Shown one piece after another: positions 1 through 64,000 of a stretch of 64,000 bases of DNA. The DNA comes from Rhodospirillales bacterium (GTDB lineage Bacteria > Pseudomonadota > Alphaproteobacteria > Bin95), in NCBI GenBank assembly GCA_038143065.1, contig JAYQLI010000035.1, positions 2,272,894 to 2,336,893 on the forward strand. Reading direction: 5' to 3'. Both the position numbers and the translations under genes were made by a program. Below the pieces are notes generated by a model. That model saw only the letters and a program-made list of their open reading frames with translations, was not told the origin of the DNA and searched no databases. Every line of letters starts with the position of its first letter. Position 1 is the first letter of the stretch.

Positions 1-1
1 G

Positions 2-757
2 CAGAAATTCCTTAACTATCGCAGCAAGTTGCCCAATGCTAACTGGAGTGCCGCCTGAATTATATGTTTCGTGTTTTGGTTTGTCAGTTAGTAGAACGCG
101 CGCCATTGCTTCGGCCATATCCTCGACATGGATCACACAACGCATTGTATCGGCATGTGGAAACGTAACAGTGTTTCCTCTCGCTGGCTGGCACATGCAG
201 TTTACATGGTCGATAGAGCCAAATTTTTTATCTGGGCCCGTAACGTTAGCAGGACGAATACAGGTGATTGTCATTCCATAGTTGCGACGATAGTCATGGG
301 CTTGCCACTCGTTGATGGTTTTATTCACCGCATACTGAGTGTCTCCATAGCGCTCATCGTCCTCATTAACCAATCTTTCGCCGAATTTTGATTGTTCGCC
401 AGATACAGCTACCGATGAGGCAAAAACAGTATGTCTGACACCAGTCCGTCGTGCAGCTTCAAAGCAGTTGTCCATCCCTTGGATATCTAGCTTAAATGCA
501 ACGTGGGGCTCGAGCTCACCGATAAAGTAGGAGAGGTTGATAACGCGCTCCGCCTTTGTTTCGATCATGGCGCCAATTACATCATCAAATGCTGTAACGT
601 CACCTCTAATAACTCTGACATTTTCTAGATCATCGAACGCTTCGGCAGCGCGAGTTGTATCGATGTCCATGACAGTCACCTCATGGCCATCTTTGTTTAA
701 AATTGGTACAAGCCGGCGTCCTATAAAACCTGCGCCACCAATTGCTAAAATGGACAT
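2..757 (-). CDS. NAD-dependent epimerase/dehydratase (extended SDR), runs off the window edge
   Basis: Not in the ORF track; manual translation from ATG at 757 gives MSILAIGGAGFIG (GxxGxxG), VFASS, catalytic YAVNK and IHVED. Confidence 0.88.
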   Translation of the reverse strand, partial: MSILAIGGAGFIGRRLVPILNKDGHEVTVMDIDTTRAAEAFDDLENVRVIRGDVTAFDDVIGAMIETKAERVINLSYFIGELEPHVAFKLDIQGMDNCFEAARRTGVRHTVFASSVAVSGEQSKFGERLVNEDDERYGDTQYAVNKTINEWQAHDYRRNYGMTITCIRPANVTGPDKKFGSIDHVNCMCQPARGNTVTFPHADTMRCVIHVEDMAEAMARVLLTDKPKHETYNSGGTPVSIGQLAAIVKEFL

Positions 758-990
758 CTTTCTCGCCTCTCTAAACTAAATTTCCAACAACAAGCCTAAC
801 ACCCCTGGCATCTGTGCAAAATGGGCATTAGCGGCGTTAAGAGAAAAAATTTAGGCATATAAATGCAGAAATGAGGCAGGTTTTGTATCTCTGCGAGGAA
901 AATCTAACAGCGTGTTCGCTAATTGAAATGTCCGACTGCAACAGAAACTCTGAACTTGTTAGACCGGTTTTTACCGCCGGATTCGCAAAC

Positions 991-3926
991 TTAGTTTGCG
1001 GGTCTTACCCTGCATAACAGTGACTTCAGGTTTGTTTGCTCCGATATCGGGCAGCGTTGGGTTTTATCAGTCAGAAAATTCACAGGCCGCCAAGGGTTAA
1101 ATGGTTGGCGCTCACCCCAACCAATAGGCAAAAAGACAGACGTCTTCCGCACTCCAGCTGTTATCCAAGCTCTAGCTTCCACTGACCCGTGAGCCGTTTC
1201 AACATGAACCTTTTGACCGTCACTAATTGAGAGGTCTGCAGCGACTTCTGGGTGTATTTGGCAATATAAATCTGGCCACATTTCTTGCGCCTGCCAAGCA
1301 TAATGCGTCCAGCTGTGAAAATGAGGTGCTGGGGGTCTACCTGTGACTAATTCCATGTTGAAGCCTTCGGCACGAAGTGCAGCTCAGGTCCCTCGGTATA
1401 ATTTTCGATCACACGAGCCCGAGGCGCATAAACACGACCTTTATTGAAGGCATTTTCAACGCCAACTTCTGAGTCATCATCTAAAAGTTCTAAGAAGGGC
1501 AGATCAATAAGTGCTTCTCGTTCCCCATAAAATTTTGGTAATGCAGTCATGCCGTGAACTTGAAACATTGATTCCTGTTTTTCAGTCCAAAATTCGAGTT
1601 TCCCCGATGGAGAGGGGAAGCGATTACCAACACGGGAGCCAACAGCAGTTGTGCCAGGTAGATAAAGAGTTTCTTTTTCCTCGTCTTCTTCAGAGCAGAC
1701 TGGAAATCTAACCCAACGATATGGTTTTTCGTGCAGTCGTTTTTGTGTGACGCCACGCATTTGCTCGGAGTCGATCATTGCCTCGTCCCAAAAACAGGCC
1801 GGGTCCTTCCATCTTTCTTTCAACACATCCTGATAGCCGAACCGTTTCCCAAGCTCGATCCAAATCCAGCCGTCTGGTTTTGCTTGGCCCGGGGGATCAA
1901 TCATTCGATCAATCCAAACGATCCGCCTGTCTTCGCAAGCCCTTCCTATTTCACCCTTTTCAATTCCTGTAGCAGCAGGAAGTACATAATCTGCCCATGC
2001 ACTGGTTTCGTTTGCAAAAATATCAATGTGCACAAGCAGTTCTAATGAAGCGAGTGCCTTCCGGCTTTCAGTCTGATCTGGCCACAGAGCCATTGGATTG
2101 TTGCATGTTATCAATGCCTTGAGTGGGTAAGGAAGGCCTTGGGTCATCGCTGCCGTCCAACCCGTTGGGCTGGTTCGAATGCGAGGGCGAGATATCGGCA
2201 TTCGGCGGTCAACAGGTGCATTAGCTTCTGCTGGCACAGATGCTGACATGTTGAAGTAAGCACCTCCCTTGCGACCCCAGTTTCCTGTGATTGCCGCTAT
2301 AAACATCAGTGCCCGGTTAGACTGCACTGAATTCATGTGCTGATTGATGCCTCGGCTGCCGAAAATTACGCAACCGTCTGCGGTGGCAATCTCTTCTGCC
2401 AGCTTCTTTATATCAGAAACTTTAATATCCGTTATCGGCGCGGCCCACTCCGGTGTATACCCTTGGGAAAAAATAAAATCGCGCCACTTTTCCCAACCTA
2501 TGACCCAGTCTTGGCAAAACTTAGCATCATGTAAATCGTTAGCTAGAATATGGTGGGCTATGGCCAGACTGAGAGCCATATCGCCTCCTGGTCTGATGGC
2601 TAAATGTTTGTCAGCCTTAGATGCTGTTACCGTAAAGCGAGGATCAACAACGACCATCTTAGCGCCTTTTTTGAGGCGCCAATCATTGATCATGCCAAAG
2701 TGAACGGGTCGGGTTTCCGCTTGATTGTCGCCGATGTAGACGTAAAGTTCAGCTGCTCCTAAATCATCCTCTACGTAACTATTGCCGGAGCCACCAACAC
2801 CTTGAACGAGGGTATATGCAATGTTTTTACCGCTTGAGCAGTAAGGTTCTGTTGTTTCAACGTTTGGCGTCCCCCACATTTGCGAGAAGATCCGGATATA
2901 GCCCTTGTTAGTTAATGTTCCTGTTCGTGTTCCTGTGAAAATTCCTAAGGCATCTGGTCCATATTTTTCGCGCACTCCAACCAGTTTGGCGGCAATTTCA
3001 TCTAGTGCTTGGTCCCAGGAGATAGGTTCAAAAACATTCTCTCCACGCGCGCCCACTCTTTTTAATGGAGTTTTTAGCCGATCTTTTGAGCCATAAAGCT
3101 GCAAAGTAAGTTGAGATTTTGGACAAACGCGGCCTTTGAGTTTTGGATCAGCAGGGTTGCCTGTGACTTTAACTAATTTGTTTCCCTTGAAATGGAAATT
3201 TGTTGTGCAAGCATTGAAGCAAATGTTGCAACCACCTGGTTCAATCCGGTCCGCCTCTCTTTCTTCCCGAGGCAGTCCATACGGAAAAGTGGTGACTTCA
3301 TCTTTTTGACTCCAGCCGGAGTCAGTGACTGCTGGGTTAGCCTTATCAGTGCTAGAAAAGTCACTTGCGACTTTTATGAGGCGATCCAAGTATATAGTCG
3401 CTGGACCCAACAACCATGGGTCGTAGTCTATTGATTGTCTGCCTTCTGCCTCAAATTCAGAAATCAGATCATCGCGATCGCCAAAGCGTATTGCGTTGGT
3501 GAGGCAGACCGCCTGACAAGCAGTAGTTAGATCCCCATTTGCGCGACGGTCATGGCACAAGTCGCATTTTACTGCATGGTGTCCCTCAGCATCAAAACCC
3601 ATGGCGCCATATGGACATGCAGCAACACATTCACCACAGCCAACACACCTGTTCTCGAGGACACTTACAACGCCTGTGTTGGGATCCTTAATGATTGCTT
3701 TGGGCTCCACTGGGCAGGCGCGCAGACAGGCTGGTCGTTCACACTGTTGGCAAGCTAATTTTAAAAAATCCAGGGATGCTGATCCATCATTGCTCTGGCC
3801 ACCAAGCCACAGAACGCGATTTCGGCGCTCACCTGGGCCAAGTCCGTGTTCTGCCTTGCAGGCTACTTCGCAACTTTTGCAGCCTGTGCATCGCTCAACA
3901 TCAATTAAAAGTGCAAGTCGGCTCAT
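991..3926 (-). CDS. DMSO-reductase-family molybdopterin oxidoreductase fused to an N-terminal DmsB/NrfC-like 4x[4Fe-4S] domain (frameshift near 1387)
   Basis: N-terminal CTGCKSCEVAC, CQQCERPAC, CVGCGECVAACPY and KCDLC; FS0 motif CNICFNAC...CPK; DRLKTPLKR, VVDPR, ADYVLPA; ORF 991..1356 is the C-terminal dinucleotide-binding domain (IHPEVAADL..DG). Confidence 0.9.
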
Positions 3927-3929
3927 AGA

Positions 3930-4720
3930 TCAGAAATCCAAAGCCAAAAAGTGGAACCAATAAGGTTCACCGCCATTTGCCGCGTACTTTGCGAAGAACA
4001 TGACAATAGCTATATGCAGAAATAGGCCAATAATAAACGCCCAAGCAAGTAATCTGTGTGACAGGCGCCAAAAGATTTGGGCGCGCGCGAGTTTTTCCTT
4101 AGCGCCCGTTAAACCCTCCTCTATTGCCGCTAGCCGGCGGTACCTGAACGCCTTTATGGGGGAGCGCAAGTAATGCTTGATTTTAAGAGAAAACTCAGCC
4201 TCCTGGGCGGAAGCTTCGATACTTTCTAAAAGAAAGCCTTTGCTTTGAATTATTTCATAAAGGCGTTGCCGCTTATCTGGATCTGCCGCTGCGAAGCCGC
4301 CGCGCTTTTCACCGAATGTCATTGACGCTAGCCGAGATCCTTTGGTGCGGCCCCAAAGTCCTAGAATAATAAGCCCCACTATCATCAGAAGCAGAATCGC
4401 AGGGGGCGACTGAGGTTCTGAATACTATGTGACAGGACAAGGGAACTCCCAATACTCGCTAACCAAACATGCAGGCGAAAGCCATATTTGCCTGGACCGC
4501 CAAAGCGTTTTGCTAGGACTGCTACAAAAGATGAAAGTAGCAAAAGAGCTCCAAGCACAGCCGCAGATTGTAGAATTGGGCCGCCAGATTTTCCCCATTC
4601 ATTAGGTAAAGAGGATGTTATGATTGAAAAAAACACGCCACCAATCAGCGACAGTATTACAATCGTTTTTAGTGAGCGGTTAGGTAAATCTAAACTCTTT
4701 TTAGACCCAACAGGTTTCAA
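3930..4720 (-). CDS. Polytopic membrane protein with four transmembrane His residues, possible heme-b anchor (frameshift near 4403)
   Basis: ORFs 4385..4720 and 3930..4385 join if one C is added to a C-run; hydrophobic helices carry FRLHVW, LSHS, WRLSHR and FLHI. Confidence 0.65.
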
Positions 4721-5553
4721 TTTGGTTTGTCGCCTTTAAGGGTAATCCGATGCATCCTTCGACGTTGGCCCTGGTAGTCATTAATCGCGTGATGTTGGGT
4801 GGCGCGATTGTCCCAAACTGCGACAGATCCGGGCTGCCATTGGAAACGGCATGTAAACTCAGGCCGAATTATATGATCGCAAAGCCAATGTATGAGGCCG
4901 CGGCTTTCATCTTCGGTCATACCTTTAAACCGGACAGTGTGAGATCGATTGACGAATAGTGACTTTAGGCCAGTCTCAGGATGTGTGCGCACAACTGGAT
5001 GGTCTGACTCATAGGATTGGGCGGCTGAGTTAAATGTGCCTTTCATCGCATCTAGGCGAGCCATGCCGGCTGCTCGGCCACCTTTGTAACCGTGATCTGA
5101 CGAGTTAATAGCTCTCAAGCCATCCAAGGCTTTTTTTAAACCAACGGATAGAACGTCGTATGCCGCTGCTGTATTGGCAAAGAGAGTGTCGCCCCCAAAT
5201 TCGGGTGTTTCTAGCGCATATAAAACGGTGCCCATCGCGGGTTCAGGCATGTACGAGGTGTCTGAGTGCCAGGACCCACCAAAGTTTTTTGCGTCTGTTT
5301 CGGTTTTGAGAATTTCTGTAACTTCTGGCGTGTCCTCTAAACCTCTTATGAACGGATAAATATCTGGTTCACCAAAAATGCGAGCAAATTCGCTCTGAGA
5401 TTTTGGTGTTAACTTCTGTTCGCGAAAGAAAATAACTTTGTTTTCAAGAAATGCGTCCCGGATTGCAGCCGTCTCACTATTGGTAAGACCATCTGAAATA
5501 CTGATATCTAGAATTTCTGCTCCGAGGGCTCCAGAAATGGGACGAATTCGCAT
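4717..5553 (-). CDS. TauD/TfdA-family Fe(II)/2-oxoglutarate dioxygenase
   Basis: WHSDTSY, GGDTLFA, HPVVRTHPETG, WDNRATQH, terminal R-x-T. Confidence 0.93.
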   Translation of the reverse strand: MRIRPISGALGAEILDISISDGLTNSETAAIRDAFLENKVIFFREQKLTPKSQSEFARIFGEPDIYPFIRGLEDTPEVTEILKTETDAKNFGGSWHSDTSYMPEPAMGTVLYALETPEFGGDTLFANTAAAYDVLSVGLKKALDGLRAINSSDHGYKGGRAAGMARLDAMKGTFNSAAQSYESDHPVVRTHPETGLKSLFVNRSHTVRFKGMTEDESRGLIHWLCDHIIRPEFTCRFQWQPGSVAVWDNRATQHHAINDYQGQRRRMHRITLKGDKPN

Positions 5554-5559
5554 AATCTA

Positions 5560-6105
5560 CTATTCTCCATTTGCTGCCGCGACTGCAGCGATGTTGCGTT
5601 CTATATCATAAGGTCGCGGCGCTAAATCTTCCGCATCCCATTCAGTTCTGTGGACACTAAAAAAATCCCCTCCATAAACATGCAAGGCGCCAGTAAGCTT
5701 GTCTAGCGGATTGGTAACTGAGTGGATGATATCCTTTCCAAGAGGCGACACATCTCCCGGTCCCATAGACTTTGCCCCAGCAGCCTCGATGTCATTCTCT
5801 GCATCTTCTGGTAGTTGTCTCCAAAAAATATTGTTTTCGCGCCCCGTATACAGTCCAATTACCGCCCACATTTCGTGATTGTGTGGCATGATCGACATGT
5901 TCCTACCCCAGACTAGGTTGAGGATTGTCAAATCCGGTGAATTATAGATGGGAAAAGCGCCTGCTTTAGAAGGTTCTCCTAATGCGCGGAGCACTTCATT
6001 TGGCTTGGAGCAGGCTTCCTCCAATAGTGCTTTCACCGACGAATGTGAGGAATCTGATTTTACCGCGCTGCGACATTCTTCAACAAATTTATCTAGGTTA
6101 AACAT
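5560..6105 (-). CDS. Cysteine-dioxygenase-like cupin (thiol dioxygenase family)
   Basis: PHNH...IHSV three-His set plus ALHVY motif. Confidence 0.75.
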   Translation of the reverse strand: MFNLDKFVEECRSAVKSDSSHSSVKALLEEACSKPNEVLRALGEPSKAGAFPIYNSPDLTILNLVWGRNMSIMPHNHEMWAVIGLYTGRENNIFWRQLPEDAENDIEAAGAKSMGPGDVSPLGKDIIHSVTNPLDKLTGALHVYGGDFFSVHRTEWDAEDLAPRPYDIERNIAAVAAANGE

Positions 6106-6172
6106 AAAAATTTTTCCGAATCATTGTCTGATACAGGAAAAATTTCATGCTATAACCGATCAAGTCAAATAA

Positions 6173-6994
6173 TTATCCACTCTTAATCATCTCGTCCCAG
6201 TCATAGAGGCGCGGCTCCTTAGCCAAAAATCTTCGGACGGCTTCATGATGAAAATTTGTTTTGCGCATGGCCTCTTGGGCGGCGCACTCTACGTCGGTCA
6301 TTTCTGCTTGGCTTGAAGAGTGGCTTCGGTGAAACATTGCTTTAGCGAGAGCTTGAGCTTCAGCAGAACCTTTTGCGATATTTTTGGCCATCCAAATAGC
6401 GCGGTTTAGGAGTTCTTCCGGAGAGCATATTTCATTTATCAGGCCTAAATTTTGTGCCTCCTCAACCCCAAAAGATCGTCCGGTATAGGCCAATTCTTTA
6501 GCTCGACGGGCGCCGATAGCCCGAGGCAAGGTGTAGGCAATTGCCATATCTGGGATTAAGCCAATTCTTCCAAACACTAAGCAAAATCGTGCTCGCGGTG
6601 TAGCTAACATAATGTCAGCTGTCATTGCTAAGCTAAAACCACCACCAAAGGCGATACCATCGACAGCTGCAATGGTAGGTTTGGGAAGATTAATCAGTCT
6701 GTAGAGTACCCCAAGTGTTTTGCGAAGGCCCGAATTCCTACTTTCTGCCGGTTTACCATCACTTCCTTGCATACGGGTTACGTCGGCGCCCGAGCAAAAA
6801 TTGCCACCCGCTCCACTAATTACGAGAGCGCGAACGTCATCGTCTTTTTCCACTCTATCAACAAGTTTTGGAAGGTCGTGGTCGAATATCCTCTGACTAA
6901 TGGCATTCATTTTTTGGGGTCTATTCAGAGTAAAGACTGCAATTCCGTCTTTTACTTCAAATAAAGTATCCTGATGCGACGGGTTGAGGGGCAT
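6173..6994 (-). CDS. Enoyl-CoA hydratase/isomerase family protein
   Basis: TLNRPQKMNA, FCSGAD, PTIAAVDGIAFGGG, GLIPD. Confidence 0.93.
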   Translation of the reverse strand: MPLNPSHQDTLFEVKDGIAVFTLNRPQKMNAISQRIFDHDLPKLVDRVEKDDDVRALVISGAGGNFCSGADVTRMQGSDGKPAESRNSGLRKTLGVLYRLINLPKPTIAAVDGIAFGGGFSLAMTADIMLATPRARFCLVFGRIGLIPDMAIAYTLPRAIGARRAKELAYTGRSFGVEEAQNLGLINEICSPEELLNRAIWMAKNIAKGSAEAQALAKAMFHRSHSSSQAEMTDVECAAQEAMRKTNFHHEAVRRFLAKEPRLYDWDEMIKSG

Positions 6995-7137
6995 TTTTAT
7001 TCTCCCATAAAAGCCTTTAAACGCCTAAACGATATCGATAGCAGCGAAAAAGCAAAAGCTTCTCAAGACTGTTTGCTTGGCCAAGGTATCGCCATTGGTG
7101 ATACTCTCATGCCGAATCTACAGGATAAATTTTTATT

Positions 7138-7884
7138 ATGGCCGTTTCATTTGATCTTTCTAATCACACAGCGTTGGTGACTGGTGCCACCGGAGGTATT
7201 GGTGCCTCTATCGCTCGTACTTTGCACGCTGCTGGGGCAAATCTCGTTATTTCTGGTACTCGGCAGGCATCACTCGACAGTTTGCTTGAGGAGCTTGGGG
7301 AGCGCGTTGTCTCGATTCCATGCAATTTGTCTGATGCCAATGCTGTAAACAACTTAATTAAGAGTGCTGAGGAATCGTGTGGGCCAGTCGATATTTTGAT
7401 TAATAACGCAGGAATGACAAAAGATGGTCTGGCCATGCGTATGAACGATGATGACTGGGAGAGTGTATTGGCCGTCGACCTTTCCGCAGCATTTCGCCTT
7501 TCTCGAGCTGCTTTAAGAGCAATGCTTAAGGCGCGATGGGGGCGGATTATCAATATAACTTCTGTCGTTGGTCACACTGGCAATCCTGGACAAGCTAATT
7601 ATGCAGCCGCAAAAGCATGCTTGGGTGTCATGACTCGCTCGCTGGCTGATTAGACAGCTGCTCGAGGGGTCACAGTTAACTGTGTTGCTCCAGGGTTTAT
7701 TCAAACTGCAATGACAGATGCTCTAAACGAAAAACAGAAGGCAGTAATTCTTGAGCACATTCCTGCTGGTAAGATGGGAACGCCGGAAGATGTTGCAGCA
7801 GCCGTGCTATATCTTGCGTCTGACGCAGGGGGATACATTACTGGTCAATCCATCCATGTAAATGGCGGCATGGTAATGTTGTAA
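7138..7884 (+). CDS. fabG: 3-oxoacyl-ACP reductase FabG (in-frame TAG at 7651-7653, probable sequence error)
   Basis: TGATGGIG, NNAG, GNPGQANYAAAK; reading continues in frame past the TAG (RGVTVNCVAPGFI...NGGMVML); directly upstream of acpP. Confidence 0.92.
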
Positions 7885-8042
7885 GGCCCAGCTAAAGGTC
7901 TTGCTTCTTATATTTCTGTTACTAAAGATATCCTTGAAAACCAAAAAACGAGTATTCCATTGCTTTTTTGTAGCTTTAGGCATTGCGAAACTGCTGCGAA
8001 ACCCGTTATTCAGTTAATAACGAAATTCCAAGGAAAACGGGC

Positions 8043-8282
8043 ATGAGTGACACAGCTGATCGCGTAAAGAAGATCGTCGTCGAGCATCTAGGCGTCGAGG
8101 AGAGCAAGGTTACTGAAAACGCTAGCTTTATTGATGATTTGGGCGCTGACAGCCTTGACACTGTTGAGCTGGTAATGGCGTTTGAAGAAGAATTCGGTTG
8201 TGAAATTCCAGATGACGCTGCAGAAAAAATTGTCACTGTTAAGAATGCCATCGATTATATCAGTGAGCACGCTGACAGCTGA
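8043..8282 (+). CDS. acpP: Acyl carrier protein
   Basis: [21 protein letters not shown]. Confidence 0.98.
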
Positions 8283-8296
8283 CACCTTTTAGGTTT

Positions 8297-8328
8297 GGGG
8301 GGCGCGAAGGCTCTGGCCTCGCTCCCTT
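8297..8328 (+). other. GC-rich imperfect hairpin between acpP and fabF (possible mRNA stabiliser or partial terminator)
   Basis: GGGGGGCGCGAAGGC-TCTG-GCCTCGCTCCCTT, no clear U-tract. Confidence 0.35.
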
Positions 8329-8351
8329 CGCCGGGCGGTTAGGGGGAAGCT

Positions 8352-9608
8352 ATGAAGCGCGTGGGGGTTACGGGTATGGGGCTGGTCACGCCCCTTGGAT
8401 GTGGGCTTGACCTTCCTTGGAAGCGGATGCTCGCGTCTGAATCTGGTATTGTGCCAATTGATAGATTTGATACCTCAGACCTGCCAGCGAAGATTGCTGG
8501 ACAACTCCCCTTGGGCACAGCAGATGGAGAGTTAAATCTCGATGACGTTATGCCAGCAAAGGATCGTCGCAAAGTAGACTCCTTTATCGTTTATGGAGTG
8601 GCGGCTAGCGATATCGCGATTAAAGACTCTGGCTTAGATACGTCAGATTCTGACTTGATGGAGCGCGCTGGAGTAATGATTGGCTCCGGTATCGGCGGCC
8701 TAGATACTATCTACGAGACCTCGGTTACGCTGCATGAACGTGGGCCGAGAAGAGTTTCACCTTTCTTTATACCAGCCAGCCTTATCAACTTGGTTTCTGG
8801 TCAAGTTTCGATCCGTCACGGATTAAAGGGTCCCAATCATGCAGTTGTGACGGCATGTGCTACTGGGTCGCATGCAATTGGTGATGACGCGCGTATGATC
8901 CGCGCTGGTGATGCGGATGTAATGGTAGCTGGGGGAGCCGAGGCAGCTATTTGCCGCCTTGGGATCGCAGGCTTTGCTGCCGCCCGCGCACTCTCGACTG
9001 GCTTCAATGATGAACCAGCCCGAGCTTCTCGCCCATGGGACGTGGATCGTGATGGATTTGTTATGGGTGAAGGCGCCGGCGTTGTAGTCTTAGAGGAATA
9101 TGAGCAGGCAAAGGCGCGCGGTGCCAAGATTTACGCTGAGGTAGTCGGATACGGCATGAGTGGAGACGCTCATCATGTTACCGCTCCAGCCTCAGATGGA
9201 GATGGTGGCTTTCGTGCGATGCGTGCCTGTCTTAAAAGTGCCGGTGTGACTACCGCTGAAATTGATTATATCAATGCTCATGGCACCTCTACCCCTCTGG
9301 GAGATGAGATTGAGCTTGGTGCAGTAAAACGGCTCTTCGGAGCTGATGCGGACAGGCTTACTATGTCTTCAACCAAATCTGCGATCGGTCATCTTCTTGG
9401 TGCCGCAGGGGCTGTAGAAGCTATATTTTCCATCCTTGCAATTAGAGATGGCGTCGCGCCTCCAACACTAAATTTAGACAACCCGTCGGAGGGATGTGAT
9501 TTGGACCTTGCCCCAAAGGAGGCAAAGGAAAGGCCAATCCGTTTTGCGCTCTCAAATTCATTTGGTTTTGGTGGAACCAATGCCTCGGTTCTGTTCAAGG
9601 CGGTTTGA
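8352..9608 (+). CDS. fabF: Beta-ketoacyl-ACP synthase II
   Basis: TACATG, NAHGTST, KSAIGHLLGAAG, SNSFGFGG. Confidence 0.97.
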   Translation: MKRVGVTGMGLVTPLGCGLDLPWKRMLASESGIVPIDRFDTSDLPAKIAGQLPLGTADGELNLDDVMPAKDRRKVDSFIVYGVAASDIAIKDSGLDTSDSDLMERAGVMIGSGIGGLDTIYETSVTLHERGPRRVSPFFIPASLINLVSGQVSIRHGLKGPNHAVVTACATGSHAIGDDARMIRAGDADVMVAGGAEAAICRLGIAGFAAARALSTGFNDEPARASRPWDVDRDGFVMGEGAGVVVLEEYEQAKARGAKIYAEVVGYGMSGDAHHVTAPASDGDGGFRAMRACLKSAGVTTAEIDYINAHGTSTPLGDEIELGAVKRLFGADADRLTMSSTKSAIGHLLGAAGAVEAIFSILAIRDGVAPPTLNLDNPSEGCDLDLAPKEAKERPIRFALSNSFGFGGTNASVLFKAV

Positions 9609-9617
9609 GCTGATTGG

Positions 9618-10594
9618 ATGCGACGAGCAATCTTAGGTCTTGCGCTTTTAGTGCCGGGCCTTATTGCGCTGTCATTTTTTTGCTTCTAAATTCTTTTGAT
9701 AAAGCCGGGCCTTCGCGATCTGAAACATATTTTCTAGTGGAACGAGGTGACTTACCTCTTTCTGTTTCCGATCGTCTCCAGCAAGTTGGTGCTATCAAAA
9801 ATGCGTTTCTATTTCGTGTTTTAATTCGATTAGAAAACAAGGGTCCAGAAATTAAAGCTGGTGAATATGAAGTGCCCGCGGCGGCTTCATATAGTGATAT
9901 TTTGAGACTTTTAACCGATGGTCCAACTGTGGTGCGAAAGCTCACAGTGCCGGAGGGTGTGACCACAGCTGAGATTGTTGCGATTGTTAAGGGTACTGAT
10001 GGTCTTGTTGGTGAAGTGCCTCAGGATCTTGGTGAAGGTACACTCTTACCTGAAACCTACCATTATTCTTGGGGCGACACGCGAGAAGGCTTGATAAGCC
10101 GAATGCGGGACATGATGTCAGATGTTGTCGCTTTAGCAATGGCTTCGAAGAGTGAAAATCATCCCATAGATACTCCAGCTGAACTCATCACCCTTGCCTC
10201 GATAGTTGAGAGGGAAACATCAATTCCATCGGAGCAGCCGCGCGTTGCAGCTGTTTTTGTTAATCGTCTAAAGCGCGGGATGTTGCTGCAATCTGATCCC
10301 ACAGTAATTTATGCGATTACCCGCGGAGAAATGATATTTGAACGACGCTTAACTTATAAGGATCTTAAATACCCTGACCCTTACAATACTTATTTCAAAC
10401 TAGGCCTGCCGCCAGGTCCAATTGCTAATCCAGGAAAATCTTCGCTAATGGCAGCCGCTAATCCTTTAATTACTGACGAGTTATTTTTTGTTGCTGATGG
10501 TTTTGGCGGCCATGTTTTTAGTAAAAGCCTATCAGAGCACAATCGTAATGTTGCAAAATGGCGTCAAATTCAAAGGGAACGTGGGTTGAGATGA
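9618..10594 (+). CDS. mltG: Endolytic transglycosylase MltG (frameshift in the T-run near 9675)
   Basis: LASIVERE, LQSDPT, YNTY..GLPPGPIANP; a signal anchor MRRAILGLALLV starts at 9618 in another frame; conserved position after fabF. Confidence 0.93.
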
Positions 10595-11466
10595 TTTCAA
10601 GCATGACAGGTTTTGCACGTGTTGAAGGTCATTCTGGTGATGTTTCGTGGGCATGGGAGGCGCGTAGCGTAAACGGTCGTAGTTTGGATGTGCGCGTGCG
10701 CGCTCCCAGCTTTGTTGATCAGGCAGAACGTAAAACTAGGGAAGAGCTGGTCAAATACTTTAAACGAGGGACAATTCAGGTGGCTCTTAGTGTAGAGCAA
10801 ACAGAGAGTGTGAGTCGCCCTACCATTAACTTCGATGTCTTGTCAGGCCTTATTTCTGACCTTTCAAAAGTTGAGTTGCCAGAGCAGGCTCCTATCGAAC
10901 CCGCAAGACTTGATGGCCTTCTGCAAATTCGAGGTGTTTTACAAACAGGTAACTCTGATAACGAAACTATTCGTACCGCGCCACTAACTGATATCCCCGC
11001 ACTTTTGGATAGTTTAGCTAAAGCAAGAGCAGAAGAAGGTATTAGGCTGGCTGCAGTATTAGATGAAATTTTGACGACAATTTTAGATCTTATTCACCAG
11101 GCAAAATCACTTGCTTTGCAACAGCCCGAACGGATGGCCAACCGCTATAAAGAGGCAATCACAAATTTGATTGGTGAGACGGCCAATATTCCTGAGGAGC
11201 GGATTATTCAGGAGGCTGCAACTCTAGCTATTAAAGTCGACGTGACGGAAGAATTAGATCGTCTAACGGCTCACGTTGCACAAGCTCGTGAAATGATTTC
11301 TTCAGGTGGGGCTATAGGTCGCCGGCTCGACTTTCTTTGTCAGGAATTTAATCGTGAAGCGAATACTCTAGGTTCTAAATCTGCTGATCTTAGTCTGACG
11401 CGGATGGCAATGGATCTAAAAACGGCCATCGACGCCTTTCGAGAGCAGGCGCAGAATGTTGAGTAG
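10591..11466 (+). CDS. yicC: YicC/YloC-family endoribonuclease
   Basis: SMTGF, RSVNGR, EELDRL, GRRLDFLCQEFNREANT, REQAQNVE. Confidence 0.95.
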   Translation: MISSMTGFARVEGHSGDVSWAWEARSVNGRSLDVRVRAPSFVDQAERKTREELVKYFKRGTIQVALSVEQTESVSRPTINFDVLSGLISDLSKVELPEQAPIEPARLDGLLQIRGVLQTGNSDNETIRTAPLTDIPALLDSLAKARAEEGIRLAAVLDEILTTILDLIHQAKSLALQQPERMANRYKEAITNLIGETANIPEERIIQEAATLAIKVDVTEELDRLTAHVAQAREMISSGGAIGRRLDFLCQEFNREANTLGSKSADLSLTRMAMDLKTAIDAFREQAQNVE

Positions 11467-11481
11467 ATTAGGGGGCTTTGA

Positions 11482-12120
11482 ATGCAAGAAGAGTTAATAC
11501 AAAGACGTGGGTTGATGCTTGTGCTGTCTTCCCCGTCTGGCGCGGGTAAGACAACAATTTCGCGCAGGTTGTTAGATATTGAACCTTTGCTTCAAATGTC
11601 AGTATCCGCAACTACGCGTCCAAAGCGGCCAGGTGAAACGGAAGGTCGAGATTATTTTTTTCTAGACCGAGAAGAATTCGGGATGCGCGCTAACAAGGAT
11701 GAGTTCATCGAGCATGCCCGCGTTTTTGATCATTACTATGGAACACCAAAGGGGCCAGTTGAAGATACTTTGAGCAAAGGTCGAGATGTTCTCTTTGATA
11801 TAGATTGGCAGGGCACGCAGCAAATAAAGGAAAAAGCTCCCAGTGATCTTGTGCGTGTTTTTATCCTTCCTCCATCTACTATTGAATTAGAGCAGAGGCT
11901 TCGTCGGCGTGCACAAGATTCTGAGGAAGTGGTTGAACGAAGAATGTCAGAGGCATCATCTGAAATGAGTCATTGGCAGGAATATGAATACGTGATTATC
12001 AATCGAGATATTGAACATAGTGTCGATCAGGTGCGCGCGATTTTGTCGGCAGAAAGACTAAGAAGAGAGCGGCAATTAGGTCTTGGAGGGTTTGTGAAGG
12101 CACTTCGTGAGCAGTGCTAA
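11482..12120 (+). CDS. gmk: Guanylate kinase
   Basis: SSPSGAGKTT, SATTR, YYGT, DIDWQG. Confidence 0.97.
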   Translation: MQEELIQRRGLMLVLSSPSGAGKTTISRRLLDIEPLLQMSVSATTRPKRPGETEGRDYFFLDREEFGMRANKDEFIEHARVFDHYYGTPKGPVEDTLSKGRDVLFDIDWQGTQQIKEKAPSDLVRVFILPPSTIELEQRLRRRAQDSEEVVERRMSEASSEMSHWQEYEYVIINRDIEHSVDQVRAILSAERLRRERQLGLGGFVKALREQC

Positions 12121-12132
12121 GAAGAAAATAAA

Positions 12133-12950
12133 ATGGGCGAAACAACACGGCGAATTCGTGACGCGGGTGGTCGGGCTGAGATTATAAAAACAGATGGCCC
12201 AAAACTATTGGCGTTGGGAGATGGTTACTTAGACTTAGACTTATCTCGTTTTCCAGATGTTGTCCGTGGCGTGGGGGACGACCTAGCTATTGCGGATGGT
12301 CAAGACCTTAATGACCTCTGCCTATCAGTAAATGCTTTTCTGATAGAGACACCAGACCGTCTTTGCTTAATTGATGCTGGTGACGGGGCTCGCCGAGCAC
12401 CTTCTCTGGGACATCTCGAAAAAGCGCTAAAGTCGGCTGGTTATGATCGAGCCGACATCACCGACCTTTTTATGACTCATTTGCATGGAGACCATGCGGC
12501 TGGGTTGGTGCAAGACGGAACGCGATTATTTGAAAACGCTCAATTATTTGTGTCGGAAGAAGAGCATCGTTACTGGAATGCACCTGAGGAACACGATGCC
12601 ATTCAAGCAACGCAGGCACCATTTGCTTTGGCTGCTTTAGAAGCATATCGAGAGCGGATAACCTTAATTCCGGGCCAACGCCAGGCCAGGTGGGTTTTCG
12701 CATTGGTAATGAATTGCCGGTGCTCGTATCGGCAGATGCAATTCACTTACCTACATTGCAAATCAAGCACCCAGAGTGGGGCTTTCTTTTTGATGCAGAT
12801 CGGTCAAAAGCCCTGGAGACACGGCTTGGGCTTCTGGATGCGGTTGTTGAAACTAATATTCGCCTTGCGGGGGCACATATACCATTCCCAGGGGTGATTA
12901 AGGTCGTGCGAAATAATGAAAATATTGGATATGAGACAATAAGAGACTGA
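12133..12950 (+). CDS. Metallo-beta-lactamase-fold hydrolase (frameshift near 12677)
   Basis: THLHGDH; GHTPG-like motif across the frameshift; C-terminal GAHIPFPG in ORF 12690..12950. Confidence 0.85.
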
Positions 12951-13902
12951 TGGAGCGATACATGGCGCCTAAACTTGGATACCTCCTGCCAACCCGTGAA
13001 AGCGTTATGGAGGGTAGGCCTGCCGTTGCCCCTTTGCTTGAGCTTGCGGAGAAGGCGGAAGGTCTTGGGTTTGACTCAGTTTGGATTGGTGATTCTGTCA
13101 TAGCGCGACCTCGGCATGAACCTTTAACCTTACTCGCTACGGTGGCAGGCCGAACTCGCAATGTTGCGTTAGGAACCGCAGTTTTGCTTCCGGCTCTACG
13201 CAATCCCGTCTTGTTAGCCCACACTTGCGCGACACTCGATCAAGCTAGCGAGGGAAGATTAATACTGGGCGTCGGTATAGCGACTGATGTTCCAAATATA
13301 CGTCACGAATTTGAAGCGTGTGGCGTTCCGTTCGATAAGCGAGTTGGTCGAATGTTAGAGGGGCTGAGGTTAGCTCGAGCTCTATGGTCAGGTGAGCCAT
13401 TAGATTGGGATGGGCGGTGGAAAATGAATCAGGCTATCTTAGGCCCAACCCCGTATCAAAAGGGTGGGCCACCTATTTGGATAGGCGCAAAAGTAGAGGC
13501 TGCTTTCAAACGTATCGCGCGGGAGTTTGATGGGTGGTTCCCGAATGGTCCGGATCCTGAGGGTTGGAAGACTCAGAGAGCGCAGCTTGATGCTGAAATC
13601 GTTGCAGAAGGGCGTGACCCAAAGTCTGTCACAGGGGCGTTATATGCAACATTTGCTATTGATGAAAATGTCTCGCAAGCAGAAGCGCGTTTGAACCAGT
13701 TTATGTCAAGTTACTATGGCGCCCGGCCTGATCTCATGAGGAAGGTTCAATATAGCTACGCGGGTTCTGCGGAGGGGCTGCAAAAGTTCTTCAAGCATAT
13801 GCGGATGCTGGTGTAGAGCACATATGCTTGCGCTTTGCTGGAGATCATTCTCGTTCGCTTGATGTTTTCGCAGATATTCGAAAAGGATTGGGGTGGAATT
13901 GA
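12950..13902 (+). CDS. LLM-class flavin-dependent oxidoreductase (frameshift near 13790)
   Basis: AEGLGFDSVW, LGTAV, LDQASEGRLILGVG, PPIWIG. Confidence 0.88.
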
Positions 13903-14170
13903 TATTTTACGGGTGATGAAAGAGTTTTATTTTTGAGGTCACCCCAGACTTTGAATTAATAATTTGCAACTTAATTCTACTGAGTTTTTAAAAATATCTT
14001 GCCCCCAAATATAGATTTAAGACTGCTTCAGAGCAGGATGATTGTGTGGAAGGTTTCTCTACCTGATTGAAAAAGGCCTAACTGTGCTCTTTTTTAAGGG
14101 AAATTATCAATTTATTAGGCTTTCCATGTTGACCTAAAGACATGACACAGTATTGCCACTGTTTTCAAAT

Positions 14171-14185
14171 GTTCCTATATTGTTC
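14171..14185 (+). promoter_or_regulatory. Alphaproteobacterial LexA (SOS) box upstream of nrdA
   Basis: GTTC-CTATATT-GTTC is an exact GTTC-N7-GTTC match; a further near half-site GTTG follows 7 nt later. Confidence 0.75.
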
Positions 14186-14230
14186 TATATCTGTTGAGAA
14201 CTATTTTTATTTTTAGATAGCGATCTATTT

Positions 14231-14277
14231 GTCCTTCATGTAGATTGAATTTTCTATTAGAACACAAGATGTAGTAG
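14231..14277 (+). promoter_or_regulatory. Tandem NrdR boxes upstream of nrdA
   Basis: ACACAAGATGTAGTAG (14262-14277) and GTCCTTCATGTAGATT (14231-14246) resemble acaCwAtATaTwGtgt and start 31 bp apart. Confidence 0.75.
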
Positions 14278-14324
14278 AGATTTGGGGAAAATGTTTTCCT
14301 CAAGCTGTGGATGGAGTGAGCTTA

Positions 14325-16247
14325 ATGGACGGAACAAGCAGGATTTCTGCCGATGATGGAGCAATGGCTGCTCTGGATAAAGCTCTGGATATCGAGAGGA
14401 CAACGCTTTCTGCTCATGCTCTTGGTGGAGACATTGCGCGCGATGTCTTTCAAAATGCCCGTGGAATATCAGTTCTCATTGATCGTTCTCGTGATGAATT
14501 GCTGACTCCTTTTGGAAAAGCGACTTTAGCCGATCGTTATTTAATGCAAGACGAGGGCTTTCAGGATTTATTCGCCCGCGTTGCTGGCCACTTTGCTGAT
14601 GACACCGCTCATGCACAGCGTCTCTATGATTACATCTCTCGCCTTTGGTTTATGCCCGCTACCCCAGTTCTGTCCAATGGGGGAACAAAACGTGGGCTGC
14701 CGATTTCATGCTTTCTCAATGAAGCTTCAGACAGTTTGGGCGGTATAGTTGGCCTCTGGAATGAAAATGTCTGGTTGGCTGCTAGGGGTGGAGGCATTGG
14801 AAGTTATTGGGGCAATCTGCGCTCTATAGGAGAGCAGGTAGGGGGTAATGGGAAAACCTCAGGTGTTGTTCCATTCATTCGAGTTATGGACAGCATGACA
14901 TTGGCTATCAGTCAGGGAAGCCTGCGCCGTGGTTCCGCCGCAGTTTATATGCCGGTTTGGCATCCAGAGATTGAGGAATTCATTGAAATCCGTCGGCCGA
15001 CTGGTGGCGATCCAAACAGAAAGGCACTCAATCTTCACCATGGTGTACTCCTAACGGATGCGTTCATGCGTGCTGTTGAGGCTGACGAGCAGTGGGCACT
15101 TGTTAGTCCAAAGGATAGTGCACTAATAAAAACGGTATCGGCGCGTGAGCTTTGGATCAGAATTTTGACGGCCCGAATTGAGACAGGTGAGCCGTACATC
15201 ATCTATTCTGATGCTGTGAATCGGGAAATTCCGCAGCATCAAAAATTGGCAGGTCTATCTGTTAAAACATCAAATTTGTGTAGTGAAATCACGCTGACAA
15301 CAGGAATTGATCAGCATGGCGGTGACCGTACGGCTGTTTGTTGTCTTTCATCCCTTAATCTCGAAAAATACGATGAATGGCAGTCGGCACCTGGTTTTGT
15401 TGAAGACGTTATGCGGTTCTTGGATAACGTTCTTCAAGATTTTATTGATCAGGCACCAGAAGAATTTTCTAAAGCCAAATATGCGGCCATGCGTGAGCGT
15501 TCTGTAGGTCTTGGAGTAATGGGCTTCCATTCATTCCTGCAGCAAAAAAACACTCCATTTGAGAGCGCCATGGCAAAGTCATGGAACATGAGAATGTTTA
15601 AGCAAATTCGGGAGCAGGCGGATGCTGCTTCTGCTAAATTGGCGGAAGAAAGAGGTCCTTGCCCCGATGCGGCGGAATACGGCATTAAGGAGCGTTTCTC
15701 TCATAAACTCGCTATTGCTCCCACTGCTTCGATTTCCATTATTTGTGGGGGAGCGTCGCCTGGGATCGAGCCAAGTGCCGCAAATGCTTTTACCCATAAG
15801 ACGCTCTCAGGGTCTTTTGGCGTGCGTAATCGCTATTTAGAGGAAGTTTTGGAGCGTCATGGCAGAAATGATGCAGAAACATGGTCATCTATAGTAACTC
15901 GAGAAGGATCTGTTCAGCATTTAGAATTTCTCACTGATCTTGAGAAAGATGTGTTCAAAACTGCGTTCGAGTTGGACCAGCGCTGGGTAATAGAGTTGGC
16001 TGCAGATCGTACACCGGTTGTGTGTCAGTCTCAGTCAGTCAATTTATTTTTGCCGGCAGATGTGCACAAACGCGATCTGCATCATTTACATTTTCAGGCT
16101 TGGAAAAAAGGAATGAAGTCTCTTTATTACCTCCGTTCTAAGTCGATCCAACGGGCTGATGTAGTTAGTCGCTTTGGTGCGGCTCCAGTGGTTCAGTCTG
16201 TTGAAGGTGGGCAGCTCGACTACGAAGAATGCCTTGCCTGTCAGTAA
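14325..16247 (+). CDS. nrdA: Class Ia ribonucleotide reductase alpha subunit (short form, no obvious ATP-cone)
   Basis: PATPVLSN, ISCF, SNLCSEI, APTASIS, KSLYYLRS, C-terminal CLAC; start codon uncertain (14307, 14325 or 14364). Confidence 0.96.
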   Translation: MDGTSRISADDGAMAALDKALDIERTTLSAHALGGDIARDVFQNARGISVLIDRSRDELLTPFGKATLADRYLMQDEGFQDLFARVAGHFADDTAHAQRLYDYISRLWFMPATPVLSNGGTKRGLPISCFLNEASDSLGGIVGLWNENVWLAARGGGIGSYWGNLRSIGEQVGGNGKTSGVVPFIRVMDSMTLAISQGSLRRGSAAVYMPVWHPEIEEFIEIRRPTGGDPNRKALNLHHGVLLTDAFMRAVEADEQWALVSPKDSALIKTVSARELWIRILTARIETGEPYIIYSDAVNREIPQHQKLAGLSVKTSNLCSEITLTTGIDQHGGDRTAVCCLSSLNLEKYDEWQSAPGFVEDVMRFLDNVLQDFIDQAPEEFSKAKYAAMRERSVGLGVMGFHSFLQQKNTPFESAMAKSWNMRMFKQIREQADAASAKLAEERGPCPDAAEYGIKERFSHKLAIAPTASISIICGGASPGIEPSAANAFTHKTLSGSFGVRNRYLEEVLERHGRNDAETWSSIVTREGSVQHLEFLTDLEKDVFKTAFELDQRWVIELAADRTPVVCQSQSVNLFLPADVHKRDLHHLHFQAWKKGMKSLYYLRSKSIQRADVVSRFGAAPVVQSVEGGQLDYEECLACQ

Positions 16248-16285
16248 GCCTTTTACCTTCTTAATCCCGGCAGGAGCGCCGAAAA

Positions 16286-17245
16286 ATGTCTCTTCTTGAT
16301 GCTAAGGCTACATATAAGCCTTTTGATTATCCTTGGGCCTACGAGGCGTGGCAGACGCAGCAGCGTCTCCACTGGTTGCCTGAAGAAGTACCTCTGGCCG
16401 AAGATGTTCGGGATTGGGCCCAAAAACTTTCGGATGGCGAGCGCAATCTTCTCACCCAGATTTTTCGGTTTTTCACTCAAGCTGATGTTGAAGTGAATAA
16501 CTGTTACATGAAGCACTACTCTAAAGTTTTTGAGCCGACTGAAGTGCAGATGATGCTTGCTGCCTTTTCAAATATTGAGACGGTTCATATTGCTGCATAC
16601 AGCCACTTGCTTGATACAATAGGTATGCCTGAAGTCGAGTATTCAGCCTTCCTTCGCTACAAAGAGATGAAGGATAAATATGATTACATGCAGCAGTTTG
16701 GAGTCTCCACAAAGCCAGATATAGCAATGACATTGGCTGTGTTTGGAGCCTTCACTGAAGGACTCCAACTATTTGCTAGCTTTGCAATGTTATTAAACTT
16801 CCCGCGATTTAATAAAATGAAGGGTATGGGACAGATCGTAGCTTGGTCGGCAAGAGATGAGACTTTGCACGCTAATTCAATTATCCGCCTCTTTAGAACC
16901 TTTGTTCGTGAATACCCTGACAGTGCACAGGATTTAGAACCAAAGTTGCGAGATGCCCTGAATATAATAGTTGAGCACGAAGACGCCTTTATAGATCTTG
17001 CATTTAGTTTGGGAACAATCCAGGGCCTAAAGGCTAATGAGGTAAAATCTTATATTCGCTACATCGGGGACATGCGTCTTGCGCAATTAGGATTCGAGGA
17101 GCCAGAGTTTGGCATTGCCCGAAATCCGCTGCCTTGGATGGATGAGATGTTAAATGGCCTTGAGCATGCAAATTTCTTTGAAAACCGGGCTACAGAATAT
17201 TCAAAAGCCGCAACTCAGGGATCCTGGGAAGAGGCATTCGCGTGA
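16286..17245 (+). CDS. nrdB: Class Ia ribonucleotide reductase beta subunit
   Basis: FFTQAD, ETVHIAAY, RDETLH, NFFENRATEY. Confidence 0.96.
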   Translation: MSLLDAKATYKPFDYPWAYEAWQTQQRLHWLPEEVPLAEDVRDWAQKLSDGERNLLTQIFRFFTQADVEVNNCYMKHYSKVFEPTEVQMMLAAFSNIETVHIAAYSHLLDTIGMPEVEYSAFLRYKEMKDKYDYMQQFGVSTKPDIAMTLAVFGAFTEGLQLFASFAMLLNFPRFNKMKGMGQIVAWSARDETLHANSIIRLFRTFVREYPDSAQDLEPKLRDALNIIVEHEDAFIDLAFSLGTIQGLKANEVKSYIRYIGDMRLAQLGFEEPEFGIARNPLPWMDEMLNGLEHANFFENRATEYSKAATQGSWEEAFA

Positions 17246-17297
17246 TTTGAACTGTCAGTTAGCTCGTTAGACTTTGTTTCTAGACTATTGGGTCTAA

Positions 17298-17813
17298 TCA
17301 CTCATCGTAGGTGATCATAGTTTCTAAAGGACAAGGGACTTTGGATCGGCCATCTAAAAAGGTTAGCTCAATTATGCATGCGGCACCTGCGACTGTTGCC
17401 CCCTGGTTATTGATCAGCTGGACAGCCGCTGCCATGGTTCCCCCTGTTGCGAGCAAGTCATCTAGAATTACAACTCGATCATTGGAGTTCACTGCATCGC
17501 TTTGAATTTCAATTGTATCGGTCCCGTATTCTAGAGCGTATTGATGAGACACGACCGATCCTGGAAGTTTGCCCTTCTTGCGGAGCATCACAAAACCCAG
17601 GCCAAGTTTTAGGGCTAGAGGAGCTGCTAGTAAAAACCCACGACTTTCTATCCCAATGAGCTTTGTCGGGGTCCATGGTTGGATGGCTTCTGCCATACAG
17701 TCAATCGTCTCAGCCCATGCATTGGGATGAGCTAGAAGAGTAGAAATGTCATAAAATAAAATGCCTGGCTTTGGAAAATTAGGAATTAAACGTATGTGAT
17801 CTTTTATATTCAT
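17298..17813 (-). CDS. apt: Adenine phosphoribosyltransferase
   Basis: [28 protein letters not shown]. Confidence 0.97.
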
Positions 17814-17943
17814 ACTGATGCCCTGGGTTTTATAAAATTTTAATTAGAGTATCCCACAAAATGGGCTTGGAAAATTGTTTTCTAAAGACCTCTAGTGCTC
17901 TTCATAAACTAATTCAGAACATATACGATTTTGAGAATTCGTA

Positions 17944-20401
17944 ATGAAAAAATGCATCAATTTGGTGAAGTCTATCTTGGAATTTCAATTTCCCAAAACA
18001 GCTAGTGCAGTGATTGTTGGTGGAGGTGTGGCGGGTCTTTCGGTTGCTTATCACCTCTCAAAACTGGGTTGGCAAGATATCGTCTTGCTGGAACGGAAAC
18101 AGATCGCTTCCGGGACTACTTGGCATGCGGCAGGGTTAGTCCGATCTAATATTGGATCGGCGACGTTGACGCGTATCGCGAAGGATCAGCCACTTTTTTC
18201 AGAGCTAGAGGCGACGACAGGTCAGATAACAGGCTTTAAGCAAAATGGTAGTTTGGGAATTGCAAATAATACTGCACGTTGGGAAGAGCATCGTCGTGCA
18301 TATTCCTTCGCCCATGCTATGGGGGTTGAAGCACACCTTATTGACGCAAGAGAGGCAGGCCGTCTTTGGCCTTTTCTCGAGACGTCTGATCTTTTGGGAG
18401 CCCTTTGGTACCCGCATGATGGACAGGTGAATCCGCTCGATTTTGCCCAAGCCTTGGCAAAAGGTGCCAGACAATCTGGTGTTAGGATTATTGAAGGTGT
18501 TAAAGCCACTGCGATAAGGTCAAGCCGAGGTCATGTGACAGGCATTGAGACGACTAAAGGTGAAATAGAAAGTCCTGTTGTCGTAAATGCTGCTGGTATG
18601 TGGGCAAAAGAGTTTGGGCGCCTTGCTGATGTTCCAGTTCCCGTACAGGCATGTGAGCATTTTTATGTGGTGACTGAGCCCTTGGAAAGCCTGTCGCCAA
18701 CACTCCCTGTGCTTCGTGATATGGATGGATGTGCCTACTATAAAGAAGATGCGGGAAAACTTCTCATAGGTGCATTTGAGCCGAAGGCAAAGCCTTGGGG
18801 TCTAGAGGGTATTCCAGAAGAATTTTGCTTTGACGAACTGCCAGAAGACTTTGACCACTTCCAGCCAATCTTAGAGCAGGCGATGCGCCGTGTACCAATC
18901 TTAGAAAAAATTGGCATTAGAAAATTTTTTTAATGGGCCTGAAGGTTTTACCCCAGATCAGCGCTACTATCTCGGAGAGACTGCAGAGCTTGCTGGGTTT
19001 TATGTTCTCGCCGGATTCAATTCGATTGGGATTCAGTCAGGCGGTGGTGCGGGTAAGGCATTAGCGGAATGGATTGATTGTGGGGAGATGCCATTCGATC
19101 TTACAGCAGTAGATGCGCAACGTGCTCTTCATCACGAGACACAACCAAGTTTTCTCGTCCCACGCGTGTCAGAGGCTCTAGGACTGTTGTATGCGATGCA
19201 CTGGCCAGGAAGAGAATTTGAAACGAGCAGGAATGTGGTCCTGTCGCCGCTTCATAACGAGACTGAGGAAGCAGGAGCTGTTTACGGAGCTGTTTCAGGG
19301 AAAGAGAGACCAAACTGGTACGCAAAACCAGGTCAAAAACGTGAATATGCCTACAGTTACGGACGGGCTAATTGGTTTGAAAATGTTGCTTTGGAGCATT
19401 CTGCGACCCGAAGGGCTGTAGGACTTTTTGATCAGTCCTCATTTGGTAAATTTCTAGTTCAGGGGCGGGATGCCGTTTCATGTTTGGAAAGACTGTCAAC
19501 TAATTCTGTGTCTATCTCGCCTGGCCGCACGATTTACACGCAATGGCTAAACAGCAGAGGTGGGATTGAAGCAGACCTAACTGTAACCCGCCTTGAAGAT
19601 GAGCAGTTTCTGGTTACCACAGGTGCAGCTGTTTCGAAGCGTGACTTGACGCGCCTCAATAGGATGGCCCAATCCTTCGAAAAGGTAACTGTTAACGATG
19701 TTTCCAATAAGTTTGCGGTGATCGGAGTCATGGGCCCATTCGCTCGAGACTTTCTGCAACCAATAACAGAAACAAGTCTTGATCACTCTGTATTTCGTTT
19801 TGGGGCTTCAAAATTATCACGAGTAGCCGGCATAACTTGTCGTTTAACACGAATTAGTTATGTGGGAGAGCTGGGTTGGGAGATATCCTGTTTGGCAGAT
19901 GACGCGCCCAAGCTCTGGAGGGCTCTTTCTGCAGATGGCCAAGGATTTGGAGCAGTTCCAGCCGGTATGTACGCGATGAATACCCTTCGTTTGGAGAAGG
20001 GATATCGCCACTGGGGCCACGACATCAGTCCAGAGGATAATCCGTTCGAAGCCGGTTTAGAGTATTTTTTACGATTAGAAAAAAATGCAGAGTTTGTTGG
20101 GCAGTCTGCATTAATGGAAAAAAAAGAATTAGAGCCAAGACGACGACTCATGTCGTTTAGGTTGGAAGATCCATGGCCTCTTCTTCATGGTAATGAGCCA
20201 ATTTTTATTGATGGGAAATGCATCGGTTGGGTCACGTCAGGTGGTTTTGGACACAGTCTAGGCGTGTCTATCGGTCTAGGTTATGCGTCGGTAGTTAAGT
20301 TGGATGGAGCTTATGAGGTTGAGATTGCTGGAGAGAGGTTCCCTGCTGTTGGAAGTCTCAAGCCTCTTTATGAGCCAGATAATCCTCACCTCAGAGCCTA
20401 G
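17944..20401 (+). CDS. GcvT-family FAD-dependent amine oxidoreductase, sarcosine/dimethylglycine dehydrogenase-like (frameshift in the T-run near 18930)
   Basis: GGGVAG, SGTTWHAAG, FFNGPEGFTPD, ISYVGELGWE, LRLEKGYRHWG. Confidence 0.92.
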
Positions 20402-21129
20402 GCGCCAATTCCATGTAACAGCCAACCAACACCATAGGCGACTGCTGCGGCGGCAAGTCCTATCGCGAGTGTCTCTAGACCATCGCGGCTCCAATGACTG
20501 GTAGAAAAACGACTCTTTGTAGCACCGGTTACAAAAAATGTTGCTCCCGTAAGGGCGAGAGCGGCAGGAGCAGCACTTTCTTGTAAAAAAAGAAATGGAA
20601 GCAATGGCATTGCACCTGCCACCACAAAAGCAGCGAACGTGACTAGTGCAGCGGTCATCGGCTCGCGCAGCACTGGAGGTTGTCCGTATTCTTCAACCAG
20701 CATGAAGTCGATCCATCGGTCTTCATCGGCAGATGTAACTTCAACGGCCTGGTCAAGGGCATCACCTTCAAAGCCCTTGGAGCGATAAATTTCGCGAATT
20801 TCGCGGCGTTCGCCTTCAGGATTTTCACGAATGTGCCGAGCCTCTATTGCGCGAAGACGCTCTGCCTCGTCATGTTCAGCTTTAGTCCCGGAATAGTTGG
20901 CGGCTGCCATTGAAAATCCATCAGCTAGTAGGTTTGCGCAGCCTAGGATTAAGACAATTCGTGCTGATAGATCCGCTCCAATGACCCCAGCTACGATAGC
21001 AAAAGTCGTAACAGCACCATCAATTGCCCCATAGATCCAGTCGCGCAGATAACCTGGCTGAGCCCCAGCTTCGAGCCTCTCCCTTATAGCTGCTGTCCCA
21101 TGCTCATGATCGCCAATATCGCGTGCCAA
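20398..21129 (-). CDS. VIT1/CCC1-family Fe/Mn transporter
   Basis: IYGAIDG, ANLLADGFSMA, E-rich cytoplasmic segment. Confidence 0.92.
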   Translation of the reverse strand: MARDIGDHEHGTAAIRERLEAGAQPGYLRDWIYGAIDGAVTTFAIVAGVIGADLSARIVLILGCANLLADGFSMAAANYSGTKAEHDEAERLRAIEARHIRENPEGERREIREIYRSKGFEGDALDQAVEVTSADEDRWIDFMLVEEYGQPPVLREPMTAALVTFAAFVVAGAMPLLPFLFLQESAAPAALALTGATFFVTGATKSRFSTSHWSRDGLETLAIGLAAAAVAYGVGWLLHGIGA

Positions 21130-21207
21130 AACTAATCTCCAATCTTCATAGATAAGGCTTAGCAGTTATAATCTTCCGAAGAAACTGGGCAGTTATGGAG
21201 ATATCCT

Positions 21208-21858
21208 ATGGCGGATGATGCAACCTATTGTTTTCACACTTTGCTCATGGCGCCCCTAGAATGGAGTAAAGTAGGTGAGGCTGCCTCTGCCATTCGTCAG
21301 GCTTTAGCGCCATTGGGTGGCTCACTTTATGGGGCCTGGCGCAGTCAGATTGGAAGGCCGCGCGACGAAGTCCAACTGATAACACGTTGGCCTAACGAAG
21401 ATGCAGATTTGGCAGAAAAAGCTCTTACTAGTGTTTTACCGTCAATGCGTTCTGCATTAAGCGTTCAAATGAGGCCCACTCTTCGTCCAATTGACTCAAG
21501 ACCCCCAACACTGCAAGGCAATTATGCTTTTAGACAATTTACCACGCCGGAGTCAGACTGGCCTGAATTTCTAGATCTGTGCGCTGGTGCTTGGTCTGAT
21601 TTTGAAAAATCCTATGATAGTCAGGTCATTGGTCTTTGGAGATTCAATATTCCAAACAAAGGGCTGGTCCAAAGCTTGCTTCTCACACGAAGACCCAATC
21701 TCGCAATGTGGGAGCGGTCTAAAATTCCAGAAAATGCAACTGAGGCAGAGGTGCGTCGTAAGTTATCCCGTCGATATGATTTGTGCATCGATACAGATGT
21801 ATTCACGACTACCTTACTCACAGCTGGCGACAGGAAGGATGAAGCACGCTGGACTTGA
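21208..21858 (+). CDS. NIPSNAP-like dimeric alpha-beta barrel protein
   Basis: Two repeated halves (YGAWRSQIG and VIGLW); GGAG RBS. Confidence 0.55.
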   Translation: MADDATYCFHTLLMAPLEWSKVGEAASAIRQALAPLGGSLYGAWRSQIGRPRDEVQLITRWPNEDADLAEKALTSVLPSMRSALSVQMRPTLRPIDSRPPTLQGNYAFRQFTTPESDWPEFLDLCAGAWSDFEKSYDSQVIGLWRFNIPNKGLVQSLLLTRRPNLAMWERSKIPENATEAEVRRKLSRRYDLCIDTDVFTTTLLTAGDRKDEARWT

Positions 21859-21912
21859 ATATCTAAGATATGGAAGATTAACCAACCAACTTTCAATTTA
21901 GAGGGGCCAACC

Positions 21913-22742
21913 ATGTCGACTTATGAAACAATCATCGTTGAGCCCATAACGCCACGGATAGGCGCCATGGTCTCAGGTATCGACCTTGCTAAGCCACTAG
22001 GCAATCAAGAATTCCAAGAAATTCATGACGCTTTGATGCGTCATGAGGTTATCTTTTTTCGTGATCAGCACCTTACACTAGAGCAGCATAAAGAATTTGG
22101 GCGTAGATTCGGCGAACTGGATATTCATCCTGGTTCGCCTGGACCAGAGGGACACCCAGAGGTTCTGGTGATCCATGCCGATGAAAATTCAAAGTTTGTA
22201 GCTGGTGGTCTCTGGCATTCAGACGTCTCGTGCCAAGAGGAGCCACCGATGGGCTCTATCTTGCATCTGCACACGATCCCTTCGTGCGGGGGTGACACTC
22301 TCTTCGCTAGCGCTGGGGCAGCATATGACGCGCTGTCAGAACCCATGAAAGATTTTTTAGCCCTCTGACAGCGGTGCATTCTGGAGAGCATGTGTACCGA
22401 GGACGATACAAGCACCAGGGCATAGATGATGCCGGTAAGGCCTATCCAGAGGCGCGTCATCCCATAATCCGCACTCATCCAGTCACAGGACGAAAATCAC
22501 TTTTTGTAAATGAGGGATTCACTGTTCGTATTCCAGAGTTGGAGAAAAGAGAGAGTGCGGCGCTTCTCAAATTCTTAACTGATCATATAACCCAGCCTCA
22601 ATTCCAAGTGCGTTTTCGATGGGAAAAGCACTCTGCGGCTTTCTGGGACAATCGTGCAGTCCAGCATCATGCTATGTGGGATTATTTTCCTGAAGTGAGA
22701 TCTGGTTATCGGGTTACGGTCGAGGGCAGTCGACCTTTTTAG
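21913..22742 (+). CDS. TauD-family dioxygenase, the most TauD-like of the three copies (frameshift near 22362)
   Basis: WHSDVS, PPMGSIL, GGDTLF, HPIIRTHPVTGRK, WDNRAVQH. Confidence 0.92.
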
Positions 22743-23135
22743 GACCATGTTTTGGTTGGAGGTGACTTGATTTCTATTTGCACAGAGTCTTCTAGGGCCT
22801 CGTGGTAGTGTTTTACGCCCGGAGGATGAACCCATACATCTCCAGGTTCTGCGACCCAACTTTTACCTTCAATAACGACGCGAACCTTTCCAGAGACAAG
22901 ATAGCAGATTGATTCGTGATCAGAATGAGCATGTTCAGGGTCAATTAATCCTTTTGGGCGGTGGGCTTCCATAAAAAGCATACTTTCGCTTGCAATCAGA
23001 GGTTTGATGGCAAGACGTACTTTGTCATCTCCTTCTTCTATTCCCTCTAGTTTTGAGATGATCTCAGCAGAGACATCTTCTATTTTTGCGAAATAATTCA
23101 GGTGAAGGTGGAATTCGACGGGTACTGTTGGACAT
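22739..23135 (-). CDS. Cupin-domain protein (frameshift in the A-run near 23085)
   Basis: HAHSDHE and PPGVKH cupin motifs; ATG at 23135. Confidence 0.8.
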
Positions 23136-23140
23136 ATCGA

Positions 23141-24356
23141 TCATCCCGCCTGTCGGCGGGTCTCTGCGTAGGTTAGTAGTGCAATAAGCATACAGGCAGC
23201 GCTTCCCCAAAACACCCAACGTGGATCTGCATTATCCATAACCCAGCCAAAGATGGCTGGCGTGATAGCATTGCCCAAAGCGAGTCCTGAGGAAGTAAAG
23301 CCGAAAAGTTTTCCCATTTGTCCTGGGGGTGCAATTTGACGGACAAGCATGTCTCGAGCAGGTAGAAGGCTTCCTTGCAAGGCACCAGCAGTTAAGAATG
23401 CAGATGATAGTATTGCAACTGACATTGGTAGAGAGGCAAAGCTAGCAACAAGCGCGGAAAGACTTAAGATTGAAAAGGTGAACAACCGTGCGGGGTTTCC
23501 TGTTCGATCAGCAAGCCAACCTCCAACAATATTTCCAAACGATGCTGCTAGCAGGTAGCCAGTGAGTGCTCCTGCTGCGACCTCTGCGCCAATGCCCCAG
23601 ATTGCCGGCAATGCAGCAACACTAAAGTTTCGAACCCCAGCGAAAGCCATTGCGTAAACCAATTGGAAGATAAATAACATTAGTACTGTCCGCGACAGCA
23701 GAAGTGACAGGCCTTCTTTCGTTGTTCCGTCTCTTGGGGTCGATTGTCATCTGTCTTATGAACTTGACTTGAAATACCTTTTTCTAAGCTGTCTGCATTC
23801 AGAGCAAGAATTATAGAAAAAACTATCCCCGCTAATCCAACGGAAATGAAAGCTGTTTCAATATTAAAGGCAGCAGAAATACCTAGCATTACTATAGGCG
23901 CTGCTGCCCATCCTAGGTTTCCCGCAACAGCGTGAAAACTAAACGCTCGGCCAATCCTCCGTTCTGCGACCTGGTCAGACAGGATGGCAAAATCTGCAGG
24001 ATGGAAAATACTGTTTGCACAACCAGCAATTGCCGCTAGAGGCAATAATGCCCAGTAGGTAGTAACTAGCCCATAACAGGTTACCGCTGCACCTATAATC
24101 GCTACGCCAAAACTAGAAGCTTTGAGGCTCCTAATCGGTCGACAAGGAAGCCAGCAGGGGTTTGGCTAATACCGGTTGCTATTGAAAATACAGTTATCGC
24201 CAGGCCCATTTCTGTAAAGCCAACATTTAGCTTAACCGCCATTAATCCGAATACGGGTGGAAGTACAAACTGATAAAAATGACTTAGAAAATGAGCTGCT
24301 GTGACCAAGCTCACCACTTGAATTTCCTGTAGGGAAAGTGGTTCAGCTGTTTTCAC
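23141..24356 (-). CDS. MFS transporter (two frameshifts)
   Basis: AHFLSHFY, GFLVDRLG, IFHPA, GGWLADR across three consecutive ORFs. Confidence 0.88.
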
Positions 24357-25073
24357 GTCCCAAAAACCTCTTTTGCTACTTCAAGGTCAGGTAAAAAGTC
24401 GACTTCCCCCATTTTAGACCTTCAATAGAGCAGGTTTCTACCTGACCTTTTTCTGCCAATACTGCAATTGCCTTGAGATACCACCAATTCAAACCATTGG
24501 AGTGCGCATAGTTTGCTCTAACGTTTCTACGAATGCGTCAGCGCCGCTTTTGTCAAAGCGCGAAAAACCTATCGACTCTCCGTGTGTATCTTCCGGTTCA
24601 AGGGTTTTACCAACGTCTAATAATCGCGATCCTGCCAATTTTACCTTCATATCGTCAGAATCATAATCCGCTTTTTTATCGATCGTCAGCGTGATGGGTG
24701 CTGGGGGAGCTTGTAAAAGTCGTTTCATGATCTCGGGTTGGAAAAGAGTATCACCGTTCAAAAGTAAGAATGGGTCACGCATTTCTTCGCGCGCCATCCA
24801 ACAAGACGCTAAATTGTCTGCAACATTATAAAAGGGGTTAAAAAGGGTGCGGACGTTGAAGCCAGGTTCAGAGGCTTCTTCTGCAGCTTTTTCTACAGCA
24901 GCGGTTCGAAACCCAGTTACTATAACAACCTCGGTTGCACCTCCTGCCTTAAGGGCAGCAAGCTGAACCCCTAGAATTGTGTTCATACCTAGGTTTAGCA
25001 GACACTTTGGTCGATCTTCAGTCAGCGGTAAAAGGCGTGAGCCCTGACCTGCAGACAGGATAATGGTTTTCAT
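24353..25073 (-). CDS. Nucleotidyltransferase, phosphocholine-cytidylyltransferase-like (frameshift near 24495)
   Basis: LSAGQGSRL, PKCL, LNGD; C-terminal WGEVD after the frameshift; stop overlaps the MFS GTG start. Confidence 0.88.
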
Positions 25074-25125
25074 GAGCGCTACTTCTTAGAAATCAAGCCG
25101 AAAGAACTTATAGCAAGCCGATAAC

Positions 25126-25778
25126 TTAGTCCCAATCCTCAATGCGCAATCCGTGACGGCCTGCCACGTCTCGCAAGGGGCGATGTGGGTTAACCGCAAT
25201 TCCATTCTCGGCCCAAAGAAGGATCGGTAGGTCAGTTACGTGGTCGCTGTAAGCCAAAGTTTTTGAAGGGAGAGATCTCCTAAAATGAGTTTGACACGCC
25301 TGAGTTTTTCTTCGCCATAGCAATTTTCGCCATCAAAGTTTCCGCTGACGCGACCTTTTGCTGTCCAGTGTGTGCGAGTAGAGATGATGTCATCAAAGCC
25401 CAGAGTTCGTCCGATTGGATCTGCAATGACGTCCATAGCAGCTGTTGCTAATATCAACCGATCGCCTGCTTCTTGGTGTTTTTTAATGTTTGTTTTGGTT
25501 TGACGGCGGAGTTCGTTTTGAATCCAGACTCTTGCGAAGGTGTTTCCCAAGGTTTCAGCTTCTTCACGAGAAAGGCCCCCAACCACCTCTCGCCACATCA
25601 ATAACTTGATATCATCTCTTCGATAAAGGCCAACAATCTTCAAGAGAGCTGCCAAAATAATCCGGTGAAAAGATAGAAACCGACGTGGCCTCCTAATTGC
25701 AACGTAAAGAATAAATGGGGTAAAGCAGCCTCGCCTAGTTAAAGTTCGATCTAGATCAAAGATGGCTATACCGGACAT
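25126..25778 (-). CDS. HAD-IB family phosphatase (frameshift near 25262)
   Basis: FDLDRTL, ATA, NCYGEEK, AYSDHVTD, AVNP. Confidence 0.9.
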
Positions 25779-25785
25779 TTAATTT

Positions 25786-26944
25786 TTAACTATTATTCAA
25801 ATACGAAGTTACGGGCTTTCCAGATATTTTTAATATTCCAGCCTGTAAAATTCGAATGAAATGAACTCCAAGGCTAGCTGACACCCATACCGCTACGCCA
25901 ATGAGGCCTAGTTCAGGTGCCCCTAGCATAGCGCTGATCATAAGGATAAAGAGGTTTGGATTTCGTCTCGCTGTGATGGTCCTAAACCAAAAGTCAAAGG
26001 GTCGCCAAATATGTCCCTCAATTTTAAAAATCCAAAGGAATGCACCCTCGTAAACCCTTTGGATCACATATCCGATAACTATCACAGCTAAAGCTAAATC
26101 ATAGTTTGAGAGGAATTCTGGGCCTCGTAAATCAGCTTCAGGAAAGCGCCCACATACCATGCCCACCACCAGAAAGGTGGATGCAGTAGGTCAATTCCAT
26201 GGTCATAAACCTCTCCCCACTTTGATGATGTCATTGTCACGCGGGCAAGTTTACCATCCACCGTATCCAGAAAGGTCATAAGCCATGCCGCGGGAATTGC
26301 CCAAAACCATTGACCTTGCCAGAAACCAAAGAGGGCAAGAAACATCAATATCAAGCTTAAGGTTGTTACTTGGTTGGGCGTGATGCCAGCTGCGGCACAC
26401 CATCTAGTAACAAATCGGGCCGGTGTCGGCCAAACGTATTTGGTTACAAAATCTGTGGCGCCTTTGTATGAAGCGCCAAAAGTCATTTTTTCCAGTTCTG
26501 TTTTGGGAGTGTCACCTAGTTTTGCGGCAAATGGTATGGCGTGCTTCCGAAGAATTGGATCATAAGCGCCTCCAATGGCTTCAGCGGTGCCATATGAGAA
26601 GCCTTCAATTGGGCTTTCTGGCAGAATTCCTGTCATTGACGTAACGACTGCTTTCGCTGCTTTCCTGCCGTTAGCTCTTGCGGCAAGTGCCACGGTTTTT
26701 CTTTATCATGAGAAATTGCGGTTAGAATGAGACCTGGCTGAGCAAGTAAAGCTCTAATTAGTCTTTCCTCAACAACAGCATCTGCGCGGATCAGAAGCAC
26801 AGGCTCTTCAGGTCCTAGTTGACTTACCGCCTTTATGCGTCCCGCACCGGCTCGTGTTGTCAAACGCGCCAGGCGGGTTTCAGGACTAAGACCCCAGAGC
26901 ATTTGGTTTGCCTGGCCTACGATAATCACGGCAATTTCAGTCAT
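25786..26944 (-). CDS. CDP-alcohol phosphatidyltransferase family protein with N-terminal extension (two frameshifts)
   Basis: TPNQVT, DTVDGKLAR...G..YDHGID signature, ITARRNPN. Confidence 0.88.
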
Positions 26945-27074
26945 GGAATAACGAGTAGCCTCAATTTAAAGCCAACAGGCCCTGATCCAGAAGGATCAAA
27001 ATTAGTGGATTTTTGTAGCTGAGTAACCCAGCCGACATAATAATAGCATCTCAGCTAAGGTTATAAAGCAGTCC

Positions 27075-27770
27075 TTAGTGATCGGCGCTGGCGATGGATG
27101 TCCTATCGCCAAAAATCGCACTGCCTACACGAATGTGTGTTGCGCCCAGTTCCACTGCAGCAGGATAATCAGCACTCATGCCCATTGAGACATATGGGAG
27201 GTTTAGCTGATCGGCCATTTGTTTCAGAAATGCGAAATGGGGTGCAGCAACATCTGTTGCGGGAGGTATGCACATTAGCCCAACGATATTGAGAGCGTAC
27301 TTATCAATACAAATTCTAACGAAAGCCTCAGCATCACTTGGCGGTATGCCAGCTTTTTGCTCCTCTTCGCCAGTATTTACTTGTACAAAACATGAGAGGT
27401 TTCGTCCTTCCTCAGTCATGATGCGACTAAGTGTGTGAGCCAAGCGCTCCCTATCAACAGTTTGAATGACATCAAAAAGGCGGACAGCACTTCGCACCTT
27501 GTTAGTCTGCAGGGGGCCAATCAAATGTATCTCTAGATCAGAGAATTTTCTTCTCCGTTTAAGCCAACGAATTTCAGCTTCTTGAACTCGGTTCTCACCA
27601 AAAACGCGGAGACCTGCGGCTAACGATGCATCAATCCGGTCCTCGGGCTGCTGCTTTGAAACCCCTATCAGGCTGATATCTTTTGGATTTCGTCCAGCGT
27701 CGATTGCCGCCTGGGATATTGTCGCTTGAACGGCTTTAAGGTTGCGGACTACTTCTTCTTTTATGTTCAT
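27075..27770 (-). CDS. yggS: PLP homeostasis protein YggS
   Basis: VSK, FGENRVQE, HLIGPLQTNK, SMGMS, RVGSAIFG. Confidence 0.95.
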   Translation of the reverse strand: MNIKEEVVRNLKAVQATISQAAIDAGRNPKDISLIGVSKQQPEDRIDASLAAGLRVFGENRVQEAEIRWLKRRRKFSDLEIHLIGPLQTNKVRSAVRLFDVIQTVDRERLAHTLSRIMTEEGRNLSCFVQVNTGEEEQKAGIPPSDAEAFVRICIDKYALNIVGLMCIPPATDVAAPHFAFLKQMADQLNLPYVSMGMSADYPAAVELGATHIRVGSAIFGDRTSIASADH

Positions 27771-27968
27771 AACAAATACCTCCAAGACAGCTGCTCAATA
27801 CGCCAGATGCACTGAAAAAATCAATCGCAACTCTAGGGCAGAGTAACAAACGCTGGAGGTACGTAGCTTCAACACGCAATGGTTTTATGGAGATCCGCAT
27901 CTCGTGAATTTACATATTAAAACAATAAGTTATTCGACCAGATCTTCATAAGAGGGTTACATAAAACA

Positions 27969-27996
27969 ATAGGGGCGGCTGGAAAGCCGCCCCTAT
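27969..27996 (-). terminator. Rho-independent terminator of the porin gene
   Basis: Perfect 12-bp stem ATAGGGGCGGCT-GGAA-AGCCGCCCCTAT followed by a U-rich tract on the minus strand. Confidence 0.9.
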
Positions 27997-28018
27997 CTTT
28001 CAAACTTCTAACTAAATA

Positions 28019-29065
28019 TTAGAATTTGAGGGCAAGACCTGCAGCAACGGCAATACCGTCTGCAACGGTGTTACCAGCAGTAACGCCTTCGAGGTAGTAG
28101 ATCGAAGACTTAGCGGTTACACCTGGGCCAACCTTGTAAGAAGCACCAAGTTCAAATGCATCTTGCTGTTGGTCATTGTCGCTGTCTTCACCACGGATGT
28201 AAGCAACAGACACACCTGCTGGACCAGCATTGTATCCTAAGCCAACGCCGAAGACGTTGTCGTCGGATACTGCTGTATCATCTTCATGTTCGCCGTAAGC
28301 GAAAGAAGCAGTGAAGCCACCGAAGCCGACCTGAAGGCCTCCAGAAAGAGCAGTTTCATTTCCAGCGACAGATCCACCAGCGTCAGCAAAACCAACACTT
28401 GCCTTAACGCTCATGTCAGCAACTGATGTTACGTAGTTAGCTGCAAGACCATAACCGTTGTCGCGGCTTCCATCAGCCTCAAGACCAGCGGTAGATGGGG
28501 TGCGAGCATCGATGTCGTCAGCATCTGGCATAAATGTGGCGCCAACTTGGAACCCATTGATGCGAGGTGAGAAGTAAGTGATCTTGTTTTGATCGTTGTC
28601 GATGCCAGTAGTTCTGCTTGTGGAGCGGAGTGCACCGTTTGCACCGGCGATCCATGCTGCTACGTCACTTTCATCGATGCCGATACCATTGCTTTTCACA
28701 CCATAGTGCATGCGATAGCCAGCGCCGTTATCGGTACCCATTTCGAGGCGGCCGAAGGAGCCTGAAACGTAGAGATACTGCTCGTCGATTGGGTCACCAC
28801 CTGCTTGGTGGCCTTCAACCTGGATTTCGCCGCCGATCTTAAGACCATTGTCGAGGGTCTGGCTGAAACCAATGAAGAATTCGTTATCAGAGAACTGATC
28901 GAACACGTCACTGTTAGCATTAGCTGAATTAGCATTGTCAGAATAACCGAACCACTGTTCCATGTAACCTGATACGGTTACATCAAACTTTGCAGAGGCT
29001 GGTGAAGCCACAGCAACAGCACCAAGGGCTGCTAATGCTGTGGTCGCAAGAAGCGACTTTTTCAT
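28019..29065 (-). CDS. Gram-negative porin, probably a major outer-membrane protein
   Basis: Signal peptide MKKSLLATTAL...ASA, amphipathic beta strands, GSFGRLEMG, C-terminal Phe. Confidence 0.92.
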   Translation of the reverse strand: MKKSLLATTALAALGAVAVASPASAKFDVTVSGYMEQWFGYSDNANSANANSDVFDQFSDNEFFIGFSQTLDNGLKIGGEIQVEGHQAGGDPIDEQYLYVSGSFGRLEMGTDNGAGYRMHYGVKSNGIGIDESDVAAWIAGANGALRSTSRTTGIDNDQNKITYFSPRINGFQVGATFMPDADDIDARTPSTAGLEADGSRDNGYGLAANYVTSVADMSVKASVGFADAGGSVAGNETALSGGLQVGFGGFTASFAYGEHEDDTAVSDDNVFGVGLGYNAGPAGVSVAYIRGEDSDNDQQQDAFELGASYKVGPGVTAKSSIYYLEGVTAGNTVADGIAVAAGLALKF

Positions 29066-29412
29066 GTTAAAATCCTCTCAAGAGACTAAATTTAAGCAGC
29101 CGACCAATATCGACTACCCGCAATTATTTAGTGAAGGTAAAGGGATTTGGTCAATGTCGAAAATCATTCTAGGTTGCACAAAGTCCTCTAGTGTGGTTTT
29201 TGTGCAACACATAAAAAAGCAGTCACTTGCAAAATTTAGTGACCAAGTCGATGTGCTGGCGAACATATTCGTTATTTTTTGCCAGCGACTTACGGGATCT
29301 TGCTTTTTGGCATGAGGAAAGGGTAAAAGCACCCGTAAAGCACGGCTCCGCTACTCATTTACGGAAGCTTTTGGAGTATGGAGTCAAAAAAACTTTTGAG
29401 GTAACGAGTGTA

Positions 29413-29640
29413 ATGAAGGCCGACATCCACCCCAAGTATCACGAAATCACGGTTATAATGTCAGATGGAAGCGAGTTTAAAACTCGTTCCACATACGGCG
29501 AAGAAGGCGCATCGCTACGCCTAGATATTGACCCAAAAGTTCATCCTGCTTGGACTGGTGGGAACACGCATTTGGTTGATACCGGTGGCCGCGTTGGTCG
29601 CTTTAATAAGCGATTTGGCAGCTTTGGCTTGAAAAAGTAA
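29413..29640 (+). CDS. rpmE: 50S ribosomal protein L31
   Basis: [26 protein letters not shown]. Confidence 0.97.
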
Positions 29641-29661
29641 ATATCAGAAGTCCAGACAATC

Positions 29662-30830
29662 ATGGCTAACAGGCTCACGCCTTTTGACTTTGATCTTGGC
29701 GAGGCCGCTGAAATGCTGCGCGAAAGCGTTTCCAGTTTCGCAACCGATCAAATCGCGCCCATTGCTGCTGACATAGATCGCAATAATGAGTTCTCTAGAT
29801 CGCTTTGGAATAAGATGGGCGACATGGGCCTCCTCGGTATTACAGTCGAGGAAGAATACGGCGGTGCTGGGATGGGATATCTCGAGCACATGGTTGCCGT
29901 TGAGGAGTTGTCGCGCGCGTCAGGTGCGGTAGGTTTAAGTTATGGAGCTCACTCCAATCTCTGTGTGAACCAGCTTCGTCGGAATGGAAACGAAGAACAA
30001 AAGCGTCGTTACCTTCCAAAACTTATTTCAGGCGAGCATGTTGGAGCCCTTTCGATGAGTGAACCTGGCGCGGGTTCGGACGTTGTTGGGCTTCGTACGC
30101 GCGCTGAAAAAAAAGGGGATCGTTACATTATAAATGGCTCAAAGATGTGGTGTACGAATGGGCCAGATGCGGATACTCTTGTCGTTTATGCTCGATCGAA
30201 GGCGGATGCGGGACCCCGAGGTATAACGGCTTTCATTATCGAGAAAAGCTTTAAAGGCTTTAAGGCATCAAAAAACTGGACAAATTGGGCATGCGAGGGT
30301 CTTCCACCTCTGAGCTTGTCTTTGAAGACTGTGAAGTTCCTGAGGAAAACGTTCTCGGCCAAGTAGACGAGGGTGTGCGTGTACTAATGTCCGGCCTGGA
30401 CTATGAGCGCTTAGTTCTATCAGGTGGCCCGCTGGGTTTAATGCAAGCAGCGATGGATGTAGTAATCCCGTATGTGCATGAGCGAGAACAATTCGGCCAG
30501 GCAATTGGCGAATTCCAGCTGATGCAGGGGAAGATCGCTGATATGTACGTAACGCTTAACGCCTCTAAGGCATATGCGTATGCCGTTGCTAAGTCTTGTG
30601 ACCGAGGTGATACGACTAGGATCGATGCGGCAGGTGTAATTCTTTACACTGCGGAGCGTGCAACGTGGATGGCGCTAGAGGCAATTCAATGCCTTGGAGG
30701 CAATGGTTATATTAATGACTATCCTACCGGTCGGTTGCTTCGTGATGCGAAAATTTATGAGATTGGTGCAGGAACCTCTGAAATCCGGCGTTGGTTAATA
30801 GGCCGTGAGTTATTCCAAGCAACAGCCTGA
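29662..30830 (+). CDS. ivd: Isovaleryl-CoA dehydrogenase (frameshift in the A-run near 30272)
   Basis: [45 protein letters not shown]. Confidence 0.93.
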
Positions 30831-30963
30831 TAGCCAGAAGTCAGAAGCTTCCCGCTCAACCTTTAAAATGTAATAGTGGCTATCTCAAATTTTTGCTTCT
30901 GACCTTTTAGACGCTGAGGTCAACCAGGCCTTGCGCTTCCTTATCAGTTTAGTGGGTGAACCA

Positions 30964-31239
30964 ATGAATCTTGATGATCTCTATACGGTGATTGCATCTC
31001 GCAAAGGGGGCAATCCAGAGGAAAGTTATACTGCTAGTCTCTTCGATAAAGGGATTGCTAAAATTGCCCAAAAGGTGGGCGAGGAGGCGGTTGAGACCGT
31101 TATTGATGGCATTTCTGGTCCAAAAGAACGCGTGATTTCAGAAAGTGCCGACCTTTTATATCACCTGCTTGTGCTATGGGCGGCGCGCGACGTTAAGCCT
31201 GACGAGATTTGGGCTGAGCTCGGTAAGCGAGTGAGGTAA
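30964..31239 (+). CDS. hisE: Phosphoribosyl-ATP diphosphatase
   Basis: SYTASL, KVGEEAVE, ESADLLYH. Confidence 0.96.
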   Translation: MNLDDLYTVIASRKGGNPEESYTASLFDKGIAKIAQKVGEEAVETVIDGISGPKERVISESADLLYHLLVLWAARDVKPDEIWAELGKRVR

Positions 31240-31256
31240 GGGGAGGCTAGACGATC

Positions 31257-31637
31257 ATGGCGACATATGACGATCAGAATATCTTTGCCAAAATTTTACG
31301 AGGAGAAATACCGAACTATACGGTGATAGAGAATGAACACGCGTTGGCCTTTCGGGATATAGCTCCTGCTGCTCCAACCCATGTACTGGTGATCCCAAAA
31401 GGCAAGTATGTAACCTTTCGTGACTTTGCTCGGGTTGGGTCTAAAGAGGAGCACTCAGCGTTTATTTCTGCTGTCGCTGATGTTGTTGAGGCAGAGGGGT
31501 TATCTGAAGACGGGTATCGCCTAATTGTTAATAACGGTCCAAATGGTCGTCAGGAAGTGCCCCATATTCACATGCATGTTGTAGGTGGGCGAGACGTAGG
31601 CCCAATGCTTAAACGTTGGAATAAAGATGAAAGCTGA
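31257..31637 (+). CDS. HIT-family nucleotide-binding protein
   Basis: IFAKILRGEIP, QEVPHIHMH. Confidence 0.95.
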   Translation: MATYDDQNIFAKILRGEIPNYTVIENEHALAFRDIAPAAPTHVLVIPKGKYVTFRDFARVGSKEEHSAFISAVADVVEAEGLSEDGYRLIVNNGPNGRQEVPHIHMHVVGGRDVGPMLKRWNKDES

Positions 31638-32082
31638 TTGGACTAACGCATCTCACGAGGATGTTGCTGCCATAAAAGAGTGGTTTGATGATTGGGGCGA
31701 CATGGTAGCGACCCAGCGCTTTGAAGATGCCCGTGAACTTTTCGACCCGGCGGCGATAGGCTTCGGCACTTGGATGGATTTAGTTGAGGGGCTTGATCAA
31801 CTTGAAGCAAAACAGTGGCGCTCAATTTGGGGTACAATTTCAGGCTTTCGCCATGAGACAACCAAAACTTTAAAGGTCATTGTGTCTCCCGACCGACTGA
31901 TGGCGTCTGGTCTTGCAACGTGGACCTCGATTGGCTTCCATGAAGGTGGGGAACAGTACGAGCGACCGGGGCGAACTACATCTATTTTTGTTCGGGGGGC
32001 CCTTGCGCATAGATGGCGATCTATACATACCCACGTTTCGCTGTTTAGGGGTGTGCCACAGAGGAGCTTTCCTCGAGATTAA
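31627..32082 (+). CDS. SnoaL/NTF2-like protein
   Basis: GRTT...W..IHTHVS C-terminal pattern; overlaps the end of the HIT gene. Confidence 0.7.
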   Translation: MKADWTNASHEDVAAIKEWFDDWGDMVATQRFEDARELFDPAAIGFGTWMDLVEGLDQLEAKQWRSIWGTISGFRHETTKTLKVIVSPDRLMASGLATWTSIGFHEGGEQYERPGRTTSIFVRGALAHRWRSIHTHVSLFRGVPQRSFPRD

Positions 32083-32225
32083 GCTGTTGCAAGGTTGTTC
32101 TGCTTAGGCCAACCTCCTTCCTCAATCGCAGCTAAACAGATGGTAAATATAACATCTTTTAGTTAGCTTTGAACGGTTATGACGGTCATTTACGCAAAAA
32201 CACAGCATCTCCATGTAGGGATTTT

Positions 32226-33314
32226 ATGAATATGAATTTTGACAATCCTAAGATTGCTATTGTTGGTGCTGGAGCAGTTGGCGCTTACGTAGGTGGGTAC
32301 TTCTCAAAGGCGGGCCACGACGTCACCTTAATTGATGGTTGGCCAGCAAATGTCGACACCATTAACTCTCAAGGGCTCACCCTTACAGGCCTTACAGACC
32401 CAGAGTGTTTTACCACTCCCGCGACGGCATTGCATGTGGCTGAGGTCCAGAGCCTCATGCGCGATCGACCCATCGATATCGCTTTTGTATGTATGAAGTC
32501 GTACGACACAGTCTGGGCTACGGAGATGATAAAGGATTATCTCTCTCCTTCAGGGTTTGTGGTTTGTTTTCAGAATTGCATCAACGAGGAGACAATCGCA
32601 CAAATCGTGGGTTGGGGCCGAGTGGTTGGTTGTATTGCTGCTAAAATTGCAGTCGAAATGACCGGGCCAGCTACAGTACGTCGGGGCGTTGCGCTTGGAG
32701 GCAATAAGCACACGGTATTTCGGGTTGGAGAGCCTCATGGTCGAGAGACACCTCGTATCAAATTCGTGATGGAGATGCTTTCTCGGATTGATAGTGCCAG
32801 AACAACGTCAAACTTGTGGGGAGAGCGTTGGTCCAAACTCTGCGCCAATGCGATGGGCAATGGCGTTTCGGCAGCGACGGGGTTTTCTTCAAACGAAGTC
32901 GCTCGCGAGATACTGACTAGGCGTTTGCAAATCAAGCTTGCAGGCGAATCAATCGCTGTCGGCCAGGCACTAGGCTATTCACTTGAGGAAATTAACAAGC
33001 ATTCAGGCGATGAATGGGTAAAAGCTGCAGCAGGTGACGTGACTGCGTTGGAGGCCGTTGAGGAAAGCCGGATCGCCCAAACAAAGACCACTGCTGAAGG
33101 TTCGCGCCCCTCAATGGGGCAAGACATTCAGAAGGGCCGTAGGACAGAGATTGAACAGATCAATGGCTTTGTTGTTGAAAAGGCAAAGGAAGTTGGTTTA
33201 GAGGCTCCTGCCAACGCCTTCTTGGTAGAGGCTGTTAAACTGGTGGAGCGCGGCATCGAAGCTCCTAGCCTTGAACGGGTTAGGGCCGCGCCCCTCGGTG
33301 CAATTGCACCATAG
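32226..33314 (+). CDS. Ketopantoate reductase (ApbA/PanE) family protein
   Basis: GAGAVG, KSYD, QN, WSKLCAN, SMGQD...RTE..NG. Confidence 0.88.
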   Translation: MNMNFDNPKIAIVGAGAVGAYVGGYFSKAGHDVTLIDGWPANVDTINSQGLTLTGLTDPECFTTPATALHVAEVQSLMRDRPIDIAFVCMKSYDTVWATEMIKDYLSPSGFVVCFQNCINEETIAQIVGWGRVVGCIAAKIAVEMTGPATVRRGVALGGNKHTVFRVGEPHGRETPRIKFVMEMLSRIDSARTTSNLWGERWSKLCANAMGNGVSAATGFSSNEVAREILTRRLQIKLAGESIAVGQALGYSLEEINKHSGDEWVKAAAGDVTALEAVEESRIAQTKTTAEGSRPSMGQDIQKGRRTEIEQINGFVVEKAKEVGLEAPANAFLVEAVKLVERGIEAPSLERVRAAPLGAIAP

Positions 33315-33582
33315 AAGCGACAACCCTGACCTGACCAAAGCGGTATAAGCTTCTAAAGCATGAACAAGAGGCCTCTAAGGCTTAGGTGCAGTACCTCTAA
33401 GTGCCGCTCGTTGGATATGTGAACGAAGCAATAACACCGAAAGTAGCCATAGCATCGCCAAGTCCAAGATCATCTGCCGGAAGTTGACCGGTTGTTTGTT
33501 CGACAGCAATAAATATGCTTGCCAAAGTCGCAGTGTCTCGCAATAGAGCCACCGCCGTATTTAACATTAAATAATTATTAGG

Positions 33583-34774
33583 TCATTTGCTGGCGTCGAT
33601 GATTTCGCCAAACAATACCCATTTTTCACCATCAAATTTTGAGAGTTGTTCCGCTTGGATTGGGTAAAAATCAGTTGCGCTGGTATTAACCGTAATTCCC
33701 GGCAAAACCATTGGCAGCTGCAGTCCTTGAATGTTCGCAGCACAGCCCATGATGCCTTTGCGTGTCATGTCCTTGCAGTTTTGTAGAGTATGATGCAGCA
33801 ATTTAGACGCATTATAACCATAGGCGTAGTTGATATCTGAGCGGTCAGCGTCAGGAAGTTCCGCGTCCATAAAGGCCGACCATTCCTTATATCCCGCTGT
33901 ATCTTTCCACTGAGGGTCAGTTGGGTCCCTCTGATACTGAGCAGTAATAATTTCCTTTGAGCAATCAAAGCCGGCGGGCTTTGATACGGAGCCCACTGAC
34001 GACGAAACATTGTTTAAAAGATGCAGAGGCTTCCAACCAATTTCACAAGATTTCCGAATGGCTTGTGCTGCAAATTTTGGGATCGTTATGTTGAAAAAGA
34101 CATTCGCTCCAGCATCTTTCATTGCTAGAATCTGGCTATCAACAGTCGGGTCCGTCACCTCGTAAGGTAGCATCGAGATTACTAAATCCTTCTTGTCGCC
34201 AAGGCCTCTAAGGAAGCCATCTCGATAATCCTTTCCGTAATCATCATTTTGGAAAAGAATAGCAATTTTGGGATCTTTCACGTTCTCAAGGACAAATTTG
34301 GCGTATATTTCGCCCTCAACATCGTAGGTAGGCTGAAAGCCCATGGTCCATGGGAATTTTTTGGTTGCCCCCATTTCGAGGCTCCCGTCGCCACAAACAA
34401 ATGTGGCGTTTTCTTTTGGTTCATATATTTGTGAATGGCGGAATTAGTTGGAGTTCCCAATGTCTGAAATAGGAAAGCAACTTTCTCTTGCTCTACTAAT
34501 TTGCGTGCCTGTTGAACTGTTCGAGGGGGCTGTATCCATCATCAAGAGAAATAAACTCAATTGTTCTTCCATTAATTCCGCCCTGACGGTTTAACATCTT
34601 CATATAGGCATTAATGGTTTTGCCAATGGCGCTGTAGGCCGAAGCCGGACCTGAGTAAGGATTAGTATTTCCGATCTTGATCGAAGTATCAGTGATGCCC
34701 GTAGTATCGGCCAAAGCTGGGCTATATGTCAGCGCAGCAATCCCTGTTGCGAGCAAGACGCGTTTGATAGACAT
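33583..34774 (-). CDS. Liv-type ABC transporter substrate-binding protein (frameshifts near 34520 and 34360)
   Basis: Signal peptide, PYSGPAS, GGINGR, DDGYSP, GTPTN, QNDDYG. Confidence 0.9.
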
Positions 34775-34832
34775 AGAACTTTTTCTCCCTTTATGGCGCC
34801 AACATTCACTGTTAGCGCGTTCATGCATTGGG

Positions 34833-35806
34833 TTAGCGTTTTAGACGTGCCCACCCCCGTTCAATTGCGCCCCAGATACCGAAAGGTGCAAAATACATCA
34901 TCAGAATAAGTAAAATACCGAATGTGACCCAAGGAGGCGGTATTACCTCAGAAAGATTGGAAAATTCTTCCGCGTACTCCTGACCAAAGACATAAAAAAG
35001 TCCGCCTAGAAGTGCGCCTGGTATCGAAACGATACCCCCAACAACAGAACCTACAAGCAAATAAACTGCGATAAAGAAATTAAAAGTGTCAGGAGAAACA
35101 AAGGAGTTTGCTAATGCAAAAAAGGCTCCCCAACTCCTGCTAGCATTGCACTGATTCCAAACGTGGTCGGTTTATACAAAGCTAAATTAATGCCCATTGT
35201 ACGTGCTGCGATAGGATTATCACGAATTGCCATAATTGCGCGGCCAGAACGACTGTGAAGGAGCATCCAGGCACCAACCATTAACACCGCAAACACGAGC
35301 CAAGTCACCAGATAGAGCGAATGATCGACGCTGAGACTTGAAAAAATTGGGTCTGGTTTATCAAAAAACAGCCCTTGAACACCGCCAGTCCAATGTTCCA
35401 GAGCATCCACCTTAAGAATTTGGGGGGTGGCAACGGCGAGTGCAAAGGTTGCAAGTGCAAGATACAGACCTTCCAGGCGAAGAGCCGGAAATCCGAATAA
35501 AAAGCCCATTGAAAATGTGACCGCCGCTGCAATGGGTAGGGTTGCATATGGGTGCCATCCGGCGAACGTGATCAGTATTGCAGAAACATAGGCTCCAGCA
35601 GCGAAGAAAGCGCTGTGGCCAATGGAAAATTGACCATTATAACCAGTTAAAATATTCAGCCCCAGAATAGCAATTCCATAGGCTAAAGCTGTTGTGACCT
35701 GATAAGCAGTGTATTCTGATGTTACAAACATCAAGACAATGCCGACGAGAACAAGCATCGCAAAACTAACTAAAAGCTTTCCAGTTATGGGATTTGGGCG
35801 GTCCAT
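34833..35806 (-). CDS. Liv-type ABC permease, LivM-like (frameshift near 35130)
   Basis: GYNGQFSIGHSAF, RLEGLYLALAT, GRAIMAIRDN. Confidence 0.9.
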
Positions 35807-35809
35807 TTT

Positions 35810-36682
35810 TTAAACCCGCTTAATAATTACTCGGCCAAATAGGCCGGCTGGCTTGAACATTAGCACTCCAACAATCAAAATTAGAGCGAAGGTTAGGCCA
35901 AGTTCACTTCCACCCGGCACATATTGTCTTGCCCAATTTTCCAATACGCCAACCATTAGTCCACCTGCTACAGCGCCTCCGGGACTATTTACACCCCCTA
36001 AAAGCGCTCCGGCGAAGCCATAGAGCAGCACTCCAGACATCATATTGGGCTCCAGGAAGACTATTGGCGCTACAAGTACACCGCCAACTGCGCCTATGGC
36101 TGATGCAAGACCCCATCCAAGTGCTAGCATCCACCCGACAGAGACACCCACTAGCCTTGCCGAATCGGGGTTTGCCGCTGCTGCGCGCATAGCAAGCCCA
36201 ACTTTCGTAAATTTAAAAAAGCAGAAGGTTATACCTAGAATGAGCAGCGTAAACAGAATAACGCCTAGATTGTGAGTACTGATTAAGGTTGAGTCTATTC
36301 CATTCTTTGGAAACAGACTTGGTAGGGTCTTCGTCGTGTGCTCCCAAAACCAGCCAGCTAGGTTATTGAAAATCATTAAAAGACCAATAAAGACAATGAT
36401 CTGGTTAAAAATTGGTGCATTTTCTACGGGCTTGACGATAACCTCTCAATGATGATCCCTGCGATGAATGAGAGTGCGACTGCGATCAGAAAGGATAGCC
36501 AGATGGAGCCTGTAACTTGGTAAAGAGCCCAAGCCACGAAGGTTGAAAACATCGCCATTTCGCCTTGGGCGAAATTGAAGTGATCTGTGGCCTGGATAGA
36601 TCATAACAACAGCTAATGCGACACAAGCATAGACTGAACCAATAGCAAGGCCGGCAAGGGTGAGTTGAAGGAATAAGTCCAT
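35810..36682 (-). CDS. Liv-type ABC permease, LivH-like (frameshift near 36593)
   Basis: GLAIGSVYA, NFAQG in the shifted frame, GLAMRA, KPAGLFG. Confidence 0.9.
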
Positions 36683-36685
36683 GTC

Positions 36686-37395
36686 TCAGTACCCCAGATA
36701 AACCTTGCGGACGTTCTCGTCGTTTCGAAGAACTTCGCTCTCACCGGACATGACGACATAGCCGGTCTCTAGAAGATAGGCTTGGTCAGCTAAGTTGAGT
36801 GCGATGTTGGCATTCTGCTCCACCAGCAACATGGAGGCTTTCTCTTGGTCGCGGATACGCGCCATGATTTCGTAGATTTCTTGAACGATGAGGGGCGCTA
36901 GACCGAAGGAGGGTTCGTCGAGAAGCATAAGGCGGGGGCGTAGCATCAGAGCACGGCCGATGGCTAGCATTTGTTGTTCGCCGCCGGAAAGGGTACCTGC
37001 CTGCTGCTGCCGTCTTTCCATCAAACGCGGGAAATAGGCGTAAACTCTATCAATATCGTTTGCTACATCATTTTTGTTTTTACGGGTGTAAGCGCCCAGA
37101 TGCAGGTTTTCTCAACAGATTGGCGGACAAATGTGCCTCTGCCCTCTGGAACGTGTGCAATGCCTAGTGCAGCCACTTTTTCAGTAGAAAGGCCTGTTAT
37201 GTCCTGACCCTCGAACTTAATCTCGCCTTCAGTCCTTACCATTCGGGAGATAGAGCGAAGTGTGGTTGTCTTGCCCGCACCGTTGGCCCCCAGAATTGTG
37301 GTGATTGAGCCTTCCTCAAGCTCAAAATCGACCCCATAGAGAGCCTGGGTCTGTCGGTAGAAGGCCTTGAGGCCCTTAACCTCTAGCAGCTTCAT
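36686..37395 (-). CDS. Liv-type ABC ATPase, LivF-like (frameshifted)
   Basis: GANGAGKTT, VPEGR, LSGGEQQM, LLDEP. Confidence 0.92.
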
Positions 37396-38158
37396 TCGTC
37401 GTCCCCAGATAGGCTTCAATAACTTTTGGGTCCTGCTGAACCTCTTCTGGTGTGCCGTCTGCAATTTTCCGACCAAAGTCTATTGCGACAACTTTGTCTG
37501 AGGTCTGCATAACAAGGCTCATATGATGTTCAACGAGTAGAACGGTAGCTCCTCTACCATCGCGAATTTGGCGGATCTGATTTTTTAGATGGTCGAGCTC
37601 TTCATGGTTTAGGCCTCCTGCTGGTTCATCCAATAAAAGCAATTCGGGTTTGGCCGCCAGGGCACGAGCCATCTCTACCCTTTTCTGGTCCCCAAATGGT
37701 AAGCTGCCGACCCGTTCATGAGCTAGGGAGCTAAGTCCCATAAATTCGATTAGTTCCATAGCGCGATTTCGTAACAACCGTTCCTCGTTACCAACGCCGG
37801 GTGATCGGAAAATGTTGCCAATGAAACTTGAATGCGTTCGACTGTGACCGCCGATCATGACGTTGTTTAATACCGATAAGCTAGGAAACAGCGCCAGGTT
37901 TTGGAACGTACGTCCAATTCCGAGTTCCGCAATACGACTAGCTGGTTCTGATAGAATCGACTGACCTTTAAAACGGATATCGCCTTCATTGGGGGTGTAA
38001 AGGCGTGATAGGCAGTTGAATAGTGTTGTTTTGCCAGCGCCGTTTGGACCAATAAGGCCGATGATTTCACCTTGGCCGATTTCAAATGTCACTCCGTCTA
38101 GGGCAATAATGCCTCCAAAACGAACGCTCACGTCCTTCACTTCAAGCAAGGCAGCCAT
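37376..38158 (-). CDS. Liv-type ABC ATPase, LivG-like
   Basis: GPNGAGKTT, RTFQN, LLDEPAGG, EAYLG. Confidence 0.94.
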   Translation of the reverse strand: MAALLEVKDVSVRFGGIIALDGVTFEIGQGEIIGLIGPNGAGKTTLFNCLSRLYTPNEGDIRFKGQSILSEPASRIAELGIGRTFQNLALFPSLSVLNNVMIGGHSRTHSSFIGNIFRSPGVGNEERLLRNRAMELIEFMGLSSLAHERVGSLPFGDQKRVEMARALAAKPELLLLDEPAGGLNHEELDHLKNQIRQIRDGRGATVLLVEHHMSLVMQTSDKVVAIDFGRKIADGTPEEVQQDPKVIEAYLGTTNEAARG

Positions 38159-38380
38159 TTTTGAAACCTTCTGGGGAGTGCATCAAAAGACATGTGGCAC
38201 TCAATTTACTCTCTCCCTGATCTTTAGCCTGCTCTTATTAGGCAGTTTTTGGATCACACTTATCCTGAGATTCTATTGAAATAGCGATAAGTACAAGAAG
38301 AACTTTAACTCTTTTTCCCTTTTGCGTTAGTAGGGACAAGCTAGTGGGATTATATTTTGGCGGAGGCCTGATTCGGCCAG

Positions 38381-39133
38381 TCAATTGAGCAATAGTGAAG
38401 AAAGCGTTGATCCGCTCTGGCGTATGTTCGTTTGGCGCAATCCCAGAATTTGACTCTCTGCAATTACTGGACCAGGCTCAGTGAGTAGGCCTGATTGGGG
38501 GTATTGAGAATCCCAAACTGACCTGGACCGCAAAACATATTGCGGTTCAGAAAATGCTTCATCAAACCAGTTAGGGGCAAGATTTAGGGCGGTTGCATAG
38601 ATAGGCAGTAAATTCTTCGCAAGGCCCTCTATTGCGGCCATGTAGGCCACCATTGTCTCCCGAAAAAATGCCAACTCTTTTGGATTGGGCCATTGGTTCA
38701 TTGGACGAAAACGTTTTTTTGCTATGATATCTGGGTGGTCTGCGGCCAGGTCTCGCTTCAAAAAAACGCTTCAACTAAGTTGGGTTGAGGCTTCACGCCA
38801 GCTACAGGAGTGGCCCTGGTAATGGATCCCTTTACTGGCATGTAGCCGACATTGTCAGCATTGGCTTTCAAGGCGAGTTTTTTCCAAAGGCTGGGCGTGG
38901 AATAGAGCGGTTTGCTCAAACACAGCATAAATTAGGCCTTGGTCTAAGCCATGACCTGTTAGCACATAAAAACCTACATTTTCTTGGGCGTGACGCATGG
39001 CGGCGCCAGCTGTTTTAAGGGCGCCAGGTCGCTCGTTAAAAACATCAGAAACGTCGATTACCAGAACTTCCTCTCCGCGTTCAGGCTTTTCTGAAGGAGC
39101 TTCGGCAAGAGTATTCACAGCATCTTGTATCAC
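38381..39133 (-). pseudogene. Truncated isopenicillin-N-synthase-like 2OG-Fe(II) oxygenase
   Basis: N-terminal VID, GFYVLTGHG and NQWP motifs are present (two frameshifts); similarity ends at PQYVLR near 38530, before the HxD...H core. Confidence 0.65.
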
Positions 39134-39143
39134 TGCTTTCCTC

Positions 39144-40006
39144 TCACGCGGGAGTTGTGCCTCGCAAGCAGGTGCGGTGCAGTATGCGAGGGTGCAAAGA
39201 GGCATCAAAATTTGGGTCAGCTCGATGCAGGAGGCAACGATTGTCCCACATCAATACGTCTCCGTTTTGCCAAGTGTGGCGGTGGCAGAATTTCTGTTGA
39301 GTAGCGTGTTCTTCAAGAGCGATGATTTTTGCGCGGCCTTCTTCCAATGGCCTACCTTCGATATGAGAAGCGTGCATACCCATAAAAGAGCTTTTCGTCC
39401 TGTCTCAGGGTGAAAGCGAGCTAAAGGCCAAGCATTGGTCGGGGCATCCCTTTTTTCTTCCTCATTCATAACCCGTCCTATATTTTCTCGGCTGAGCTCC
39501 CAGCTATGGACAACTTTGACGTCATCTAAAGCTTCTTTTTCGCTTTTTGATAATGCCTCATACGCCGCATACATATTTGCGAAGCAAGTATCGCCGCCGT
39601 TGGGTGGCAGGACTTGAGCATGTAGAATGGTTGCCATTGAGGGTAGGGGCCTGAATGATTTATCCGTGTGCCACATGTCAGAATTAACTTTACCCGTTGG
39701 TTTTCCGTCAGGACCTAAATTCGAAACCACATGAACTAGCGGTTCATCCTCTTGGCCTCGATTTCTAAGTGTATGACGCTCTAGTTCGCCAAATTGTTTT
39801 GAAAACTCCACCTGCTCGTGTTTGGTGAGCTTCTGATCTCTGAAAACGAGTAACTGATGCTTGAGAAAGCTTTCATAGATTGTGGCTTGTGTTTCTTTAC
39901 TAAGTGGTTTTGATAAATCAATTCCACGCACCTCTGCTCCTAGTGGTGCTTTTGAGAAGGGACGGATGTCGAGATCAATTTTAGTCTCGTTGGCTTGAGT
40001 AGACAT
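39144..40006 (-). CDS. TauD/TfdA-family dioxygenase (frameshift near 39385)
   Basis: WHTDKSF, GGDTCFA, HPETGRK, WDNRCLLHR. Confidence 0.92.
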
Positions 40007-40082
40007 AAGGTCTTTCTCTTTTTTGTTCGCATCTAGGTACGAATGGTTGGTCAACCTGCGATTAGACACAAGCAGACTTTCA

Positions 40083-41021
40083 TTATCCTGCTAACCAAAC
40101 AGCGACCGGAATGCTTACGATGCTAATTCCAGTCGATAGAACGATAGCAGCGCTTGCTCGACGCGAGTAAGCGTCATACCGACTGGCAAGAAGAAAAGGA
40201 TTAACTGCACATGGTAAAGCAGCCATCATCGTTACAATGATTACGGTTTCTAGCGGCATCTGGAATACAAATGTTGCTAAAAGCCAAGCAAGTGTGGGAT
40301 TTAACACGAGTTTTAACGCGCTAATGGTTCCCGCCTCAGCGAGGTCTCCAGCAACTTTAAAGCCGGCAAGAGTAGCACCAAGCGCAAAAAGAGCAGTGGG
40401 TGCAGCAGCAGCGGCACCGGTATCAATGAATCGCTCTGCAATCGGGTGTACTTCAAGGCCTGTAAGTCCAAAACAAATACCGGCGGCCATTGCGAGAATG
40501 ACAGGGGTTTTTAAAATTCCAAGAAGTGTTTCCTTAGCTAAGTCAATTGGTGATGATGCGTTCCCAAGCCTGGCTTCTATGAGAAATGTCGATAATCCAT
40601 AATAAAGTGGAGCTGAGCATGCGATGATTCCTGTTGCAACTGCCAGTCCCGGCGTACCAAAGAAAATCTCTGCCAAAGGAATGCCCATCATAACAGAATT
40701 GCCGTAAGCCGAGGTCATAGCTGCCAAAGGAGGCTCTGCACCCTTGCCCCCAAACATTCTCCAGTTTGCGGAAAATGCGAAAATGTAGATAGCAGCGGAA
40801 GCTACGAAATAAGCGGCGAGTACTCCAGCTTCGAACCCTTCGCCTCCACTTGCTCCAAGCTTTGAACCTCCTCGAAACAGTAGAAGAGGTATAGCAAACC
40901 AAAATACGTAGGCGGTGAGGCCCTTTACTTTTATTTCATCGAATAGCGCTGATTTCCCGAGTGCGAAGCCGCCTATAACAAACCCAAATACGGGTAAGGC
41001 TACGCTAAATATCTCAACCAA
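40083..41021 (-). CDS. AEC-family transporter
   Basis: AIPLLLF, GNSVMMGIP, ALFALG, KLVLNP. Confidence 0.9.
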   Translation of the reverse strand: MVEIFSVALPVFGFVIGGFALGKSALFDEIKVKGLTAYVFWFAIPLLLFRGGSKLGASGGEGFEAGVLAAYFVASAAIYIFAFSANWRMFGGKGAEPPLAAMTSAYGNSVMMGIPLAEIFFGTPGLAVATGIIACSAPLYYGLSTFLIEARLGNASSPIDLAKETLLGILKTPVILAMAAGICFGLTGLEVHPIAERFIDTGAAAAAPTALFALGATLAGFKVAGDLAEAGTISALKLVLNPTLAWLLATFVFQMPLETVIIVTMMAALPCAVNPFLLASRYDAYSRRASAAIVLSTGISIVSIPVAVWLAG

Positions 41022-41025
41022 TTTT

Positions 41026-41757
41026 TCAGAACCGAATTTCTGGAGATTCCTTTTCCAAGGTTCGTTTTATTGCCTGGAAGTGTCCTGCTCGCTGGACGCC
41101 ATTGTCCTCGGCAATTTGACGAGCAGTTTCTTCTACTACTGCTTCGGGTATCTTACGAAAGGGAAGGCCCTGCGACCTTGCTAAAGCCTGTACCTGACAG
41201 GCCTCGTTCAAGATAGTACAGGTCATCAAAAGCGCTTGGCAGGTCTTGGCCACACACAACAACCCCATGATGAGCTAAAAAACCAATATCTTTGCCTTGC
41301 ATCGCAGCTGTGATGCGATCTCCTTCCTCAGATGAAAATGCTACGCCACCATAACTATCGTCATAGGCAATACGGTTGTGGAACCGCAATGCATTCTGTT
41401 CAACCATCTCCAAACGGCAGTTTTCGAGCAAGGTAAAGGAGGTGGCGAAGGGCATATGAGTATGCAGAACAGCCCCAGCATTTGGATGCTTCAGGTGGAG
41501 CCGTGAATGAATAAAGAATGCTGTTTCTTCAACCTTGTGTTTTCCTCTAACACCTCGCCGTCATGACGGCAAAGTACGATATCGCTGGCCTGTATTTCAC
41601 TCCAATGAAGGCCTTGAGGGTTAACCAGAAAAGTCTCGCCTGATTCATCGACAGCCAGACTAAAGTGGTTGCAAATTCCTTCACTTAAACCGAGGCGGTC
41701 CGCCCAGCGAAGAGCGCAGGCGAGATCAACTTTATGTTCGTGGAGATCATTACGCAT
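41026..41757 (-). CDS. Class II aldolase/adducin-family protein (frameshifted)
   Basis: EGICNHFS, HTHMP, HHGV, YYLERAC across three ORF pieces. Confidence 0.88.
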
Positions 41758-41853
41758 TATGTTGCCCTTATTTGGTGTTAAGTGAGCACGAGCATAGCCC
41801 GATAGAGCTCTTGCTACTATATAGCAAGAAGATGTCATTTGGAGTTTGATGTA

Positions 41854-42258
41854 ATGACTAAAAAAATTGTTAAGACTGAAGACGAGTGGCGCGCACAGCT
41901 TTCTGCAGAAGAATATCATGTTACGCGTGAACATGGGACCGAGCGCGCATTCACTGGTCGATATCACGATGAAAAGCGCCATGGTCGGTATGACTGCATT
42001 TGTTGTGGGCAGCCGCTATTTGCTAGCGAAACCAAGTATGACAGTGGTACTGGCTGGCCCAGCTATTGGGCGCCAATTGATGATGAGGCTGTCATAACGA
42101 AGAGTGATCGGTCCTGGTTTATGGTGCGAACCGAAGTCCTCTGTAGCAAATGCGATGCCCATCTCGGCCACGTTTTCCCAGATGGCCCTGCTCCGACTGG
42201 CCAACGCTTTTGCATGAACTCTGCATCGCTAAAGTTTGAGCCGTTTAGTGACGATTAA
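41854..42258 (+). CDS. msrB: Peptide methionine-R-sulfoxide reductase
   Basis: GTERAF, SGTGWPS, HLGHVF.DGP, RFCMNS. Confidence 0.97.
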
Positions 42259-42466
42259 TAATACTGGATCGCGCCCAAGGTTTCGCTCCCTTGCGGCTCT
42301 ATGCATCTTACTGATTGGTTTGGGGTTGTATGCGGCCCTTGTCACCTCAGTTTTTGATTGGTTGCCAGACCATCTGTTTTTACAGACCTTGTTTATCGCT
42401 TTTTCAGGTCTGGCGTGGGTCTGGCCTGCTATTAAGTTGACTGGCTGGGCTCAAAGGCGCGATTAA
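42248..42466 (+). CDS. Small membrane protein, DUF2842-like
   Basis: Two hydrophobic helices, GLAWVWP. Confidence 0.6.
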
Positions 42467-43227
42467 ATTTTTCTTAAAAGCTTAGCAATGATCATGCGTA
42501 AGGTGCGATTTGGGTCTGGCGCTTGCATTGTTGGCGAGGTGTAATCAAACCCAGCTCTTTTAGCGCGCTTTGCATAAGCATTAACCAAGATTGCTGGAGC
42601 CATTGCTGCACGGTAACCGGTTGGCGCCGTTTTTGCCCCTAAAGTAATTCCACGTTCGATAATCAGCTTCAGATTTTGTTCAATTGGCTCAGGTAGCCAG
42701 GGACGACCGCGAGCTGAATTAATTAATTCTGATCTGGCAATGCCTATTAGCGCATAACCAGTTCCTACATCTTCTGCTAACTTTTCAACGGGAGTGTTTC
42801 GCCAAAGTTCAGCATGAAGAGCGCCACCGGTTGCTCTTGCGTAATTTTCCAGCTCGTCAATACTTTGTACTGGTGCAGGATTAATATCGCGTTCGCGGGC
42901 ATCGATGATGTTTTGGAGGCGATCGGTATCGACTATGCCAGCACCGTGAGCAAAAGCCAGTTCTTCTATAACCGGATGATGTCGTGGACGGCCTTCTTTG
43001 ATTTCATTCAAAGCATCGCGGTGCCATTGAAGACGAATTAGACCGAGGGTTTGCTCTCTGGAATATGGGCGCACTCGTGATAGTTCTAGGTTCCATGCCG
43101 CCAATGCAATGGCATATCTGCGAATCTGTCGCGGCTGAAAAAGAGCAATTAGATAACGGTCTGCATCTAAAGTGCGGAGCTCGTCAGCGCAAAATTTTTG
43201 ATTAGAGATTTGTCGCGAAACGTTCAT
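42463..43227 (-). CDS. Squalene/phytoene synthase-fold protein, NDUFAF6-like with degenerate Asp motifs
   Basis: DADRY, IRLQW.RDAL, HPV, IDARERD, GRPWLP. Confidence 0.8.
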   Translation of the reverse strand: MNVSRQISNQKFCADELRTLDADRYLIALFQPRQIRRYAIALAAWNLELSRVRPYSREQTLGLIRLQWHRDALNEIKEGRPRHHPVIEELAFAHGAGIVDTDRLQNIIDARERDINPAPVQSIDELENYARATGGALHAELWRNTPVEKLAEDVGTGYALIGIARSELINSARGRPWLPEPIEQNLKLIIERGITLGAKTAPTGYRAAMAPAILVNAYAKRAKRAGFDYTSPTMQAPDPNRTLRMIIAKLLRKI

Positions 43228-44065
43228 ATTTCTCGATATACGGAACGCAAAGCCCACGCAATATATCTGCTTCACTAGGCATGAGCATTTCGTCCAGTGC
43301 GTTAAGCTCACCGAGTGCGGGCATTAGAAAATTCGAAGCATACTCTGCTATTGATTTCCGGACCTGATCGACGATGGCTGAATTTGCGCCAGCTAACTCT
43401 GCAAATTTTGATGACGTTAGACCGAGTGGTGCAAAGACCTCATCTGGTAGGGTTAGCAGATGGGCTCCTTTTTTCGCATCCTTCTCCAGATCTCGCATGA
43501 TGTGAACAAGATAGAGCAATATGGCTGAATTTCGAATGAGCTCGACAGAAGGTCTTGGAAGTGTGCTCTCTAGCCGGCCATCCTGTTTTCTTAATGCAAG
43601 GATTTCAATGAACACGGCCGCTGGAGCTGCAGTCGCTCCCTCAGCATAGGCAAGAAAATCTGTCCAAGTATGCATAGGTGTTTCAACGACATCACGAACC
43701 ATAGCTGCAGATAAATTTTCCCAGGGCTTAGGATTTATAACAGCGAAATTGGAAGTGGCGGCTAGTGCTGCATGAGTCGTGTGAAAAAGATCAGTAGTTG
43801 GTGGAAGAGTTCCATAAACAAGGGCAGTAATAGCAGCGTCACGCCAGTGTGTCACAGTCTTAATTGCATTCTCTCTAGCTGCCTCACGATTAGGAAGAGC
43901 AAGAAATTCGTCATCAACGAAATCATCAACCACCCGCATTGAAGCATAAGTTGCGCAGAAAATGTTATAACGGGGCGCGTCTAGAGCTAAGGCAGCCCTC
44001 TCCATTGGGGAGTGCGATGATTTTGCAATTTGAATTGCAGGGTTAAATGCTTTGATCTCGTTCAT
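43202..44065 (-). CDS. Squalene/phytoene synthase-family protein with intact Asp-rich motifs
   Basis: YASMRVVDDFVDD and HIMRDLEKD. Confidence 0.8.
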   Translation of the reverse strand: MNEIKAFNPAIQIAKSSHSPMERAALALDAPRYNIFCATYASMRVVDDFVDDEFLALPNREAARENAIKTVTHWRDAAITALVYGTLPPTTDLFHTTHAALAATSNFAVINPKPWENLSAAMVRDVVETPMHTWTDFLAYAEGATAAPAAVFIEILALRKQDGRLESTLPRPSVELIRNSAILLYLVHIMRDLEKDAKKGAHLLTLPDEVFAPLGLTSSKFAELAGANSAIVDQVRKSIAEYASNFLMPALGELNALDEMLMPSEADILRGLCVPYIEKYERFATNL

Positions 44066-44163
44066 TGTCTGCTCTCGACAGAGCTCGCAAGGGTGCCTAG
44101 ATAATAGTATAAGCGTTGCGATGACGCCAAAAATAGATGTTTAACAATTAACAGGGGGACGCC

Positions 44164-44754
44164 ATGGCTTTTGAATTGCCTGCCCTGCCCTACGCTCACG
44201 ATGCGCTTGGGCCCTATATGTCTCAGGAAACTCTTGAGTTTCATCACGACAAGCACCACCAAACTTATGTCACTAACTTGAACAACCTTATCAAAGATAC
44301 TCCCCTTTCGGGAAAATCTTTAGAAGAACTAGTTACGTCCACATACAACGTGGCCGATAAAGCTGGCGTATTCAACAACGCTTCTCAGCATTGGAACCAC
44401 ATTCAGTTTTGGGAAATGATGAAACCCAATGGTGGCGGATCTATGCCTGGAGAACTTGAAAAGCGCGTCGTAGCCGATTTTGGTTCTGTCGATGCTTTCA
44501 AGGAAGCTTTCATTGCTAAGGCTGCAGGCCAGTTTGGATCAGGTTGGGCTTGGCTTGTTATAAACAATGGAAAGCTTGAAGTGACATCAACGCCGAACGG
44601 TGTAAATCCACTTTGTTTTGGTCAGACAGCCTTGCTTGGCTGCGATGTATGGGAACATTCCTACTACATCGATTATCGGAACCGCCGCCCCGATTATGTG
44701 ACGGCGTTTCTCGATAATATGGTCAACTGGGAAAACGTTGCTGGCCGCATGTAA
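44164..44754 (+). CDS. sodB: Fe/Mn superoxide dismutase, probably the Fe type
   Basis: HHDKHH, FNNASQHWNH, FGSGWAW, DVWEHSYY. Confidence 0.95.
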   Translation: MAFELPALPYAHDALGPYMSQETLEFHHDKHHQTYVTNLNNLIKDTPLSGKSLEELVTSTYNVADKAGVFNNASQHWNHIQFWEMMKPNGGGSMPGELEKRVVADFGSVDAFKEAFIAKAAGQFGSGWAWLVINNGKLEVTSTPNGVNPLCFGQTALLGCDVWEHSYYIDYRNRRPDYVTAFLDNMVNWENVAGRM

Positions 44755-44781
44755 GCAGCTGGTAAAATTTCCAATTGCCAT

Positions 44782-44822
44782 AACCGCTCCAGGTTTTTTG
44801 ACCTGGGGCGGTTTTTGTTTTT
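44782..44822 (+). terminator. Rho-independent terminator after sodB
   Basis: AACCGCTCCAGGT-loop-ACCTGGGGCGGTT followed by a T-tract. Confidence 0.88.
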
Positions 44823-44875
44823 GCGGTTTGTTGCACTTCGTGGCCTAATTAAAGTTCGCAGGAGGTGCACGAAAA

Positions 44876-45736
44876 ATGAATATGCGGACTCTTACAGCTG
44901 ATCAGCAGGCTCGCTGGGCCATTGATGGCTATTTGCACTTGGAGGGAGTTTTTGATCATCAAGAGGTGGCGCACCTCTCAAAGGCAATTGATTATGTCCG
45001 GACACAACCTGGTTGGGAGCCAATGTCTGGGATGTTGCCACGCGGGCATTACGGTTGGGTTGAAAAATGTGTAGATCAGGATCCATCTGGTTTTATGGAT
45101 CGCCGGAATATCCTCCCCTATGACCAAGCCTTTGTTGACCTTATGGATCGTCCTGAAGTTTTTGACCTGATTGTTGATATTATGGGTCCTAACATCCTTT
45201 TCAGTATGTCTCAGGCTATTGTACGTCCATCGACTCAGGAATTTCCTGGATACACACATACAGATGGTGGGGAGGCGTTGCGTGAAATTCGTGTAACTGA
45301 GACGAGCAGGCCTTTGGCCATGAAGGCACTTTATTTGCTGTCTGATGTTACAGAAGAAGATGCGGGTGCTTTTACAGTTTATCCAGGCAGTCATTTTAGG
45401 CCATTTCCAAAAGACCGTAATCCGCCTCTTGATCCTAGGAGTCCGGGATGTGTGCAGTTGATGGGCAAAGCTGGCGATTGTTTTTTATTTCCGCATGCAA
45501 TTTGGCATGGCCCAGCGCCAAATTACTCTGGGAAAGCTCGCAAAACACTACTGTATAATTATTGTCAGCTCTTCATGCGTGCATATGATTTTGGGGCTTT
45601 GCCAACCAATCTGCTTGAGAAGATGTCGCCGAGGCAACGGAGATTGATGGGCGACCTAGGTCATAATTGGCGACCAGGCGACTATTTTTATGTGCCCGAG
45701 GATCAGGAAGAAATAATAACAGGCCACGCGGCCTGA
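44876..45736 (+). CDS. Phytanoyl-CoA dioxygenase (PhyH) family protein
   Basis: DGYL, HTD, PGSH, AGD...HAIWHG..N; AGGAGG RBS. Confidence 0.88.
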   Translation: MNMRTLTADQQARWAIDGYLHLEGVFDHQEVAHLSKAIDYVRTQPGWEPMSGMLPRGHYGWVEKCVDQDPSGFMDRRNILPYDQAFVDLMDRPEVFDLIVDIMGPNILFSMSQAIVRPSTQEFPGYTHTDGGEALREIRVTETSRPLAMKALYLLSDVTEEDAGAFTVYPGSHFRPFPKDRNPPLDPRSPGCVQLMGKAGDCFLFPHAIWHGPAPNYSGKARKTLLYNYCQLFMRAYDFGALPTNLLEKMSPRQRRLMGDLGHNWRPGDYFYVPEDQEEIITGHAA

Positions 45737-45818
45737 ACGCGCAGGTTGGATCGCCCCACTAGTCTCGCGTAGAGCGCCCTGTTAAAACTAGTTCACGAAG
45801 GATATTTGGGATTTTCTC

Positions 45819-46418
45819 ATGCGTCAGGCGACTGTTGAGCGGAAAACGCGTGAAACCGCAATAAAAGTGACCGTTGGCTTAGACGGTGCGGGTTTGTCTT
45901 CTATTGAAAGCGGTGTTGGCTTTTTTAACCACATGCTGGATCAGTTGGCCCGTCATGGATTGATTGATATTGATCTAAAAGCCGATGGGGATCTTCATAT
46001 TGATGATCATCACACGGTAGAAGATTGCGGCATTGTGTTGGGGAAGGCCGTTGCCAAAGCTTTAGGCGAGCGCAAAGGAATTCGCCGCTATGGCGAGGCT
46101 TACGTACCAATGGACGAGACGCTTGTTCGTTGCATAATCGATCTCTCCAATAGACCATTCTTAGTATGGCGGGTGGAAATGCCTTCCAACAAAATTGGGA
46201 CGTTTGATAGCCAGCTTGTTCGGGAATTTTTTCAGGCATTTGCCGTCGCAGTAGGTGCTACTTTGCATGTAGAGGCTCTTTATGGCGAAAACGCACACCA
46301 CGTAGCTGAAGCTTGCTTTAAAGCTTTGGCAAGGGCTTTGCGTGCATCTATTGAGATTGATCCTCGTCGCGGGGATGAGACACCATCGACCAAGGGCGTA
46401 TTAGGTGGATCTCTGTAG
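45819..46418 (+). CDS. hisB: Imidazoleglycerol-phosphate dehydratase
   Basis: [28 protein letters not shown]. Confidence 0.97.
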
Positions 46419-46568
46419 AAATGCCGCGGAAATGGGCAAATAAAACCATAAAACCCTGCAACATCTATGACCAAAAAAAGTGTCTTTGCCTTGAAATCAT
46501 GGCTCTGGGAGAGCTGCAATTAACCCCCATTTTTGCAAATTCATACTGGTGATTTGGGAGCGGCATTT

Positions 46569-47213
46569 GTGAAAGTTGCGCTAGTAGACTATGGCTCAGG
46601 CAATCTGCGTTCGGCAGCCAAGGCGTTCGAGCGTTCCGTGCGGGAAGCTGAATTAAAAGCAGACATAGTTGTAACAAACGACGCTAAGATAATTGCCTCA
46701 GCAGATAAGGTAGTGCTTCCCGGGGTTGGCGCCTTTCGGGATTGCAGAGATGGAATTGCCTCATTGCCTGGCGTGCAGGATGCGGTTGAGCAAGCGGCCA
46801 CTGTTAGGCAAGTTCCATTTCTTGGTATTTGCGTTGGCATGCAATTAATGGCCACGCTTGGAAAGGAGTTTGGGGATACTGCCGGATTTGGTTTTGTTCC
46901 CGGGGTAGTCCAGCCAATTCAGCTGGATGATCCAAGCTTAAAAATTCCTCATATGGGATGGAACTCTTTGTCTTTTATCTCAGCAAAACATGCGATCTTC
47001 GAAGGTATAGGTCCAGGCGAATATTTTTATTTTGTCCATTCTTATGCATTCAGAGCAGAAATGCAGGAACATGTTATTGCTGAGGTGGACTATGGGGGGC
47101 GAGTGACAGCAGCTATCGGGACAGCAAATGTGGTCGGTTTGCAATTTCACCCTGAGAAAAGCCAAGTAGCAGGTTTAAAAATCATCCAAAATTTCCTTAG
47201 ATGGGAGCCTTGA
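46569..47213 (+). CDS. hisH: Imidazole glycerol phosphate synthase, glutaminase subunit
   Basis: DYGSGNL, LPGVGAF, GICVGMQ, PHMGWN, QFHPEKS. Confidence 0.96.
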   Translation: MKVALVDYGSGNLRSAAKAFERSVREAELKADIVVTNDAKIIASADKVVLPGVGAFRDCRDGIASLPGVQDAVEQAATVRQVPFLGICVGMQLMATLGKEFGDTAGFGFVPGVVQPIQLDDPSLKIPHMGWNSLSFISAKHAIFEGIGPGEYFYFVHSYAFRAEMQEHVIAEVDYGGRVTAAIGTANVVGLQFHPEKSQVAGLKIIQNFLRWEP

Positions 47214-47216
47214 TCT

Positions 47217-47768
47217 ATGACTACTGGTACAAACGTCCAGATGGTCGAAAAATTTGGAGAGTCCGATGTTGAGGAGCTCTGCGAGTCAGCCAACCTAGCC
47301 ATTCTGGACGGAGGAGGGTTCGGTTGGCTTGAGCCTCCTCCTAGGCAGACGTTGGAAGCGTATTGGCGGGGGTCATGTTGGTCCCGGAACGCGAGCTATT
47401 TGTGGCACGTTTGAATGGTATTATCTGTGGTTCAGCTCAACTCGTTTCACCACCGAGAAACAATGAGGCCCAGAAGCATTCCGTCTCTCTAATGCACTCT
47501 TTCATTGCGCCCCTGGGCGCGAGGCCATGGCTTGGCAAGGCAATTGACGCGGGAAGTTGAGCTTAGAGCTCGGAAAAGAAAATTTCGTATTCTGAACCTA
47601 GATGTTCGTGAAACTCAGACAAGAGCAATCAAGCTTTATCAAGAGCTTGGTTTTGACCGTTGGGCAACACACCCACATTATGCTTTTGTGCAGGGTAAGT
47701 GGACTAAAGGTCTATTTTTCTTCAAAAATTTACTTGATACAGATCCTCCACCTGCTGAGCCTGAATAA
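47217..47768 (+). CDS. GNAT-family acetyltransferase inside the his operon (two frameshifts)
   Basis: GGGFGW, APWARGHGLA, LDVRETQ..AI.LY..LGF. Confidence 0.85.
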
Positions 47769-47770
47769 TC

Positions 47771-48493
47771 ATGATCCTTTACCCGGCTATCGATCTCAAA
47801 AATGGTCAATGCGTTCGTCTTTTAAGAGGCGATATGGAGAAGGCCACCGTATTTAACGATGACCCAGCTGCGCAAGCTCGTATTTTTCAACAGGCTGGTT
47901 TCCAATGGCTGCATTTAGTTGATCTAGATGGAGCCATTGAAGGTAACGCTGTAAACAGCACCGCAGTCCGGAATATCCTATCAGAAGTCACTCTGCCCGC
48001 TCAGTTGGGAGGGGGTATCCGCGACATGGAGGCGATTGATCGTTGGCTAGAAGCAGGTATTGCTCGTGTAATTCTAGGTACAATCGCCCTTGAAGACCCG
48101 GCTTTGGTTAAAGCAGCGTGTAAGGCATACCCAGGAAAGATCGCCATTGGTATCGATGCACGTAATGGAATGGTTGCAGTAAAAGGATGGGTGGAAACCA
48201 GTACCATTTCTGCAATGGAGTTAGCTCTTAGGTTTGAAGATGCTGGAGCTGCAGCCATCGTTTTCACAGATATCGATAGAGATGGAGCGATGGGTGGGGT
48301 CAATTTAGATGCAACTGTGGATCTTGCTTTCGCACTTTCTACGCCAGTTATTGCTTCTGGGGGCGTTTCAAGCCTTCATGATCTAAAGGCACTTAAGGCT
48401 GAGGAGCAGTCAGGCATAAATGGGGTAATTGTTGGGCGTGCTCTTTACGATGGTGGAATACAAGCTAAGCCTGCTCTTGAGGTTTTGAAATAA
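47771..48493 (+). CDS. hisA: ProFAR isomerase
   Basis: PAIDL, HLVDLDGA, GGGIR, TDIDRDG, ASGG. Confidence 0.97.
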   Translation: MILYPAIDLKNGQCVRLLRGDMEKATVFNDDPAAQARIFQQAGFQWLHLVDLDGAIEGNAVNSTAVRNILSEVTLPAQLGGGIRDMEAIDRWLEAGIARVILGTIALEDPALVKAACKAYPGKIAIGIDARNGMVAVKGWVETSTISAMELALRFEDAGAAAIVFTDIDRDGAMGGVNLDATVDLAFALSTPVIASGGVSSLHDLKALKAEEQSGINGVIVGRALYDGGIQAKPALEVLK

Positions 48494-48496
48494 ATT

Positions 48497-49267
48497 ATGC
48501 TCACTGTTCGGATCATCCCCTGCCTTGATGTTCATAACGGCCGTGTTGTTAAAGGCGTTAATTTTGTAAATCTTGTGGATGCGGGAGACCCTGTCGAGCA
48601 GGCGAAGGTTTATGACGCAGCGGGAGCTGATGAGCTTTGCTTTCTAGACATCACGGCAAGTCATGAAGGTCGCGATACCTTATATGATGTAGTGAGCGCC
48701 ACAGCCGAACAATGCTTTATGCCATTAACTGTCGGTGGCGGTGTAAGGCAGATTGAGGACGTTAGAAAACTTTTGCTGGCCGGTGCAGATAAAGTTTCCA
48801 TCAATTCTGCGGCAGTTAATCGGCCAGAACTAGTGTCAGAGGCGAGCGAAAAATTTGGTACGCAATGCATTGTTGTGGCTATAGATGCAAAACAAGTGAG
48901 CCCTGGACATTGGTCTGTTTTTACCCACGGAGGGCGTCGTGACACTGGTATAGACGCTGTCCAATGGGCAAAACGTGTTGTTTCTTTGGGGGCTGGTGAA
49001 ATCTTGCTTACCTCAATGGATAGAGATGGTGCGCGAACTGGTTTTGATTTGGAGTTGACCCGATCAATTTCTGATGCTGTCTCTGTCCCAGTCATTGCGT
49101 CAGGAGGCGTAGGCAAGGTGGAGCACTTAGTTGAAGGTATTACTGATGGGCACGCCTCAGCGGTACTGGCAGCATCGATTTTCCACTTTGGTGAAGTTGA
49201 AATTGTGGAAGCGAAGTTGCACATGCAACAGGCTGGATTGCCGGTTCGTCTAGTTCCTACTCGTTGA
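48497..49267 (+). CDS. hisF: Imidazole glycerol phosphate synthase, cyclase subunit
   Basis: [31 protein letters not shown]. Confidence 0.98.
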
Positions 49268-49434
49268 GGCTGGTTGCTAATTTTAACCACGCCCTGGGCT
49301 GGTGCCTATGTTCAAAACAGGTTAATATTTCGATACATTTTGGACGATAAATGCAGACTAGTTTTGCAGCACCGTGCTTTCAATTTCACCGCATTTAAGG
49401 TGCGGGTGATATTCCTGATTAAGGGTTTGAGATT

Positions 49435-50559
49435 ATGCGGCTTATGATTGACAGAAATGTGCTCTTGCGCACGCTTTCCCATGCCCAAAGCGTTGTTGAA
49501 CGCCGAAATACAATCCCCATCCTCGCAAACGTTAAGTTAGATGTGGCTGACGGTAAATTATCTCTTTCGGCTACTGATATGGAGATTGGCTTATTAGAAG
49601 CAGCTGACGCTGATCCAGCATCACAGTCTGGCTCAGCAACTGCTCCTGCGCATACACTTCACGACATCGTTCGTAAATTGCCAGACGGCGCCCAAGTTGA
49701 GCTAGCTTTGGATGCTGAGGCCGAACGAATGATTGTCCGAGCAGGTCGTTCTACCTTCCAACTAGCAGTGCTGCCTACGGCTGACTTTCCATCCCTTGCT
49801 GATAGTGAAATGCCGATCGGCTTCAAGATGGCTGCTAGAGATCTAAGAACACTTATTGATCGTACCCGTTTTGCTATTTCCACCGAAGAGACTCGTTACT
49901 ATCTCAACGGAATTTATTTCCATACGGCAGACCAAGAAGGTGTAAAAGTTCTTCGAGCGGTAGCAACTGATGGACATCGATTAGCTCGGGCGGAGGCGCC
50001 GCTTCCTGATGGAGCAGCAGGCATGCCCGGAGTTATTGTCCCTCGAAAGACTGTTGGTGAGCTGCGCAAACTTCTTGAAGAAGCGGGGGATGCATATGTG
50101 GAAGTCTCTGTTTCGGAGACAAAGATCCGCTTTGCAATGAACGGTGTAGTTCTAACCTCTAAGCTAATAGACGGGGCTTTCCCTGATTATGAGCGAGTTA
50201 TTCCTGCCGGTAATGATAAAAGTGTTCAGATTGACCGTCAGGCTTTTAAGGATGCCGTTGACCGCGTCTCAACAATAGCGACTGAGAAATCACGTGCGGT
50301 AAAGCTTGCTTTGCAACAGGGTGCTATCGTTGTTTCCGCTAACAACGCTGAAGCTGGCGCTGCCAGTGAAGAAATTGAGGCGGATTATGATGCTGAGTCA
50401 ATGGAGATAGGCTTCAACTCGCGCTATCTGCTTGACATTGCAAATCAGATTGAAGGCGATATTGCTGAATTAGTTTTTGCAGATCCAGCGGCACCTACGA
50501 TATTGCGCGATAAAGCTGATGCTTCGGCGCTTTACGTTCTCATGCCAATGCGCGTCTAG
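49435..50559 (+). CDS. dnaN: DNA polymerase III beta clamp
   Basis: RNTIPIL, ETRYYLNG, ATDGHRL, FPDY, MPMR. Confidence 0.98.
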   Translation: MRLMIDRNVLLRTLSHAQSVVERRNTIPILANVKLDVADGKLSLSATDMEIGLLEAADADPASQSGSATAPAHTLHDIVRKLPDGAQVELALDAEAERMIVRAGRSTFQLAVLPTADFPSLADSEMPIGFKMAARDLRTLIDRTRFAISTEETRYYLNGIYFHTADQEGVKVLRAVATDGHRLARAEAPLPDGAAGMPGVIVPRKTVGELRKLLEEAGDAYVEVSVSETKIRFAMNGVVLTSKLIDGAFPDYERVIPAGNDKSVQIDRQAFKDAVDRVSTIATEKSRAVKLALQQGAIVVSANNAEAGAASEEIEADYDAESMEIGFNSRYLLDIANQIEGDIAELVFADPAAPTILRDKADASALYVLMPMRV

Positions 50560-50590
50560 TTTTAGGGTTCCTTTGTTCGCGCATCCGCTC

Positions 50591-51741
50591 ATGCATACGG
50601 CCCCGGCCAATGACGTAAGCTTTCCTCAAGGCTGCGCTATAGAAAGACTGACCCTTACAGATTTTCGAAGTCATGCCAGCTTTCGATTAGAAACCAACGC
50701 ACCAGAGGTTGTTTTGGTCGGTCCCAATGGTGCTGGAAAGACCAATGTCTTAGAGGCAATTTCTCTTCTTACCCCCGGTCGAGGAATGCGTGGAGCACGT
50801 TCAAGCGAAATTTCACGCTCAGGAAGTGTGGGAGGCTGGGCAGCAGCTGCTTTAGTGAAGGGGCCGTTAGGAGATTCGCATATCGGAGTGGGTGTTGACG
50901 CAAATCAGACTAACAACGCCCGTAAAGTCCATGTAGATGGTCATTTGCACAGGGGCCAAGTATCTCTCGCTGAGAGATTTTCTGCTCTTTGGTTGACCCC
51001 TCAAATGGATGCCCTTTTTGTAGGGCCTTCGGAAGAGCGAAGACGCTATTTGGATAGGATTGCCGCTAACTCCGACCCTGCGCATATAGGTCGCGTCGCA
51101 AATTATCGGAATGCTATGCGTCAACGACTGTCACTTCTGAAAACGGGCAGCGCTGACGTTGTCTGGATAGATGCCTTAGAGGCTGAAATGGCCAGTCGAG
51201 CTGTAGCTGTGGCAGCGGCTCGTATTGAAACAGCAGCCCGTCTAGATGCTGCGGCAGCGAGGGTGTTACAGAGTTTCCGCGCGCTCGAATCACTGTCAAA
51301 GGAATAACAGAGGATTGGCTCAATCAAATTCCGGCTTTGGAGGCAGAAGATCGACTCCGCGTGTTATTAAAGGAGGAGCGGCGTCGAGATTCGGAGACAG
51401 GAGTTACCTCCTCTGGGCCTCATCGAAGCGATATGGTTGTAATGGATCGAGCTCGTGAACTATCTGCGGCCAGTGGTTCTACAGGTGAACAGAAAGCCCT
51501 TCTTGTTTCGCTGACCTTTGCATCCGCACGCATGATAAAAGACGCTACTGGTTGTTCCCCAGCATTACTTTTGGATGAGGTTGCAGCACATTTTGATCCC
51601 AATAGAAGGCGCGTTCTTTTTGATGAAGCATTAGAGCTTGGGGGACAGGTTTGGATTACGGGCGCTGATAAATCACAACTTCGAGAACTTGCAGACCGAG
51701 CTGATTGGCATTGTATAAGTCAGGGCTCTGACAAAAATTAA
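50591..51741 (+). CDS. recF: DNA replication/repair protein RecF (frameshift near 51262)
   Basis: GPNGAGKTN.LEA, RRRYLD, GPHRSD, STGEQK, LLDEV.AH. Confidence 0.94.
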
Positions 51742-51763
51742 TATGTTGATGTTAGGAATCTAA

Positions 51764-54194
<2,431 letters not shown>

Positions 54195-54249
54195 GGTTTT
54201 ACTCACTGATCGCTTGTTTTTTGATTTTTAGGCTTTGGATTAAGCCATT

Positions 54250-55419
54250 TTAAGGAAGAGCTCTTAACAGACGATCAATTTCATTTTCGTTGTTATAGTA
54301 GTGCACGGACGCACGAAGGATTGAAGGTAAGCGACGCCGTGTTGCATCAATCAAGGTGCTTGATGGAATAGATACACTGACATTTATTCCCATAGCTCTT
54401 AGATTTTTCTGGAGTTCAAAGGGTTCTTCCCCGTCTACTATAAAAGTAACGATACCGCATTGCTGACTACCGATATCCGTTAGTTTAATATTTGAGCGCT
54501 CTGAAAGTCGTTGGCGCAATCTAAGAGCGAGCTTTTGTATACGCTCCCATATATTTTCTATGCCAATTTCTAGCGCATAATCGACAGCAGCACCTAATCC
54601 CAGCCTTGCTGCATAATTATTTTCCCAATTTTCGAAGCGCCTCGCATCTGGTCGTAGCGTATATTCGTTTAGAGAAGTCCACTCCGCAGCAAAATGGTCG
54701 ATAATAACCGGCTCAAGACTTTGAATAATATCTTTCCTTACGTATAAAAAGCCAATGCCGCGTGGTCCTCTCAAATATTTCCGTCCGGTTGCAGAGAGCA
54801 AATCGCAGCCGATTTCTTCGACATCAATTGGCATCTGCCCTATGGATTGGCAGGCATCCAGCAGGTAAAGGGCTCCGTGCGCTCTTGCGATCTGGCCAAC
54901 TGCTGCGGCTGGATTCACCAATCCCCCATTGGTTGGTACGTGACTGATTGCTATAAGTTTTACAGAATTGTCCATCATTGATGCTAGGGCGGCGATATCT
55001 AGCTCGCCTGATGCCTGGGAAGGGACTACTTCGACCACCACTCCCTTATTTTTTGCAGCTTGCAGAAAAGCAACGTAGTTGGCGCCATATTCGGCTTCTG
55101 ATGTAATGATGCGGTCACCAGGCTGAAATGGGATAGAATAAAAAGCCATATCCCAAGCGACAGTAGCATTTTCAACAATAGCAATTTCTTTGCTTGATCT
55201 AGCACCAATCAATTTGACGATAGAATCATAAACAGCTTCGATCCGATCGATTTCACGATCGGCTGCCTCATACCCACCTATTGCTGCTTCAAGTTCTAGG
55301 TGTTTGATCTGGGCATCAATGACTGCTCTAGGAGGTAAAGCCGACCCAGCATTATTAAAATGACAGACAAATTCTGTGCCTGGCGTATCTTTCCGGATTT
55401 TGGTTAGGTTGATATTCAC
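54250..55419 (-). CDS. Class V PLP-dependent enzyme, EgtE-like C-S lyase candidate
   Basis: HFNNAG, EAAIGGYEAA, DACQS, SATGRKYLRGPRG, RASVHYYN; no persulfide Cys in the C-terminal loop. Confidence 0.75.
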   Translation of the reverse strand: MNINLTKIRKDTPGTEFVCHFNNAGSALPPRAVIDAQIKHLELEAAIGGYEAADREIDRIEAVYDSIVKLIGARSSKEIAIVENATVAWDMAFYSIPFQPGDRIITSEAEYGANYVAFLQAAKNKGVVVEVVPSQASGELDIAALASMMDNSVKLIAISHVPTNGGLVNPAAAVGQIARAHGALYLLDACQSIGQMPIDVEEIGCDLLSATGRKYLRGPRGIGFLYVRKDIIQSLEPVIIDHFAAEWTSLNEYTLRPDARRFENWENNYAARLGLGAAVDYALEIGIENIWERIQKLALRLRQRLSERSNIKLTDIGSQQCGIVTFIVDGEEPFELQKNLRAMGINVSVSIPSSTLIDATRRRLPSILRASVHYYNNENEIDRLLRALP

Positions 55420-56543
55420 TTCAGACCCAAAATAATCTCATCCGTGTGCTGCCCTACATCAGGACTCAGGCCACGTGGGTCATTATCTTCTAATCTGGCA
55501 ATGCCAGGTGGTTGTGGGACGGGAATGAGGCCCAAACCTGGCTGGTCAGGCCACGAGAATGTGCCAGCCGTTTTTACGTGTTCATTTGCCAACACATCGC
55601 CATATTCGTGAACGGGTGCGCACATGAGCCCAAGCTCAGCAAAAAAATTAATCCAATGCTCTGCTGATTTGGTTTTGAGGGTTGGGGCAAGGAGGGCGTT
55701 GATCTCTGTTGCTCGCCAAATTCTGTCATTATGGGTGGAAAATTCTGGACGTGATTTGAGTTCGGATAAGCCAAGTGCATCACATACTTTTTTCAAAATG
55801 GTCAGGCCGGTTCGCAGACAGATTAATGAAGCCTGTTGTTGTCTCAAAAGTTCCCACAGGCACCCCATTGGCTGGAGGTTGGCCACCTTGTGCGTGGTGG
55901 CGAACAAATTGCCCAGCCTGCACAGCCATTGCACTTTCCATCAGTGAAATATCAAGCTTACGTCCACCCATACCTTTGTCACGGGCAATAAGCGCTGTTG
56001 CCACCGCCTGGTAAGCGTATAAGCCAGTAATATAATCGATGATCGCCATGCCTACCCGCATTGGTGATCCATCTTTATCCCGAGTTATTGACTGAAGACC
56101 CGTAAAAGCCTGCAAAATTGCGTCTGTGGCGGGGCGTTTGGAGAGTGGGCCCACAGGTCCAAAACCTGATATGGAGAGATAAATTACATTTGGATTAACG
56201 CTTTTAACGCTTTCGTAGTCGAGGCCTAGACGTTCAATGACGCCTGGCCGAAAGCTTTGTGTTACAATATCAGCTTCAGAGGCTAATTTCAGAGCTGCCG
56301 CTTTTCCTTCTTGTGATTTGAGGTCTAGGACAACAGATCGCTTGCCTCGGTTAGTTGATAATGACTGTGCTGACTGATCGCCATGAATGCGACCCCCATG
56401 TTTCGCACCCAATCCCCACTATCGGGTTCTATTTTAACGACGTATGCACCGTATTGAGCCAATAGCATTGCAGCGTATGGGCCAGCTATCCCCTGAGCAA
56501 TATCACAGACCTTGATGCCGTTTAGGGGAAGATAGTTAGACAT
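55416..56543 (-). CDS. CaiB/BaiF family III CoA-transferase (two frameshifts)
   Basis: AGPYA..LLAQYGA.V.KIE, NRGKRS, FRPG, SISGFG. Confidence 0.9.
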
Positions 56544-56641
56544 CGTTACCTCTTATTTTTCACTTGATAGAATTTATAGAGAGTTAAAAAACGCACGCGG
56601 GATCAGAAAGCTAATCCCTTTTCAATGCAAAGGTTTTAATT

Positions 56642-57706
56642 TCAGGAAGTGGATGCGATCCGCCACCCGACTTCTGCCAATTGTCTTGCTTTTGCTCCCC
56701 TTTTCAAAGCATCAGGACTTGATGCATTTCCATCTAGGCCACGTTTGTAGACACCCTGGGCAATTGCACCCAAGCGGAATAGTGATAATGCGAGGTAAAA
56801 GCTCCAATTAGAGGGCGGAGAAATTCCCCGGGCTTTGCAATATGTTTCCACATATTCATTTTCCGTAAGAATACCGTGTTCTTCTAGATCGATATGAGTA
56901 ATGTCACCGCGTTCTGGATCAGCAACGTGATAGTTCAAGCAGTTATATGCTAGATCCGATAATGGATCTCCTAATGTTCCAAGTTCCCAGTCTATTACAG
57001 CAAGTATTTCAGGGCGTTCTGGGTGGAAAATTGTATTTTCCATCCTGTAGTCGCCATGAACTATCGTAGTTTGTTCTGATTCTGGCATGTTTTCGCTAAG
57101 CCAGCGGATTAACTTATCCATCTCGGGAACATCATCAGTTTTGCTGGCCTCATATTGTGTCGACCATCGTTTTACTTGACGGCTGCAGTATCCTCCCTCA
57201 CGGCCATAGGTAGTCAGTTCCTTTTCTCGCCAATTAACTTCGTGTAGCGCAGCCAGCACACGACCCATTTCGGCGTAATGGGCACGCCGATCCGCTGGAC
57301 TCATTCCCGGTAGGGAAAAATCGCGGATAACCCGCCCTTCAACGTGCTCCATAACGTAAAAATCATGGCCTATAATTGCTTCGTCTTCGCATAAAACATA
57401 TGCCTTAGCCACAGGTACATCCGTTTCTGCTAGGGCGGAAATTACTCTAAATTCACGATCAACGGCATGGGCGGATGGAAGAAGTTTCCCCGGGGGTTTT
57501 TTGCGCATAACGTAGCGTTTCCCAAGTCCATCGGTCAGCATGAATGTTGGGTTGGACATTCCACCTCGAAACTGTCCCACTTTTAGTGGCCGGGTAAACC
57601 CCTCTATACGGGCTTCAAGATAATCCTCTAGTTGACTAACAGGAAATGCATGCTGCGCTAATACAGGATCAGTGTCTGCCGTCGATGTGATGGGAGCATT
57701 AGCCAT
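56642..57706 (-). CDS. APH-family phosphotransferase, ACAD10/11 N-terminal-like
   Basis: GGMSNPT, LLPSAHAVDRE, HGDYRMEN, DWELGTLGDP. Confidence 0.9.
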   Translation of the reverse strand: MANAPITSTADTDPVLAQHAFPVSQLEDYLEARIEGFTRPLKVGQFRGGMSNPTFMLTDGLGKRYVMRKKPPGKLLPSAHAVDREFRVISALAETDVPVAKAYVLCEDEAIIGHDFYVMEHVEGRVIRDFSLPGMSPADRRAHYAEMGRVLAALHEVNWREKELTTYGREGGYCSRQVKRWSTQYEASKTDDVPEMDKLIRWLSENMPESEQTTIVHGDYRMENTIFHPERPEILAVIDWELGTLGDPLSDLAYNCLNYHVADPERGDITHIDLEEHGILTENEYVETYCKARGISPPSNWSFYLALSLFRLGAIAQGVYKRGLDGNASSPDALKRGAKARQLAEVGWRIASTS

Positions 57707-57765
57707 TAATGATACCTTGTTATCTTAATTGTCATTTTCCTAACCCTCGCAAACAATCGCAAGGG

Positions 57766-58101
57766 TCACTTTTTGCGTGCAAGTTTGTCCAAAAAGATGG
57801 GGTCGCCATGAGGTGTCGCTTCAGCAGCATGAGCCCAGGCGATCTGACGATTGGTCTGTTCCGAAGCTGTTGTTAAACCCTTTGCAACGATGAGTTTTTC
57901 CAGAGCTGTGAGCCAATGCAAATAATAATCATCACCATCCTGTTTTGACCCTGCACCTAGTAATTCTTGAGAAAGCGCCTCCGAGAATTCGGACCATTCG
58001 AAATTACCGCGTTTGTGTAACTCAACAGCAAGAGCAAAAGCTTGCGCCTCCCAAGGAGCTGCAAATTTAGGGCTTTCAGGAAGGTCATTAAGCTTGTTCA
58101 A
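57766..58101 (-). CDS. Nitrile hydratase accessory protein, P14K-like
   Basis: FAAPWEAQAFALAV.L, W.EF, YYLHWL.ALE, TPHG.P; start codon uncertain. Confidence 0.88.
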   Translation of the reverse strand: MNKLNDLPESPKFAAPWEAQAFALAVELHKRGNFEWSEFSEALSQELLGAGSKQDGDDYYLHWLTALEKLIVAKGLTTASEQTNRQIAWAHAAEATPHGDPIFLDKLARKK

Positions 58102-58747
58102 GATAATCATCCCAAAGATCAACATAGGTGCAGGAGTTAGGTTCAGCGTCTTTACCCCATAACTCTTCTCCTTCGAAACGAACTGCATAAAGCCACTGAG
58201 GTTTTTCACTCAGACCCGCTGCATTAGTATCGGGAAATACAAAGACGCCATGTATTCGATCAATTTTTCCTCGGCGACCTCTTACATATCGAGGTAATCG
58301 AGTGTGGTTGGCCGGGTGAATATTTTTGGCTATCACAAGATCTCCTATGCTAAATTTTGCGCTCCCAACTTCTTGTCTTCTTGCTGAACCGCCCTTTTCT
58401 AGGGCAGTTGCTACATCTTCTGCTTTCAATATTCGGGATAATGTTTTCGGCGCATTTCGAGCTTTCTTAGACTTAAGTTCGCTCTGCGAGATTAGCTTTT
58501 CGGTCAAGAAGTAGCGACTCTAACCCATGAAGCCAATGCTCATAATATGTCGTCTCCAGATATTTGCCTGGGCGCATAGTTTCTCGTGCAAAGCGGGCTT
58601 GGTCTATGTTCCATTGACCTGTAAACCCCATGGCAAGGGTAACGGCAAAGCATCTTCTTTCCCACTCTTGGCTGAATAAAGGTTCGTTTGGGTCTGGGTT
58701 TATTGGACCGTGGCCGTGGCTCCCCCAAGATCGTGTGCCCCATTCAT
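58088..58747 (-). CDS. nthB: Nitrile hydratase beta subunit (frameshifts near 58722 and 58505)
   Basis: [32 protein letters not shown]...ELWG. Confidence 0.92.
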
Positions 58748-59352
58748 GCGTTCGACCCCACAAGCCCTGTGCCTATCATCGAGTCTCGCGTTACTATTTC
58801 GGCCAAACGATCCTCGCTCCAATTATTGGTGTCTGAAGGCTGTATGGGTAGCACTAAATATCGGGTCTCGGCTGTCGAGTCCCAAACGCGAACTTCCACA
58901 TCCTCTGAAAGCTCAACGCCAAATTCCTTTAATACTGCGCGAGGCTGCGATACGGCTCTAGCCCGATACGGGGCTGCTTTATACCAGGTTGGAGGTAACC
59001 CAAGTACCGGCCATGGGTAGCAAGAGCAGAGCGTACAGACGACTAAATTATGAATCTTTGTGGTGTTCTCTAGCACGACCATATCTTCGCCTTGCCGACC
59101 AGAATATCCCAAACTGGCTATTGCAGCTGTTGCATCGCTGAGCAGCCATGCTTTGTATTCTGGATCAGTCCAGGCCTTGGCGATTACTCGGGCACCATTT
59201 CTTGGTCCCACCTTGGTCTCGTAGGTTTCAATAAGTTGATCTAGGGCGGCGTGATCCACATAGCCTTTTTCTATTAAAAGAGATTCCAGCGCCCGGACGC
59301 GAAGTTCTGTCTCGCTTAGTTTTGATCCATTATCGTGTCCATCATGCGGCAT
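58744..59352 (-). CDS. nthA: Cobalt-type nitrile hydratase alpha subunit
   Basis: [10 protein letters not shown] Co-type motif, [13 protein letters not shown]. Confidence 0.96.
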
Positions 59353-59412
59353 GGTTAGGCTCCTAGCTTAAGAACATCATTAATATCATAAAATGATTGA
59401 AGGGTTTTCACG

Positions 59413-60138
59413 ATGATTGATTTTAGGGGACGTATAGCCCTGGTAACAGGAGGGAGTAGGGGAATTGGTAGGGCGACTGCGCTAGCGCTAGGCAGAGCTG
59501 GAGCTAATGTAGCAATTAATTTTTTGACACAGGAAGATGCAGCCAATCAGGTGGCTTTGGAAATCAAGAAAATCGGCTGTAACGCCAGTATTTTTCAAGG
59601 AGATGTTTCATAATCTCTAGAAGTAGACAGAATGGTTGCTGAGATTACCGGTAAGCTTGGGACGATCGATATTCTTGTTAATAATGCTGGCCAGGCGCGA
59701 AGACTTTCCGTTGATGAGGTAACCGAAGACGATTGGGACCAGACAATGTCCATCAATCTGAAGTCTGTCTTCTTGGTAACCAGGGCGGTTCTGCCTCATA
59801 TGCGTGCTCAAAAATGGGGGCGAATTGTTAACGTATCCTCTGGAGCATCTATGACTGGAGGGTCAGTCGGTATCCATTATTCAGCCTCTAAAGGTGGCGT
59901 TGATGCACTGAGTAGAGCTTATGCGTCCCGACTGGTTAAAGAAGGAATTACGGTTAACATTGTATCACCTTCCCTGATCGATACGGACATGATCCCAGAT
60001 AAGTTAGTAGCTCAAAATATTCCTATGGGTCGCCTTGGTTTGCCGGAAGAGTGTGCAGACGCCATCGTGCAAGCAGCATCCAATGGTTTTATGACAGGTC
60101 AAACAATTTTCCTAAATGGTGGTCGTTACTTTGGTTAA
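59413..60138 (+). CDS. Short-chain dehydrogenase/reductase (in-frame TAA at 59611-59613, probable error)
   Basis: TGGSRGIG, NNAG, YSASK; both ORF halves are in the same frame. Confidence 0.88.
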
Positions 60139-60210
60139 GATTAAAATGAGGCCATTCCAACAACTGGCAGGTCGTGGCATGCTTTCTAAATAAATCAAGG
60201 AGGAACTTTG

Positions 60211-61044
60211 ATGCCTGATAACGCCATTTTCCCCGAGCCCACACCGCTCGAAGCTCACCCCGACTATGAACCAGTTTCTGCTGCTGAGTTGGTAGAGCTC
60301 AATGACCGGCTCAATGTTTGTTTAAAGTTGCGCACCCTGGCTATTGGAATGAAGCAATTTCGTTCTTTAGAGGAAATGAACCAGGTAAAAGGTTTAAGAC
60401 GGCCCATGGAGGGGCGTCGCCACACCATGTGCCAGCTGGTTACTCAGAGCCGCATGGCAGGGTTTACTCTTGGAGTAACTGCGGAGAACGTCCGCCCTAA
60501 TGGTAATTGTGGAGGTGTTCACGGTATCGACCTCCCTGATGAAGGGACACTAGATGGTTCTCATATGACTGGAGTTTGGTTTGAGAATCAGACAGCGGCA
60601 GCAGCGCATCAGGAGCATATGCCGCGTCAGGTATATGGCACCTATGTAGCAACAGTAGTCTCTCCAATTCGGGCAGGGCGATTAGATCCTCCCGACATAG
60701 TTATGTTCTATGGTACCCCAGCCCAGATCATCATTTTCGTTAATGGCCTGCAGAATAAGAGGTATCGCCGTTATGACATGTCCATCACTGGCGAAAGTGC
60801 GTGTGCTGATAGCTGGGGCAAGGCTTTACTAACAAAGGATACCTCTATTTCTATCCCTTGCTTTGCAGAACGCCGTTATGGCGGTGTGGCTGATGATGAG
60901 TTGCTAATTGCAATGCCACCACACGAATTTAAGCGAGGCGTTGAAGGAATGGAGACCTTATCTAAAGTTGGTCTCCGTTACCCTATTCCACCTTATGGAC
61001 CTCATGCAGATCCATCGGAGGGAATGGGAAAATCCTATGGCTAA
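60211..61044 (+). CDS. DUF169-like protein
   Basis: CQLV..SR, PDIVMFYGTPAQ, ESACAD, PCFAERRYGG..DDEL; AGGAGG RBS. Confidence 0.75.
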   Translation: MPDNAIFPEPTPLEAHPDYEPVSAAELVELNDRLNVCLKLRTLAIGMKQFRSLEEMNQVKGLRRPMEGRRHTMCQLVTQSRMAGFTLGVTAENVRPNGNCGGVHGIDLPDEGTLDGSHMTGVWFENQTAAAAHQEHMPRQVYGTYVATVVSPIRAGRLDPPDIVMFYGTPAQIIIFVNGLQNKRYRRYDMSITGESACADSWGKALLTKDTSISIPCFAERRYGGVADDELLIAMPPHEFKRGVEGMETLSKVGLRYPIPPYGPHADPSEGMGKSYG

Positions 61045-62040
61045 TACTGCTCGGCCGACCACCCGTCGTTTGCAGCAAATGGTGCGTGCTTACCGTGAAG
61101 CGGGCGCCCTGATGGCTGCAGTGGAGCTCGACCTTTTTACTCATATAGCCAGCGGGGCAGATGATGAGTCATCTCTGACCAAAGCTATGGGACTCCAGCC
61201 GCTTCATGGCGAAAGAATCATCATAGCGATGCTTGGGCTTGGTCTTTTGGAACGAACGGCCGGCAAGCTCACACTTGCTGACGACGTCGAGCGATTTTTA
61301 GTGAAAGGTAAAGCAAGCTATGCCGGCGAGTGGATGCTATTTACCAAACCTGATTGGGACGATTGGGGAAAATTATCGGAAATTTTAAAAGAAAAAGCTC
61401 CTCCGGTATTGGAGAATAAGACTGTTGCGGGGATTACTGTCCAAGAGGCTAGACGCTATCACCGAGGAACATACTCGATTGGACGTGGTGCTGGTCGACT
61501 ATTTCTTAATCAGGTTGATCTCACGGGCAAAAAACTGTTGATGGATATTGGAGGGGGTCGGGCGCCTATTGTATTGAGGCTTGCAAGCGCTACCCGGATC
61601 TCAAGGCTGTTGTCTTAGAAATGCCTGCTGTGGTGCCGGTTACTCAAGAATTTATAGATGAGAGTGGCCTTGCTAATCGAATTGAGGCTCGAGTTTGTGA
61701 TTTCAATCATGATCCTTTCCCTGAGGGAGCAGATATAGCCGTTATGGCATCTAACTTGCCTATGTATGGTCGAGAAGCGATTGGAGCCGTTGTGCACAAG
61801 GCTTATAACGCGATGGCTCCGGGAGGGACATTTCACCTGATTGGCGAAGCTCTAGACGCAAGTCGATCTGGCCCTTCAGACCCTGCCCTTTGGGGGCTGG
61901 CCCAGGCTATTAACAACACTACAGGAATTGCGCACTCAGTTTCTGAAGTTGAGGACTACCTTTCATTAGCTGGCTTCACCAATGTAGAGACAACTCAATT
62001 TGTAGAAGGGATTTTGCAGAGAACTAGTGGACAAAAATAG
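61037..62040 (+). CDS. SAM-dependent methyltransferase with N-terminal dimerisation domain (frameshift near 61555)
   Basis: AAVELDLF, MDIGGG(S)G, L(E)MP.V, DF, PGG. Confidence 0.85.
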
Positions 62041-62061
62041 TCGCTCTCGGTGTCTTTCCAG

Positions 62062-62935
62062 TTAGATATCCCGTTTTGGCAAGGCCCGTCTGTAATCTCT
62101 GCGGCGTTCCCCTACAGCCTTAAGGCTTGCGGCGTTGCTGTCATTTACTCGGTTATAAATAGCTCGCCAGTCAGGGTCTCCAGGCCACTCGAATGGAGCG
62201 CGTTTTATGGTTCCATGCTCAGTTGCTTGCTCTAATAATTGAACAGCTAATCTCGAGATTTCTAGCTGCATTTTGCGATTATAGGGAGCTCCCATGGGGT
62301 TTCCGAGAGGGAAGTCTACAAACAAACAGCGGGCTACGCCGCAATGTTCCACTATATCTTTAGCAGAACCAACAACTACTGTTGGAATGCCGTTTCTTTC
62401 AAGATGGTGTGCAGTCAGACTCACGGTCTGGTGACACACTGGTCATAAAGGTACTAATAGGGCGGCATCGGCATGGTCTGAGATAACGCGAGAAAGAATT
62501 TCGGGCGCATCGTGCTCAATAGTCGTCCTGTGGCTGTACACCGTCGGCACACTATGAAATTTTGCACTTATGCCCTTAATAAGGCCTTCATATTTAAGCG
62601 TTTGTAATGCATTGATGGGGAGGTAGCTCTCTGTCTCTGGTATGAGTACTTTCTTTGTCCCAAGCAAGATTCTCATTGTAAAGCCTCTTTGGCGCGCTAG
62701 AGCCTTCGGTGGCCCCGGACCATACTTCCTTTGGAGGTGCATTCCCGGGTGGTGACCAGTTGCCTGGTGGTGCTGAGGTTACAACTATTGATATCTGAGT
62801 CTCTGTGAGAGAATTTTTTAGATGGGCGAACGGCTGTCCGTCATTACGAGCCCAGCGATAGTCGCGTTCGTATCAGAGAGCCCGGTAGTATTGACGGGTT
62901 CGTTCTATGTATCGAACAGAGGATTGATCATTCAT
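62062..62935 (-). CDS. Glycine/sarcosine/betaine/D-proline reductase selenoprotein-B-like protein; putative Sec at TGA 62443-62445
   Basis: In-frame LLVPL-TGA-PVCHQTVSLTAHHLERNGIPTV...DFPLGNP; N-terminus MNDQSSVRYIERTRQYY; also a TGA at 62873-62875 (Gly expected) and a frameshift near 62632. Confidence 0.8.
62412..62441 (-). promoter_or_regulatory. Putative bacterial SECIS element
   Basis: mRNA 3' of the UGA reads CCAGUGUGUCAC-CAGAC-CGUGA-GUCUG-ACUG: 5-bp upper stem, loop beginning 18 nt after the UGA with G at loop position 2, lower CAGU/ACUG pairing. Confidence 0.65.
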
Positions 62936-63023
62936 CAGAATATAATACTTCAAACAATTGATTTGCTCTAACGAAAATATTTTGCACCCTAGCGTCTAAA
63001 ACTTAATGTTTATATGTGCTTAG

Positions 63024-64000
63024 ATGAGTAAATCATTCCGAAGCTCAGGGATTTGTCCAATTAAATTTCCAGAATCAGATGGTATTCTGCACCTGTATCA
63101 AAAAACGCGTGCAGCAACTTTAGACCTTATATCAGGACTTGGGCCGGAAGATGTAACGCCTCAGTCTATGGAAGATGCCAGCCCGACGAAGTGGCATCTC
63201 GCTCATGTAAGTTGGTTTTTTGAAGAGTTTCTGCTCCGGGCTCATGCTCCTAGTTACAGGGTATTAGATGAAAGGTTTCGCTATCTCTTTAACTCTTACT
63301 ATGTGCAAGCAGGTCCGCGTTACGCGCGACCAGATCGTGGCTTGATAACACGGCCGACGTTGAAAGAAGTTTTGGCTTATCGAGAGCATGTTGATAATGC
63401 GATGACCAATTTCATTAAATCGGGAGATGCGCCACTGGATATAGTCGAACTTGGTTGTCATCACGAAATGCAGCACCAAGAATTAATACTCACCGACTTA
63501 TTGCATCTTCTATCACAAAACCCCCTTAATCCAATTTACAGAGATCAAAAGAAAGTTGATCCAATTACAACACCAGCACCCTCATGGCTGGAGTACGAGG
63601 GTGGCATGGTTGAAATAGGACACTTGGGGACAAAATTTGCTTTTGATTGTGAAGGTCCTCGGCACAGCACATTTCTCCAGCCGTATCGGCTTTCTTCACA
63701 TCTAGTCACTAATGCCGATTGGTTGAGGTTTATAGATGATGGGGGTACCAGGATCCCCGATACTGGTTATCTGATGGCTGGGCAAAAGCCCAACAGGAAT
63801 GCTGGGAAGCTCCCTTATATTGGCGGAGAGATGAAACTTCATGGAACATATTTGGATTATCTGGCGTTCAGCCTTTAAACTTTGATGCCCCCGTTTGTCA
63901 CATAAGCTTCTATGAAGCTGATGCTTATGCTTCTTGGGCAGGTAAACGCTTACCTACTGAAATTGAATGGGAGGCTGCCTCCCCAACAACTATCAAAGGT
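63024..64000 (+). CDS. egtB: Ergothioneine biosynthesis sulfoxide synthase EgtB (frameshift near 63745; runs off the window)
   Basis: [32 protein letters not shown], and FGE-domain [10 protein letters not shown]...RLPTE.EWE in the shifted frame. Confidence 0.88.

Follow-up and report, generated by a model that had tools for sequence, protein, structure and literature searches.

A molybdoenzyme module with dioxygenase neighbors in uncultured estuarine and marine alphaproteobacteria

Results

Layout of the cluster

The window analyzed here is a 64,000-nt stretch from a Rhodospirillales bacterium (GCA_038143065.1, contig JAYQLI010000035.1, positions 2,272,894 to 2,336,893). It carries a cluster of four genes, all on the minus strand, in the order cupin, TauD-family dioxygenase, membrane protein and Fe-S::Mo fusion (Table 1). 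The junctions are exactly those of the original prediction: 6 nt between the cupin and TauD genes (5554–5559), a 4-nt overlap between the TauD and membrane genes (4717–4720) and 3 nt between the membrane and Mo genes (3927–3929). The single operon proposed from them is supported as an operon-like unit.

Table 1. Genes and sequence breaks of the cluster, in window coordinates
Feature	Position	Strand	Evidence
Thiol-dioxygenase-like cupin, 181 aa	5560..6105	-	No Pfam/NCBIfam match; PDB phmmer, Foldseek
TauD/TfdA-family Fe(II)/2-oxoglutarate dioxygenase, 278 aa; substrate probably other than taurine	4717..5553	-	PF02668
5-TM membrane protein, probable di-heme b quinone-side anchor, 263 aa intact; split in assembly	3930..4720	-	
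Fe-S::Mo fusion, 978 aa intact; split in assembly	991..3926	-	Pfam, PDB matches
1-base deletion breaking the Mo gene, assembly-specific	1384	.	C inserted behind 1384 in X1, X5, X15, X17
1-base deletion breaking the membrane gene, homopolymer run, assembly-specific	4401..4404	.	G behind 4401 (X1, X5), A behind 4403 (X17)

All four predicted genes are real and stand in operon-like order, but two are split by frameshifts that had been missed. The membrane gene appears as two open reading frames (4385–4720, 111 aa, and 3930–4385, 151 aa), broken at a C5 run, and the Mo gene as another two (1347–3926, 859 aa, and 991–1356, 121 aa). Each is a single frame, of 263 and 978 aa, in a 97%-identical relative (G008). 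When contigs from four public runs (X1, X5, X15 and X17) were aligned to positions 900–7800, the missing base was restored at the Mo-gene site in all four and at the membrane-gene site in the three that cover it (X15 does not reach it). Both breaks are thus peculiar to the GCA_038143065.1 assembly and have the look of assembly errors, not of gene decay. The cluster is covered by RNA-library contigs of relatives, one of 3214 nt spanning 3079–6290; DNA carry-over is possible, and this coverage is weak evidence of expression.

The two dioxygenases

The cupin has no match in Pfam or NCBIfam, CDO_I included. Its best PDB match by phmmer is the 3-mercaptopropionate dioxygenase (MDO) of P. aeruginosa (E = 5.7e-8), with Azotobacter MDO and mercaptosuccinate dioxygenase also found, and for an AF2 model (pLDDT 71, pTM 0.70) the top 50 PDB matches listed by Foldseek are all thiol dioxygenases. 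Identity to the MDO structures is 18–20%. A putative 3-His iron site (H75/H77/H128), together with H142, Y144 and R153, is invariant in 14/14 diverse homologs; the counterpart of R153 in P. aeruginosa MDO is Arg168, which we take to have a role in carboxylate binding. Both searches agree with the earlier label of a thiol dioxygenase-like cupin, and point to a thiol-dioxygenase relative nearest to MDO. The cupin forms a distinct family.

The second enzyme matches PF02668 at 3e-65, in support of its assignment to the TauD family. Its best PDB matches are P. putida TauD (3e-64), RdpA (1e-58), E. coli TauD (2e-56) and AtsK (5e-51). H96/D98/H254 and R265/R269 occupy the positions of the residues for Fe and for 2OG/sulfonate, and the fold, family, HxD...H iron triad and both arginines are shared with the taurine dioxygenases of E. 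coli and P. putida. In contrast, the positions of the taurine-binding His70 and Asn95 (roles as described in passages of PMC9304159) are occupied by Tyr66 and Gly92, and the NCBIfam taurine dioxygenase score of 252 bits lies below the cut-off of 313. The substrate is probably other than taurine. The enzyme is about as close to the phenoxypropionate dioxygenase RdpA and the alkylsulfatase AtsK as to TauD. The genome of the window contains 44 TauD-family matches, the window enzyme being one of ∼30 or more paralogs.

The membrane protein and the Fe-S::Mo fusion

Four histidines of the membrane protein, H84, H98, H222 and H236, are invariant in 18/18 sequences, down to 34% identity, which bears out its description as a 4-His membrane protein. 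No Pfam family matches it (DUF4405 at 0.06 only), and a search of the Atlas returned only clusters named "hypothetical protein". The protein is probably a quinone-side anchor that would bind two b hemes.

The fusion comprises a four-cluster ferredoxin (PsrB/DmsB-like, residues 1 to ∼160) followed by a Mo-bisPGD catalytic subunit (PsrA/PhsA-like), with Pfam matches to Fer4_11, Molybdop_Fe4S4, Molybdopterin and Molydop_binding. Its best PDB matches are T. thermophilus PsrA (2VPW, 1.4e-65) and PsrB (2.7e-20), so that the nearest solved relative is a polysulfide/thiosulfate reductase of a sulfur clade, in line with the original prediction. Invariant positions in 8/8 sequences are the sixteen cysteines of the Fe-S clusters, C363 and the FS0 set C233/C236/C240/C268. 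The Cys aligned with the Mo-ligand position of PsrA is invariant, and the residue that follows is Ser, not His. No signal peptide was detected, the protein beginning at its first cluster motif, which places the fusion in the cytoplasm. It reaches no NCBIfam equivalog cut-off (314 of 666 bits for Fdh-alpha and 294 of 694 for PhsA).

A predicted complex of the Fe-S domain (residues 1–215) with the membrane protein scored 0.84, the best of three controls 0.00; the mark for this score was reached by 58/80 solved complexes versus 2/110 mismatched pairs. At least 89% of contacts are shared between runs, with a partner pLDDT of at least 82. The contacts involve residues 1–14, 71–81 and 125–211, which a 5-TM, N-in topology places together on a single face. 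Because structures of Fe-S/anchor complexes from this superfamily have been solved, likeness to them may account for part of this result.

Conservation and neighborhoods

The same four genes in the same order were found in 13 of 15 loci from relatives (one further locus has the membrane and Mo genes only, and a contig end truncates another), and in 6/80 metagenome loci. The 13 loci represent two genera of one family, across which both the gene order and the tight or overlapping junctions persist at 57%–98% protein identity. The arrangement exceeds chance. Only 7 of the best 80 cupin loci carry the full set, every one from the same family. The neighborhood conservation sought by the original prediction is therefore present but confined to one family, whose carriers are uncultured estuarine and marine alphaproteobacteria. 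The adjoining enoyl-CoA hydratase and epimerase, once suggested to handle the carbon skeleton, are found next to the cluster in just the two closest genomes and three near-identical metagenome contigs; they are local neighbors, not parts of the pathway.

The core, more widely conserved unit is the two-gene module of membrane and Mo genes, with or without TauD. In 73/80 metagenome loci the Mo gene is immediately preceded by the membrane gene, the other seven being cut by a contig end less than 230 nt upstream, and the pairing recurs in 3/3 loci from two other alphaproteobacterial families. This obligate pairing supports the reading of a two-gene respiratory enzyme given below.

A TauD-family gene stands directly upstream of the module, and co-directional with it, in 20/80 metagenome loci (among them L121/L123, L125–L130 and L141). 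On the Mo-protein tree these modules fall in one clade (TauD 60%–99% identical) and in a separate one (TauD 34%–35%), which implies at least two acquisitions; the association of TauD-family genes with the module in at least two independent lineages is new. After correction of L021–L023, 38/65 informative rows lack TauD. Homologs of the window TauD (48%–58% identity) occur in 43/401 genomes of the class and the Mo fusion in 5/401, so the link is not reciprocal.

The neighborhoods of the module differ between lineages. L189 and L192 carry ComA, a sulfatase, TauD, the module, a family III CoA-transferase and a bona fide CDO_I (PF05995) cupin, their TauD being unrelated to that of the window. TctCBA and a TauE/SafE sulfite exporter lie downstream of the module in L167, L172, L177 and L180, and a second TauD gene in L125, L126 and L128. 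The neighbors in L178–L184 are a Zn-ADH and an aldehyde dehydrogenase, and those in L132–L147 are PAS-GGDEF-EAL, redoxin and methyltransferase genes. Any cupin match was found in only 9/80 metagenome loci, and a thiol dioxygenase is missing from the surroundings of most TauD-linked modules.

Comparison with known systems

The module resembles the NarGHI complex in its Mo subunit facing the cytoplasm, its wire of four Fe-S clusters and its 5-TM protein with two His pairs, which in the NarGHI anchor hold two b hemes. The similarity is one of architecture only: the best matches are of Psr/Fdh type, the anchor has no Pfam match, and the Mo ligand is Cys, whereas that of Nar is Asp.

PsrABC/PhsABC (T. 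thermophilus, 2VPW) provides the best solved matches for the Mo and Fe-S parts, with the FS0 motif and Mo-ligand Cys kept. In contrast to that periplasmic system, the window enzyme has no Tat signal and would be cytoplasmic, its subunits are fused, an NrfD-type PsrC is missing, and it occurs in aerobic hosts, alongside partner enzymes that depend on O2.

SoeABC of Ruegeria pomeroyi and Allochromatium vinosum likewise unites a Mo-bisPGD subunit, a four-cluster Fe-S wire and a membrane anchor (composition as given in part of PMC6335251), has a cytoplasmic active site and is tied to organosulfonate degradation. In the window, however, the Fe-S part is fused ahead of the Mo part (B-A order), a 5-TM protein with four His takes the place of an NrfD/DmsC-type anchor, and sulfite oxidation would be a predicted activity. 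The description of a cytoplasm-facing enzyme built unlike SoeABC is supported. NrfD-type PF03916 has no match in the window's genome, which does contain a separate, three-gene SoeABC-like set (Mo, 955 aa; Fe-S, 240 aa; DmsC-family, 308 aa); a similar Mo gene of ∼960 aa is present in most relatives.

The cupin's best PDB matches, MDO and MSDO, recall the Mdo-Acd-CoA-transferase cluster of Advenella and the Msdo cluster of Variovorax paradoxus B4, in which a thiol dioxygenase takes the first step and sulfite is the end product. Passages of PMC5373536 describe such sulfite-releasing pathways, give LysR, family III CoA-transferase, Mdo and TctC for the 3-mercaptopropionate cluster of Advenella mimigardefordensis, and attribute sulfite in V. 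paradoxus B4 to a putative molybdopterin oxidoreductase. In the pathways covered there, sulfite is removed from sulfinates directly, by CoA activation and a desulfinase or by spontaneous loss. The window cluster differs in having a TauD-type enzyme and neither desulfinase nor CoA-transferase.

Discussion

We tentatively favor a reading in which sulfite-releasing dioxygenases feed a cytoplasmic sulfite:quinone oxidoreductase of new architecture. It builds on computed gene identities, cofactor residues, the missing export signal and conserved pairing and neighborhoods; from these we infer heme binding, the direction of electron flow, every enzyme's substrate and sulfite as that of the Mo site. 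The cluster would be an aerobic organosulfur-catabolic unit around a two-gene respiratory enzyme. The cupin would convert a (probably carboxylated) thiol to a sulfinate, and the TauD-like enzyme would hydroxylate the carbon beside a sulfonate (or sulfate-ester) group, yielding an aldehyde and sulfite. Cytoplasmic sulfite would be the end point of both routes, since it is lost from many sulfinates, spontaneously or upon activation. The fusion, docked on the cytoplasmic membrane face to the long loop between TM4 and TM5 of its 5-TM partner, would convert sulfite into sulfate at a Mo-bisPGD site with a Cys ligand, and two electrons would pass from FS0 through four [4Fe-4S] clusters and two b hemes (H84/H222 inner, H98/H236 outer) to quinone. 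Functionally, the module would be a second, differently built SoeABC.

The sulfur neighbors in other lineages (CDO_I, sulfatase, ComA, TauE, second TauD) favor sulfite, as do the kinship to PsrA/PsrB and the thiol-dioxygenase-related cupin, and the standing alone of most modules fits a general substrate of this kind. Against it count the phylogenetic clustering of the TauD adjacencies (minimum 4 changes on the tree), the lack of reciprocity, and the closeness to RdpA and AtsK, which weakens the case for sulfite release. The SoeABC-like set would also make a second sulfite dehydrogenase partly redundant; five are mentioned for one strain in a passage of PMC5373536.

The same genes can be read as a linear route, in which the fusion acts as a sulfinate:quinone oxidoreductase, adding an oxygen from water to the cupin's sulfinate; TauD would then cleave the sulfonate to aldehyde and sulfite, left to the SoeABC-like set. 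We consider this unlikely. Gene order and tight junctions suit it, as does R153 at the position of Arg168 of MDO, and in a second lineage CDO_I and TauD have joined the module independently. Mo-bisPGD chemistry typically includes oxygen-atom transfer to an S(IV) oxyanion, a thiol dioxygenase product needs an S(IV) to S(VI) step before a TauD-type enzyme can act, and since a SoeABC-like set coexists in this genome and in relatives, sulfite oxidation does not have to fall to the new enzyme. The literature searched yielded no bacterial sulfinate dehydrogenase. However, the majority of modules have neither partner, thiol dioxygenases being rare even beside TauD-linked ones, the TauE association points to sulfite, and the sulfinate pathways in passages of PMC5373536 lose sulfite without oxidation to a more inert sulfonate. 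The self-contained chain of thiol, sulfinate, sulfonate and sulfite originally proposed was thus overstated: it is one of two sulfur readings and not the more parsimonious, in a genome with its own SoeABC-like set.

Rather doubtful, too, is a Mo enzyme acting on something else, as a NarGHI-like quinol-driven cytoplasmic reductase of an S- or N-oxide or another oxyanion or as a dehydrogenase of a different sulfur species such as thiosulfate, beside a TauD that hydroxylates a non-sulfonate. The NarGHI parallel speaks for it and against sulfite oxidation, since that design works as a reductase, and so do the unreached equivalog cut-offs, the near-equal similarity to RdpA, AtsK and TauD and the quite different neighbors in L178–L184 and L132–L147. 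Yet CDO-type cupins, TauE, sulfatase and ComA recur in several lineages, and O2-requiring partners fit poorly with an anaerobic-type respiratory reductase. Formate dehydrogenases have a Cys/Sec-His motif, and the Ser after the Mo-ligand Cys argues against that identity.

That the dioxygenase genes merely adjoin the module, or that the cluster is decaying, is highly improbable, even with 44 TauD-family matches making such a neighbor not rare a priori, two of four genes broken in the window and the full set limited to one family. The breaks are absent from G008 and from every run covering them (4/4 at 1384, 3/3 at 4401–4403), order and junctions persist across two genera, and an unrelated TauD took the same position in another clade. 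Sulfur oxygenases beside a widespread membrane Mo enzyme are a usable clue to its oxidation of sulfite or related sulfur compounds. By rough inference, ∼30 TauD genes in 4.6 Mb would put one directly upstream on the same strand by chance at well under 1% per locus.

Assembly Errors Interrupt Two Genes of the Cluster

The cluster encodes a cupin, a TauD-like protein, a membrane protein and a fusion of Fe-S and molybdoenzyme domains (Fe-S::Mo). The gene identities given in the original prediction are correct and its junctions are exact (gaps of 6 and 3 nt, with a 4-nt overlap between them). The membrane and Fe-S::Mo genes each appear as two open reading frames, but each pair represents one gene with a single-base frameshift, located at a run of five Cs near 4401-4404 and near 1384, respectively. 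In a relative with 97% identity (G008), the genes for the membrane protein (263 aa) and the Fe-S/Mo protein (978 aa) are intact, as is the nearby fabG (248 aa). We compared window positions 900-7800 with contigs from four public runs, comprising two DNA metagenomes from different studies and two metatranscriptome libraries. An additional C is present behind 1384 in all four. At the other frameshift, runs X1 and X5 have an additional G behind 4401 and X17 an additional A behind 4403, with X15 lacking cover there. At 7651, all four runs have G in place of T, giving GAG (Glu) at the TAG of fabG.

Recoding of this TAG was rejected on the T>G change in 4/4 runs, which marks an assembly error, and pseudogene formation or genome decay was rejected for the two frameshifts because G008 is intact and the contigs of the four runs supply the missing bases. 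The three defects (1384, 4401-4404 and 7651) are therefore the assembly's and not the organism's. Split genes elsewhere also favor assembly error: overlapping same-strand ORF pairs in different frames occur at window positions 21913-22715, 39171-40069, 42463-44065, 55416-56412, 57766-58507 and 60208-61618, and two further TauD paralogues within the window are split (2294830-2295608 and 2312064-2312860 of contig C35 in the window's genome, G000), as are TauD paralogues genome-wide. The G000 assembly seems to carry one indel error every few kilobases, so that calling other "broken" genes of this genome pseudogenes would require the support of reads.

Features of the window, its genome (G000, contig C35) and related or metagenomic loci (L numbers)
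Feature	Coordinates	Strand	Remark
Cupin ORF	5560-6105	minus	ORF calling
TauD-like ORF	4717-5553	minus	ORF calling
Membrane gene, two ORFs	4385-4720 + 3930-4385	minus	ORF calling
Fe-S::Mo gene, two ORFs	1347-3926 + 991-1356	minus	ORF calling
fabG (3-oxoacyl-ACP reductase), upstream of acpP and fabF	7138-7886	plus	in-frame TAG at 7651-7653
Inserted gene between membrane and Mo genes	L021:2557-3096; L022:5709-6227; L023:6305-7645		
SoeABC-like set, outside window	G000:C35:2435444-2439968 = L204:2444-6969	minus	
Organosulfur-rich locus	L189:1908-17757		also L181, L185, L188, L190, L192
Module with TctCBA and TauE/SafE	L167:10840-16907		also L166, L172, L177, L180
Cupin with IPNS-like oxygenase / MBL-fold protein	L035:9497-10330; L036:7923-8981		~10 further loci

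The Membrane Protein and the Fe-S::Mo Fusion Form a Conserved Module

The Fe-S::Mo protein begins directly with a CxxCxxCxxxC motif, with no N-terminal extension and hence no export signal. It comprises sixteen invariant cluster cysteines, a four-Cys FS0 motif and Molybdopterin and Molydop_binding domains, with C233, C236, C240, C268 and C363 invariant in 8/8 sequences. The best solved relatives are Thermus thermophilus PsrA (E = 1.4e-65) and PsrB (2.7e-20), and the cysteine at the Mo-ligand position of PsrA is kept. Domains, FS0 motif and Mo protein ligand together place the protein, as judged from its sequence, in the Mo/W-bisPGD (DMSO reductase) superfamily, where it scores under every NCBIfam equivalog cut-off. 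The best NCBIfam match, formate dehydrogenase, was set aside: it reaches 314 of 666 bits, and the cysteine is followed by Ser rather than the His of the formate dehydrogenase motif.

The membrane protein has five hydrophobic segments and two histidine pairs of 14-residue spacing, His84/His98 in TM3 and His222/His236 in TM5. All four histidines are invariant in 16/16 orthologues and in 18/18 sequences down to 34% identity. No significant Pfam or NCBIfam match was obtained, DUF4405 (E = 0.06) and Ni_hydr_CYTB (E = 2.3) matching over only ∼25 residues each, and none of the profiles of known cytochrome b anchors (NarI, FdnI/Ni_hydr_CYTB, DUF4405) matched significantly. An Atlas search returned only "hypothetical protein" clusters. 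By these searches, the protein belongs to no described family.

The real conserved unit is the two-gene module formed by these two proteins. Of 80 metagenome loci carrying the fusion at full length (59-100% identity), 73 have the membrane gene immediately before it, and the other 7 have less than 230 nt of upstream sequence. The pairing is also found in two other alphaproteobacterial families, where the remaining neighbors (L111-L113) have no consistent pattern. Binding between the two is supported by a model that pairs the Fe-S domain with the membrane protein; its score of 0.84 (best of 3 controls, 0.00) is past a mark attained by 58/80 solved complexes and 2/110 mismatched pairs; likeness may contribute to this pass, because related complexes have already been solved. 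Agreement between runs is 89% of contacts or better, and the partner's pLDDT is at least 82. The predicted contacts involve the N terminus and two loops, TM2-TM3 and the long TM4-TM5, all of which would lie on the same face under a 5-TM topology.

Within the window's family, the Mo orthologue is found in all other members of the window's own genus (9/9 genomes), in the majority of those from a second genus and in none from a third (0/7). The four genes occur in order in 13 of 15 relatives' loci; one locus (G014) has only the membrane and Mo genes and one is cut by a contig end. In the second genus, a co-directional ogt gene (O6-methylguanine-DNA methyltransferase) lies between the membrane and Mo genes, replaced in one genome by a gene for a di-haem cytochrome c peroxidase. 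The enoyl-CoA hydratase (ECH, 6173-6994) and epimerase (2-757) genes, proposed to handle the carbon skeleton, are not part of the unit: of the 15 relatives' loci, only those of the two closest genomes (L011, L012) have these genes and FabG at the flanks, as do only L114-L116 of the 80 metagenome loci, and the flanks in other relatives are unrelated housekeeping genes (CtaA, HhH-GPD, SDR, HAD). The fusion is rare in sampled alphaproteobacteria (5/401 genomes at E ≤ 1e-120) and widely scattered in metagenomes (762 protein clusters at E ≤ 1e-100); cluster names, where given, are generic, and the named matches are all MAGs. Carriers of the module belong to the Alpha-, Beta- and Gammaproteobacteria.

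PsrABC and PhsABC have a Tat-exported A subunit, a separate B subunit and an NrfD-type C subunit, none of which features is found at the module. Instead, B and A are fused without an N-terminal extension, and the PhsA score is 294 bits against a cut-off of 694. No NrfD was found in G000. SoeABC, as described in PMC6335251, is cytoplasmic and has three separate subunits with an NrfD/PsrC-like anchor; the module shares the cytoplasmic orientation but differs in subunit composition and anchor type. G000 also encodes a SoeABC-like set with a 955-aa Mo subunit lacking a signal, a 240-aa Fe-S subunit and a 308-aa DmsC-family membrane subunit, and most relatives have a similar ∼960-aa Mo gene. A literature search retrieved no paper on the Fe-S::Mo fusion or on DUF4405 with that enzyme.

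Two Predicted Dioxygenases Precede the Module

The cupin has no Pfam match, CDO_I (PF05995) and PCO_ADO included, even at E up to 10, and no NCBIfam match. It does match Pseudomonas aeruginosa 3-mercaptopropionate dioxygenase (MDO; E = 5.7e-8), as well as Azotobacter MDO and mercaptosuccinate dioxygenase (MSDO). H75, H77 and H128 align with the metal ligands H89, H91 and H142 of P. aeruginosa MDO, and H142, Y144 and R153 with its His157, Tyr159 and Arg168; all six are invariant in 14/14 diverse homologues. Of the outer-sphere Ser-His-Tyr triad of thiol dioxygenases, the His and Tyr are present, and Ala140 takes the Ser position. A structural model of moderate confidence (pLDDT 71, pTM 0.70) retrieved only thiol dioxygenases among the top 50 PDB matches listed by Foldseek. 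These comparisons point to a cupin fold with a 3-His iron site, as in the CDO/MDO/MSDO thiol dioxygenases.

The cupin family is large (5293 homologues, at least 591 genome loci), and the TauD, membrane and Mo genes adjoin it in 7 of the 80 best loci, all from the window's family. Outside this family, cupins of 55-61% identity often lie between an IPNS-like 2OG oxygenase (DIOX_N + 2OG-FeII_Oxy; 11/80 loci by the crude ORF caller) and an MBL-fold protein whose ORF overlaps the end of the cupin (12/80, by the same caller). The IPNS-like neighbor represents a second recurrent pairing of this cupin with a 2OG oxygenase. Counts of such neighbors, and of the wider neighbors of the module, are approximate, as the crude ORF caller errs in loci of 65-70% GC.

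The TauD-like protein is a full-length match to PF02668 (3e-65). The iron triad H96, D98 and H254 and the 2OG arginine R265 are aligned, and both arginines are kept, so that domain and triad place it among the TauD/TfdA Fe(II)/2OG dioxygenases. It is about equally near the structures of TauD, RdpA and AtsK. It does not qualify as a taurine dioxygenase proper on two grounds: the score against the NCBIfam equivalog NF007104 is 252.3 bits, under the cut-off of 313, and the taurine-binding residues are replaced. These residues, given as His70, Asp94 and Asn95 in PMC9304159, correspond to Tyr66 (His70), Gly92 (Asn95) and either Phe91 or Asn90 (Asp94). A reciprocal test starting from TauD showed that homologues with 48-58% identity often occur where the module is absent, so that the TauD clade is not exclusive to it. 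Across the 4.6-Mb G000, PF02668 has 44 matches, roughly at least 30 genes after merging of fragments, an unusually large expansion of TauD-type dioxygenases.

Sulfur Genes Recur beside the Module in Separate Lineages

In 20/80 metagenome loci, the membrane gene is immediately preceded by a co-directional gene of the TauD family. In a FastTree tree of 90 Mo proteins, TauD-linked rows fall into two clades. The first contains ∼25 rows with TauD 60-99% identical and includes the window's family; the second (L181-L192) is separate and well supported, with TauD only 34-35% identical. Raw counts are 24 rows with TauD, 41 without and 25 uninformative, the inserted gene causing L021-L023 to be wrongly scored as without. 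The second clade also has ComA, a sulfatase, GntR, LysR and IclR regulators and a family III CoA-transferase, with a bona fide CDO_I cupin in 2 loci. In one of these, L189, ComA (phosphosulfolactate synthase family), sulfatase, GntR, LysR, TauD (35%), the module and the CoA-transferase are accompanied by IclR, an EamA transporter, a MocR-type regulator and a cupin that matches PF05995 and is distant from that of the window.

In a low-GC group, the module is closely followed by a second TauD gene. Downstream of the module, one high-GC lineage carries amidohydrolase_2, TctC-TctB-TctA and a TauE/SafE sulfite exporter (4 loci), as well as a Crp-type regulator and, in L161, L164, L169 and L177, a thioredoxin-like 2Fe-2S ferredoxin. 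Other module lineages have non-sulfur neighbors (ADH/ALDH; PAS-GGDEF-EAL). The module may instead act as a Nar-like reductase or on a substrate without sulfur.

Sulfite and Sulfinates as Candidate Substrates

The cluster is real, conserved and uncharacterized, and its main value is that, by gene content, it would tie a widespread orphan molybdoenzyme to organosulfur oxidation. In a convergent scheme, both dioxygenases would yield cytoplasmic sulfite, TauD-type cleavage giving an aldehyde and sulfite, and the products of the thiol dioxygenase losing sulfite spontaneously or following activation. Both modes of sulfite loss, spontaneous or upon activation, are described for mercaptosuccinate and 3-mercaptopropionate pathways in PMC5373536, which likewise reports, from V. 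paradoxus B4, a putative molybdopterin oxidoreductase for sulfite. In the convergent scheme, sulfite would then be oxidized by the module, its electrons reaching quinone via two haems and five Fe-S clusters. A sulfite-oxidizing module accounts for clusters with TauD only, clusters containing CDO, the association with TauE and the abundance of modules standing alone, and the convergent reading is more parsimonious than the linear pathway originally predicted (thiol > sulfinate > sulfonate > sulfite), which is plausible without being the most economical interpretation.

In the linear pathway, the module would be a sulfinate:quinone oxidoreductase joining the thiol dioxygenase to the TauD-type desulfonating dioxygenase, which we consider unlikely. 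The same low probability applies to its proposed inputs, 3-mercaptopropionate-type marine thiols or imported sulfinates (hypotaurine), converted through sulfinate and sulfonate to sulfite, and it is similarly doubtful that two electrons per sulfur enter the respiratory chain in this way. We found no paper on a bacterial sulfinate dehydrogenase. G000 and its relatives already possess the SoeABC-like three-gene set, which speaks against the convergent reading and keeps alive the linear route, with the module as sulfinate dehydrogenase.

The recurrent neighbors of the module, namely dioxygenases of the TauD and CDO types, a sulfite exporter, a sulfatase and ComA, narrow the test to sulfite versus sulfinates. 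The window and its relatives thus offer the first concrete substrate hypothesis for the widespread Fe-S::Mo enzyme with its four-His anchor. If sulfite is oxidized, the module would be a second cytoplasmic sulfite dehydrogenase, of different structure and relevant to marine organosulfur turnover; if sulfinates are oxidized, it would fill a missing step in bacterial sulfur metabolism with an activity undescribed in bacteria.

Expression Signals

In scans of 600-7300, promoter-like sites numbered 4 (7.5 expected) and terminator-like sites 15 (7.3 expected), none of them decisive. Contigs ∼95-99% identical to the window in the two metatranscriptome libraries cover 26 and 30 of 30 bins. They provide a weak hint of cluster expression, weak because DNA carry-over is possible and a contig is no proof of one transcript. 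One metatranscriptome contig of 3214 nt spans 3079-6290, from the 5′ part of the Mo gene through the cupin gene.

Follow-up and report, generated by a model that had tools for sequence, protein, structure and literature searches.

Does a minus-strand gene that is broken at three points in its assembly encode a selenoprotein and, if it does, to which kind of selenoprotein does it belong? The gene lies at 62062-62935 (minus strand) of the 64,000-nucleotide stretch of DNA analysed here (the window), within the part that was annotated (60208-64000). Reading frames and an alignment with 38 homologues place its start at an ATG at 62935 and its end at a TAA at 62064-62062, which gives a length of about 291 codons after allowing for two errors private to the assembly. 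In the deposited sequence, the ATG at 62935 opens the frame MNDQSSVRYIERTRQYYRAL, which reaches a TGA at 62875-62873 and then runs onward to ...WDKESTHTRDRELPPHQ (minus strand). A second minus-strand frame contains an ORF at 62742-62443 that closes at a TGA at 62445-62443, and an ORF at 62439-62062 that continues in the same frame. The frame of the ATG at 62935 differs from that of the ORF beginning at 62742, and a frameshift is thus located near 62626.

The original prediction, made from the sequence by eye and ORF list, had proposed that the two downstream fragments form one frame, VPL-U-PVCHQ, hidden by a selenocysteine (Sec) codon. The frames 62443-62742 and 62062-62439 do agree, and the TGA at 62445-62443 is the sole break between them. 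The same prediction treated 62062-62935 as a single frame and overlooked the frameshift present in the assembly as deposited. Overall, its Sec codon and its hairpin stood up to analysis, whereas its unbroken frame and its high novelty did not, and the second TGA that it left unexplained is an assembly error. A scan for promoters and terminators returned no more matches than shuffled sequences yield. On comparative grounds, the locus is very probably an intact, expressed-type selenoprotein gene that was damaged by assembly, with a product from a distant branch of the GrdB/PrdB superfamily that stands alone.

A false stop and a frameshift are private to the assembly

We compared positions 61600-63400 with Logan contigs from four public metagenome runs (X1, X5, X6 and X8), drawn from four studies. 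At 62875, all four runs carry C rather than A, such that the TGA at 62873-62875 (minus strand) is GGA in nature and encodes Gly21 of the motif RALGY. Gly is nearly invariant at this column among homologues and is also present in the orthologue of L021, a metagenome-assembled genome (MAG) described below. The TGA at 62873, which had been noted as a second, unexplained stop, is therefore an assembly error. The frameshift stems from a 2-bp deletion at 62626-62627 (minus strand), the loss of AG from an AG-rich stretch of the coding strand, and all four runs carry CT behind 62626. This deletion shifts the frame between ...THTRDRE and SYLPINALQ..., and the two extra bases restore DRE-SY-LP. Homologues read DRE[ST][FY]LP without gaps at the frameshift column, and L021 reads DRESYLP.

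In total, seven substitutions and one 2-bp deletion within 1.8 kb set the window apart from all four runs, which bears out the earlier suspicion that the contig contains substitution errors. Aside from 62875, the substitutions common to the four runs are at 62115, 62327, 62334, 62961+, 63076 and 63093, partly outside the gene. All four private substitutions inside the gene are non-synonymous and all are at conserved residues; correcting 62334 and 62327, for example, turns the A and C of the window into the P and F of GVPRF, as found in most homologues and in L021. Substitution errors thus amount to approximately 4 per kb of assembly in this region. Run X1 is otherwise nearly identical to the window, with 3/4 of its contigs at least 99% alike.

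The MAG L021, which is labelled Rhodospirillales and is 95.5% identical to the window over 5.9 kb, provided a further view of the locus. Its orthologue (3701-4576) is intact, with 291 codons that include Gly21, DRESYLP and a TGA at the Sec codon. Its neighbouring genes (egtB, egtD, an O-methyltransferase of 377 amino acids and a DUF169 gene) are intact as well. In the window, the O-methyltransferase is spread over two ORFs and the egtB-like ORF stops early, which we attribute to the same cause, namely assembly errors. Left uncorrected, the false stop at 62875-62873 and the frameshift near 62626, both private to the assembly, would lead an annotation to show fragments or a pseudogene.

The remaining TGA alternates with cysteine codons

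The TGA at 62443-62445 (minus strand) corresponds to residue 165 of the L021 orthologue and is the first position of U-P-V-C-H-Q. When the two pieces of the window were aligned with the 38 homologues, the TGA column coincided with the first, conserved Cys of CPVCHQT in most of them. Two homologues (P0024 and P0042) have W at this column and one (P0050) is a 125-residue fragment starting just after it; these are the products that gene callers generate from a TGA. The second Cys of the UxxC motif, C168, is encoded by a UGU at 62434-62436 (minus strand) and is the presumed resolving Cys. It is invariant among the 81 aligned sequences, and its codon is part of the lower stem of the hairpin described below.

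To establish how often TGA occupies this column, we scanned one genome per species and used the best 80 of 521 confirmed loci. The codon preceding PVCHQ in these best 80 loci was TGA in 26, TGC in 39 and TGT in 15. The alternation of TGA with Cys codons that an alignment of homologues was expected to reveal was therefore seen (26 TGA versus 54 TGC or TGT). The TGA forms came from MAGs labelled Hyphomicrobiaceae, Pseudohongiella, Pseudomonadales, Azotimanducaceae, Myxococcota, Acidimicrobiales, Chloroflexia and Rokuibacteriota, among others.

The original prediction had cautioned that a TGC might have been misread as TGA at this position. This caveat can be set aside, as the TGA is kept in contigs of X6 and X8, which are from different studies, and in L021. 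All 17 differences of the X6 contig (record 9, 62173-62811) and all 25 of the X8 contig (record 17, 61789-62811) are accounted for and none falls at 62443-62445. For X1 and X5, in which 2 and 9 differences of the covering contigs are not itemized, the presence of TGA falls short of strict proof. Among the itemized strain differences inside the gene, 13 are synonymous, with 4 of these downstream of the TGA, and the window differs from L021 downstream of the TGA by 11 synonymous and 9 non-synonymous codons out of 128. On both counts, the reading frame is under selection beyond the TGA. Taken with the alternation, these comparisons indicate that the in-frame TGA at 62445-62443 is a real Sec codon, with selenium incorporation predicted.

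A predicted SECIS element is specific to the TGA forms

The sequence downstream of the UGA is predicted to fold into a SECIS-like hairpin (62407-62439, minus strand) that comprises a 6-bp lower stem (62439-62434 with 62412-62407), a 3x3 internal loop and an upper stem (62430-62426 with 62420-62416). Its apical loop, CGUGA (62425-62421, minus strand), begins 17 nt after the UGA. The hairpin CAGAC-CGUGA-GUCUG, which had been spotted by eye, is present at 62430-62416 and forms the top of the minimum-free-energy fold. The stem-loop lies directly 3' of the UGA and its small apical loop contains a G, as bacterial SECIS elements are described in the Sargasso Sea survey (PMC1088965). A scan of 62300-62500 against Rfam at E values up to 10 gave three matches at chance level and no SECIS family. 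The folding energy of the 54 nt from 62448 (-13.5 kcal/mol, z = -1.58, with 12 of 200 shuffles folding as well as the native sequence) is unremarkable alone, and the comparative evidence therefore carries the weight.

The 48 nt counted from the codon aligned without gaps in 27 TGA sequences (the window and 26 loci) and 54 Cys sequences. The 5-bp upper stem was intact in 27 of 27 TGA sequences compared with 4 of 54 Cys sequences (Fisher p = 1.4e-17, although the sequences are related and this value overstates their independence). Similarly, the loop CGUGA was found in 23 of 27 TGA forms versus 4 of 54 Cys forms. We then counted one fixed structure (7 upper and 2 lower pairs) on both alignments. 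In the TGA set, 95.9% of cells were paired and none of 500 shuffles reached the covariation score. Compensatory changes were evident at pair 18-28 (GC in 20, AU in 7, unpaired in 0) and pair 15-31 (CG in 22, UA in 3, unpaired in 2). By contrast, 80.0% of cells were paired in the Cys set, no better than shuffles, and pair 19-27 was formed in only 7 of 54 sequences. The stem of the window and L021 has only 5 of the 7 upper pairs found in most TGA forms.

The two sets also differ at synonymous sites: Ser is encoded by AGU rather than AGC, Val by GUG rather than GUC, and Gln CAG/CAA is paired with Leu CUG/UUG. The Ser codon AGT occurs in 24 of 27 TGA forms versus 5 of 54 Cys forms, and the Val codon GTG in 25 of 27 versus 9 of 54. 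As these differences leave the protein unchanged, the peptide sequence offers no explanation for the hairpin. Mean fold energy over 54 nt did not separate the TGA forms from the Cys forms (-17.6 versus -18.0 kcal/mol, p = 0.65); Cys forms are more G+C-rich, and base-pair counts were used for this reason in place of energy. Neither the compensatory changes nor the difference from the Cys set is undone by the relatedness of the sequences, and the predicted SECIS looks like a working element. Together, the 27 TGA and 54 Cys forms give a clean, family-specific SECIS signature that could be used for annotating the family, whose genes are split or dropped by gene callers at the UGA.

The genome encodes Sec machinery and additional TGA-containing paralogues

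A search of the genome (4.63 Mb in 52 contigs, 97.6% complete) recovered everything that the original prediction had proposed to look for, with selA (496 bits), selB (435), selD (280) and tRNA-Sec (71.5; anticodon TCA) all scoring above their cut-offs. In the assembly, selA has one internal TAA, which is probably an error of the same kind as those described above. Of the genomes tested, 5 of 5 that carry TGA forms had selA above cut-off, as did 2 of 5 that carry Cys forms. The TGA/Cys alternation, the hairpin and the Sec machinery together support the hidden selenoprotein with a U-x-x-C motif that had been proposed.

The same genome contains two additional GRDB-like genes with an in-frame TGA. 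The first reads AAN-U-PVCHQ and has a similar hairpin; the product of the second is longer and has U-PNC-TR. The genome also encodes subunit I of a haem-copper oxidase (COX1), in agreement with the earlier description of the organism as an aerobe, and the organism is thus able to respire oxygen. Once the gene is recognized, it reveals an aerobic marine alphaproteobacterium that would use Sec in at least three GRDB-like proteins.

Two explanations would deny the locus its Sec codon. A decaying pseudogene, truly disabled by both TGAs and the frameshift and unable to give a full-length protein, would fit the assembled window with its three interruptions, as well as the divided O-methyltransferase, the prematurely ending EgtB-like gene and the internal TAA of selA. 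However, GGA stands at 62873-62875 in all four public runs, each of which also has the two missing bases, X1 is otherwise nearly identical to the window, and both the orthologue and its neighbours are intact in L021. Moreover, differences between strains are mostly synonymous, whereas those private to the window strike invariant residues, as random errors would. Decay is accordingly highly improbable. We give almost no credence to the idea that a TGC or TGT was misread as TGA at 62443-62445 and that the protein is an ordinary Cys form. The error rate of this region and the majority held by Cys forms (54 of the best 80 of 521 loci) lend it some plausibility, but the TGA is kept in L021 and in the X6 and X8 contigs, where every difference lies elsewhere. 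The window also has the hairpin and the AGU and GUG codon choices typical of TGA forms, in a genome with Sec machinery and two further TGA-bearing paralogues. An intact selenoprotein gene obscured by assembly errors therefore remains the preferred reading.

The protein probably represents a distant branch of the GrdB/PrdB superfamily

To place the protein, we compared it with family profiles. The part from 62742 down matched the NCBIfam model of PrdB best (TIGR04483, E = 1.3e-17), with a score of 64 bits compared with a cut-off of 300. Weak NCBIfam matches were also obtained to GrdH, GrdF, GrdB and TIGR01918 (27.9 bits versus 65.45). At an E value of 0.01, Pfam returned zero families for the two pieces of the window and for the intact L021 protein. 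Two homologues (P0001 and P0039) pass the cut-off of 22 for PF07355 (GRDB), with 32.4 and 30.7 bits, respectively, and some cluster representatives carry a precomputed PF07355 match. The proposed relationship to PrdB and GrdB is thus supported by both the TIGR04483 match and the homologues above the PF07355 cut-off. In a large protein collection, 1281 of 1645 candidates were relatives at E <= 0.001, mostly 280-330 amino acids in length, with public names such as 'D-proline reductase PrdB', 'glycine reductase' or hypothetical.

The resemblance to characterized families is partial. Like clostridial D-proline reductase PrdB (TIGR04483), the protein has a UxxC Sec motif, which surveys give for GrdB as well as PrdB, and its residues 38-186 match positions 85-234 of the 238-position profile. 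Unlike clostridial PrdB, it has approximately 100 extra N-terminal residues, falls far below the 300-bit cut-off, is not surrounded by a prd operon and belongs to a host that can respire oxygen. GrdB, GrdF and GrdH (PF07355, TIGR01918) show weak matches confined to the C-terminal third of proteins of ~435 amino acids; the protein described here is ~145 residues shorter and has UPVCHQ with no third Cys, whereas a 2026 review gives the GrdB motif as UxxCxxC. Similarity extends to Cys homologues from Bradyrhizobium, Pelagibius, Belnapia, Burkholderiales and Acidimicrobiia, which are annotated as 'glycine reductase' or 'hypothetical protein' and are 41-55% identical to the L021 orthologue. These have the same length and share the CPVCHQT and DFPLGN motifs, but Cys replaces Sec and the hairpin is lost in 50 of 54. 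We read the protein as a stand-alone member on a distant branch of the GrdB/PrdB superfamily, and not as part of a Stickland-type reductase of proline or glycine.

Predicted structure places Sec and Cys in a redox-like geometry

We modelled the L021 protein, a 93%-identical orthologue, with AlphaFold2 using 80 homologues, and obtained a confident prediction (pLDDT 92.3, pTM 0.91). In the model, Sec165 is positioned between a strand (158-162) and a helix (166-181), with Cys168 in the first turn of the helix. Redox-active UxxC pairs are commonly arranged as Sec165 and Cys168 are in the model. Across the 81 sequences, little or no variation occurs at C168, H169, Q170 and the DFPLG motif.

A sequence search of the PDB at an E value of 1 gave 0 matches. 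In a Foldseek search of the PDB, 0 of the 500 matches listed reached E <= 0.001, and the matches were to generic alpha/beta binding-protein folds with TM scores of 0.2-0.3, at best about 0.3. With no PDB relative by sequence or fold, the mechanism is proposed by analogy with PrdB and GrdB. SelB loaded with Sec-tRNA-Sec would bind the hairpin once the ribosome arrives at the UGA and insert Sec there, to yield an alpha/beta protein of about 291 amino acids. By homology with PrdB and GrdB, the selenolate may then act as the attacking nucleophile of a reductive reaction. Cys168 would resolve the resulting adduct to form a selenenyl-sulfide, which a dithiol donor could re-reduce.

No conserved partner genes lie beside the gene

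We investigated the neighbourhood of the gene by clustering stop-to-stop ORFs at 81 loci. The clustering was noisy, as antisense ORFs over the gene itself formed large clusters. Setting aside the gene and the ORFs overlapping it, every ORF cluster accompanied at most 6 of the 27 TGA loci. The largest clusters, an enoyl-CoA hydratase (6 of 27 TGA loci) and a short-chain dehydrogenase (5 of 27), were rejected as partners.

The original prediction had described a stand-alone copy. This holds in that there is no conserved partner beside the gene, but the copy is not alone in its genome, which has the two further GRDB-like genes interrupted by TGA. Neither PF09338 (GrdE/PrdA) nor PF04723 (GrdA) gave a match in the genome, a result tempered by the control profile for the former matching in 0 of 14 genomes and the control for the latter being likewise silent.

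These data bear on whether the protein serves as selenoprotein subunit B in a genuine reductase of D-proline, glycine, sarcosine or betaine, with PrdA/GrdE, GrdA and GrdC/D encoded elsewhere in the genome. The best family matches are indeed to the PrdB, GrdH, GrdF and GrdB models, and homologues are publicly annotated as 'D-proline reductase PrdB' or 'glycine reductase'. Nevertheless, every score is far under the equivalog cut-offs, no ORF cluster recurs widely beside the TGA loci, the neighbours of the gene in the window (egtB, egtD, an O-methyltransferase and DUF169) recur at 1 of 80 loci (that of L021) and the organism has a haem-copper oxidase. The absence of genome matches to PF09338 and PF04723 points the same way, weakly given that the controls were silent in all genomes. 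A role as such a subunit is therefore very unlikely.

Separately, in tblastn searches of the L021 EgtB, EgtD, O-methyltransferase and DUF169 proteins against the 80 loci, only L021 matched. A conserved link to ergothioneine was rejected on this basis, as these neighbours recur at 1 of 80 loci, namely L021. In the lineage of the window alone, the gene and the ergothioneine genes egtB and egtD are arranged head to head, a speculative lead.

The gene probably corresponds to a family known from marine surveys

Genes of a similar description have been reported from seawater. In 2005, the Sargasso Sea survey reported 42 selenoprotein sequences of 'Proline reductase (PrdB)' with the motif UXXC, a number that ranked PrdB third in abundance among the known selenoprotein families there (PMC1088965). 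The 2008 GOS analysis counted 235 selenoproteins, from 38 samples, and 110 Cys homologues under 'Proline reductase PrdB, pfam07355, UxxC', and places PrdB among the top three selenoprotein families in many GOS samples (PMC2398784). A 2021 marine survey, in its account of family abundance, assigns 6.4% of selenoprotein genes to proline reductase (PMC9402790). As described in these passages, the marine 'PrdB' family of the Sargasso and GOS data resembles the proteins described here in its relation to pfam07355/GRDB, its UxxC motif, its alternation of Sec and Cys and its marine habitat, and it is abundant in oxic surface water.

We infer from habitat, Pfam family, motif and abundance that the UPVCHQ subfamily (~290 amino acids) is probably this marine 'PrdB' family. 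If so, the gene is a correct detection of an already known kind of selenoprotein. The high novelty first assigned to the locus does not survive this comparison, given that pfam07355 UxxC 'PrdB' proteins have been counted among the most abundant marine selenoproteins since 2005 (PMC1088965, PMC2398784, PMC9402790).

What these proteins do may still differ from what their name implies. It is conceivable, and we put it forward tentatively as somewhat short of an even chance, that aerobic bacteria of sea and soil use their stand-alone U-P-V-C-H-Q proteins as autonomous selenoenzymes, with a new substrate and reductant, and not as subunits of proline or glycine reductases. If they are, the genome would carry three such Sec paralogues and the 'proline reductase' label of an abundant marine family would be a misnomer. 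The gene is present in estuary and marine metagenomes, and about 0.21 of the words sampled from the stretch also occur in RNA runs X15-X20.

TGA-bearing paralogues and the Sec pathway

The source genome carries a second GRDB-like paralogue on the minus strand of its contig C35 (at 1681328; locus L102, about 1057-2030), with an in-frame TGA within ...VAVLAAN-U-PVCHQTVCLIARALEQ... and, 3′ of it, a CAGAC..GUCUG hairpin resembling that of the main, PrdB/GrdB-like gene. This paralogue is a member of the 'PN-C-PVCHQ' subgroup, which is named 'glycine reductase' in source annotations. A third GRDB-like gene, also on the minus strand (C35:2092875-2093273; locus L101, 721-2046), matched PF07355 with 35.9 bits and has an in-frame TGA within ...LLLPV-U-PNCTRAVC..., with a small hairpin 3′ of the TGA. 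When the TGA is read through, its open reading frame extends up to 441 amino acids, including a long C-terminal extension.

A selA gene was identified at C35:594751-596061 (locus L001; 496 bits), adjoined by selB with an open frame. The selA sequence contains one internal TAA in this assembly, which is probably an assembly error of the kind found in the window, rather than a sign of a broken Sec pathway.

Neighbouring genes

Two neighbours of the selenoprotein gene are interrupted in the window: an O-methyltransferase (60908-62040, forward strand) is divided into two open reading frames, 60908..61618 and 61621..62040, and an EgtB-like gene (DinB_2 and FGE-sulfatase; 63024-64000, forward strand) ends prematurely at 63878. 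In L021, a metagenome-assembled genome (MAG) locus 95.5% identical to the window, both are intact, encoding 377 and about 410-434 amino acids, respectively. Compared with public runs, substitutions at 62961, 63076 and 63093 are private to the window, and the split and the early end look like more errors of this assembly. The ergothioneine genes egtB and egtD (PF10017, 337 bits) and the gene for the selenoprotein are arranged head to head (L021 1331-3612 and window 63024-64000), a layout restricted to this lineage (1 of 80 loci).

Hairpin conservation

In the 48 nt that start at the Cys codon, four forms with Cys in place of Sec retain a complete SECIS-type upper stem: L024 and L035 (Bradyrhizobium records) and the MAG loci L066 (Bradyrhizobium sp.) and L080 (uncultured Alphaproteobacteria), with the CGUGA loop also present in L024. 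Such retention suggests that Sec was recently replaced by Cys.

An additional, deeper contig from the public metagenome run X8 matched the window over only 37 bases (62409-62445), spanning the TGA and hairpin core, and diverged on both sides. Judged by this match, another organism in the sample appears to share an identical TGA-hairpin core.
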